A stretch of 64,000 nt of DNA, taken from contig CM082587.2 of NCBI GenBank assembly GCA_040954595.2, forward strand, positions 7,987,705 through 8,051,704, read 5' to 3'. Position numbers and translations under genes: made by a program. Below, in pieces: positions 1 to 64,000 of the stretch. The notes under the pieces were generated by a model that saw nothing but the letters and a program-made list of their open reading frames with translations, did not search any database and was not told the DNA's origin. Position 1 is the stretch's first letter, and each line of letters begins with the position of its first letter. Origin of the DNA: Balanoglossus misakiensis (lineage: Eukaryota > Animalia > Hemichordata).

Positions 1-242
1 TTGGAATCCCAAATACTTATACTGAGGGTCAGTGTCAACATTCCCACATGTATAACCTAAAAGTCGTTCCATTGTGAACTATATTATCTTTTGGAGGAAG
101 GGAGTAGCTTAAATACCCCAATTGGTTCGTTAATTTCTTAGTGTGCTCGTGCTTCGTCAAAAAAACCCACCATCGTAAAATGATCAATGTCAATGTCATT
201 TTCCCAATGCGCAGTATGAGATACATGTAGCTTTATTTTCAG

Positions 243-3200
243 GATTCCTTCTGGAGAAAGTTTATTTGACAAACAGCCAGACAACTTAAGTATACTAGAA
301 AAGGATACAGTGTACTGCGACTGCAGGGGATCAGAATTCAATTGCTATGAAAATATGCAAGAAATCCTTGATTACTCTGATTATGAAGCAGGTTGGACTG
401 ATATTACAGACGAAATTGATGCGCAAACTGTCACTGGCAAGTAAGTGGGCTCCAAACTTTTCCCAAGTAGAGTTTTTTTCCGGAAATGATACTCAAATGG
501 TACATGTTGTCATTTGTATGATTCAACAATATAAAACGCGTCTTTTCAAGCAAAACACGAACCCTTGCACTATCAATGTCAAAGTACAATATCAATTTTG
601 AATGGTGTTGTCTCCCCGCTTGAGGATTCTAGTCTTATTACATTGCCATCTCAAAGCTTCGCAGTTAATTTTAACTATAATAATTTTAACGTGAGTTTTG
701 CAATGTAACCCTTGACCTCGTCTTTCCAGACGACCAAGAAGGCAAGTTCAATTGCACAGAAAAGTTCGTCAGTACAGTGCCACGGACAATCATGATTTCA
801 CACCGGCAACACTGACGTGGCCAACACCTAGTGGTAGAACCGAGCAACAGGCACGTGACATGTGTGAATCGGCAGTTCTCAACTCAACTGCTGCCGAAGC
901 GTGCGCAGAAGTTCCGGGCGTTGATCTGTTTCTTGGCGTCGAAAGCTGTGTTGAAGACATCGGGGTAATGTATTATGCAAACTATAAATGGGGTTTTTAT
1001 TCATTATTTGGAAGAAAAGAAAAGACTTCATAAATAGGTAACGTGAGCATTTAGGTATAACTTTCACAATTTGACAATGTTTAGATTAAGGCTAAAGTAG
1101 CCGAAAACAATTTACCTCATATAGTATAATGAAATGCGTGATCGATGGGGTGTCAAATCCATAAAAATGAACTCTGGTCTTGTATATAACATTATACATA
1201 CCCTGACACCCCACAGGTATCGGACAGTCTTATGTTTTTAGATGATGCAGTATCTTTAATGGAAAACCAATGTGTTGATCTGGCAATGAAAAACCTTTCC
1301 CTATACACAACAGGTAAACTCATTTTATTTTGTGTTACTGTTATCATCGGTGGTCGCGTACGGGCCTTGTGGGTTTTCCCACAACCGGGCCACCTCTTGA
1401 CTGAAAACGTTTAATGGCTACTTGATGTGGTTTTGTGGAGTAGTTATGTAGTTCAAGGTTTGTTGAAGTGATAGTTGGGCTTGTGACCCCAAACGAGCGA
1501 CAATCAAGCCCGTGACTCCAATAAATGCATATTCAAGTGGTCGTCATCCACATTTGGCCGTAAACAGAATAATGTCCCACGTTTATTCAAACGAATCTTA
1601 CAAGTGTTACTTTCTCGTAACCCAGATGCAAATGGTACGGTTATCGGCCCACCGTCGTTTGTATACGAGGTGATCTGTCCATCACAGTGCAGTGGCCAGG
1701 GTCTGTGCGTCAACGGAACGTGTGAATGTTATCAAGGTACGTCTTCACTAAGTATCTAGTGATAATCTAGCTGTGTTTCTTCACCCATTTTATGATAAAT
1801 TGCATTGTCAATTCTGGCTACCTTAAAGAGGTTTTCACTTCGTGCTGGGGAGGGGTGATCAAATCACATTATAATTGCATTCTGGGTAAAAGGTCGACAA
1901 GTCACTGCGGTAAGAGTTTAAAAAATGATATGTTAACTGTATTTCACGACTTCCTTTGGTCAAAAGTTTGTCTTCGTAGTCAGCATATTTACCTCATTGA
2001 TTTTTTTTTTAATTTTATTATTTTTTTCTGTTAAAAAGTTTAAGAATGACACAGTATCACTTTAACTTATGAACTTTCATTTCTCAGACATGGCAAAAAA
2101 TCGACCATTTTGAAATCGTCAGAGAATTGGGAATAGCATTTTCATGTTAACTATAGCAGCCGCAATATGCACCGATTATCTAAAGAGTTCGTGCTCTTTC
2201 TTGCCAGGATTTGACGGCGCTGACTGTTCAATCGACACCACAAGACCCCCTAACCTTTGGTACATCAACGACGCCGAAGAGCACGCCCTCTGTGACATCA
2301 GAGAAGAGCCGTGCCAGCATATCAGTGTCATTGGTGAGAATTTCCTGAATTCGGATGGTTTAATCTGCCTCTACAGCGAAATCCAAGATCACCTCCCTAC
2401 TGAATCTTACTTCGCAACGTTTCGAGAAGTTATTTGCTCACTGGAGAATCCAATGGTAGTTCCCGGAGACCCTGACGTCACTGAAGGGGTCACAGTTCAG
2501 ACCGTCGAAATGTTCGTTAGTAACGACAACGGGATTACCTCCAGTAATGGATTGCTATTGACAACGTATGACTCTAAATGTCAATATTGTAATGAAACAT
2601 TTTTCTGTGAGCTAAAGGTATGTAATTATACTTTTTTTTCTAAATAACATTTGCATATGTGCATGTATTATAATATATTAATAGTTGGTTAATTAAATTT
2701 AAATTTTGCCTTAAAACGATCATGATTATGGTATTTTCGTGATCTTCCCCTCCAGTCCGATTCCTGTGAAATAAACGGTCATTGCTTTTCGTCCGGAGAA
2801 TCCAATCCCAACGACGATACTAAATACTGCAACCCCAGCATCAACCAATATGAATGGACAGAAATTGCAGGTACTAGTAATAGGCCATTTTCATGGCACC
2901 TATAATATATGACCTTACATCCTCGTACTTCCGTCGGTAAGAATTTCTCAGATTGACTAAAATGTCTACAAAACCCGCACAATTGCAGCTGTAGTCAATA
3001 AAGTACGTGTATGTACCAAATTACAACAGTGGCCACTTTTCAAGCAACAGTTTACACGTTTCTTGTCCCAAAATGTAGAAATTTGACAACCCCTTACCGC
3101 CGGAAGCACAAGGATGTAAGGTCATGTACGGGTCCTTAAAGTGGCATGTTGTCTATATCGCCAAGTTTGTACTCTGCTGCGAAGTCATTCAAAGTATTAC

Positions 3201-3990
3201 GCAGTGATACAGTATATTCAATGATGCCATTTATACTTCTCCAGAACATCGTTCTTCAAAATATTTCTCCCTTCATATATGCACGATTGTATATTCCAGA
3301 ACGTATGATCTCCACTATTCCCGATTCGACCAATGACAAAAGCGAATGCATCTCAGAACAGTTTCATACAATGTTCATCATCAAACCATGCGACAAGATG
3401 CCTCCTTCAGTAGCATTTCGATGCAATATTCATGTCAAAAAATTGTTTGATAAAAAAAAACAGTATTACATGTCTTTCTTATTGCGTGTCCAGATCCGAA
3501 TTCAGGAAATGAAAATTGGGTGATGATACTTGCTTTGACCTTGTGTGGAATAGCTGGTATTATTCTGGCCACAATCCTTATCGTCGTTGTGTACAAGCAC
3601 GTGTGCAAAAAGAAGCATTTGGAAAACAAGGTTATTAGCTTATTTATTTCAGTTTTATGTTGTGCGAAATATTGATCACCAATAGTAAAACAATTCACAG
3701 TTTACATTTGCAAAGTCCCTTTCATGTATATGTACATGTACGAGAGTTTTAATTTAATGAGAATAGTCAATTCCTGGATCTCGCATTCGGTTTTGTTTGC
3801 ATTGAACTATTATTAGGTGCAATAAATTTGTTTTCTATTGAATCTTTATCGCATCAATTCATTGGCTTTCCAATAAAGTCGATAAAGAAGGTGCACACTT
3901 AACAACCAATACTTTTCTGTCTGTCTGCAGGTGCATCCCAAGCAGTCCTCCTACCAGGATACCGTTGTTGTCGAGACCAAAGCTATCTAA
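243..3990 (+). CDS. VWDE: von Willebrand factor D and EGF domain-containing (VWDE-like) membrane protein, 3' part; 5' exons lie outside the window
   Basis: Phase-compatible GT-AG exons: 243-440 (RIPSGESLFD), 730-964 (TWPTPSGRTEQQARDMC...SCVEDI), 1217-1313, 1626-1736 (EGF: CPSQCSGQGLCVNGTCECYQG), 2208-2617 (FDGADCS...LCDIREEPC...YDSKCQYC), 2756-2870 (SCEINGHCF), 3494-3630 (TM: WVMILALTLCGIAGIILATILIVVVY followed by KHVCKKK), 3931-3990 (TAA). Motifs match invertebrate VWDE-like proteins from memory. Confidence 0.8.
2908..3126. mobile_element. MITE with ~35-bp imperfect TIRs in a VWDE intron
   Basis: atgaccttacatcctcgtacttccgtcggtaag at the left end and cttaccgccggaagcacaaggatgtaaggtcat at the right end, with TA flanks. 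Confidence 0.65.
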
Positions 3991-4050
3991 TAGGATCTTT
4001 CTCCAAAAGGACTCGTCAGTGCACTGCTGATATAAACCCGTGTTTGTAAA

Positions 4051-4056
4051 AATAAA
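4051..4056 (+). terminator. Putative polyadenylation signal of the VWDE-like gene
   Basis: AATAAA about 60 bp after the TAA at 3988-3990. Confidence 0.5.
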
Positions 4057-6323
4057 CACCTTCCTTACAAATGAGCTCTTATACAAGAACAGTTCAATCC
4101 TTCCAAGAAATTTAAATCAACATTTCGTCTGACATTATTGCCACTGTCATCAAGATATATACTGTTACACATATAATTCCGTCCAAACTATTTCTCACGA
4201 GACTATTTCGTTTTTTTTGTATTATTTAGATGAAAACGAGAATTTGTAGAAATAAAACGTTTTGTAACTTTGCAGCCGTAAAGAGGTCGTAGTTTGCGTT
4301 GATGCCCATATACCTGTCACTGTAAGTAAGGATGCGGAAACACACATTGTGCCCTGGGTACCAGAAGTGCGCCCTCAAACCCCATGCATGGATAAAGGCA
4401 CTGTACGCGGTGTTGTAAAATACCAAGGTGATGAAATACGATTTCATGTACAGGTGTGTGATTTCTCCATCGCGTTAAATGTGCTTTCACAATGCTTGAA
4501 ATGTGTACATTTCATCCGATTTTGGCAGTGGTATAAATTCGGCTGAACCATGATGTTGTTGGTAGAAAGTCCAAGTCGAGAAAGAAATGTATATTTTTAA
4601 CGTGACAGTTCTGGTCTTCAGCGCAACATACTGCGAATTATTAAGATTCCACTATTAATGATAATATTTGTATATAAACACTGCTGTGGGGCGGTTTAAT
4701 TTCTATAAATAATAATTCATCCGAAATCCTTCTCATTTTCCAATGGCATTTTAAATATCTTAATGGCATTTAAGTGAGATAAATCAATTTCTTACCTTAT
4801 CAAACGTGCCGCGGACTGTAACATCGATTGCTGACTGCTGTTCGGATTCCTTGCATCGCATTATCCGTTTACCTGTGTAATGTTGCATTTATATTGTACA
4901 GGAATGAACCACCCTTGGCGGCGGTTTAGATTCTTTTTGCATATATGGACTTTCAGAGATTTTTTGGCTATGGGGTACTTTATACTGGCTTTGTCTTCAA
5001 TAAAGAATGTTTAGAAGAGTACCGTCATATTTATATGCCTGTGCTCGGCTGCCAATCCCGGGTACAACCAATTGTTGCATTTAATTTTAGAATTATTATC
5101 GCTGGCTTCTTTACCTTACCTTTTTATCGAGATCTCAGTGACCTACATATCACGCTGTTCTTGCAATGTAAGTATACTGCTGGAACTGCTCACTTTGTTG
5201 TCCCAGTTATTATAGTGCAACATTCTACCTTGATGATCTTGTTATCAACATTTACACTAACACAGTTCACGTTGGACAATAATTGTCCGACATATATTAT
5301 ATATATATCGTAAATACGACATCAACAGGTGTGATAATTGATGAAGACGAGTACGCCGCGCCGGGGTGTCTGTTGATGAGTATAAGCTTTTATTGTTATC
5401 CTTTGTCTTTGAGATCGGTCCGTAATGGCACCTGGTACAATACTTACATGGAAACGTTTCTGTTGTTTTGAATCGTATTCGACGTGAATGACAATACATA
5501 TGAAATGTTCTCTGGGGGTATTTTTATGACTGCGAAAGATATTACTGTAGAATACTGGGATTTCTTTTCGCGCTGTGGTGGAAAATAACTACATGTAGTA
5601 CTGTATTTCGCTTGAATTTATTTTCGTATAAGCAGCTTGGACATACTAATACTGTACTGAGATGCCAATCAAAACCGATGCCATTCTCTATCTGAAAATA
5701 CTTAGTATATGTAGTTAGGAGGAGTTTCTAAAGACGATAGATAATCATTCGATAGATACCTCCTCTCATGCGCATGCGCACATGGTTTGCATGAATGAAT
5801 GAAGTTTATTTCACCAGAGATATGTCTGTAAATATACCACACAAAATATATATAACCCCCAAAAAATCCACCGGGAAAATTAGTAAGGGATTCAGATCAT
5901 TTTTAACTTCCGAATTTATTTCATAATTATTTGTGCTGGTTACTTATCTGAGCGTTGCTCCGTGATCCGATCTCTGCTCTCTCTAGCATATCATAAAAAA
6001 TATTTTTTTTAACCTGACCTGCTAAAAAATGGAAATCTTACAAATGTAGTCGATTAGAAGACTGTGTAGCACTAAATGGCTATCAAGTAATGACGACACT
6101 TGTAACTAACTGTATAGCATTTTTATTTGCACCAAATATTACCCCAAGCGCCAGCGCATCAAATGCAAATTACGACTGAGGTCCTGACCTCCCCTACGGT
6201 TTAATAGTATATCCCGTGTGTACATTTCCTTTGATTGCATTTCGTTTCATCCGTGTTCCCGAAGCCGGCGCGCTTAACGTCAACTGGAGTGGTTCTTGTT
6301 TCCTCTGAATTTTCCTGAAAATC

Positions 6324-9300
6324 ATGGCATCCTTGCATGTTGATGACTGTGATGGTGTTATTCATGAAGTCGATCGTGTGGCAGACGAGGTCGATTTCGG
6401 CACAGCGGTGATACACTTGAGTCGAGATGCCGATATACCGCCGAAGTATTTTCTGCACAAGATCTTTTCGCCTATGATGGCTGACATGAGCTCGTACCAG
6501 CGCCGCTCTGATAGACCACCGAAATTGAAGCTGGTAAGCGTCGGATCTGTTCGTTTTCATCACATAAATTAGCGACATATCCATACCTTATAATCCACTG
6601 AATGTGAAATGGGCCGCCGTATTGATGTGTATTCTCTGTATTATACTCACACTGACATAGGATAGTCTGAGCTGAGAGCGATTGATAAACAGTCGCGTTC
6701 GGAAATACCGCGTAAACCAGGGTGTGTGTTTGTTTGGTTTCCTCGTTTTTGTCAGCCCACGTTTTTCTTGGCTTATTATTCTCTTTGTGGCTTTTTATGC
6801 GCTAAAGCACATTATTCGGAAATTACTACAAGTTACAAACCATATACACTGATCAATGGCCGTCTGAACCGACAAAGCCGGCGATCACACAATGTGTTAA
6901 TCGATCGAAAAGAATCGCCCAGTCTTTCTTTATGTTTGAAGTCAGCTGGGAGCTCAGTGCCAGTGCATTCAGACGCCGGCCACACACGCTAATCCTTCGA
7001 AATCTCTGTGATTTTTGAGTTGATTGACCCGAAGCCGTTGTCTCAAATCTGATTTTTACCTTCATTTACTATAAGTTGTCAAACCATATGATCTCACAAT
7101 GGCGTTTCTTATTGTATTTATTTGTGAAGGAAATAGGTCTGACTTGAAATTGTACTTCATATAAGTGTACATCGTACTGTAGTGTCGTGCAGACGGGCCT
7201 GGTATGAAACTCCACACTCAGACAGATACTGATATGGCACATGGCATAGTCTGAAGTGAAGGTATATCTTACATACTGGCATGCATATCATACCAGGGAA
7301 ACTTGATACGTACACATATACACTTGCCGCGGGTTAAACACTAACTTGCCTGCACTCTCCGATTCCATCGAGCATTCAAAATTCAACCGTAATTAGTTAT
7401 TTCCTAACGACAGACTGTTAACAACACAAATCCTTACGGGTCATTTCCCTGAACACAAGAGATCCGAGAGTTGACCTTTTACCGAAGCTGTCTGAAGTTT
7501 TATAGATAGTACACAGGATGATTAATTACTTCCCGTACAATACCTGGCATTTTCAATTGAAGCTGGCATAAGACACAGAATGCCACCTGTGGTAATAACA
7601 GGACACTATCATGAACACATAGAAAAAATTAAACACTTTGTCTTTTGTGAAATAATTTGTCTCTTTCACTGTAAGTTAATTTACAAACTGATAATTTTGG
7701 TTTTGGAAGAAAATGACATTGTGTGAATCCAGGTACTAGGGCTTCTCGTGTCTTGTTTGACATTCCTAGTGGTGTGGTGTAACAATGAGGTTTCTCACAA
7801 TACCAGATAAACTTTGATTACATAAGTTAATCTAAACGCAGCATGCTCATGTCAATATGTGAACACCCATCCCAATGATACTACAGTCAAACCTGATATA
7901 TATTGATCATGTATATTGATAGTGAACAAGTTTACTAATACAGTCTCAAAAATCAAATTGTTGCCCAAAATGATTGTCATTTATAATGGAAAAAATAATT
8001 GATTTCCAGACTACTGTATAAGCTGCATCATATGGGTTGAGATCATAAATACAAATGTGAAGGATATTTTTTTCTCTATGAGGCTAAGACTTTGTGGGGA
8101 GAAGTTTCCCCATGACTGTTTGTTGAATTTTCCAAACAGGGCTGTCATCTTCATCATGTCTGCCACATGAGTTAGAGAATGATGTTAGAATGATCATCCT
8201 GGAAGGCAGTGATGGGTTTGCTGCACATGATCCTCCAAAGTTGTGTCTGTACCAATTTGATTCAAACAACAGGAGTATTACATGAATGTAGTCTCGATTA
8301 CATCCATTCTACTCCCAAGTATAAGGACAATTTATAAATTAAATTTACACAAATATCAATTCATATCAGGGATAATAAATTCTGACTATCAACCATTTGG
8401 TTATTGGTAGTACCGGTAGTAGTGGAAGTTTTTTTTATTGAGATAATTATAAAGTTCCATAGGAACTACCAGCAGATATATATGATGGTAGGGTCTGTGA
8501 CCTCGGTTAATGCAGTCAGTCACTCTGGGTGGTCTTATTGGAATATGTGTAAAAACAAAATGAGAGAAACATTCTGTCTGGAGCTGGCAATAGCACACAT
8601 ATTTCCAGGGATGTTCATGTACGTAAAGTAAACCCATAATCCAGTCTTGAAATACACTTGTGGTGAGTGTAAAAAATATGGGCACCGGCAGAATTAGAAC
8701 TGTAGTTTCTTTTACAGAGAATTGCTAGCTAGCAATGGTCAATAATAACGAAGCACAAGAAATTTGAAAATGGGATTAAAATTTATGGAAATCAAATAGG
8801 CAGGGAACTACATGTATAGCAAACTTTTGTTTTCTGTACTTCAGTCGTAACTGCAAATGCATTGAGAAGATGATGAAGTAAATGTAAAGTACATGTAAAG
8901 TTAAAATATTACCAAACAGAAAATGGATAAAGGGACTTCAAACTCCGAGTCAGCCATTTTATAGCTGTACAGGGTGTGCCAATATCTGACGTGGCAACAC
9001 CACTATATATTACATCCTGTTGGCATTTTAGGTGTTCCATCTGTTGACCAGAAAATTGGACAGATCAAAGATTAATGACATTAACAAGTGCATTACCATG
9101 GTTACTAAGCTAGAAATCAACACTAAATATTTGAAGCCATACATGTACAGGGTTATCCATCATAGTCTGAATGGTATCCTGAGAGCAAACAAGTATATGC
9201 ATCTAACAGCGAGGAAAGGCGATCCCCTACAGTCTTTTTCCCCAGAAATTCCTGATACAATGTACATCATTGGCTAATTTACATAACAATACACTACAAG

Positions 9301-12300
9301 ACATTGTTATTCAATAGTTTCCCAAAATTATTGGCCGATACTCTTTAATTGTTCAGGGGAGAACACAGCTGTAGTAAAATGTTTGGGAATAATGGAAGGA
9401 CTTTAGAAATCATGGACAGATGAAATGATTTGCAATTTCCCCTGTCAGTCTGTAAGATAAGATGCACAAGGTTTCTTATTTATACTGGTTTTCAGTTTTT
9501 CTATCACATAATCAGTCACAAGTATTTTACATTGTTGTAAACCACATGCCTCTGTAACACTTTCACTCCCAGTTCTCGCTGGTCCAACCTTACAGTGGGT
9601 TTGGACTGAACCATGGTGGTGAAAGGGTTAAGGCAACTGCTGCATGCTTTATCAAAGCCGTGGTGGATTTGGCAAACATTCCTAAAAACAACGCGTGATT
9701 GGAGGGGGTATTGTAATAGTTTCAGGGAAAATGCAAGAGAGCCAATCAGAAAGGGCGTCTCATGATAGCAGGAACAGTGAACATACACTCTACTGAAGAT
9801 ACACTTTGTGAAATGATCAGTGATTGGCTAATTGGTTTGCTTGTGAATCCCAGACTTGTGTCACAACAATGCATGCGAGCTGGTGTTCTTTTCACTGCAT
9901 GGTTGGACTCCATGTGTCCTGCCTCTAACAAACATAATTTTAAAAGCGTTTAGTCAATTTGACGATTTCTAGAAATTTCTGTGAGTCAGTCCTACATCTG
10001 TGCATGTACATGTACCAGGTAGTGTTGATAATTTTCTCGAGTCACCAGTGAGTTTGTTGAGTCAGTGGCGTGTCTTCATATGGGCCGCTTAGACTCGGGG
10101 GCATACTGATGTTGATGGCTATACATGTATATTAGTACCCTGGTGACTTTGACACCGGCCATATGACATCCATACTGTTACAATGCAATGCTCTTCTTAA
10201 AGGTATACGGTCACCTCCAATTTACATATCGCCATATATAGTTGAAATGGCGTATTTGAGTGTTCTAAAGAACACGTTATTTTCGCGTGTGCCCACCCAC
10301 TGAAAATCTGTGATTGGTTAGATCTCAATTTACCATGGTAACTGTGGCTAAATTTGTATAGGTGACCGTATACCTTTAATGTGACATCCATACAATGCAA
10401 TGCTCTTCTTAATGTGAGAGTGAATCTGCAGATTATTGAATGAAATCAATCATCATTGCAACAATGCACAACAATCCAGGAAAGCATAACGATTGAATTT
10501 CCAATTGCTTTGAACTGAATACAATGTAGGTGAGAGAGGTAGATTACATGGTGTATCCCTGCCATCCCCACTGGCTGCTGAAATAAAGCTTCAAGGATGT
10601 CACATTATTGAATGTCAATTGTTCGCCTGTGTGGTGTCGGTATCTTCTGCGTAAAAAAGGACCCAGAAGTACAAGATTTGTCATCTTCTAAATTGAAAAT
10701 GACAGAGAATACATGGATATATATATATATAGAAAGTATTTTGTAGATTTGTTGCTTGCTTAGAGAGCAGATTTCCAATCTTTCCAAAAAGACCATCACA
10801 CATTCATGTACATGATGTTGTACATGTACTGTACTTCTTTGGTATCATTCCATATCAGAATCGAATGGAGCCTTTGAGAACTGATAAAAAATATGCTTGT
10901 TTGGAATTTGCAACCCTCATGAAGGCAGCAAGACAAAGTGGCTGTCAAAAAAGGATGATACACACTGTTATTCACTGTCTGCCAGGAAGTTTCAGGACAA
11001 CTTCACTCTGGATTTTTTTTTTTTGCTGGATCTCGCATAAGTTATTAATGAGTACGTAGGCTTTGAGAGTCCCAATGTACACACAGACCCTGTTTCATTC
11101 CATCCAACCATCGCTTCTCTCGCTCTCCCCTAATGAGTTTCGAGGACTGGTGATGCAGCGGCGTCACAAAGGAGCTGTTGTCATGGAAACATCATGCATT
11201 AGGGCTCCGGCTTTGCTAGTTACACATTACTCGGTGGCACCTAATCCTAATGAGTACACGGGCCCATGTGATGTTTGAAAGAGGATCACCGTAAAGAAGT
11301 CTCTGCCTGGATTCTCAAAAATGAAAAAAAAAAAAAATAGTCGTACAAGAGAAACGGTTTATAGTGATGAAAGAGCATATTCCTGGAGGGTGTTTGATGT
11401 CTTGTAGTGAAGTCATCGTGGATCGCGATTTCAAAGGGAAAAACTGTTGTTTGAAGAATAAACGCAAGTCGTGCACGTTGTGTGCATGACTGTCAGGCTA
11501 TATTTTCAAAGCAAGATTATTGTCGCTAAAGGGACTATTGTATTAAGCAGTTGAGATAGACAAGTCTTTCTTGTGAATAATGTTTTAGATTATAATGAAT
11601 CTTCTGCTGCTGGGGAGATGTATTGTTGAGAAAATGAAAGCCGTGTAAAATGGGCCATTTTTCTCCCTTTTGAATATTTCATTGAAGAAAATTGTACGTC
11701 ACTCAGTAGGAACTGAAAAATGTGTTCTTTTCCAAGTGTAAAGTGATGGGAACAAAACAGCTAGCACCTGAATAGAAATAAAAGCATGGAATGTTGCAAG
11801 AAGATTATTGACATACATGTATCATTGGGGGAGGGGGGGAGGCTATGAAGGTATTGCATGGCTGTGGCAGTGTACAGTACATGTACTGTAGTGGTGTACA
11901 GTAGACTGCATATAGGTCTTACACAATCAATCAGCATACATGTATACTTTCCTTTGGACCAGTACCTGCAATGTAAGTTGTAATATCCACAGCCCAGGGA
12001 AACACGTACATGGTAGTTCCTGTAAAAATAGAACTTCCCAAGCAGTAGGGTTAAGTCTCTGTATTCTGGATATGCATGGGAACAAAGGGAATTTTACCGA
12101 AATTATGAATTAAAAGTATACGGTCACCTCTAATGTACATACATGTATGCCTTTATATGGTCAGAAGGGTGTGTCTAAGTCTTTGATTTGGTGGTGCACT
12201 TCTTTTGTGTGTGCTACCAACTGAAAGTCTGTGATTGGTTATATTTCAGTTTTCCATGGTAAGTTAAAGTGGTTAAATTTGCAGTGGTCACCGTGTACTT

Positions 12301-15300
12301 TTAAATACATGTACGATGCATATAATACATGTACATGTAGTGATGTACATTGTACATGTACTGTATGTAGACATACATGTACATGTACATGTAACTTCAA
12401 TGCTTCTTCCAGACCCAACTGATCACTCACATGAAATGATTTGAGGTTTGAAATTCATACATGAACAGATGATGAACATATGGACATGTTCTTGACTGGC
12501 TGCAGGTAACTTCATTATGATAGAAATCAGGTTCAGCATAATTCAATATCTCAGCAAAGAAGTAGCTGCATGCAGTAATGAACGGATGTCTCACGGTACT
12601 TGAGGATAAGTGTCCTGCAATCCCATGATGCAGCAGTCAAGTGTGTAAAGCCAGATTGATATTCAAATAGACTTTGCTCTGATTGGCACATCGCTGTGTT
12701 TCTGTCTCAAAACTGAAAATCGCCCACTGAAGCTGACTTCCTGCCGATCTTCTGTGAAATTGTACGACAAATTAATGAGAATAGTTGACTGCATGGGTTT
12801 AATTGGGCAGTGGTGCATTGTGGGAGACGCCATGTGTGTAGTTGACCCAACCCTGCAGCTGCACAAGTACAGTACATGTACTTGTGTTTCTCTTTGAGTG
12901 TATTGAGCATACATTAATCATGAAGTAAGTTCAGTTCCAATTTTGTGACAATGATGAAGTCTCTGGTCAGGTTTGCATTGCAGATAATTCGCTCATTAAA
13001 GTACTGCCACAGAATATACTGCACTCGTGAAAATACCTGTAATACAATAATTATGTGCTAGAGATCATGTGCAAAGGTCATACTTTTCATAATTACAAAT
13101 GTATTTACAATTTTATTTTGTTGGTGTATTCAAAATAGGTTACTGTCTGGTCCAAAAGTGAGATACCTCAAAATGTCAAATGAAGACAATCATGTATAGG
13201 AGAAGTTCAGTTGGTTACATGTACATTTGATATCTAGACAACCTGTCAGTATGTGCTTTGCACTCCAAGTGTCAACAGAAATGCCAGTGCAATTTCCTAT
13301 TTTTCTGTTTGATTTGCGGCCAGGGACTGATGAATGAGTGAAGTTAACTATTAATGAAAATAATTCATTTTTTTTTAACTTCTGCAACAATAATCTGAGA
13401 CAATCGTTAAGCTCTCTACATGTAGTTTCCAAATATGTTTGAATTAAAGCCAGTGGACATTTGATTGTAACATTGAAAAATTTCACCAGTTAGTGTAGTT
13501 GTTGCTCTTTAATATACTGATAATTTCTTTTGAAATTATCATTGGCAGGAGGTGTTTCTTTTTTAAACAAGGGAGTTCAGCTTAGAAAAAAAAATACTGG
13601 GGAGGGGGGGGGGGGGGAACAAAGAAAATTAAAACTTGGCGAAAAAGAAATATGCAGCACAAACTAATGTCTCAGTCTGAGTGACATCACCAGTTGAAGT
13701 GACTGTGTTTTACACTGCATCAGGTCAGGTTGTCACTCCCTGAAAGACAGAATGAAATCGCATGGCAGGTAATTATCCTTACATTGCAATAACCCCAATT
13801 AGTAGATATCTTCAATTTATAGATCTCCAGGGAGCCCAAACTGGTGGTATTCTTCATGTTCAGAACTGCAGCGCTTTGAATTAACAGTGTAGTACAATTT
13901 AGCTCGGAGTAATTTGGAAAGGAGTAATTCTGATTGAATTTCAATTTTCATCAAACGGTTAATTTTTAAAGATCACTTTTGTAATGACTGAGCAGTATAC
14001 AAATGTACATGTTCATGGCAAAGTAGACCTATTGACCTTTGACATGCTTGATCTTCAGCTGATAAAGACATCTAAATTCTAACGTGAAATGTTTGTATGT
14101 ACAGCTGTACTTTTGACTGAAAATGCTGGCTATGGCTTTAAGCACCCGTGGCATGTGGTGCCTTTTTTTCTTTTCGATTACCTTTGTTTACATTCGTATT
14201 TGGATAGTATACTAATGATAATGCTGTTAATTAAAAAGTTCATTGCACTTTTCAAAATTGAGATAAAAATTTATTTCTGGTGTTGATAGTCTGAGAAATT
14301 GGAATATTTTGGTTCATCAATAATTGACATAATTACCTATCAGTTTATTAAAACATATTAGACGTGACCTGTTGTAATCCTTATTGAACTCTGAGGAAAG
14401 CTGCCAAGCATTTTTTGTTGATGTGGCTTTGATCATTTGCTTGTATTTAATGAGTAGTCTTGTTTGGTATCTTGCTACATTTCAACGCTGTCTATCGTAA
14501 TTGACCTTTGGAGACCTGTAAATTAATATCATCTTTGCTATTACAACACCAGACTTCAAAGAACATGTTTGGAATGATCAAATACAGAAAAATGGATGTG
14601 CACGAATTCCTCATTAATTTAGCAGTTTCGAAAAAAATGCTGATTGTATGTCTGTCGAGAAACGAAAGATTTCCCGTTTTCTACTCGAATCAGTACCTGA
14701 ACGGCACTAGATTTTCATTTTCTTGGAAGTGCAGGTGTTGTAAATGTGTCACTGTCAACTGACTGTAAGCAGTCTTAGTCTTAGAGCAGGTGACTGGTCC
14801 TTTGTCACTGTGTGGTACAATGTAATGTCTGCTGTAAGTGGAAGCTACAATGTATATGGCATGTGTATGTAAACCATTGTGAACGCCAAGAGCTAACCAA
14901 TATCCGACTTTAACCAAAGCCTTCCCTGGCATATGCAACTGTCATGTTAGAATGGTGGGAGATGGTCTCATACATACTTAGGGCAAGTCCTGGCATGCAA
15001 TGTTATTAGACTGAGGCTGACTTCAGAGGCGTTACTAAGGAAAGTTACGTGTCAGTAAACGCTGTGGGTGAATCTTTTTAATGTACCTTTTTGATAAGCT
15101 AGCATCTAGTCTCTTTGCTTGTACTTCGGTTTTTAAGCAGATCTGGAAGTCCCCAAGGAGAGACAGAGAAAGGCAAAATTCAATCAGCAGCTTAGAGGCC
15201 TTAATTCCTAATATCCTGGTACAATCTAAGACAGTTCCATCGAGGGCAAAGGGATGTGATAATCTCGATGCAAGGGACGTACATGGATTGAGCTACATGT

Positions 15301-18300
15301 AGTTCGGTGGTGTCTTTGGTGTACATTTTGTAAAAAGTCATTCACAATATATATCTTCTGTAATGAGTATACTATGTAGGCTTTAGGTAGGTCATGGCCA
15401 CAGACTTAAACTTGGACAACTTTTGCTATTTATACAATGCAGAAGTCCAGCATTTTGTGCAAACCTTTGTTTCTTTTTAAAAAAATCAAAATTGTGGCAA
15501 GTGAGATGATTGTCTCTTGAAATCAGAATATTTTCATTTTTAGTCTGCCCGTTCTAGCTGTCATCCCTTTCACTGTAATAGACTCGACCAGAAAGTACAT
15601 CCTCGTGATGATGAAAGCAAAAACAGATTTTGTCTGCTGTCACTTCTCAGGCGGCTTTTACCAAAATTAGAAATCAGTTTTTAACTTTGAAGCATGGATT
15701 TCCCGATTGAGATCATCCCCTCCACTCTCCTTTAAGTTTTCTTTTGTTTAACTACATTTTTGTATACTTCAAAACAGAAAAAGGCAAAAATGTTTTTTCG
15801 GTGAGTCTGATGAAAAATTAAAACAGCATCATTGATGTGAGCGCAGCGGTATCTTTCAGAAAATTCACATTGCTATGGGAACAGCCCAACTGAAAATGAT
15901 TCCAGTTGCTGCGTTCGTGTGAAGATGTTTTTCCCTGTAGGCTATCCAGCAGAGAAATCTTGTACCCTCAATAACGCTAATGTACCTTACACATAGTAAT
16001 AATAATACATTCTGTCATGAAATGCTCTCCAGATATGGCATGGACTTACGTGTTGAATTGCAATTGAGATGTTTCTTTCCAAGCTAAAGCTGGTAGTGGT
16101 GGTAGTGACAGTCCATGAGGAATGTTTCCGTGCAACACAATCTTTTCATGGCACTGTTGTTGAGTGTGGGTATTCCCAGGTTCCTCATCGTTGTCACAAT
16201 AAAATACACCTCAGAATGTTACAAAATAGAAGCCAAATTGTTCTTGAACATCTTGTGTAACACTACAGAAGTACAGTGTATTCTAAGCTGAAATGTTTCA
16301 CCTACATCACAGACTACATGTAGGTGTTGTAAATGTTAAGGGGAAGGTCGCCATTTTTTGTGCAGAGGCATTTTGACAAAATTACTCAAAATAGTGACCA
16401 TCATTTTGATGAAATTAATATGACAAAAAAGGTGGTGTTACCGATACTAGCACACATTTTCAATATCTTTTTCAGTTTTTATGGTCTAATACCCAACACA
16501 GAGTTGTTACGCATATTGGCACCAATTTTTTTGAAACGTGAGAATCCCAGGGAAACTTAACCTTGTACTTCAAGTCGGTTCTTTTTGTTTTCGAATGCTT
16601 TTAGTTTAACATTAGCTGGATGGTGAAGACATATCATTTAGAAGCTGCGTCGATACTCTGAAACTGAATTCTGCAGACTTCGAGTCCAAATGACCATCTC
16701 GTATTTCACAGCTCAAAATACTGTAAAACGGGTTATTTTCGTGAGTAAAAATTTTTGTGAAATACGCTAGAGCCAAAAAAACTTGAAAATAAAGAGTCGG
16801 GGAAAAATGTTTTTCAGAGATAACGATGCAGTAAGTGAAATACGAGAACCCGAAAATTATTTGCCTAACAGTTGCCTCTTCTGATATCGTGAAAATTTCC
16901 TGTCGCGAAAATAACCCGTTTTACAGTAGACAAATCAGTATTTGCATTAGAGTGTGTGTACTAGGTGCATGTGTTGAAGATTTTGCATTATGTACTGGTG
17001 AAAGCTTTTGTGTACATAAGTCTAGATGTAAGTAGTTGTACTGGTAGTATTTTCCCGCCAAGATTCACTGAATTGGGCTTTTATTTGTGCCATGGTGAAA
17101 ATATATGTGCAGGTTGCAATCATAAAAGTCTAGCTTAGCCCTGGCCATACAATGTACATGTAGCTCTGAGACATATAGCCTTCATATTACTGAACTGAAC
17201 ACTGGTATCGATATAACTTTGATTTACGTGATATAACTTTAGTTTTATTTATAGCTGAAATAAAATTTATCATCAGAGAGAATACAGTTAATCAAAACAA
17301 GACGAAGTGAGACATGAGAGATTAGAGAGGATTATGTTTTTATCTGAGTACTCAGTGCAAGAATTGTGGAGATCACACATCAATTCATGGAAGACATCTT
17401 AACTGGAGGCCTTACAAATGTACTTTGTTCATTTGAATTTAATGCAAGATCATTCCTTTCAGTGCTGTACGTTTATTTGAGGGATTGAAAGTAAATGGAA
17501 AAGTTATAATGTGATTCAAACAATGAAAGGCAGAGGTACAAAAACTGTACATGTACCGTAGGTGATTTTATGGCATGCTCACTTCCTACTGTAACTCTGG
17601 AAGGTGCTTGTGTATCTTGTAATACAAGAATAAACTCCATATCTTTGATTTTTGCAGTTTGGAGTGGAGGTGTGGTATTTTTTTGAGGATGTGCAAGTTT
17701 GGGTTTGGTGTCAGAAAGGAAGATGGTGTGGAACTTGGAAGGGAAGTCCAAGAATCTGTTTAGGATTTACAATTCAAATTTTGCACCTGCAGATTGATTC
17801 AGTGCAACTGCATCATGATTTCAAGTGTGAAAAAAAAAATGGCGGTTGTGGCTCTGATCTTGAGTTAAGATTTCATTTTGATCCAAATCTAATTACTGAA
17901 GGATACAGTACGACTAGAAATAAAGTTGCACAAAACATGCTGCTGAGAAACTAGAATGCAAATAAGCCTTCTAAGGGAACACTGATGATAATGTTTGATA
18001 AAACGCTTTAGATGTGCCTATTTCAGTTACAAAAATATAATCACACTCACAGTCAAGATTTGCATGCACCTGCATTCCCATGCCATCAAATTGACTGTAT
18101 TATGTCACAGTACAAATTACAATGTGAAAAATATTTATGAGTTGCGAAAGTCCAGACTTGCAGAGCGATGGTATTACTGTAGATGGGCGCAATGCCATAT
18201 AATGTTATCCGGAGGATAGAATATAAAATATGTAGTCTGTCAACTGAAGCTATAATAATGTTGCACAGTGCAAAGCATTAATATTTGGTCTGAATTCAAA

Positions 18301-21300
18301 TGGTTCAGAGTAAAAGCTAATGTGCATGTAGCGATAAAATCTTGACGTACACGTGTATGGTGAATGAACTATATTTCTGATTAGTAGAGGGAAATTGGAC
18401 TGAGTGAAGATATGATGGCCAAGTGTTTTTTTATATTCTGAAGCCATGAATTACTGTTGGCGCTTACAACATGATGTACTCTGATTATTTTCAGTACTGC
18501 AGACGAATCGCTAATTTTTAAGTCATCGTGCAAATATTGCCGTCACTGAGCGTCACTGTGTGCGAACGAACCGTAGTGTTTGCCAATGGCATTGTTGAAA
18601 ATTGCATCGCTCTGTTGCCTTCTGTCTCTATTTTTTTCAAGGTCTTTTTTTCATCCAACATTGCATAGTCTGTAACTCATAATTAGGTTCCACCATTATG
18701 CAATGTAGGGGTGACTAGCGTGCAAGTCTGAGGGGAGCTGCAGGGTGTACAATGTATATGCATCTATCCAATAACAATAGCGCATTGTAGTCGTACCATA
18801 CTTATATTACATGTAACTCTAGCCATTCAGCTCAAACTACATGTATACTAGTGCAGTTGTGGTTTCATGGGAAGTACATGTAACATACATGCAGCAGGAC
18901 AGCCAGAGCAGGACATTGACCCAAATATTTCATAAGATCAGTGATCAATTATCTGTGCATATAAAACCTGCTGTGTGCTGTTCTTGTCATGTCAACAAAT
19001 AATGCTTCATTTGAGCAGAGAGAGAGCTAAAAATTATAGGCATCATGTACATAAACCAACTCGGACTCGACTTGCAGAATAAAAAACCTTCAAGATGTTC
19101 CTTTTGGTCTCAGAGGGAATTGTTTAGCATGATTCTGCATTAAAAGGTGTACAGTCACCTATGGAAACCTACAGTTAACATGGTATTGTGATCTATTGTG
19201 ATTTTTAGTGGGTGGCACACGCAAAAAAAAGAGCGCCACCATATGTTCTTTAGAACCTTCAAATACGCCATTTCAGCCATACAATGTATACATGTATGGG
19301 CGTATGTAAATTGGAGGTGACTGTATACCTTTAATACAAGTTCCGGTAACATGTTGTAGGCAACTGCGCTGCCCTGCTGGAAAAGTTGAACTGCACATCC
19401 CCTGCAGCAATCATGCATCTAGGATGTGTCAGACTTGAAGCACTGTACATGTGGTTACACAACTGCTGCATGGCGGTCCCAGCATGTGTTACAATAGTGA
19501 AAACTTGGACAGATTGAAAACTGTAAAAATTACACTGAAAATATTGAGTGTGCAATTTCAATTTACACACTAGCTCATATTCAAGTCAGCCAAGTTGACT
19601 AACATACTAGACTTATTTAATATCTTTTCCGCTTTTTGTCCAATCTCTCAAAATGGAGATAAAAGGATACAGACCTTGAAAATTGAAACAGTTATCATTT
19701 CATTGCATGGATTTCCTTAGTAACATTGCAGAATTGTGTGCCAATAAAATACAGTTACCAGTAGTAAAGTTAGAAACGGATATATATTTGTGTCGGTGAA
19801 TAATAAAATCAGTCACCGTGCAGAAATCATAAAACTTAATGGTGGGATGAAATACAAGAAAGAAGCTCATGCTGAAACTCAGTGAAGTGCCATCTTGTTG
19901 CTATGGATACCTCTCAGCCTTGCCATTGAGCGAAAAGAATTATGGGCTTCTGATTCAAAATTTTAATTTTGTGAAAATTTCCTTGTTTGATCATTACCGG
20001 TGCATCTCGAAAGGGAAATTCTGTTTAAGTAATTGCAATTCATCACTCAGGCTACATTGTATGTTGACGGTAGTATGTCTGGGCATGCATACTCCTTGTA
20101 GACATATTTGATTAGATTTCCAATGTCTTCAGGGTCAACTAAGTTAATGCGAAGAATGTTGGTTAGTTTCAGTGTGAAAAAAAAACCTAGCAGTATCACC
20201 GTGTACCAGTATTTTATCACCGCATTGCTCACATACAGCACATTTGTAAACTCATTTGGCATGCGATCTGAAATTTTCCGAGGCATTTAGCTTTCAAACA
20301 GCAAGCCATAATAAATGATTGATTGAAAAAAAAGCATTATCCGGGGGAAAGTCAGCTGGGCTGTAGTCTGGGACTGAATGTACATGTAGTTGTAAATGTT
20401 GTACATTACAGAGCAGTTAAGGTCCGATTAGGTTTCAATGTGTAATGTGAACCCTCGTTTAACCTTGACATGGGGTGCCCCGGTTATGTGATAGCTGCTG
20501 ATATTCCTACAGCTGTTGCAAGGAAAATGCAGCCACTTGGAAACACAGGTGAGAGAGTGTGGCTCTCAGTTTGTACCAGTTCAGTTTCTACGGAAACAGG
20601 AAAGATAATTGACAATTGATGCTCATATGTCATCAAAGTGCAAGTAGACTGTGCAGTGTTGCGTCCAGGATGGCATCAACGCCTTACAGTGGGGGGGGGG
20701 GGGTTTAAGGGGCACTGGTCCCCCCCTTGGCAAATTGCTAGGGGACTGCCAACATGTCAACAGAGACGAATTCCCCATAACCTTTGCTACAATGTACATC
20801 ATACATGTCACACATAGTGTCACTGTCAGTATCTTTTCAATTCATATATGATTTCACAGCATAACATTTGTGTAATATAAATAATGGGGCATCCAATTAT
20901 ACAAATGTAGCAGAAAACATAACAGGGTCATTCATGTCATGATGTGTAACAGATCTTATTTATTAATAGCACATACAGGATCTCAGATTTTCTTTTGTTG
21001 TACATATTGATATCTGATTACAGAAATTATTTCTGTGGTCAAAATGATGATTTATGATATAAAATGAATGCAACAGCTTGACAATACAGAAGATATACTG
21101 GTACATTACAGGTGCCTCCTGGAAAAACATGTTATAGTCAGCTCTGTATTACATGTAGTTGCTCATTTCGTTTCACACTGATTGGTCAGTCGGAGAAAAA
21201 ATATAATGGCTGCCGCCAGTGTCAGCTCCATTTTCTGATCAAATTTATCATGGAGCAACAAATGGAACTGCAGACAGTAATCGTTGTTTTACAGTTGTCT

Positions 21301-24239
21301 TGCTTGAATGAATGAATGAATGAACAACAATCATACAATATTGTTTGTCATTGTTTTTATCGCTAAGAATAGACAAGTCTGTTGAATGTTGACAAGACAA
21401 TCCAAACATCCTCGGGGCAAAGACTCACCATTTGCACAACTAGTACTACATACATGTATACTGTGCTACACATCTAAGATGACCATGTCAATGTCCAAAG
21501 AATTATGCCTATCCGAACGGTGAGAACTAATCTTGACTAATGTGTTGTGTCTGTTTCATATTTTCAGTTGCACAAAGACTGGGGACACAGTGTTTCCAAA
21601 ATACTTGAAGGGAACGGAGTGTTAGCCTTGGTGACGCTTGAGAAGTTGCCACTCGATGAACATCACGCAATGAGAGTTGGCCGATTTATCGCTGACCATC
21701 TCAAACACCACAAATGTGAATTACTCAGGTAAGACTGACGCTTTCTCCGGGTATGTGTGCAATTTTGATGTGAATGTAAAGCAAAAAAGGACCTCTTTGT
21801 TTCCAATCCAGCATGGTTCTCATAATAGTCCTGACCAAAAGAGCAAGTCTGTCATCTTTTCGTGTTTTCTGTGGTACTTATAGTACATGTAGGTAAAAGA
21901 AGCTGTGCATTATGGGTACAATGTAAAAACACCGAGCCATTGTTCAAGTTGATTCGGACTCAACTGTGATAGGCTCTGAATTTTCAAACAACATGATTTT
22001 CAAAGTCTCTTCTTGCTGGAGCTGTCATTTCTCTTGAACTTGAAATCAGTAACCAAATTGCATGGACCACTGTACATGTACAATGTACATGTAGGTGAAA
22101 TTACATTGTGTTGTCGCTATGAATGCGGTATCACATTGCTTGGGGTTGTCACTCTACAATCACTTTCACATTGCATTCTTATCATAGAGATTATATCACA
22201 TTGCATTGTCTTTCAGCAGAATGTCAGGTTGTGCTGACATTGTACAGATTATGTCACAGTTACCCACCATTCTTTGCCCTGTACCATTGAACTTGAAGGT
22301 TGCCTTGATAATGCCTTTTTTTCTGGTCTACATAGTGACAGTAATGTGAGCTATCTAAATAATTGTGAAAATAGTAGATCAAAAGAACAAATATTAAATT
22401 TGGGGCAATTATTTGGCATACAGTGTATTTGGTCAAAAATTCTATTTTTCAGAAAATGTTCACCATGTTGTGTGAACCTTGTTTTGCAGGGTCCATAGAA
22501 TGTTTTCTAATGGGATTGTTCGAATAATGGTAAAACGATCAATTACATGTATTTAAATACCTACATGTTATGTCAAAAGAAAATTTATCAATACAGTATG
22601 CTATATTAGTAATTAATAAATGTAGCAAAGTGCCATTGATGCTATTTCCACCAAACACTTTGTTGACATCAAAGCTTTGTTTTTATTTCAACACAGATGG
22701 GACATAACACATATACTGCTATATTTCCACACACCTGTGGATTATGAAACACTGGGCCAACTCTTCCTCGACGGTCAGTTGGACAATTGCGAAGGATACA
22801 AAGTCACCAGAATAGAACGTAAGTCGACTATTTTTGCATTCAGCTGGATCCCCGTTTCATACAATATGGCATATGCCAGTTGTCTCTGTCTTGGGACAGA
22901 CCATCTTTCAGAGGGGTGGAAAGGTTGCTGACACTAACCTGGTGTAAAACTAATATATCTACATTAGGTTTCTTTCGTATATATGAAAAGAGTATGTACA
23001 GTCTTTGCTAAGGCTTTGTTGCTGTACATGTATATCATGTTTCAGCAAATCAATTCTGAGACCTGAATTTAATTCAACCAAACTTTTCCTACACGACTCA
23101 ACTTATCTGCAAGAGATTTTGCACCGTTACATAGATACTACAATGTACAGTAGTAGTGAGTCGGCCATAGAACGCTGGCCATATTGCATTGATCTGTGGA
23201 TGTATAGTAACAAGTTTAACAGTTACACATTATGTTTTGCCTATTAAGTTTATACTGTAAAACACTTTATTTTCGCGAGATGAAATTTTCGCGATATCGA
23301 GAGAGGCCACTGTTTCGCGAGTATTAATTTTCACCTTTTCTTATTTCATTCACTGAATCGTTATCTTCAAAAAATTTACATGACTTTTTATTTTAAGGCT
23401 TTTTTGGGTCTCACATATTTCTCGAAAATTTATTGCTCGCGAAAATAAAGTGTTTTACAGTATATATATCTTGTTTTTACACTTCAGCCTGCGTGTTGAC
23501 CAACCCACCCAGGTGTTTCATAGAGATCGAGTTACCCATGCACGTTGGAGACATACTACGAACCAGCATGCTGCCAATCATCACACCCTTTTCCTCGGCA
23601 TTCACCCATGTGACCATCCGCGAGATATCCGACACGCACCACGGACACACGGACAACTCGGAGGACACTACGCCGCCCGCCAAACACCGCCGTCTGGACC
23701 GAAGTATACCCTCGCTGGCCCTCACCATGATGTTCACCGGGCAGATGCAGAAGCGGGCCCTCAAATCGGCCAAGTGCCTGGCCTCGTCGCCGTGGGAACT
23801 GTTCACGCTGCCCGACCCCGTGACCAAAGTTGTGGACTACGACACGCAGTACTTTAACAATATGGAGGTGGACATGCCCCTGTGGGCCGTCAAGACCGGC
23901 TGCCCGATGGCCGGGGTGCGGATATCGCTCTTTGTGCGGGAGAGGATTAATTTTGACATTATGGACCAGTTCTACAGGAACATTACCGGCGTCACGCCCT
24001 TTGAGCGGGACCTCAACAACAGCGAAGTGCGCTACGCGACCTTCACCTTATCACCCAAAGCTGAATTCACACTTGTGCACTACCCGGGGGTTCTCCCCCA
24101 GGCCCTGGACAACCTCTCTTTGTACTTTTGCGTAGACAACCAATCGAAGGCCATCGGGGCCGAGAAGATATCCGACGATCACTGGCAACTGAAGGATATA
24201 GAGGGAAACAAAGTCATTCTGTTTCTCCCTACGGTCTGA
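6324..24239 (+). CDS. FAM124A: FAM124-like protein (~414 aa) with N-terminal extension
   Basis: Exons 6324-6533, 21568-21728, 22697-22818 and 23488-24239 join in phase (0, 2, 1) with canonical GT-AG sites, 1245 nt in total. The last exon has FAM124-type motifs: SPWE, MPLWAVK, RISLFV..NFDIMDQFYRNITG, WQLKDIEGNKVILF. Linkage of exon 1 across the 15-kb intron is inferred from phase only. Confidence 0.7.
9555..9631. mobile_element. Short TTAA-flanked piggyBac-like MITE, degenerate copy
   Basis: taacactttcac...ggtccaac...gtttggactgaaccatggtggtgaaagggttaa; same family as 28618-28702 and 26531-26620. Confidence 0.55.
10201..10375. mobile_element. Kolobok-like non-autonomous DNA transposon (MITE)
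   Basis: TIR aggtatacggtcacct...aggtgaccgtatacct; TTAA duplicated at 10197-10200 and 10376-10379; RR..YY termini. Nearly identical to 52400-52573. Confidence 0.85.
12114..12300. mobile_element. Kolobok-like MITE, diverged copy
   Basis: ttaa|aagtatacggtcacct...gtcaccgtgtactt|ttaa, sharing the internal core ctgtgattggtta. Confidence 0.7.
16721..16926. mobile_element. TA-flanked Tc1/mariner(pogo)-like MITE
   Basis: ta|ctgtaaaacgggttattttcg...cgaaaataacccgttttacag|ta. Confidence 0.8.
19145..19330. mobile_element. Kolobok-like MITE, reverse orientation
   Basis: aggtgtacagtcacct...aggtgactgtatacct|ttaa; the interior is the reverse complement of the 10201 family. Confidence 0.7.
23255..23460. mobile_element. 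TA-flanked Tc1/mariner(pogo)-like MITE
   Basis: ta|ctgtaaaacactttattttcgcgag...ctcgcgaaaataaagtgttttacag|ta; ends 27 bp before the last FAM124-like exon. Confidence 0.8.
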
Positions 24240-24731
24240 GAGAAAAGTGACTAGATATAGGAAATATGCATAGTTTTATAGCGACTGAATATAATATTCT
24301 TATCATTATGTAATTAAGTTGTGAATTTGTAGACAGGTTTTTAATAGAACTGCGAGAATGGTATTGTTCCTGTGAAGTTTGCAAATGAGGAAGTGGTTAC
24401 CGACTGGAAGAAAATGTATTTTTTGTACTCAATCTTCAACTAGATTTATTCAGAAATATCTGAAGATTCACAATATGTGCAGCAAAAATTGTTGATGATG
24501 AAGGATGGAACTTGTGCTTGGAGGGAAGGTCGTGTGAAATGACCTTGAAAATGCACACTGAAATGAGTTCGTCAATTTTAATAACCCCATACAAAAGGAG
24601 TGTCGTCATGTGCTCTTGAAGACAACAGAAACCATCTTGACTGTGTTTTGTGGTTTGTCTTGAAACTGTCAAGATTCTGCTTGAACCGTAACCATCACCA
24701 TCAATCTGATGCCATTAGAGTCCAATGTCAG

Positions 24732-24800
24732 CTTACTCCTTAGCACAGCGGGAATTTTCATTGATCTTACTCCTCAGCACAGCGGGAATTTTCATTGATC
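24732..24800. repeat. 34-bp direct tandem duplication
   Basis: cttactcctYagcacagcgggaattttcattgat x2. Confidence 0.8.
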
Positions 24801-26530
24801 TGCTCACTTCACTGTCAGCCTTCAAGGGCAGGTGTGTTCGGCACCGATTATAAGTGTCATTGTATCATCAGAATATTTAAGTATTCTACTGTTATACGGG
24901 GGGAGGAGGGGGGGGGGGGCACTTTTTGAAAACAGTTGAGTCCAATATAGAGACAGTGAAGGTTTACTACTTAAAATAAAAGTACATGACATATATCATT
25001 GACAGGTGAACAAAATAGAATGGACTGACAGCACCGAAACCTAATATCAAGCACGACGTATCTACTGGCATTTGATATAGTTCCAGTTCATTGATTATGC
25101 TGCATGTGAACATATTTCATTGCAAACAGTCTCTAATGCATCACAGTCCCAGTACAGTGATTAGTGACAACTTTCCAATTTGTACCACAAATTTTATCAC
25201 CATCTTATATTCTTTTAGACCTTCTGAAGTTGTTTTTTCATTGTTGATTTATATGTCCATGTCTATCTTCATGTAGTTCCTGCAGTGTAGCAATCAAAGC
25301 ATCTTCCATTATTTAAGACATATTTGACTTCATTGGCTAATCAGTCACCTGAGTTTCCTTCCCAAAGTGGCAAACACTACCAACTAGAAATGTGCATATA
25401 TTTAATATGCACCTTATTAATACTGCCCAGCTTTCAGATGTAAACACCGCTACATACCAAGACTACATATCAAGGTACAAACATTACGCACACAAACCAC
25501 ATCTACAGATGTTGCATGCACATCCTTGAAAAGGGAAATTGCCTTGTTTGTAGTGAACACACAGTATGGTCTGATGTCTTTTCCATCTTCTGCAAACTTC
25601 AAAAAGAGGAGAGCGAACTGGGCACATAAAGTCAACCAGGCCCAGTCTACACGTACTGTGCACAACAAATTCTATGTCATGCTCAGAATACCGCCCTCAA
25701 GGAGCCCACAATACTCCATCACTGTCTTGTGTGATGTGTCTTCAATGTGTACCTCTGTTAATTGCCAGCAGCCTAACTCGATTAATATCAGTGCAGCAAT
25801 GTTAATCAAGGTGGGCCAATATTTATTAGTCCAAAAACATCATAAGATGCTGCCTTGCCTCACTATTGTAAGGGCAAATGGCAGCTTTAGGAATCTTTGC
25901 AGTTGTTACCTCATATTGGTGGGAGTGCCCGTAACACACATCCACACACACTCACCCCTAGGCCCTGAATGACACACACACACACGCATACACATAAGAA
26001 CATCTTGCATTTAAGGCTTCCAATAGCATTTTCTTACGCATAAATTTTGATGACAAGTATCAGATTAAAATCAAGTGTAAGTATAGGCTCTGTCTTATGC
26101 TTAATAGGCCCATATTTGTTGATGTGTGCAATTCTATAGATTTAGACAATAGACTTTTGTCTGTTCATGGAACTGGGAAATCAAAGGGTCAGCTGTGTAT
26201 AAGATATGCCCCTTTAATTCTTTGTACTCTGGCGACCTATGGTGTCATGCACAAGTTTTCTTCCAAGCCAAGTTTTGAGAGTTATTTCATTCTGTAGTTA
26301 GGCTGTCCTTGAACTAAACCATTCAAATACTGAGGACAATAATATAAGAAATGAGTCAATCCCAACATCTGTTTTTATTTATCAAATCAAAAAAATGAGG
26401 TGTAATTTTTTTCCATAAGAAGAGACATTGACAAAATAACTTGCTTTTCATGCTTCTTCTATATTGCTTTTCATATTGAAAATGTGGCACACGTTTCTGC
26501 TGCAGTTCCTCACACCTTAACTGTGGCTGA

Positions 26531-26620
26531 ATTCACCCTTCAACCCCTCCTCCTTTGTAGAGGTCCAACTCTACCATAGAAAACAGTGGGTTTGGACTAA
26601 ACCATAGTGTTGAAAGGGAC
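26531..26620. mobile_element. Short piggyBac-like MITE, degenerate copy
   Basis: cccttcaaccc...ggtccaactctaccatagaaaacagtgggtttggactaaaccatagtgttgaaaggg. Confidence 0.5.
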
Positions 26621-27561
26621 AAGTGGAGGATTTCTTCCACAAGTTTGATCATTTCAGAACCATCTACTCACAGTATAATCATACCAGATACTGGTTAGAC
26701 GCTGCAAGATTCTGTAGGCGATGCCTGAATGTCTTGGACATCTGTGTATATGACATCAACATTTACATCATGAATATGGCAGTACCTGTAATCTAATGTC
26801 ACAAATTCTACTTCCTTCTAAAAAATTGGCAATGAGATTCAGTTTTCAAAATTGCCTCCATTTGTGGAATATAGACATTGCTAATGTTGAGCTTGACTTC
26901 AGTACTTGCATCACAATACAAATGCTTGCTGCTAGTTTCAACAGGATGTGTTGTCGTGCCGACTAGGCATTTCCACCTCCTCCACAGAGCTGAACAATGA
27001 ACTGCTCACAATGTGAAAAGATGGAAAGAATGGCTACATTTTCTTTTAACCTTCAGGAAATTAAAGTCAAACATTGGAAGCCTGTACCAACTATTGTTTG
27101 AACAATGGATTAAAGCATTGTTAATTTTACTGTTTCACTGTAGACCTTTGGACAACATGTCCTGTTTTCATGGAAATTTATAGTGTTGAATGCAACTGTC
27201 TCGGAACAATTTTACAATTATTAGTCTTTGTAATAATTTTTCATGCCAAGTATTTGTATGGCTCATTTTGTGCCCAGATTTTTTTGGGGAAAGCTGTAAT
27301 ATTGTGATATTATCATTCAATACAACAGATCTTTCACCAAACCTTGTGTTTGTTGCGTCTTTCTCTGTCCATCTGGGTGATGGATTGAAATGTTGGCATC
27401 TTGAAAAACTGCAATAATTGTACAGACATGCCTCTGTATAAATCATATCTGAGAGGAGAAATACCAGAACATTTCTACCAGACTTTTCATTGTATCTAGT
27501 GCATTTCTCCCAACAAAATGTTTTGCCAAATAACCGAATTTGATAAGAAAGTGAAGGTTAA

Positions 27562-27744
27562 AGGTATACGGCCACCTGTGCAAATATAGCTACAGTTACC
27601 ATGGCAAATTGAGATCTAGCCGGCCAATCACAGATTTTCACTGGGTGGCACACGCGAAAAAAAAGAGCGCCACCATTATATTCTTACACTCGGATACAGA
27701 TCATATGGATATATCAAATTGGAGGTGACTGTCACTGTGTACCT
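27562..27744. mobile_element. Kolobok-like MITE, reverse orientation
   Basis: ttaa|aggtatacggccacct...ctgtgtacct|ttaa, containing ccaatcacagattttca. Confidence 0.75.
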
Positions 27745-28148
27745 TTAACCTGCCTCCAATGTAGGGAGATGAATAAAACAACACGACTTGGAAAGCACCC
27801 ACATGAGTTACACCACTGACCCTTTACTGACAATGATGAGATTTTGTAAGCAGAAAACATTCTGTAGGCTTAGTAGGCAATTGACTTGGATCAAGCAGGG
27901 ACTTCACATGTATGGTAGAGGGCGCACTCACTGTATACATATGGAATACTTATAAATGAAATTACAATTACTAATTAAAACATTATTTCTCTTGTTTTAA
28001 TAGTGGGACCAATTCACCAAACCGCAATAACACTCATAGCACCTGCTTGACATATAACCTATATATACTATTTGCTCTGTTCTATAAATTTAATTAACTC
28101 CTATACCCTGTGCGACTATCTCAACAAGTATGACATACAGCATCATCA

Positions 28149-31100
28149 TCACTCGATATGGTTTTTCATTTCATTTTCACCACCATTCTCCGTGAGCACT
28201 TCCGCGGTTAAATTCCGGATCACTTCCCAGGCAAACTGGATATCCTTGGATGAGGTCTGTGCGGCACACACTGCAAACCGAAGGAAGTAAGTTTCTCCCA
28301 CCTGGGATGGCACCAAGTGAATTTTTCCACTGTCGTTGATTTTCTTTAGAAGTTTCTTGGTGATCTCATTGGAACCCTGTACATTCATGTATGGGATATA
28401 AACTTTTACAGAATACATGTAGGTATAGACTACCAGCAGAATAAAAAGAATTGGTGCTATCACTATATGTATATAATTTCTGTCAACAATTATACCTACC
28501 AATTCTTAATATGTCATTTAACCCTGCTCACTTGATGACCGCAGATAATTTTAACTCATAGAATATCCCATGACCCAATGGAACATTTGTGTTCTTTGGC
28601 AATTTTGGCTACCTTAACCCTTTCACCCCCAGTTCCCTCTTTAGTGGTCCAACCCTCCCATAGAAGACAATATGTTTGGACTGAACCATGGTGGTGAAAG
28701 TGTTAAACAGGTTTTTGCTACCTAGGTGAGTGATGAAAATCTCATATCGTCGACACTATAGATGGCCGAGTTTTGCAAAGTTTAAGAAAGTAATACTGGG
28801 TCATTCTGAAAATTGTAACAGAAAAAAATAACAAAATGTGAAAATAAACATGAATGAGTTTAATATGCTGACTACAAAGGCAGAAATTGACCTTTTAGTT
28901 ACCCAGAATGCAATAGTCATAATGGTATTTGATCCCCTAGCACAAAGTAAAATCCTATTTAAGGTAGATTTGGAACTTTTTTCCGTCATGCAAACTTCCA
29001 CCATAAAATAATTCTTCTTGGTTCCCTTTAGGGATATAAAATGTAGGGTTGTTGGGACCATTAAAACATGTCACAGTGGAAACACCCATCTATTTGCTAA
29101 TTACCTTAAGTCTGAGACACACCAATCCCATGATAACTTCTGCAACAATCTCAAAGCGTTGATCTGATTTCACCAGCTGTTCAAATTCATGTGCCAGGCA
29201 TACGTGCTGGTTTTTAAAACAAACAATACAATTAATCAGCATAGGTATATGGAAATGTTAAATGATAATGTTGGAATACTCAATTATGCTACATTATGTA
29301 GAAGACAAACAAACTGGTATGTATGCTAGTTTCTTCCTTTACAAACACTGTCACTGCAGCTGTGATGTACCTTCAAGGGTAGTGGCCATGCATCACTATT
29401 ATTTACATGTACCTTTCTTATTCCTTCTTGAAGCTGCTTAACACCAAACAGTCTTAGAACAAACCATAACTTCAGTGATCTAAATCTCCTGCCTAGTGGT
29501 ATCTGCCAATGCTGTGAAAGAAATTAAATATTGTGTCTTAAAATCTGGTAGTGTTTCTATGATATACAGTGGAGTTGGGGGGGAACACAGCTAGAAGCTG
29601 CTGGGATACTCAATTTTGGGTAGGGGTGAGCAGCCCGTCTGACTGAAACCAGCTATCAGCTTCTAAAAACCAAACTCATAGAATTTGACCCACTCCTAAA
29701 TTGTTACCATCATTCATGTTACTATCACAATCTCATGCGAATAAAGGATAGTCGGTTCAAACGTGACCCTGACCTGCATGTTAATTCCTGAAGCAAAACT
29801 ACCCTAACATCAACAATAAGTAAACACACACAGAAGAAGCTGGTATGAGAAAGTTCACTTACTCGGAAATCTGTGACCCTGGATTCATTTTCGTGTTTCA
29901 AGAACAGCGGGTCGACATAGAAGGCATATTCTATGTCAGCGCGGTCTTGCACCCACATTGCCGAACAGTCAAAATTCACTTGTAGCCACTTGTGGGGGTT
30001 GAAATCAAATGACTGAGCAAACTGTGTATCAGAAAAAGGATTTGATAGTATGAATACAGTCAATGCCAAACAGCAAAATCAACATTTTCATATGTGTACA
30101 GTGAAACCTGTCATTACGGACATCTCTGTAATCAGGAAATGTATTTTCTGGTCCCTGAGGATTCCTTAATAGACAGGTTTCACTTTCACAGTATGCATGC
30201 AACAAGTGTACCAGCCAGTGTTGTGTGGCGCCTATCTCAGCATCAATCATGAGGCTAAGGCTATAAGTCAATCCATAATCCAAATTATGCAGTTCCACTT
30301 AATCCAGTATCCCATTAATCCCATCGCTTCTCAGTCTTTTAAAAATAAATAAACCTATAAATGTTCGTGCAGAATAACGTACCTCAACACCATCCAACAA
30401 ATGTCTGAATTCTGGGCAAATAAAGGCACTTCCTGCATAAGCGGCATCAATGTGCAACCAAACATCTTCCTCCTTGCCTATAAAAAGCATTTGGAAAATT
30501 AAAAGATATAAAATCAATTATGTTAGCTTGTATTCTTATCTAAATCTGCTTTCAGTATTCACCCGTCAGAATTAATTTTCCCGTTCTCTTATTTGTACTG
30601 GAAAGTTATCTCCGAAAAACATTTTACGCGACTTTTTTATATTCACATATTTTTGGCACTCGCGTATTTCGCGAAAATTTATTGCTCGCGAAAATAACCC
30701 GTTGTACAGTAGTTTCCAATAAAATAAAATGAGTAAACTTACAGACTTGACCGACTTCTTTAATATTATCAAAGGCACAGGTTGATGTGGTTCCAAGGGT
30801 GGCACAGACCTTTTGAGAAATGGGTGGGTAAAACATCAATTACAACTTTGAGATGTGTGGGGTTGACAGAAACTTTACTAAACCTATGAAAAATAATATC
30901 ATAAACAGTATACTGTCATACGGCCTATGTTTCTACTGAGCTATTGCTTTTGATGCAAGATGCAATAATACAACAATCATGGACAGACAATACATAAATT
31001 ACCCTAGGCAACCAACAAAGGAATTGGGAATAATGACTTTGTCCCACCGGAATAGATTTATAAAACACCTGGAAAAATGTGATTTTTGAAGAAAATTTCC

Positions 31101-33874
31101 GCAAAATTTCAGAACATAATGACTGTGTATGAACTCCTGAGCTATTACACTGTTGATTGTATCACATTGAGACACAAATTAACATGCATAAGAATTACCA
31201 ATTGAAAGTATATTGTCTCTATATCATTTCTGAGCATGATAGACAGTCTCCTCGGCCAATGGGGATCAAAGTACAAATCGACAAAACAAGAAACTTACAA
31301 AGAATGGAGTCAAACCACTAGCCCTGTCTTTTCTCATAGCTTCTTTCAGTGCATCTCCTCGCATGGAGTAACTGTCATCGCAAGGTACCATCCTCATCTT
31401 GACAGAGCCAATCAAACCAGCTCGTTCTATTGACGAGTGTGCCTTGGAAAATTTGAATAAAACAATGATACGACTCATCACTGTGTGTATATTCATTTGT
31501 AAATTCATTTTCTGAACATTGGTGATTGCAGCTGCAAGCAAGCTGAGTTCTTTAACTGCCATTCTTCATTTGCTAGCAAGACAAAAGACCAAGACCAATA
31601 AATGCAACAAATCTCGTGATGGTCCGTATTTTAACTCGTTGCTTCGCAACTTGTTAAAATACTGCAGACACATCACTCGATACGACGCGTTATCGACCAC
31701 ACTTCATGTAATAACCCCTAAGTACTGAGTATATAAGCATGCTGTATGGAGTAGAACAAGATATAGCATTTAGTAGATTAAATATGCGATCATCATCTCA
31801 AGAAAGATAAATGTTCAAAAATGATTTTTTAATTCCCACTTTACCTGATCTGATGTATAGGCAACTAAGGTGGACAAGATTTTATACTCATCCAAAGTGG
31901 CGTCTTTGGATTTCATTTGGTTAATTTTCTTGGTTCTGGCAGCAAGGAGTGCCATTGCAGTGGCTTCACTTGCAGTGCCCTTTATAACAGGAGAAATGTG
32001 TGATGGTTTGTCAATAATTTCTAATAAGATATTAAGAATACTGAAAGTGGTGCAGTACACTGTGTTACCACCTGTTTTTACAAGTCTGATTAACACATAG
32101 AACTGAAAAAAATATGACATTGAGATCACAAAATAGTTTTGGATATCTAAATATTTACAAAGATCTTGAATTATTTGAATTTTGATAATTCTTTACTATC
32201 AATCACATGATCTGGCCATGTGACCCAAGGCGTAATTGTCATTTTCAGATGACGGGCAAGCAATATTTCGGCATCCAGCAAAAGTTTTTCAGAGTATGTT
32301 TTTACTTTAGAACCGCCAAACACGTAACATGTATCAGGTATGGTGCCTCATCAGCCTCATTGCATTTCGTCTGCACAGTCTTTGTCTTGCACCACATTGC
32401 TGAAGTTGCCCGTCATCTGGAAATTTGAATGCCAACGTAACTGCGTCTGAGCGCGTCTGACGTCATTTGATATTGAAGAATTAATTGTTACCTGTATGAC
32501 CCCGCCACCTTTTCCTCCTTCGCTGACGATGAAGTCTTTCGGAAGTTTCAGCATCTTGGCTAGCCAGTCCATCATGACAATCTCCAGTTCTGTACACGCA
32601 GGACTAGCAGCCTGCGAAGAATTCATTAAATCCTTAAAATTATTTTTCCAACTTAAGCTGTGATTAGCATGTAAAATATGGCCAACACTGACTTGTGAAG
32701 TCATTAACTGCAGTTTAGGGTAGATGGCTACCCAGATACAGCACATGGCTATCACATTCCATAGTCTTACTCTGAGAATTTTTTTGAAAAATATTGTCAT
32801 TAATTTCTTGAAATTTTCACAAACGGTGCTAAAACAGAAATGCCATTAAATGATATAAAGAAACAGTAACACAATTTCATCGTGCTTGATTTTTTTTGAT
32901 AGAGCTGTTCAGAACATTTCACCATTGGGAAACTATAGCATTATGAATGCCAGAAAAGTGCTGACTCAGCATTTTCCATAATATTCTAGACCCCCTAACA
33001 GAAACAGTACCATGGGAACACTCGTTTTCTCTTTATCTTTGTATTTAAAATTCATTGATATACAATGTATATAAAAATGAGGAAAATATCAAGAATCTCA
33101 ATTTTGAGTAGACCACTACCCAGCCACTATAAGGCAGATTTGATGAAATCAACCACGAAATATATGTGGCAATGGGGCAGATATTGACACTGCAAAAAGA
33201 TGTCAAATGGGGCGAGCTGGTAAATTATAATGCATAACCTTTGTTTCAAACATCAGTGCTTCATAAAAACTCGTAAATGTGCATCCCCAACTGAGCTGAA
33301 ACACCTTCACTACAAGAGCTAGGTCTCCTATATTATGATTTAATATTACTCACCCAGTTGAAACCGATGCATCCAATACCATCCGATAAAATATCACCAA
33401 CAATCGCAGGGAAGGAATTTCCGGTTGGATAAAACGCATGAAAGTGTGGGCTGTGCCAGTGTGATACCTGAAATAGAAGTTAAACAGGTTTGTTTGTTTT
33501 TTTCATTAAAGATTACATGCGTATAAGTGCTCTTCATATCTTGGAACACGGTCCCTCCAGACAAGTATGTGATGCGAGCCGCCAGCATTAATCAACAAGA
33601 CCCTGAAACAGAGTTCCTGAAAGTGACTAAAAAGAATACAGTGACAGTCACTGCTGGCTACTTATCTCACCCCGGGCATTATAACTCTCTCAACATCCGC
33701 GAAAACATCTTCCCACTTGTCAGGGTCTTCGGGAGCGGCGTCGGGAACCAGTTTGCTGAGATAGCCGGGCTGGACTTGAGATAATGGCGGTCGCTCCTCG
33801 ATGTTGTCCAAGTAATCGGCGACATAGTCGATCATTGCCTTCCCCCACTTACGGAAATTATTGGAATCCGCCAT
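28149..33874 (-). CDS. DDC: Aromatic-L-amino-acid decarboxylase-like paralog 1 (~488 aa); candidate aromatic acetaldehyde synthase (Y332F, F79-Y80)
   Basis: Coding exons 33874-33671, 33467-33354, 32611-32492, 31979-31845, 31442-31299, 30809-30743, 30477-30383, 30021-29863, 29511-29413, 29206-29105, 28376-28149. All are GT-AG, in phase and free of stops. Motifs: [33 protein letters not shown] (PLP lysine), [14 protein letters not shown]. Confidence 0.93.
28618..28702. mobile_element. Short piggyBac-like MITE in intron 10 of DDC paralog 1
   Basis: ttaa|ccctttcacc...ggtgaaagtg|ttaa: TTAA TSD and CCC terminus. Confidence 0.7.
30570..30709. mobile_element. Truncated TA-flanked MITE of the 16721/23255 family
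   Basis: Right end tgctcgcgaaaataacccgttgtacag|ta is present; left TIR not found. Confidence 0.55.
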
Positions 33875-34086
33875 GTGTTGTTTTGTCTGCACAGTATATG
33901 ATAGGTTAGGGTTGGGGCAAGAGCTATGACTGAGCCCTAACAATATTAAACAAACGTGACCATATTTGAACATAAATAAATATTTTTTTAATAAATAAAC
34001 GACCGATTTTTTTTGTTTATTATATTAATCAATAACATCAAACAAACATACACACTAAAATCAGAAGAACCGGCGCACGGTCCCAG

Positions 34087-34170
34087 GTGGTAACGCAGCT
34101 GTCGGGGTGGGGGGGGGGGGGGCTAAATTACCCCCCCCCCCCCCCCACCACGGTACAGGTGCGTTACCAC
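34087..34170. repeat. Palindromic poly-G/poly-C hairpin element
   Basis: gtggtaacgca..ctgt, G-run, ctaaatta, C-run, acag..tgcgttaccac. Confidence 0.7.
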
Positions 34171-36341
34171 GGCTACGAAGAACCAAATGGCAAACCACAG
34201 TGATCGACGGCCGCAAGATTGTAAAATGTAAAATGGAATTAATCATAAGAATACAAATCTATTCATTCAATAGGAAAACGGCACAGCATATTCGCAAGCT
34301 AGTTTACGGCGACTCGACCTACATGACCTTAAAAAGCTTGGTGACTCTTAGAACTTGCTTCATTTAGGTCACTGAACTAACTCGCTTAAAAAGATTACAT
34401 AAAGTTTGTTGAGATGCTACTAGAGAACATGGAGGCACGATGAGGCAAATACTGAAGAGAAACGCTGAAAATTTGATGGATTGCTGACGGAATAAAAGCA
34501 CAAGTTATTACTTACTCTGACATCCACCAACGCGACGCTCTCCACATGCAACTGTTCTGTCAGTATGACCGCAGTTGTGGTCACGCTCTGTCGACAGTGC
34601 ATGTGAGGTCATGACCTTAAAGATTATTGTCAATTGTGCCCTGGGGTAAAAGGTTACGACAGACACACATAGACATCATGCCGTAAAACGCCTAGTTACA
34701 AAAGAAGTTACGCCCATGTGCACCTGCGACTCCTAGATCCTTTCGTTTGCAATTATGTACTTGCTAATTTACATATTTAATTAGTAAACGTAAGTTGAAA
34801 AAATTGTACTCTTGTTTTACCTAATTGCAAATTGCTGCTTGTTTTTCATGAAACTGGCTGTAACAATTTCATATAGATTGGAAAGTACTGTATAGAGAAA
34901 CTGAAAGTTTCTAATTAATACACTGGATATTTGGGTAAATATTAAACTGGTATAATTTCGGTGATCTGTCGAGCATAGTATTGACGCTCAGACGAGAACT
35001 ACCGTCCCGGGTTGTATGTACCGGTATTTTTCCCTTTTGCCGGCAGGTACAATTACTATTGTCAGACTAACGAAACAGTTTTCACGTGCACAGGCGATAT
35101 ATTATACGAATGGTTCTTCATTTTGACACAAACAAAGTACACCGTTTGTTTACCAGACTGTTTAGGCCTACACCGACGAATCATCCAGATTGTTCTGAAA
35201 AGGTCGGCGATTTTCCGAACGTCGATCGTCACCTGTTCATGAATTCGGGAATAGGACTTCAAAATTACTTTCGCCTTTAGCCTATGCAACTTTGTGTGAT
35301 TGAAGAAAGTAAACGGGCTGAATACAGACGTTATGATAAAACCATTACAGGCGTCGCCTTAGTGCTGACCGCATTTTCTCGTTTAACCGACTTTTTAGCT
35401 TGTGCTAACACTCCTTATCCCTGACCGATTTAATCAGTTAAACAACAAGAAGATCAAAGTTCAAATCAAATGTTCGAAGTTCAATGTCCCTCGATCCGTT
35501 CACTATAATCCGCATTATAGTAATACCGTACAACGGGAAATTTTCGCGAACTTGGCGAGAGCCCCCCAAAAAATTATGAGCCGAACTCATTAGTGAAAGC
35601 AGTGGCGGTAACCTGTTCCCATGTACTATATACACTGCCGAAAGGCCGTTTCTATACTGCCGATCATTTTCACACTGTTTCCGCCGATAAACGAGGTGCA
35701 GTGCCGAAGAACGATTTCCGTACAATTGATCGTTTTCAAACTTGGGGTGTGAAACGACAGAGAATACCCCACGTGCAATTTCCGCAGACAATGTTCGCGT
35801 ACCCCTTTCACACCTTTAGCAGTTTTTCGAAGGCTGATCATGGGTCTCTCATACGTTTATATGTTTGGTACATTTGTATTTTTTTCTGAAGACTATTATA
35901 GTTATTTGAATACTTACTCAAATTAATAAACGTTTTACTTTTCCAGAGATGAGGGTCAGATCGACCAGGGTGTACCTGTTGGGGGTGGGGGTGGGTCGGG
36001 GCTATTTTGTGATGGTCGAGTTGTTGGGGGCCGAGCTGTCTGGATATCGTCAATGTAGATACTGTTAATACATCTCATAGACCATATAATAATATAAGAA
36101 TATCCCACATCGTCACCCTGTCTTATCGGCTGTGTAAACCTGCAACATCCAAATATTTTAATTTCCTGCCGGTGACTCACCGACTTCACTCATCTGTTTT
36201 CAATTCTGCTCAGCTCTCAGAAATTTTCGAGAAGATTAAAACACCTCCTAGGTAGCAGTAACGCGCTGGACCTGCATGCAGTGTGAGTCATTTATCTGTT
36301 GCAACGTAGATCGGTCACATTGAAAGGTAGTTTTCATACCG

Positions 36342-36550
36342 CCGATTAACGTGGTGCTATGCCGAAAAGGCGTTGTCATACTGCCGATAAATTTCCACCG
36401 ATAATCGTGGTGCTATGCCGAAAGGACGTTGTCACACTGCCGATAATTTTCCACCGATAATCGTTGTGCTATGCCGAAAGGGCGTTGTCACACTGCCGAT
36501 AATTTTCCACCGATAATCGTGGTGCTATGCCGAAAGGACGTCATACTGTT
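36342..36550. repeat. 56-bp minisatellite (~3.7 copies) upstream of the Merlin-like ORF
   Basis: ccgataatcgtggtgctatgccgaaaggacgttgtcacactgccgataattttcca at 36342, 36398, 36454 and 36510; related degenerate sequence at ~35630-35790. Confidence 0.85.
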
Positions 36551-36814
36551 GATCATTTTCACACTTAAAGTCAGTGTGAAACGACTGACCAACCCCCACA
36601 TGCCTTTTCCACCGACAAAGTATTTATGTATTTCACACCTTATGAAATAAATAGGGTGGATTTTTCGATTGCTGGTCATTGGTCTCTTGGCCTTCTGAGA
36701 TTGACGTCTTCCTAGCGCTGTCTCTCTGTTCCGTAAATTCACACAAATACATTTATACGTTTGGATTTTTTTCTAATGTACTACAAAATCAGTTCAGTCA
36801 ATATTTGTTTCGAC

Positions 36815-37414
36815 ATGGCTTTTTATCGGCAAGTTCAAGCCACGGCAGTTCTGGGTGTTGAATCCACCATTTTGTTTATGAAGGAACATGGGCTTTTGGC
36901 TTCTTCGCTAAATTGTCCTTCTTGTTGTCAGCCCATGATTTGGTGTTCGGCTAAAGATCGCTCCGATGGATTCACTTGGTGTTGCAAAACAAAGAACTGC
37001 GAAAAACGCAAGAACAGAGTTTCAGTGAGACATGGGTCGTTCTTCTCCAAGTCTCGTTTAAGTTTGGACATTCTTTTAAAAATTGTTTTAACTTGGGCCA
37101 TGGATTACCCGTTGCGGAAGATTATAGTTGAGACTGGAGTTTCGAAGAGAGTGTTAATCGACTACTGCAAGTTGTTGCGAGAGGTGTGTAGCACCAAGCT
37201 GAAGAGTGAAGGCATCCACCCCGGCGCCCCGGACACTGTGGTCGAGATTGACGACAATCGTTTTCGCCAAAAGCTGAAGGTGAAGAACGGTGTTCCAAAG
37301 GACATGATACCGGGGTATTTAGACGAGTTCGTGTGGCGAGAGAGGCATGGTCGAACAGAGGATGACGCCGTAAGAACCATTTTGCGTGATATTGCTGAGC
37401 AATATCCAGTCTGA
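36815..37414 (+). mobile_element. Merlin/IS1595 (ISXO2-like) transposase-derived ORF, 199 aa, catalytic core missing
   Basis: Zn-ribbon-like CPSC...DGFTWCC...C, VSVRHGSFF, HTH-like ETGVSKRVLIDY, VVEID motif, and C-terminal GYLDEFVWRER...ILRDIAEQYP. Uninterrupted single-exon ORF. Confidence 0.8.
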
Positions 37415-37484
37415 TCCTAGAAAAGAGATCAGATACTGAATCAAACGGCCCTTTTCAGGGCCATATTACATCCTCCAAAAAGGG

Positions 37485-37594
37485 ATACATACATACATAC
37501 ATACATACATACATACATACATACATACATACATACATACATACATACATACATACATACATACATACATACATACATACATACATACATACAT
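37485..37594. repeat. (TACA)n microsatellite
   Basis: About 27 perfect units. Confidence 0.97.
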
Positions 37595-38179
37595 GTTGTA
37601 CACTGGTTGTTAAATTTTTTGACGATATTTTCGACCATTAGTTAAAAGACACAAACAAATAGCTGCATACATGTACACTCATACACTTAAATATAAGACA
37701 TTTATTTCATACAACAGTAATGTACAAGACTCGACAAACTAAAAAGTACTGACATGTACATGTATTTACAATGGCCGACCGAGGGCGCTATTCGAGTACA
37801 GTGGTCATTAATGTATGAGAGCCACATGTACACTGTAACATGCACGTTTACTAAGGACTTAAGTGAACTATCGATGCATTTTTACACAAACCGCTGTCCA
37901 TATCCTACACACCTGGGCAACTGTTTGGAAAATGCCAATGGCGTGACCAAATATGTAAAGAGACTTATGCATAAATGGTGCGAAAATACACAATTATTGC
38001 CAATGCATCTGTATTTTCATGTATATCGGCGAATTTATAGACAGGCGCGTGTATTATCTGGTTGTGGTTTCAAGCAGGAGTACCCGAACTAATGAAATAC
38101 ATTCAGACCTACTTTGCTTTCATAAAACAGCAAATTCGCATAAACAGTTACTATAAATACGGTAGTAGGCACTGCATCA

Positions 38180-41100
38180 TTAATGTATATGTACATGGTT
38201 TTCGACAGAGTTAGCATGACCATTCTCCGAGAGAACTTCGGCCGTTAAATTCTGGATCACTTCCCAGGCGAACTGGACATCCTTGGAGGTGGTCCGAGTG
38301 GCACACACGGCAAATCGGAGGATGTACTTCTCTCGTAATTTTGAAGGCACCAAATGGATTTGTCCACCGTCGTTGATTTTCTTCAGAAGTTTCTCGTTGG
38401 TCTCATTGCAACCCTGGACATTGACGAGATTATGTAGTGTGAATTGTAAACTATTTACATTACTACAGGACCTTGTGATGAATTGTCAAGTTTGTACATT
38501 AGGTATCTTTGCTTTAAAAGTACCTGGTACAACATAGCGCCAGACTAAATTGAAATTCAACGAATACATCTGAGATAGTTTTTATTTATTGCAGGAGAGT
38601 TGGCCTAGAGACATTTGGAGTCGGTGGGCCACATACAAGATATCGTCCTGGCTCAACCAGGGTATCTAGTTGGACGCGTACGCCCACCTGTTACTTTGTC
38701 ACTCTCAAATAAGTATACTTTTTCATTTACAGCACATGACATTTTACAAGATGTTGCCAATGGAAACTGCCTCACCTTGAGCCTGAAACACACCAATCCC
38801 ATGATCACCTCTGTAACTATTTCAAACCGTGGGTCTGTTTTCACCAGTTCTTCAAACTCATGTGCCAGTCGTACTTGCTGGATTAAAACAAACCACAGAA
38901 GCATTACCAGAAAATTGGCGGGAAAACTAACATTGGTGGCACACTTTTTGTAGTTCTGAAGATATTTTGTGGCTTAACCAAAGCGTATGTGCAGTGCAGC
39001 TATGCAACCCTATGGTACCCAGTTTTGTCTGATAAAGACGTCTATATATAAATCGTGTCCATCCAAAAAAACACCCGTGTACACCCAGCTGCATTTAAAC
39101 TTCGCCCGGCGAGAGACACCCCGCCCCCTAAACATGCAGACAACTTAACACACTACTATCATGTTAAGTTAGGTTTTTTGCTTTGACACTACACATCATG
39201 TTCACATCCAGCGAATCATTTGTGACAGTTGGGGTTGTAGGTTATAAATGTATGCTCACCTCTCTAATTCCGTCTTGAAGTTGCTTAACACCAAACATTC
39301 TTAGAACAAACCATAGCTTCATTGATCTAAATCTCCTGCCTAGTGGTATCTGCCAGTGCTATCAATTAAATAAAATGTTGCCTAAGTCCAGATCTTGTAC
39401 AGTCCTCAAAATATAATCAGGGAGGGTGAGATGAGCGTTGGGTCGGAGGGAGTTCTTTTGTGGACGAAACATAACACGACCATACACATTGTCACACAAT
39501 GCCTTACAACATAACTTATACAGAGGTAACTACAACATAAAAAAGGGTACGGTCAAATGCAAAGTCGCTTGAACGTAACTGAGAAAAAATCTCCACTTCG
39601 AATCCAATGTGACATGTTTCACTTACTCGAAAATCTGTGACCTTGGATTGATTTTCATGTTTCAAGTACAAAGGGTCGACGTTGAAGGCGTCGGCTATGT
39701 CTGCACGGTCTTGAATCCACAGCGCCGAACAATCGAAGTTAACTTGGAGCCACTTGTGGGGATTGAAATTGAATGACTGGGCAAACTGTTTATATGAAAA
39801 GAAAACACACACATACGGTACGTTAGGGTTGATACAGCGGTCGTTGTGTGAAAGTCTTTTTATCACAATATATTAGGCCCTGGAGCAAAGAGAAGCACTT
39901 AAACATGGTTGATACGGCAGCCATATTTAGGTTACGGTTATGGATATGACGTGGACACTTTGTAAGATATGATTAACAAGGCCCTGTCCGTTGATAACGA
40001 ACACGCTTTACGACTCAATAAATGTGAATTTTCAATCACAACGTCTCATAAGCCCTATTGGCGTTATGGCACAACCATTGTATTCGTGTTATCTTAGTAT
40101 TTTGCACATGATAAGTTAAATCATTTCTTATTCAGCAAACAAAGCTACACCACACTTACCTCAACACCATCCAACAAATGTCTAAATTCTGGGCAAATAA
40201 AGGCACTTCCGGCATAAGCAGCATCAATGTGCAACCAAACATCTTCCTCCTTACCTTCAAATAGATTAGACGAAATAAAATTCTCCAGTGTACATTCAAA
40301 CTAGTTCGTTCTCAAGTAACTTCAGTTGTTCCTGAATAAATGTTACATCAGAGAAAACACTACGATGTTGGGAATGGCAAGAATTGTTACGCATCAACGC
40401 ATTAAATATCAGAGATACGTTATGGCGAATAGTGGTCCGAGCGACGGTGAACTTACAGACTTGACCGATTTCCTTGAGATTGTCAAAGGCGCAGCTGGGC
40501 GTGGTCCCAAGAGTTGAACAAACCTGTTGGTATAAAAGTTGGAATCTGTGAGCAAATGATTGTAGCAATTCACTTCAGATAGTTTATTCCGAAAAATCAC
40601 CATTTTCCATTCAAAATACATTACGCGATTTTGTGACTAAATCTAGATTTGTTAATAACAATGGCTGGAAGACATGAGACATTGTACGTGGTCTGTTGTC
40701 CACCGTTTCCACAATGAACTGGTTTCAACGATCGAAAGTGTTTGTATGCGAGTTTATGCTTTGGTACAGATACAGTGTAAGAAAATTCGTTTTTTTTCCG
40801 TGGGAAGAATACTATTTCGCTCCGACAATAGGGAAGTCCTTTATTACTGAGGAAAACTTACAAAGAATGGTGTCAGACCACTAGCTCTGTCGGTCCGTAT
40901 GGCTTCTTTCAATGCATCGCCTCGCATGACGTAATTGTCATCGCTTGGTACCAGCCTCATTTTGACGCAGCCAATCAGACCAGCTCGTTCTACCGATGAA
41001 TGAGCCTTCAAAAGGAAATACAACGCCATTATGAAATGTGTCGCGCGCGTGTCGATTCCTATACAATACGGGTGTAATAGGTCAATGATTGCAAAATAAC

Positions 41101-44100
41101 TCCGTTTATGATATGAAAATTGTCAGCATCCCACCTTTCTACACTGTGGTCAAAACTTTCAGTCCGCTGTTTCCATTATGTACAAGAAAACGCTTCATCT
41201 CAACAGTCATTGTATAATTAAATCTCAACACGATGGCCCTGGGCAGTTTTTTATTGATTTTTGTTAAATATTTGTTACTATTTCAGAAATAACAATCTCC
41301 CACCTACCTGATCTGATGTGTAGGCGACTAAAGTTGACATTATTTTACAATCATCATCCATATCAACATTTTCAGATTTTATTCGTCGAATTCTCCTGGT
41401 TCTGGCGGCAAGTAGGGATACCAACGTGGCTTCACTGGCGGTGCCCTAATTAAGGTGAAAAGTATCAAACTGTATTATTTTTTAAGGGACAAAGTCTCTC
41501 TCCTACTCCCTTTTTTCCTGTGAATTATGTTTGATACAAGACACCATTAATGAAATTCTACATGTGGGTGAATCAACGTTCGACCACACACAACTGCCAC
41601 CCTGTTTGTAGAATATGAGAGTAAAAATCTTGCCAAAATGAATAAACGGTAGAGACTGAGTATTCACTTTGGCGAGTTTGAGGGCAGCGAGAGGGAGTTG
41701 TTGTGAGGAGGGGAGGTTAAAAAGGGGATACAAAAATTGCATAATTTCCTCGTATTCCTTTATAACTGTCAACATCCTTCATTTGAATATATGTCGTCAC
41801 AATGTACGTCATCACTGACAAAGACCATCACCTGTATGACCCCGCCACCTTTTCCTCCTTCGCTGACAATGAAGTCTTTCGGCAGTTTCAGCATCTTGGC
41901 TAGCCAGTCCATCATGACGATCTCCAGTTCTGTACAGGCAGGACTAGCAGCCTGCGAAGAAAATAGTTAAACCAGTAACAGTTGTGTTCAATTACACGTA
42001 TTAATTATTAAGATTATGATTCATACACAAATAACTGTACGACGGGCACACAGAACATTTGCCTTATTCAGAAATGTCTATAGGATACACCAATGGCCTT
42101 TTGATTCATTGGAAATACATATGATTAGTATGAGATGGAGTAAGTGCGTGATTCAGTGGAGGCAAAATTGCAAAATGTGCAAACAATGGATATCTAATGG
42201 TCATCCAGTCACTAGTGCTTCCCATCTGTACTGCAATGACTGAGACCACTGAGGTCACATGGTAAAACAGTGACACTTGGCGCTTTTCCTCCACAATGCA
42301 CTAATTTGAAGCCATACACATTCATTTTTGTCTTTGATTTGAGCGAAAACGGGTTACTTGTGTATAACCATTATCCATTGACAATACTCTACTACCTCTA
42401 CCGGTACTGTCTATGGTATAACCAACCTTACAGGACACATATGCAAAAATCACCTAAGAACAGCGCCCTCGCCAAAGCTACGGCCACCTGTTGATCATGT
42501 ACTCACCCAGTTAAAACCAATGCAACCAATGGCATCGGATAAAATGTCAGCAATAATCGCTGGGAAAGAATTTCCAGTCGGGAAATAGGCATGGAAGTGA
42601 GGGTTGTGCCAGTGCGTCACCTAAAATATAAAATATAAAGGTTATACAGGAATTTCACTGTACATTTGTATTTAAGAGGTATAAATCTCTTCAAAGGTGA
42701 CAGTCTATTTTATGTCATACAATGAGTAAACGTCATTCATTGAGTGGTGTGCTGTGCGAGTAAATACACACAGAATTGCGCTCCAAATGTACTGTTTTAA
42801 TTATTGAACACTACGTCAATGCCAGGCTATGGCTATGCATCTCTATGCAAAGCCAACAATCTGAATAATAACCCATGTGATTCTGCAAAGACAGTATTAC
42901 CGGTATCATTATAGGCCTATAGTGTTCATGTTATCGTTAAATTATTTTGCCCAGAAGGCGATCACTCTGAAATTGCTCGCTGTTGCAACATGGCCGCTTA
43001 AGGTTCGATGACTGGTTGACAGGACAAGCGAATACTCTATTATTGATTTAATCATTTTGAATGCAATGTCGTATGTCTTGCAGTATTGTCGCTACATAAG
43101 ATGTACTTGTTGAATGTATATAAAACACTACCGATTATACACGAAGAAACAAGATGTATTACAGACAAAATCATGCCAAATTCCCCGTGCCTCCATCACG
43201 GCCCCATTTGGGAATAGAAACTTCCTACATGCTGCATTTTCTGAAAACGTACTTCAAATGAAAAACATCAAAAGCCGAGGAGTATCGGTAATCATCGAAC
43301 CTTGCTATATCGGATTTGTCATACAATTTCATCCCAAGTCTAAATTAGTCATTAAGATTCTTACTGTTACTATAGTGACGTGTACACTCGAACGATTCGA
43401 GTATTCGTTGAACTAATTTACTTAACGTGTATGTGCGTGCGTGCTCTGTTGAATGGCCATTACAAATCTGGGTTGCTGTCAAAATATCTTTCGTTTCGTT
43501 AGTGTCATTTTCCTTGCAGATAACATTAAAGATAAAATCCTCATTCAATTCAATATTGGCAGACAAAGGCATCCGTTCGTTAAATTCATATCGACGAGCC
43601 TGACATATGTATTTTATAACAAGAATGTCAAAACTTAAGAAATCTATACACATCCCTACGGCAGGTTGAGTACGTGGTGTATTGTCTAAATGTGGTGTCA
43701 TTTTATTATGACCCGTGCACGACTAAACAATGCCACAGCAACGATAAGCCGACCCACCACGCCGTAACCATGGCATTACCGCCAGCATATACACAGCTAT
43801 GAACGGAATATATTTCCTTTGTCCCCATGGTTACAATCAACGACTTCTGGTATTTGCGAAAAGCCATTATTAGCTCATAAAAGACATACTGTGTGTTTGA
43901 ATGACTGGGTGATGGGGCGGACGCACACAGTCTGAATGGGTGACGTCATCATTCATTGAGATGACCATAGAGCTACTCATGATGCCAACATTTCGTGCGC
44001 ATGAATCACAGCGACGCGGAAATATTGAAGATTTAATTTTAAATAGACCGGATTAATTATAAAGATTGCCAAGTCACGAATAAGTGGTAGATCAGCGGCG

Positions 44101-47100
44101 ACATAAACGTAATGGATTGATACAAGGGTCAACACAATCATAAAGTACTGAATGTTTACCAGAATACAGTGTACATACATATCCCCATTCAAAATATGAC
44201 TTTGAAGTATCGAACATTAGCACACTACGTTTTCTTTGACGAACTGTCAGTTCAATATCTTAACTCAAATACTCAGAGAGAAGCTAGCTTGAAACGGAAA
44301 TGGTCAATTAAATGGCGGAGCTAATTACTGTCGCATGATTGTTCTGACCTGGGATTGCTTTTATGCTAAATAACCAATATCACGCCAATTTGTGGAGATG
44401 GGATTACTAGCAACAATTTCTCTTATTAGGGGCACAAGCCTATCGGGCTTGTGCCCCTATTGGTATTGTTGGAATTTTTACGGGCCCAAGCCAAGCCAGG
44501 CTTGGGCCCGTATTGGTTTCGTTGGGGTTTTTACGGGCCCAAGCCAAGCCAGGCTTGGGCCCGTATTGGTTTCGTTGGGGTTTTTCTTTCTTTCTTTCTT
44601 TCTTTATTCTTGGTTCATTTCTTTCGCGCTCTAGATCTCAGACACCGCTGCAGGTACAGTTCTCAAACTTGCTACAGTGGTCAAGGTCAATGAGTAGATG
44701 TGCAGTGACTTGTGAATACTTAATTAGTCACGTGACATGGCGGCCATATTGGATTTTCTGAAAAAATGCAAATCTCAGATCTCAGAAACTACAAGTCAGA
44801 TCGACTTCAGATTTGGCGTGCTGGTAGTATACCCTCTGCCCATCATTTTTGTAATTGGATATTTTGCTGTCAATGTTGCAGTTTTTTTGCTACAGTTGTT
44901 TTTCTGAAATCTGGTCAAAATTTCAAAAATCTTCTTCTCCAGAACCGGCGATAACCGAGTCACGCCGTTTGGGGTATGTGGTCACCTAACTGATGTCTAT
45001 CAAGTTTGCGAAGATCATTGTGATTGGTCAAAGATTATGGCGGCCATATTGGATTTTCGTAAAACCCTAGTAAAACTTCAAAAATCTTCTTCTCAAGAAC
45101 CGGCGATAACCGAGTCACAAGATTTGGTGTGTGTGGTCATTAAACAGATGTCTATCAAGTTTGCGAAGAGGAATGTGATTGGTCGAAGATTATGGCGGCC
45201 ATATTGGATTTTGTGAAAAACGATTAAAAAGTAAAAATTCCCTTTCTAGCCTAAAAATTGATAGCACAGAAATTCTTTTTATGGATATGAATCATCATAT
45301 GACAAGAATAAGCTATGAATATTTTGGTAATTTTGGCAATGACCTTTGACCTACTTTTGACGCATGATTTTTCTGCATATCTAATTCCAGGCTAACCAAT
45401 AGGGCTATAAGTTTGGTTTTTGATGTATGTCGATTTGTATGTGATCCAAAAATTTTGCTACTTTTCATGACCCCTTTGACCTCTGCTGACCTCATTAAAT
45501 ATGTACATACCTAATTACAGATGAACCAATAGACCTAGAGGTTTTGTTTTTGTTATACATGGACCAGTATGGGGTCAAAATATTTTGCCCAAATGTTGGG
45601 TGACCTCAGGTGACCTTTGACCTACTTTTGCATATCTCGACATCCACAGCAGATACAGCCTTGGCGTTTGGAGGTATGGGGCCATAATGAAAAGCCAAAG
45701 TTTTGGGTCACCTGTGACACCTGCTTAACTCATTAATTATGTGCATACCTAATTATAGGCTAACCAAAAGGGCTAGAGGTCTGGTTTTTGTTGGACATGG
45801 ACCACTATGGATTAAAATTTTCTGCCCAAATGTTGGGTGACCTCTGGGTGACCTTTGACCTACTTAACACTTTATCAGCACCAAACATAGATATAACCTT
45901 GATATTTCATGGGATAGAACAGCATTATGTTTCTACTCATTAATTATGTGCATATCTAATATCAGATCAGATAATAGAGCTTGGGCCCGGACAATGCTGC
46001 TTGCAGCTTTAATTCTTTCTTTCTTTCTTTATTCTTGGTTCATTTCTTTCGCGCTCTAGATCTCAGACACCGCTGCAGGTACAGTTCTCAAACTTGCTAC
46101 AGTGGTCAAGGTCAATGAGTAGATGTGCAGTGACTTGTGAATACTTAATTAGTCACGTGACATGGCGGCCATATTGGATTTTCTGAAAAAATGCAAATCT
46201 CAGATCTCAGAAACTACAAGTCAGATCGACTTCAGATTTGGCGTGCTGGTAGTATACCCTCTGCCCATCATTTTTGTAATTGGATATTTTGCTGTCAATG
46301 TTGCAGTTTTTTTGCTACAGTTGTTTTTCTGAAATCTGGTCAAAATTTCAAAAATCTTCTTCTCCAGAACCGGCGATAACCGAGTCACGCCGTTTGGGTT
46401 ATGTGGTCACCTAACTGATGTCTATCAAGTTTGCGAAGATCATTGTGATTGGTCAAAGATTATGGCGGCCATATTGAATTTTCGAATAACCATAGTAAAA
46501 CTTAAAAAATCTTCTCCTCCAGAACGGGCGATAACCGAGTCACAAGATTTGGTGTGTGTGGTCATTAAACGGATGTCTATCAAGTTTGCGAAGGGGAATG
46601 TGATTGGTTGAAGATTATGGCGGCCATATTGGATTTTGTGAAAAACGATTAAAAAGTAAAAATTCCTTTTCTAGCCTAAAAATTGATAGCACAGAAATTC
46701 TTTTTATGGATATGAATCATCATATGACAAGAATAAGCTATAAATATTTTTGTAATTTTGGCAATGACCTTTGACCTACTTTTGACGAATCATTTTTCTG
46801 CATATCTAATTCCAGGCTAACCAATAGGGCTATAAGTTTGGTTTTTGATGTATGTGGATTTGTATGTGATCAAAACATTTTGCTACTTTTCATGACCCCT
46901 TTGACCTCTGGTGACCTCATTAAATATGCGCATACCTAATTAATGATGAACCAATAGACCTAGAGGTTTTGTTTTTGTTATACATGGACCAGTATGGGGT
47001 CAAAATATTTTTCCCAAATGTTGGGTGACCTCGGGTGACCTTTGACCTACTTAACACTATATTAGCATCAGATCAGATAATAGAGCTTGGGCCCGGACAA

Positions 47101-50100
47101 TGCTGCTTGCAGCTTTAATTACGGGCCCAAGCCAAGCCAGGCTTGGGCCCGTATTGGTTTCGTTGGGGTTTTTAGGGCCCAAGCCCAGCAGGCTTGGGCC
47201 CTATTGGTATTACTGGGGTTTTTCTTCTACTTCTTCTTCTTTTTCTTCTTCTGTCATTTTCTTTGGCGAGGTAGATCTGGAAAACTGCTAAACCTACCAA
47301 TTTCAAACTTGGCACAATGGTGCAGGCCAATGAGAGCTAGTGCAGTACCCTTGTGAATGTTTAATTAGTCACGTGACCCGATGACCATATATGGGCAAAA
47401 TTTTCAAATCCGCCTTATTTGCATATGAATGGAGATATCACAATTCTTTTAGCAACTTTTGCGGACCATGTGGTCAGTGTCCTACATGCCAAATGTCAAG
47501 GCCATTGGCCATGCCAATTTTGAGAAGAAGATTTTTAAGTATTATTTTCCATATTTTTTGACCAAGCCATGGGCCTATACTTTACATAGTAAAGCTATGA
47601 CCACATATTATTTTGGATAAATATGCATACATATCTCAAAATCTGTTAGGCCGATCATCTCCAACTTTGGTGTGCAGCAAGCCTAGCATTTGTCAATAAT
47701 TTTAAGCAGAAAAAAATAATATGAAAAATCGACAGATTTTTTTATATTAATTTGTTTATTAAATTTATACCTTTGCTTATACCTCTATGGTTAAGCTATG
47801 TCCATGTCTTATTGTGGAATTCTGGTCAGTGCGATAGTCCTGTACAGTGAGTGTCTATTGGTCAGTGAGCACAATGGCACCAAAATAAAAGGCAAAATTT
47901 TAGGCTCACCTGTAACACCTGCTTAACTCATTAATTATGTGCATACCTAATTCTGGGCTAACTAAGAGGGCTAGATGTTTCGTTCTTGTGGGACATGGAC
48001 CAGTATAGGGCCAACATTTCTTGCCCAAATTTGGGGTGAACTCAGGTGACCTTTGACCTACTTTCCTATATCTCGGCATCCAGAGCAGGTACAGACTTGG
48101 CGTTTGGAGGGTTGGGACTAAAGTTGAAAAGCCAAAATAGGGGTCACCTGTGACACCTGCATATCTCATTAATTATGTGCATACCTAATTCCAGGCTAAC
48201 CAATAGGGCTATAGGTTTTGTTTTTGTTGAACATGGACCAGTACAGGGTCAAAATTTCTTGCCCAAATTTTGCATGACCTCAGGTGACCTTTGACCTACT
48301 TTACCAGATCTTGGCATCGAGAGCAGGTACAGACTTGGCGTTTGGAGGGTTGGGACTAAAATTGAAAAGCCAAATTGGGGGGTCACCTGTGACACCTGCC
48401 TACCTCATTAATTATGTGCATACCTAATTCCAGGCTAACCAATAGGGCTATAGGTTTGGTTTTTGATGAACATGGACCAGTATAGGGTCAAAATTTCTCG
48501 CCCAAATTTTGCATGACCTCAGGTGACCTTTGACCTACTTTTCCATATCTTGGCATCCAGAGCAGATATGCTTATTGCTATGTTGCTATGTGCTATGTTG
48601 GCTTGGGCCCGCCATTGCTGCTTGCAGCTATATTTCTTTCTTTCTTTATTCTTGGTTCATTTCTTTCGCGCTCTAGATCTCAGACACCGCTGCAGGTACA
48701 GTTCTCAAACTTGCTACAGTGGTCAAGGTCAATGAGTAGATGTGCAGTGACTTGTGAATACTTAATTAGTCACGTGACATGGCGGCCATATTGGATTTTC
48801 TGAAAAAATGCAAATCTCAGATCTCAGAAACTACAAGTCAGATCGACTTCAGATTTGGCGTGCTGTTTGTATACCCTCTGCCCATCATTTTTGTAATTGG
48901 ATATTTTGCTGTCAATGTTGCAGTTTTTTTGCTACAGTTGTTTTTCTGAAATCTGGTCAAAATTTCAAAAATCTTCTTCTCCAGAACCGGCGATAACCGA
49001 GTCACGCCGTTTGGGTTATGTGGTCACCTAACTGATGTCTATCAAGTTTGCGAAGATCATTGTGATTGGTCAAAGATTATGGCGGCCATATTGAATTTTC
49101 GAAAAACCATAGTAAAACTTCAAAAATCTTCTCCTCCAGAACGGGCGATAACCGAGTCACAAGATTTGGTGTGTGTGGTCATTAAACGGATGTCTATCAA
49201 GTTTGCGAAGGGGAATGTGATTGGTTGAAGATTATGGCGGCCATATTGGATTTTGTGAAAAACGATTAAAAAGTAAAAATTCCTTTTCTAGCCTAAAAAT
49301 TGATAGCACAGAAATTATTTTTATGGATATGAATCATCATATGACAAGAATAAGCTATAAATATTTTTGTAATTTTGGCAATGACCTTTGACCTACTTTT
49401 GACGAATCATTTTTCTGCATATCTAATTCCAGGCTAACCAATAGGGCTATAAGTTTGGTTTTTGATGTATGTGGATTTGTATGTGATCAAAACATTTTGC
49501 TACTTTTCATGACCCCTTTGACCTCTGGTGACCTCATTAAATATGCGCATACCTAATTAATGATGAACCAATAGACCTAGAGGTTTTGTTTTTGTTATAC
49601 ATGGACCAGTATGGGGTCAAAATATTTTGCCCAAATGTTGGGTGACCTCGGGTGACCTTTGACCTACTTAACACTATATTAGCATCAGATCAGATAATAG
49701 AGCTTGGGCCCGGACAATGCTGCTTGCAGCTTTAATTCTTATTATTATTATTCTTCTTCTTCCGAGAAATATGTCATTGTACATCTGGAAAACCGCAGCA
49801 CCTAGGGGGCTGAAACTTGGTAGGGTGGTAGGGGCCAATGAGTAGATGTGCAGTGGCTCGTGAATATTTAATTAGTCACGTGACCTGGCGGCCATATTGG
49901 ATTTCCTGAAAATGGTTAAACGAGTCCTTCTCAAAAACCACTGGGCCTATCGAGTTCAAATTTGGTGTCCAGGTAGCCTACCTTCTGTCCATCATTTTAC
50001 CCCCTTGAAATCATGACGTCACACATAAAGTTTTTTTGCTACAATTTTTTTTCTGAAAAACTACTTAAAACTTTAAAAATCTTCTTCTCCAGAACCAGCG

Positions 50101-53100
50101 GTTACCGAGTCACGGGATTTGGGATATGTGGTCACCTAACCTATGTCTATCAAGTTTGCGAGGCGCACTGTGATTGGTCAATCATTATGGCGGCCATGTT
50201 GGATTTTCGGAAAACCATTGAAAAATGAAAATTCCGTTTAGTAGCCAAAATGTTGACATCACGTAAATTCTTTTTTTGGATATGAGTCATCATATGACCG
50301 GAAGTTGTCACAATTTTTCGGGGCAATTTTCACATGACCTTTGACCCAGTTTTAAAACAACTAATTATATATGCATATTCCCCATACCGTCTCTTGTAAA
50401 AGCACCACAGTCATGAATCTTGTGGACAGGGGTACCAATGCTGCCAGGACATTTCACAAATATTTTGGTAATTTTGGCAATGACCTTTGACCTATTTCTG
50501 ACACATCATTTTTCTGCATACCTAATTCCATGCTAACCAATAGGGCTAGAGATCTGGTATTGGTTTGACATGGTCCACTCTGGGGTCAAAATTTTATGCC
50601 CTAATTTTGGGTGACCTTGGGAGACCTTTGATCTACTTTTCCATATCTCAGCAACCAGAGCAGTTAGAGCCCTGGCTTTTATGGTTTAGCACATAATGGA
50701 GTCTTACACAAGACCTCATTAATTATGCGCATACCTAATTGCAGGCGAACCAATGGGGCTAGGGGTCTGGTTTTTTGTTGGATCTAGATTAGTATGGGAC
50801 CCAATTTTTTTGCCAAATTTTGGGGTGACCTCAGGTGACCTACTTTCCCATAACTTGGTATCCCCAGCAGATACAGCCTTGGCACTTGCTGGTCACCATG
50901 GGAACCGCTTGTGCCCCGCCAACGCTGCTTGCAGCTTTAATTTCTTTCTTGGACCTGGTAATTAGCTTAAATTCAATTATATTGATTATTGGACCTCATT
51001 TGAAGTCTTATTGTAATGCACATGTCACGATAATTCATTAACCGTGTACATTTCAAAACGCATAATTGTATGAGAGGAGGATGGGTGTACGGGGAAAGAA
51101 CATCGCTGTACAGAACACTTGATTTATTTTTGGTTGTGCACATTCAGAAACGTTTAATGTTTCTCACAGTAGGAACTTATAAATCTTTCTATATATTCTT
51201 TTGGCAATTTACTTATACTGTCAGTGTGATGCTGGAAAAAATTCGCTACTTTCCGTGGCTTCATCGCATTTCTATCATTTATTACCCAATGATTTGAATG
51301 TGCAACACACACAAAATGTTTCTACGTGCGAAAATGCCAACTTTTCAGTTAGAATTACTAAGCATGGCTAGGGGGCCGGGAAGTTAGCACCACTGTGGAA
51401 ATTCTTGTTTTTCCAAACATTGCCTGAGGACCATCGTCGCATAAAAAGAAACAGTGGGCGTTGTGGGTGGTTGTATCTACTTGTCAATGTATTTCAACAT
51501 CAAATACCCCGAAGTAGGAAAGTGGTTTATACTTCAGTCGCGTTTGATGAGTGCTCTAGGGGGGCCAATGATGGGGTGGGTCGCCACACAGTCTTTCTGC
51601 ATCACGTAGTTTTACTCTAACATACCCGAATCTTGGGTGATGTAGCTAAACTTCAGAAAACAATATCTGAGGGTAAACCCAGACGACCTAGGCATTAGAT
51701 GAAAAATTACAGACAGGATGCACTGCGAGAAAATGTTGCATTTAGATAGCAGACCAATAGAGAAAGACAGAATACAGCACTGACAGAGTACAGCCTATAT
51801 TATATGAAATATTATATGAAGCTGGGTGAAGGAGAAGAAAGCTCGCATGCATCCATCACCTCGCATCACCCCAACCGCTCCAACAAACAACACCACACCC
51901 ATCCACTCCGTGAGTCTGGGTTGCGTGTGATAAGGCACAACCTTGGGTGAGCTACTCGAGCGCATGTGTTTAGCGATTGTGGTATTCTATAACATTGCAT
52001 TGCGCAATTAAGTTTGATTAAATCAATGACGTCACATCTACAAAGGTAATGATAAATTACCGCTTATTGGGCTACAACATAAAACATAGTTATTAGCTCT
52101 ATGAATAGGGTCTGTATACAAACACACATCGCCCGACTTGGTTTACTAAATTATTTTATTATATTGGACATTCCCACGCTTTCATGCCTAGGTTATTAAT
52201 CTAAATCGTTGAACGTTTAAATTGAGATTTGGACCTGCAGCAATGCTAAAGTTCAGTAGAATTCCATGGAATCTATTTCCCACCCACTTCTCATTCGACT
52301 TAATGATTGCCGCCGGGCATCGTATATTACTGTGAAAATTCGCCTCATACTGTTGATGTCAAACATCGTTAAATTCACACCACTATAAATTTCACTTAAA
52401 GGTATACGGTCACCTCCAATTTACATACAGCCATATATAGTTGAAATGGCGTATTTGAGTGTTCTAAAGAACACTTTATTTTCGCGTGTGCCACCCACTG
52501 AAAATCTGTGATTGGTTAGATCTCAATTTACCATGGTAACTGTGGCTAAATTTGTATAGGTGACCGTATACCTTTAACTATCGAGCATTGTCATCGCACC
52601 ATAATTATACAATCAAATCAAATCAAAGTTGATGTTTCATGTTTGCATTGGCAGTCCTTCCAAATACCTCGCCACAGCATGGAATGATGTTTGCCCTATT
52701 ACCCAAATATTAAAACGGTTCTTCGGGGGGGGGGGGGGTAACTATAAATCTTTGAAGTTTAATCTGTTATTGAAACGATCCGGGCAAACATGTGTAACTT
52801 TCACGCTTGTAATGTACATCTAATAAGGCTGACTTGTTGAAGTTTCGCACAATTCTATGAAACCGGTGTTGAATATTGACAGCTGATCAGTAACTTCTCA
52901 CATGCACATACAAATGCTGTACCAATGCAGAATGTGGTAGGTTACGTGTTTAAAGATATCAATACAACTGTTCGATAGCAGTCAAGACTTAATCAATTAA
53001 ACAAGTTATGTAAGATACTTAAAGCCAATCATTGACCCTCTTCTTATAATACCGTTAAAGTCATATTTGTAGACGCATCCGTATTTATAGACGCGCCCCT

Positions 53101-55363
53101 TTTCTGAGCTGATTGCAATGTCACAAATTCAAAGATTTGGAAAAACGGAAAAGTACATATTATTAGACGCACCCTGCTTTCAGCATGGTGGAGGACAAGC
53201 CCCCTTTCATTCAATGCAGAAGACTGACTAACAGAAGACTGACTAACAGTGATTTTCTTTGCCATTGTTTCAACTACGTCTTTTCCATTGTCTCAACTGC
53301 CCATAATTGCTGGGTCGAAAGTGATTAATGTGCGGGTTGCGGGCTGCGGGTTGCGGGCTGCAGGCTGACAATGAATAAAAATAAAATCAGAATAAAAATC
53401 GCAGCGATGATCGAATGCATCTCTGTGTCACGTTGTGGTTGTGAAATGATCTGATATTAAATGCTGATATGTTCGGATCGACATGGTTTCCATGCAGATT
53501 ACTCCCATGGACAGCTAGCTGCAGGCAAACCCCATTCTATATCGTGTAGTTGCAACGACCCGACTTGTGTAGGGACATTTGAACGGCAACAGAAAGCAAA
53601 GTGAGCGTAATTCAATAAAACGACCTATACAAGCCTGAACTCTGATTATTTCTGGTCCCAAAACTCATTTCGTGAAAAACTCACTGGACTCAGTGTTTAC
53701 GTATTTCAGCGAGTACTACCGCTGGAAGTGACTGGGATTATGGCTGATTAATTTATGCTAATGAGGCCGCGCACACAGTAGTGAGTGTGAGGGTCAAAGT
53801 CCGCTGCCGGAGTTGTGGCGCAAATCGCGTAAATTGAACTTCTGGGAGGCAATCATTTGATCGTTTCTGTTGACATATAATATTATTATTCTTTCATTAT
53901 CAAAACACAACTATATTTTACGACCCGCAATCGGCGACCCGCAACCCGCAGCCCGCAACCCGCAATTTAACGCTTCCCTGCTGGGTCTACGTCTTTTCCA
54001 TTGTCTCAGTTGCCTATAATTGCTCAGCTGGTCAACGCAACGTCCATGAAACATGCATGAAATTAACATATGAATACACTAGAAATTATGAAAGGGAAGC
54101 GTTAAATTGCGGGTTGCGGGCTGCCGGTTGCGGGTCGCCGATTGCGGGTCGTAAAATATAGTTGTGTTTTGATAATGAAAGAATAATAATATTATATGTC
54201 AACAGAAACGATCAAATGATTGCCTCCCAGAAGTTCAATTTGCGCCACAACTCCGGCAGCGGACTTTGACCCTCACACTCACTACTGTGTGCGCGGCCTC
54301 ATTAGCATAAATTAATCGGCCATAATCCCAGTCACTTCCAGCGGTAGTACTCGCTGAAATACGTAAACACTGAGTCCAGTGAGTTTTTCACGAAATGAGT
54401 TTTGGGACCAGAAATAATCAGAGTTCAGGCTTGTATAGGTCGTTTTATTGAATTACGCTCACTTTGCTTTCTGTTGCCGTTCAAATGTCCCTACACAAGT
54501 CGGGTCGTTGCAACTACACGATATAGAATGGGGTTTGCCTGCAGCTAGCTGTCCATGGGAGTAATCTGCATGGAAACCATGTCGATCCGAACATATCAGC
54601 ATTTAATATCAGATCATTTCACAACCACAACGTGACACAGAGATGCATTCGATCATCGCTGCGATTTTTATTCTGATTTTATTTTTATTCATTGTCAGCC
54701 TGCAGCCCGCAACCCGCAGCCCGCAACCCGCACATTAATCACTTTCGACCCAGCAATTATGGGCAGTTGAGACAATGGAAAAGACGTAGTTGAAACAATG
54801 GCAAAGAAAATCACTGTTAGTCAGTCTTCTGTTAGTCAGTCTTCTGCATTGAATGAAAGGGGGCTTGTCCTCCACCATGCTGAAAGCAGGGTGCGTCTAA
54901 TAATATGTACTTTTCCGTTTTTCCAAATCTTTGAATTTGTGACATTGCAATCAGCTCAGAAAAGGGGTGCGTCTATAAATACGGATTGGTCTACAAATAT
55001 GACTTTAACGGTAAGCTGGAGCATTTTGTCTTTGAATGTCACAGTACATTTGCGCCTGTTCACGATTGCCAACTCAACGATTGTCCCAATGCATATTGAT
55101 TGCCACACAGATACAGGGCGACGGTGAACGCAAATAGACCAGTATAAAAATCCACTCACCCCTGGCATTATAACTCTCTCAACATCCGCGAAAACATCTT
55201 CCCACTTGTCAGGGTCTTCGGGAGCGGCGTCGGGAACCAGTTTACTGAGGTAGCCGGGCTGGACTTGAGATAATGGCGGTCGCTCCTCGATGTTGTCCAA
55301 GTAATCGGCGACATAGTCGATCATTGCCTTCCCCCACTTACGGAAATCGTTGGAATCAACCAT
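38180..55363 (-). CDS. DDC: Aromatic-L-amino-acid (DOPA) decarboxylase paralog 2, canonical (~491 aa)
   Basis: Coding exons 55363-55160, 42620-42507, 41951-41832, 41445-41308, 41005-40862, 40523-40457, 40254-40160, 39785-39627, 39358-39260, 38877-38776, 38413-38180 (TAA). Canonical motifs: AYFP (Y79-F80), AHSSVER (H192), [17 protein letters not shown] (Y332), PLGRRFR (G354). Confidence 0.93.
44424..50942 (+). mobile_element. Nested stack of five non-autonomous Helentron-like (HINE/DINE-1-type) elements in DDC-2 intron 1
   Basis: Heads consist of a subTIR plus a nearby inverted copy (ggggcacaagc..gcttgtgcccc; cgggcccaagc..gcttgggcccg) followed by a T/CT-rich tract. Tails consist of the matching subTIR plus a gctgc-tt-gcagc stem-loop and end in T-rich sequence. 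No TSD. Superfamily assignment is from structure only. Confidence 0.75.
52400..52573. mobile_element. Kolobok-like MITE
   Basis: ttaa|aggtatacggtcacct...aggtgaccgtatacct|ttaa; near-identical to 10201-10375. Confidence 0.85.
53052..55011. repeat. Long inverted repeat (arms ~920 bp, spacer ~115 bp); TA-flanked fold-back element
   Basis: 53052-53978 is the near-perfect reverse complement of 54094-55011; ends ta|ccgttaaagtc...gactttaacgg|ta. The same 73-aa spurious ORF appears on both strands. Confidence 0.92.
53317..53978. mobile_element. Mutator-like non-autonomous element with 9-bp TSD; second copy inverted at 54094-54746
   Basis: TIRs contain (gcgggtt/gcgggct) repeats; the element is flanked by tgctgggtc at 53308-53316 and 53979-53987. 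Confidence 0.75.
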
Positions 55364-57466
55364 GATGACACACGTCTGCGGTGCTTTACCTGATCTGTCC
55401 GCAGTTGGAATGAGGTTCCACTCTGCTCAACTGAAGGAAGAGTGTCGGGGGGGGGGGGGGAGTAAAGTGTTATGGAAACAATGAACAATAGAAAATTAAT
55501 TATTAAAATACAGAGGGGATGTAGATTCGCCGGGGGTGCACTCCCTATCTTTACCAATACGCATGCTTGCCACGTATACTTTTGGTACTGTGTTTTTGAG
55601 GGTTTTTTTTCAGGACTTTGGTCTAAAATGTGTTTTGAAAAATCCTCCATTCGAGGTCTAAAACGGGAAACATGCATTGTCCGTCACCTGACCAAAGTTA
55701 CACCAGTTATCTAGGGACACTCACACGGAGGGGGAATCTCTTTTGTTCTGACACTTAGGCCTACAGGTTTTCCCTTTTTAAACACGAAGTTCTTCAAACG
55801 AACTACCGCATACGAGAATTACAGGATATAAATGTTCATTCATGTCGATTGATACTAGCAACAAACGTCCAGTTTACGACGTGCAATCTCAACGATTGCA
55901 GACGCTGGGTTTTACCGTAACTACGCTTTATTCAGCATTCCGTAATTTCATAGCGAGAAGAGTAATGATATGAACATATCGGCAAGGTGCGATATTTACT
56001 CAACAAACATCACCCTCTGGCGTCAGTGACCTTGGCTAACGATATTGATTATGTAAATCCTTCAGTGTTCGGTTTTCTGCCCGCAGTGTGTTTCTGTCAA
56101 ATTAAACCCAACTTTCGATCTCTCTCTCAACTACGAAGCCCCAATCGCACATATTTTCATTACATCGGTATTCCATATAGATATCCAAAATTCGAGGTTG
56201 GTGCACGTGAAGTACGGGTTTTGGTCGAAAATTTCGTCGTAAACCTTCACCACGCTCCTTGGATTATATACTTAAACGAAATGTCAACCCAACTGCCATA
56301 ATTTCTGTAAACATATGACGGATCTATGGTTGAGTTTAAAGATCGCCATCATTACTAACGCGTCGCAATGACTTAGCAGGCTTACCACCGTCATAAACCA
56401 AATAAAATCATTGCCTTAAAATACAGCCGGTGTACCCTTTCGTCGGGTAACGTCATGATCTTTAGAAAAGGGCACAAGAGTGAAACTCAAAAATAAACGA
56501 GCGAGTGAGGTGGGCGCATTTTCCAAGAGAAGACTGTGAATAAGAAAGCTTACCTGACTCCGGCTAGAAATTAAATGTAGCCTGTTGCTCGCACGGCCCC
56601 CTTATTGCTTTTCAATTCAACGGAAACCGACGAATCTATCACTGTATTTACATAAATGTCACGTGTCGACTGTTCAAGCCAAAACCAATAAAAAAGCGGC
56701 GCGTTAAAATGCGTTCAATTACTTCAATATTAACTCTATTGTATATGTAGCAGTCTCTAGACTGCAGTAATCGAGCTGAGTCTACGGCTGCATCGATCTG
56801 CTGTAAAATGCCCCCCCCCCTCCCCCGATAATTATATTGATGCGTCTTCTGAGGTAGAAATTACCAAAATAAGATTCCGCGATTACAATGAATGTTTATA
56901 TGATGTTTCATGATCTCCGTAATATTGATCGCATTGACTGTATGGCAGTGCTGATATAGGCAGGAGAATTTATGCCGTTAGCTGACTCAGTGGTCTCAAA
57001 CGATGTAGCGCAGTTTGTATAGTGACCATTTTGAAGACGATTTCTGTTAGTATCGGACAAACTGGAATTGTTCCCAACAGAGAACCCAGATTTACACACA
57101 CGCTATAAAATGGATGGAAAGCCTTAGCACGTTCCCATTTGTGTACTGAGGAATCTCGTGGTCATCGCCCCTTCATTTTGGTCCACGCGTAAAACACAGT
57201 GAATCTATACTGTGTGTTGGCGTGGGTTAGTGTCTGTCTGACTGCCTGCCTGCCTGTTGGCGAGCATTGGTCTTTGTGTCGGCCTGTCTGCGTGCGCGCG
57301 TTTCCTTATGATAACTCAAACACTTCTCCATCAAATATAATAATCTTTACACGCTCAACATGATTTTGATATCATTTCAGGAATTTATTTGTTATGTGGC
57401 ACTTTGGTGTACCTTTTATCGTTTGATATTGAAATGTATGTGTGTATAACCCTTTAAACGTCAAAC

Positions 57467-57487
57467 CATCATCATCATCATCATCAT

Positions 57488-57564
<77 letters not shown>
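57467..57564. repeat. (CAT)n microsatellite
   Basis: About 32 units with one interruption. Confidence 0.97.
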
Positions 57565-58594
57565 CAGTAAGTTGTCTACACGGCTTGGTGCAAGAGGAAA
57601 TGTAGGACCCCATTACTGTTCAAATTTTCTATAGCTAAATTCTTAACTTTATGTCGCCTTTTCTGAATTTGTACGTGGGCTGAAGGCATTAAAATGCAAT
57701 AAACATCCATCAATGAATTTATCAAAAACCGGGTGAAATTTACAGTGAATCAAAGTCACCTTTCCGACTAACTTGCCCAGCGGAAAAACGTCAAACTGAA
57801 TTCAGAGTCGTTGATTAAATTAAGCATGCCCCATAGAAGGAGCCACTAACATTCGGAAGCGCTTCATCTGTTGCTAGGAAACGGCACTCTGAGAGCCCCG
57901 TGAAAAAAGCGACCCACTTAAGATTCACGTGATAGAGAAGAAAACGTGGTATTATTACGTTATGTTAATATTTATAGGATACTCTTTCCATTGTGTTTGT
58001 GGCTGGTGACGTTGCCCACTTGGCCGCCTGAGATCTGCACTGACGCTGTCACTGTGATTAGCATTTTAAATATATACGCGTGTTGAATTCTGCTCGTGAA
58101 ATGGGCAGTTTGTTTTCCGAGGTGGAACCTTTCTTCAAATTTCAGACTATATTTGCGCGGCTAACAGGCACTGTGGTGCAGAGTCGAACAATCCTCTAAC
58201 GCCGCCGTAGATTTATCACGTAGGAAGAGTGAGGACGCCCCCAACCCTACTTCCAATCCCATCTTTTAGTTCAGGGGTTCGCAGACGTTAGCTAATGTCT
58301 TACCGGTTACTGTTCAAGTTGCGTGCCACGGCCAGGTTTGTTACTACGGTATCTCAACAAGAGCTTAACAGGTTCAAGTCAAATGTGGCATGTGGTATTC
58401 AGGTAGTAGCAAGGATTTGTTAGGTGTTTGGGGCGTGCCGTGCATATTAATGATGGCATGACAGTTTTCTATGGAGAGCACAATTTCTCAGATAATCGCG
58501 CAAATTAAAATTGGCTGACCATCAACTACGTGGCAGGAGTTAAAAATCCTTGTGTTTCCCTACAACTCGAAAGTTCCATTTCTGCATATCCGAG

Positions 58595-58698
58595 TAGACT
58601 GAAATATTCAGTCGTGTGCGGGCGCTCCGGTGCATTTGTCCATGTGAAGTGTCGTAGACAGGCCGGAGCGCCCGCACACGACTGAATCATTTAGTCTA
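58595..58698. mobile_element. Small hairpin MITE-like palindrome
   Basis: 25-bp perfect stem attcagtcgtgtgcgggcgctccgg / ccggagcgcccgcacacgactgaat, extended by tagact..agtcta. Confidence 0.7.
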
Positions 58699-59448
58699 GT
58701 CCAATTCAAGCTACATGTAATACATTTATGCCAACGATTCATTTCTCTTCAGACGACCTCGCTCAAGTGACTGTACACCATTTAACCATTTGATGCGTTA
58801 TCGGATAAATGATTAAAATGTCATTGAATCAGTATCATCTCGGGAATATCTATACAAATCCTGTAAAGTACCTCACATAACGTTGGCTGCTATGTTTTGG
58901 TTGTTATGAAGACCATGTCGATCCGGCAATACTGCTATATCATATTGTGGCTGTGCGGTCTGAAGCAATACCAAAAAGACTGCTGGAAAAGACTCACTCA
59001 TCAACTTATTCATTGATTTATTCATTTACAGTCAGAATATGTACAGAGAAACCACAAAAGTTAACAATCGCTTGAAGACACTACGACGTACAGTAACGTT
59101 TAGGAATGTATTGGAAAAAAATCATACTTTCTGTGTCTAAGAAATAAAATGAAAAAGGCTAAAATAAGTGTTAAGGTTACACCAAAGCTAATCTGAAATT
59201 GTCATTCTATCACAACAAAAACTTGTAGAATACATATGCACACTGGTCACGCATGTTAACTGGAATATGCACATATAGTGTTGTAAGGAAACTACATAAC
59301 GTTAAAATTTCACACCATCTGTTTTATGTATGACTTAATGATTATTGAATATAAATGCAGATACAAATGTAATATCTCCCCATCTATCTGAGAGCTATAG
59401 TAATTTTGGGAGAGTTGGTTATTCGGGTGTCAATATAAACGTTTCCTG

Positions 59449-61411
<1,963 letters not shown>

Positions 61412-61441
<30 letters not shown>

Positions 61442-62746
61442 GTTGTACGAACCCACAGTGTGTACTTAATGCTTCGCCTGAATCTCCATCACTCCAACTA
61501 TGAAAGTTCAATTCTAACTGCGCAATATGAGTAGCATCGCTCAACGCTATTGGACAACCAACAAAAACCAGTACGTCACACTTTTATGATTGTTCGAGAT
61601 CACCCCCATTGTCGTCGTTCCAAACCACTGAACGATCGCTTGGACAACTCACCATAGTTTTCAATTGTCTGATAATACTTTTTGCCCCACGTAGGCCACG
61701 TAGGCCTACTCTCAGTTTCACGATAGCCTAAAAATAACTTCCTAAGCTCCGTGTCGGGCTGTAGGCCTATCTTCATGTTGTACGAACCCACAGTGTGTAC
61801 TTAATGCTTCGCCTGAATCTCCATCACCCCAACTATGAAAGTTCAATTCTAACTGCGCAATATGAGTAGCATCGCTCAACGCTATTGGACAACCAACAAA
61901 AACCAGTACGTCACACTTTTATGATTGTTCGAGATCACCCCCATTGTCGTCGTTCCAAACCACTGAACGATCGCTTGGACAACTCACCATAGTTTTCAAT
62001 TGTCTGATAATACTTTTTGCCCCACGTAGGCCACGTAGGCCTACTCTCAGTTTCACGATAGCCTAAAAATAACTTCCTAAGCTCCGTGTCGGACTGTAGG
62101 CCTATCTTCATGTTGTACGAACCCACAGTGTGTACTTAATGCTTAGCCTGAATCCCCAATACTCCAACTGTGAAAGTTCAATTCTAACTGCGCAATATGA
62201 GTAGCATCGCTCTATACGCTATTGGACAACCAACAAAAAACAGTACGTCACACTAGTATGATTGTTCGAGATCACCCTCATTGTCGTCGTTCCAAACCAC
62301 TGAACGATCGCTTGGACAACTCACCATAGTTTTCAATTGTCTGATAATACTTTTTGCCCCACGTAGGCCACGTAGGCCTACTCTCAGTTTCACGGTAGCC
62401 TAAAAATAATTTCCTAAGCTCCGTGTTGGGCTGTAGGCCTATCTTAGTGTTGTACGAACCCACAGTGTGTACTTAATGCTTCGCCTGAATCTCCAGAACT
62501 CCAACTATGAAAGTTCAATACAAAATGCACAAAATGGAAAGCACCGCTCTACGCTATTGGACAACCAACAAAACCAGTACGTCACACTAGTATTGTTCGA
62601 GATCACCCCATTGTCGTCGTTCCAAAACAATGAACGATCGCTTGGACAACTCACCATAGTTTTCAATTGTCTGATAGTACTTTTTGCCCCAGGTAGGCCT
62701 GCTTTCACTTTCACGGTAGCCTAAAAATAATTTCCTAGGCTCGTGT
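61412..62746. repeat. Tandem array of four ~335-bp units overlapping the EAR-gene start
   Basis: Unit starts ctccgtgt at 61412, 61747, 62082 and 62419; the first three units are near-identical and the fourth is more diverged. Confidence 0.93.
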
Positions 62747-64000
62747 TTGGAATTTAAAACAGATGAGAGACAATACCAAATGATACAATGTTAAAGGTGA
62801 CATTATAACCCCAAAACGTATCGATCAGCAGTTGTAAATAAATTATCCACACATACCATATAATTAAGTTCATCCGGGCGTATTTTACAAATTTGGGGTC
62901 CGATGTAGGCTTCAATTACAAAGAAATTTATCGTGATTAAAATCGCAGGTAGAACGCACCTTCGAGCGTCGTAGTTACAGGTACGAGGGACTTTTGATAG
63001 TGGAATAGGAAGCACTGAACACTAACAGTCTTTGTTTTCATTCCAACAAGATGGATTTTTCGCCACAACATGTAGAACCACAGTTAGGTGGCCATGCGAC
63101 AAAACAATTAGACACTCCCTATAGAACATATAAGGGTACAATGAAACGAAGAGTGATTGTAGGCCTTTAATAATAGGATTTCGTAGTAGCCAAAACAGAG
63201 TATAAATGTCTGTTCTCTACGGGTTTTAAAGGCGGGTTGCTGTTTACACGGTAAATTTATCAGCGTGACTGTAGACATGTTTGGCCCAACAACTATCGTG
63301 ATACTACAAGTCGACGGCGTCAATCTCGGTTTTCGCGCACTTAGTGGAGGCATGGGTTATAATTTTGAGACAGAGATCTCCATTTGTTCGAGGTCAGTAA
63401 TTCGATCAGTTGTGTGTAAGTGCAAGTTGGTGAAATCGGCATCTCATTGTACGGCTTAGCCCTTGAGGTCAGGCAGCTCAGCAGGTAAAGGTTATACTCA
63501 AGTTGTTGTATGTTCTAAGTGTAGGCCCCTGTACAAATAGTCACCGAACAAAGGATTAGAGTTTTCCCTCTTGTTAAGGATGTGTGGCTGAGACGAAAAC
63601 TTGGGTCGTCTGCATTCGTGGGTCATTCGGCTTCAAACGAGGTTGATGGCGGGTGGCAGGGAGAGCCTTTCTCAACACTGTAAGTGCGATAAAAGGTCCA
63701 CTACGCCCGTGGCCGACAGGTCTGTAGCTCTCAGCTATACAGTGCGGATTTGGGTAGTTTGTACCAAGGAAGGTAAACAGTGTCGTAAAATCGATAAAGT
63801 AACCATTGATAAACATCTGACGTGAAAGGTCATATCATAGAGTGAATAACTGAAGACGATGGAAGTTCGGAATATAAGGGTCATTATACTGAGATGTAAT
63901 TGATTTCAAATAATAAGGTTGTTATCTAAACGCATAATGTTATACATTTGTAGAAGTAGGTGAAGATACATTATTAATTTCACTTACCAACGATTAATGT

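What the first reader, a model, noticed from the sequence alone, without database searches (positions are those of the whole stretch)
29863..30021. DDC paralog 1 carries the Tyr332->Phe catalytic-loop switch: candidate animal aromatic acetaldehyde synthase
Seen: exon 8 of paralog 1 reads VDPLFLKH (codon TTC at 29904-29902), whereas paralog 2 reads VDPLYLKH (TAC at 39668-39666). The rest of the ORF is intact, including the PLP lysine. Established: this flexible-loop Tyr (Y332 in mammalian DDC) protonates the quinonoid intermediate. Y332F DDC performs decarboxylation-dependent oxidative deamination, giving aldehyde, NH3 and H2O2, and the same natural Tyr->Phe change defines plant aromatic acetaldehyde synthases. 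Insect DHPAA synthase instead uses His192->Asn, and this gene keeps His (AHSS). Inference: an independent, plant-style origin of aldehyde synthase activity in an animal DDC duplicate. I cannot confirm that it is unreported.
Basis: partly seen in the sequence, partly recalled or inferred. Interest (0 to 1): 0.92.

Follow-up and report, generated by a model that had tools for sequence, protein, structure and literature searches.

The report
Acorn-worm DDC duplicate turned aldehyde synthase
A marine worm, likely an acorn worm, has an intact second copy of the dopamine/serotonin-making enzyme gene that carries both the plant-type (Tyr332 to Phe) and an insect-type (Phe79-Tyr80) active-site change, so it likely makes reactive aldehydes and hydrogen peroxide instead of neurotransmitters, an activity that the papers I found describe in animals only for insects.

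Summary
Confirmed and extended. Paralog 1 (P1) is an intact 11-exon, 488-aa DDC gene. TTC (Phe) at 29904-29902 aligns without a gap to pig DDC Tyr332, and the tandem paralog 2 (P2) keeps Tyr. Two haplotype contigs both keep TTC, and their 9 listed exon-8 differences are all synonymous, so this is not an assembly error. P1 carries 56 derived amino-acid changes against 15 in P2, at a pairwise dN/dS of 0.15. It is not unique. Two of 177 listed homologs also have Phe332: a Glandiceps talaboti paralog (F79-Y80-N192-F332) and an Owenia fusiformis paralog. Trees reject a single origin. Best reading: a neofunctionalised aromatic acetaldehyde synthase (amino acid + O2 gives aldehyde, CO2, NH3 and H2O2), about 72% likely. 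Activity, substrate, expression and biological role are untested. I found no report of a natural Phe332 enzyme in animals. It is a new variant of a known kind.

The parts
28149..33874 (-). P1: intact DDC-derived gene, 11 coding exons (33874-33671, 33467-33354, 32611-32492, 31979-31845, 31442-31299, 30809-30743, 30477-30383, 30021-29863, 29511-29413, 29206-29105, 28376-28149), 488 aa; predicted aromatic acetaldehyde synthase
   Evidence: open frame, 10 of 10 GT-AG introns, exon-by-exon match to P2
29902..29904 (-). TTC, Phe333 of P1 = Tyr332 of mammalian DDC (large catalytic loop); plant-AAS-type switch
   Evidence: kept in two haplotype contigs; Tyr in 175 of 177 listed homologs
33429..33434 (-). 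TTT-TAT, Phe80-Tyr81 of P1 = Phe79-Tyr80 in DDC numbering; the reversed motif typical of insect DHPAA synthase
   Evidence: Phe-Tyr in 1 of 177 listed homologs, the Glandiceps Phe332 paralog; motif described in PMC6494836
31437..31439 (-). CAC, His193 of P1 = His192; not the Asn of insect DHPAAS
29989..29991 (-). AAG, PLP-binding Lys304 of P1 = Lys303 (NPHKW motif)
38180..55363 (-). P2: canonical DDC paralog (Tyr79-Phe80-His192-Tyr332), 11 coding exons, 491 aa, 12.5-kb repeat-filled first intron; exon 1 at 55363-55160, exons 2-11 at 42620-38180
   Evidence: 85% identical to Ptychodera flava DDC
39666..39668 (-). TAC, Tyr332-equivalent of P2
   Evidence: also seen in the loose end of the P2 contig

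Best explanation
P1 is an intact tandem duplicate of the DOPA decarboxylase gene in what is likely an acorn worm, and it likely works as an aromatic acetaldehyde synthase that would turn an aromatic amino acid plus O2 into the aldehyde, CO2, ammonia and H2O2 instead of the amine. Shown: intact frame, PLP lysine and pocket kept, Tyr332 replaced by Phe, Tyr79-Phe80 reversed to Phe79-Tyr80, His192 kept, faster change in P1 than in P2, canonical P2 beside it. Inferred from known chemistry: after decarboxylation the quinonoid finds no Tyr332 hydroxyl to protonate it, O2 attacks, and the adduct breaks down to aldehyde, NH3 and H2O2; Phe79-Tyr80 would push the same way. Inferred more weakly: the substrate is most likely L-DOPA or tyrosine (5-HTP possible), because W71, T82, I101, F103, L353 and G354 are unchanged. 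P2 would keep the neurotransmitter role, freeing P1. The use of the product is speculative: a cross-linker in mucus or burrow lining, or an entry into defensive aromatic chemistry.
For: Phe maps gap-free on Tyr332 and Phe-Tyr on 79-80. Y332F pig DDC forms DOPAL and ammonia and no amine (PMC7497351); PsTyDC Y350F yeast makes only tyrosol (10.1101/404970); the same change converts human HDC (PMC11308512). In Bombyx DHPAAS, reverting Phe79-Tyr80 lowers the aldehyde share from 95% to 67%, and on a His192 background from 22% to 5.9% (PMC6494836 Table 1). Of 186 positions at least 90% conserved, P1 changes 11, and 3 of these are among the 4 known switch sites (hypergeometric p 6e-4; about 0.008 by hand if site 332, which selected the gene, is left out). 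The only other Phe79-Tyr80 among 177 homologs is the Glandiceps paralog that also has Phe332 and Asn192. 56 P1-derived versus 15 P2-derived changes among 82 differences (p 1e-6), pairwise dN/dS 0.15, and 9 of 9 listed allelic differences in exon 8 synonymous. Each Phe332 protein has a canonical paralog in the same species (P2; P0019; P0046).
Against: No enzyme assay and no expression evidence. In Drosophila DHPAAS (Asn192 background) Y332F lowered H2O2 and DHPAA formation to undeterminable kinetics (PMC13651850), so Phe332 can simply cripple an insect-type enzyme; this bears most on the Glandiceps N192/F332 protein. I saw no test of the Phe79-Tyr80 + His192 + Phe332 combination. The engineered switch is slow (CrTDC Y348F about 17-fold below the original decarboxylase, PMC6411801). 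Sites 79 and 80 are adjacent and not independent. No Phe332 paralog of Ptychodera flava or Saccoglossus kowalevskii appeared in the lists, so the trait is patchy. Phe79-Tyr80 was not checked in the second haplotype. Faster change in P1 is also what relaxed selection gives.
Confidence: 0.72

Rival explanations
1. P1 is a weakened or silent duplicate drifting under relaxed selection, and Tyr332Phe is a tolerated loss of function.
For: P1 changes 3.7 times faster than P2; Y332F abolished measurable kinetics in Drosophila DHPAAS; Tyr to Phe needs one base change; no ortholog with Phe332 listed in P. flava.
Against: No stop, frameshift or broken splice site; dN/dS 0.15 at dS about 0.56-0.74; 9 of 9 listed allelic differences in exon 8 synonymous (chance 4e-7 to 2e-5); changes concentrate on known switch sites and recur in Glandiceps.
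Confidence: 0.11
2. P1 is still an amine-forming or bifunctional decarboxylase with altered substrate range, His192 or the new Tyr80 standing in as proton donor.
For: His192 is kept; insect work assigns protonation to His192 (PMC6411801); Val328 and Pro330 are the same as in P2, and Pro330 is the DDC-type residue.
Against: With His kept, Tyr-to-Phe alone removed amine formation in pig DDC and PsTyDC; Phe79-Tyr80 favours aldehyde, not amine, in Bombyx DHPAAS.
Confidence: 0.1
3. P1 is oxidative but acts on another substrate (a halogenated Tyr or Trp, or a non-aromatic amino acid) or gives another oxidised product.
For: Enteropneusts hold bromophenols and haloindoles of unknown origin (PMC6315191); P1 also changes residues beside Thr246 and His192.
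Against: The main pocket residues W71, T82, I101, F103, L353, G354 equal canonical DDC.
Confidence: 0.06
4. On origin only: P1 and the Glandiceps Phe332 gene descend from one old hemichordate aldehyde synthase, and P1 looks young because gene conversion from P2 overwrote most of it while sparing the switch residues.
For: Synonymous divergence between P1 and P2 is very uneven across exons (pS 0.12-0.19 in exons 1, 3, 7, 9 against 0.42-0.67; chi-square 49.3, df 10, p 3.6e-7), which indicates conversion. P1 exon 2 is as close to the Glandiceps paralog (30 of 38) as to P2 (31 of 38).
Against: The AU test rejects a P1 + Glandiceps clade on all columns (p 1.3e-5) and on the seven less-converted exons without the switch columns (p 0.001); exon 8 is P2-like (44 of 53 against 33 of 53); P1 has His192 where Glandiceps has Asn.
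Confidence: 0.15
5. TTC is an assembly error or a rare allele.
For: All contigs come from one sample and one study, possibly the source of the assembly.
Against: Two haplotypes that differ at 11 places over about 175 bases both keep TTC; the gene carries a second, separate aldehyde-synthase motif.
Confidence: 0.01

Closest known systems
Plant aromatic acetaldehyde synthases (AtPAAS, Rr4HPAAS, petunia and rose PAAS), large-loop Tyr-to-Phe class
   Same: Group II PLP decarboxylase, Phe at the Tyr332-equivalent site, His192 kept, derived from a canonical AAAD paralog; same predicted reaction.
   Different: P1 arose inside the animal DDC clade, sister to P2 and next to Ptychodera flava DDC; it adds Phe79-Tyr80; activity untested.
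Insect DHPAA synthase (amd) and sawfly PonAAS2
   Same: Animal DDC duplicate; shares the Phe79-Tyr80 motif with Bombyx, Aedes and Apis DHPAAS (PMC6494836, PMC12078590); same predicted reaction.
   Different: Insect enzymes have Asn192 and keep Tyr332 (PMC10380194), which Drosophila DHPAAS needs (PMC13651850); P1 has His192, Phe332 and Pro330 rather than Arg330, and is not in the insect clade.
Engineered pig DDC Y332F
   Same: Same substitution in an animal DDC background with His192.
   Different: A laboratory mutant; P1 is a natural gene present in two haplotypes, with further active-site changes.
Canonical animal DDC/AADC (P2; P. flava P0001)
   Same: 83% identical to P2, 77% to P. flava DDC; same exon structure as P2, same PLP site and pocket.
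   Different: Lacks the catalytic Tyr332 and the Tyr79-Phe80 order.
Uncharacterised animal Phe332 paralogs: Glandiceps talaboti XP_077985070.1 and Owenia fusiformis CAH1792590.1
   Same: Phe332, each with a canonical paralog in the same species; Glandiceps also Phe79-Tyr80.
   Different: Separate branches; Glandiceps has Asn192; Owenia keeps Tyr79-Phe80 and has a more altered loop. Both are annotated only as decarboxylase-like or unnamed.

Membership tests
Animal DDC/AADC gene family (descent) | Sequence and tree placement within bilaterian DDC | tested here: met
   P1 + P2 100/99, next to P. flava DDC 87/90, in a hemichordate group 94/95; 61% to rat DDC
Animal DDC/AADC gene family (descent) | PLP site: Lys303, His302, Asn300, Asp271, His192, Thr246 | tested here: met
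   all present
Canonical amine-forming DDC (function) | Catalytic-loop Tyr332 | tested here: not met
   Phe
Canonical amine-forming DDC (function) | Tyr79-Phe80 order | tested here: not met
   Phe79-Tyr80
Tyr-to-Phe class of aromatic acetaldehyde synthases (mechanistic class) | Phe at the large-loop Tyr with small-loop His kept | tested here: met
   Phe332, His192
Tyr-to-Phe class of aromatic acetaldehyde synthases (mechanistic class) | O2-dependent formation of aldehyde, NH3 and H2O2 without amine | not testable with these tools
   needs an enzyme assay
Plant AAS clade (descent) | Belongs to the plant AAAD clade | tested here: not met
   P1 nests among deuterostome DDCs (no plant row was in these trees); exon 8 scores 67 bits on mammalian DDC against at most 39 on plant structures
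Insect DHPAA synthase | Asn192 | tested here: not met
   His
Insect DHPAA synthase | Phe79-Tyr80 motif (common, not universal) | tested here: met
   motif from PMC6494836
Insect DHPAA synthase | Tyr332 and Arg330 retained | tested here: not met
   Phe332, Pro330; features from PMC13651850
Insect DHPAA synthase | Member of the insect amd clade | tested here: not met
   the one insect Asn192 protein in the tree (P0039) lies far from P1
Functional gene | Transcribed and spliced | tested here: inconclusive
   no RNA holder listed; no evidence either way

The most novel reading that the evidence does not exclude
Marine burrowing and tube-dwelling worms have repeatedly (at least three times: this ptychoderid-like acorn worm, Glandiceps, Owenia) turned a DDC duplicate into an aldehyde synthase through Tyr332Phe, twice adding the insect Phe79-Tyr80 motif. 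This would be a third, hybrid route to PLP-oxygen chemistry, would end the view that animal aldehyde synthases are insect-specific, and could be the first host-encoded step (aldehyde plus H2O2) towards mucus cross-linking or the halogenated aromatics of acorn worms.
Probability: 0.4. Interest if true: 0.8.

Novelty: new variant of a known kind. Interest (0 to 1): 0.66.

Why it matters
The papers I saw treat animal aldehyde synthases as insect-only and Asn192-based (PMC13651850; PMC10380194 says Tyr332 is Tyr in all insect AASs and AAADs studied). A natural Phe332 enzyme in a deuterostome, with parallel cases in another acorn worm and an annelid, would show that the plant route is used in animals and that active-site convergence spans plants, insects and marine worms. 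P1 and P2 (83% identical) are a ready natural pair for testing how residues 79, 80, 192 and 332 set amine versus aldehyde output, and P1 may be a useful DOPAL or 4-HPAA source for alkaloid engineering. It also gives a testable host gene for the open question of whether acorn worms make their own aromatic defence chemistry.

Tried and rejected
No whole genome is held for this window, so further paralogs outside the window could not be sought. Sequencing-run search: no RNA holder listed; no evidence on expression either way. Both read-laying runs went to exon 8, so exon 2 was not checked in the second haplotype. The second exon-8 haplotype as a conversion product of P2 was rejected: it matches P2 at 7 synonymous sites, but these alternate with adjacent sites where it does not. 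The second haplotype as a third paralog is less likely, because the two X1 contigs span the same 29863-30074 bubble between shared flanks at similar depth, but it is not excluded. A pathway gene cluster was not found: Pfam on 133 stop-to-stop frames of 72 aa or more outside the DDC exon blocks gave 4 with hits (EGF-like, FAM124, P2 exon 1, EPTP), none a tailoring enzyme; short exons would be missed. A search with the Glandiceps protein listed no close ortholog in other hemichordates among the best 120. A fold of the Glandiceps protein was submitted, was unfinished and is not used; the spliced P1 protein was not folded. The first careful 47-row tree did not finish and the quick tree was used; careful trees were then built on 19 rows. 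Paper search was too loose and gave nothing relevant. Earlier scan findings: none by words or by sequence.

Full report
Observation. The window holds two DDC genes in tandem on the minus strand. I built both models exon by exon. P1 spans 33874-28149 in 11 coding exons, 488 aa, with no internal stop and 10 of 10 GT-AG introns. P2 spans 55363-38180, 491 aa, with a 12.5-kb first intron. They are 83% identical. P1 exon 8 reads VDPLFLKH with TTC at 29904-29902, and P2 reads VDPLYLKH with TAC at 39668-39666. Against solved structures, exon 8 aligns from pig and human DDC residue 293 with no gap before the site, so the Phe is the Tyr332 position. The PLP lysine and His192 are kept.

Not an assembly error. 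Three coded public runs were listed, all DNA, from one sample and one study; two hold half or more of the words. Over exon 8, run X1 has an exact contig (depth 25.6) and a second contig with 11 differences (depth 20.9); run X2 has the second form (depth 155.8). Neither shows a change at 29902-29904, and the P2 contig ends in the Tyr codon context. Nine of the 11 differences are listed inside the exon and all 9 are synonymous; 2 lie too near contig ends or among hidden rows to be placed. With about a fifth of sites synonymous, 9 of 9 has a chance of 4e-7, or 2e-5 if 30% is allowed. This is one sample, possibly the source of the assembly, so it shows two haplotypes and not a population.

A second signature. 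Aligning P1 and P2 with 133 homologs showed that, of 26 active-site and loop positions inspected (position list recalled from the DDC literature, numbered on rat DDC), P1 differs from P2 at exactly three: 79, 80 and 332. P1 has Phe79-Tyr80 where P2 and most DDCs have Tyr79-Phe80; the numbering is confirmed on PDB chains. This reversal is described as common in insect DHPAA synthases, and reverting it in the Bombyx enzyme lowers the aldehyde share from 95% to 67%, and from 22% to 5.9% when His192 is present (PMC6494836, passages and Table 1; also PMC12078590, passages; transplanted into other enzymes together with Asn192 in PMC8927377, passages). Of 186 positions at least 90% conserved and shared with P2, P1 changes 11, and 3 of these are among the 4 known switch sites (p 6e-4; three atypical homologs were left out of the conservation count). 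The test is partly post hoc: without site 332 a hand calculation gives about 0.008, and sites 79 and 80 are adjacent.

Relatives. The three protein searches listed 18, 120 and 120 proteins (the last two are the best 120 of 7753 and of 6118), 177 distinct. At site 332, 175 have Tyr and 2 have Phe; Phe79-Tyr80 occurs in 1 of 177 (first matched stretch counted). The two are Glandiceps talaboti XP_077985070.1 (Phe79, Tyr80, Asn192, Phe332) and Owenia fusiformis CAH1792590.1 (Tyr79, Phe80, His192, Phe332). Each species also has a canonical paralog in the list (P0019, P0046). Among 149 further cluster representatives, 118 have Tyr, 9 Phe, 9 a gap, 5 no cover and 8 another residue. I looked up 6 of the 9 with Phe: a green alga, two fungi and three without an organism name; 3 were not looked up. 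These lists are ranked by score, so divergent animal Phe332 paralogs may be missed and no frequency can be given.

Origin. P1 and P2 are sisters (100/99), next to Ptychodera flava DDC (87/90), so the organism is likely a ptychoderid-like acorn worm (19 of the available rows in the careful tree). A P1 + Glandiceps clade is rejected (AU p 1.3e-5), also on the seven less-converted exons without the switch columns (p 0.001), as is a clade of all three Phe332 proteins (p 1.9e-6). The Owenia protein is sister to its own canonical paralog (100/100). Three separate origins are therefore the best reading. The caveat is gene conversion: synonymous divergence between P1 and P2 differs strongly among exons (p 3.6e-7), and exon 2 of P1 is as close to the Glandiceps paralog (30 of 38) as to P2 (31 of 38), so Phe79-Tyr80 could be old and shared. 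Polarised on P. flava, 56 of 82 differences are derived in P1, 15 in P2 and 11 ambiguous (p 1e-6), with pairwise dN/dS 0.15. That pattern fits a new function under constraint.

Mechanism. Established: in these enzymes decarboxylation gives a quinonoid, which the loop Tyr protonates with help from His192; when Tyr is Phe, O2 attacks and aldehyde, ammonia and H2O2 result. This is reported for plant enzymes in both directions, for pig DDC and for human HDC (PMC11308512, abstract and introduction; PMC6411801, passages; 10.1101/404970, passages; PMC7497351, passages; the original Bertoldi 2002 and Torrens-Spence 2013 papers I saw only as cited there). Inferred: P1 does the same, and Phe79-Tyr80 favours it. 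The pocket residues W71, T82, I101, F103, L353 and G354 are unchanged, and Gly354 is linked to DOPA specificity, so L-DOPA or tyrosine is the likeliest substrate. Against: Drosophila DHPAAS Y332F lost most activity without gaining amine output (PMC13651850, section 8 and passages), the engineered plant switch is about 17-fold slower than the parent, and I saw no test of this residue combination. The biological use is speculation. Enteropneusts line burrows with mucus and hold haloaromatics whose origin, host or symbiont, is stated to be unknown (PMC6315191, passages), and an aldehyde plus H2O2 would suit cross-linking or halogenation. However, no Phe332 paralog was listed for P. flava or Saccoglossus, and no tailoring enzyme was found in the window.

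Novelty. PMC10380194 (passage) states that Tyr332 is Tyr in all insect AASs and AAADs studied, and PMC13651850 calls DHPAAS confined to insects. Nine searches of the held library showed no report of a natural Phe332 enzyme in an animal; three of them returned none or one unrelated paper (49, 53, 54), and one search was uninformative. The library lacks most subscription papers, and I opened no supplementary files, whose alignments and trees could hold such sequences. By descent P1 is a DDC. It fails the Tyr332 test for a canonical DDC and the Asn192 test for insect DHPAAS, and it meets the sequence definition of the Tyr-to-Phe mechanistic class without belonging to the plant clade.

Verdict. 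Aldehyde-synthase activity is about 72% likely and untested. New variant of a known kind; interest 0.66.

Noticed in passing
P0034 (Glandiceps talaboti XP_077985070.1): DDC paralog with all four aldehyde-synthase marks at once: Phe79, Tyr80, Asn192, Phe332; annotated only as decarboxylase-like.
   Followed up: partly
P0117 (Owenia fusiformis CAH1792590.1): Recent DDC duplicate (sister to canonical P0046, 100/100) with Phe332 and an altered loop.
   Followed up: partly
P0159 (Lottia gigantea ESO97540.1): Divergent AADC-like protein with Phe79-Tyr80, His192, the PLP lysine and no Tyr in the catalytic loop; a possible further non-canonical enzyme in a limpet.
   Followed up: partly
P0210 (Volvox), P0214 (Dimargaris), P0241 (Violaceomyces): Algal and fungal AAAD-like proteins with Phe at the Tyr332-equivalent site by pairwise alignment.
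   Followed up: no
window 33671-33874 vs 55160-55363, and exons 3, 7, 9 of both genes: Exon-limited low synonymous divergence between P1 and P2 (pS 0.12-0.19 against 0.42-0.67), consistent with gene conversion that avoids the exons with the switch residues (2 and 8).
   Followed up: partly
window 42621-55159: 12.5-kb first intron of P2 filled with nested repeats (about 1.1-kb near-identical copies at 44588-49737; 155- and 238-base tandem units).
   Followed up: no
window 23397-24236 +: FAM124-domain open frame (Pfam PF15067, E 8e-15).
   Followed up: no
window 59452-60564 -: 371-aa open frame with an EPTP repeat (PF03736, E 6e-11).
   Followed up: no
window about 200-3700 +: Exons of a gene with EGF-like and likely transmembrane segments; resembles von Willebrand D/EGF-domain proteins (name recalled; Pfam gave only sub-threshold EGF hits).
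   Followed up: no
window 36737-37411 +: Transposase-like frame with a CxxC zinc-ribbon between P1 and P2 (label recalled; no Pfam hit).
   Followed up: no
window about 34515-34620 -: Possible non-coding 5' exon of P1: a GTAAGT donor-like site near 34515 and an acceptor-like AG just upstream of the ATG; unproven.
   Followed up: no
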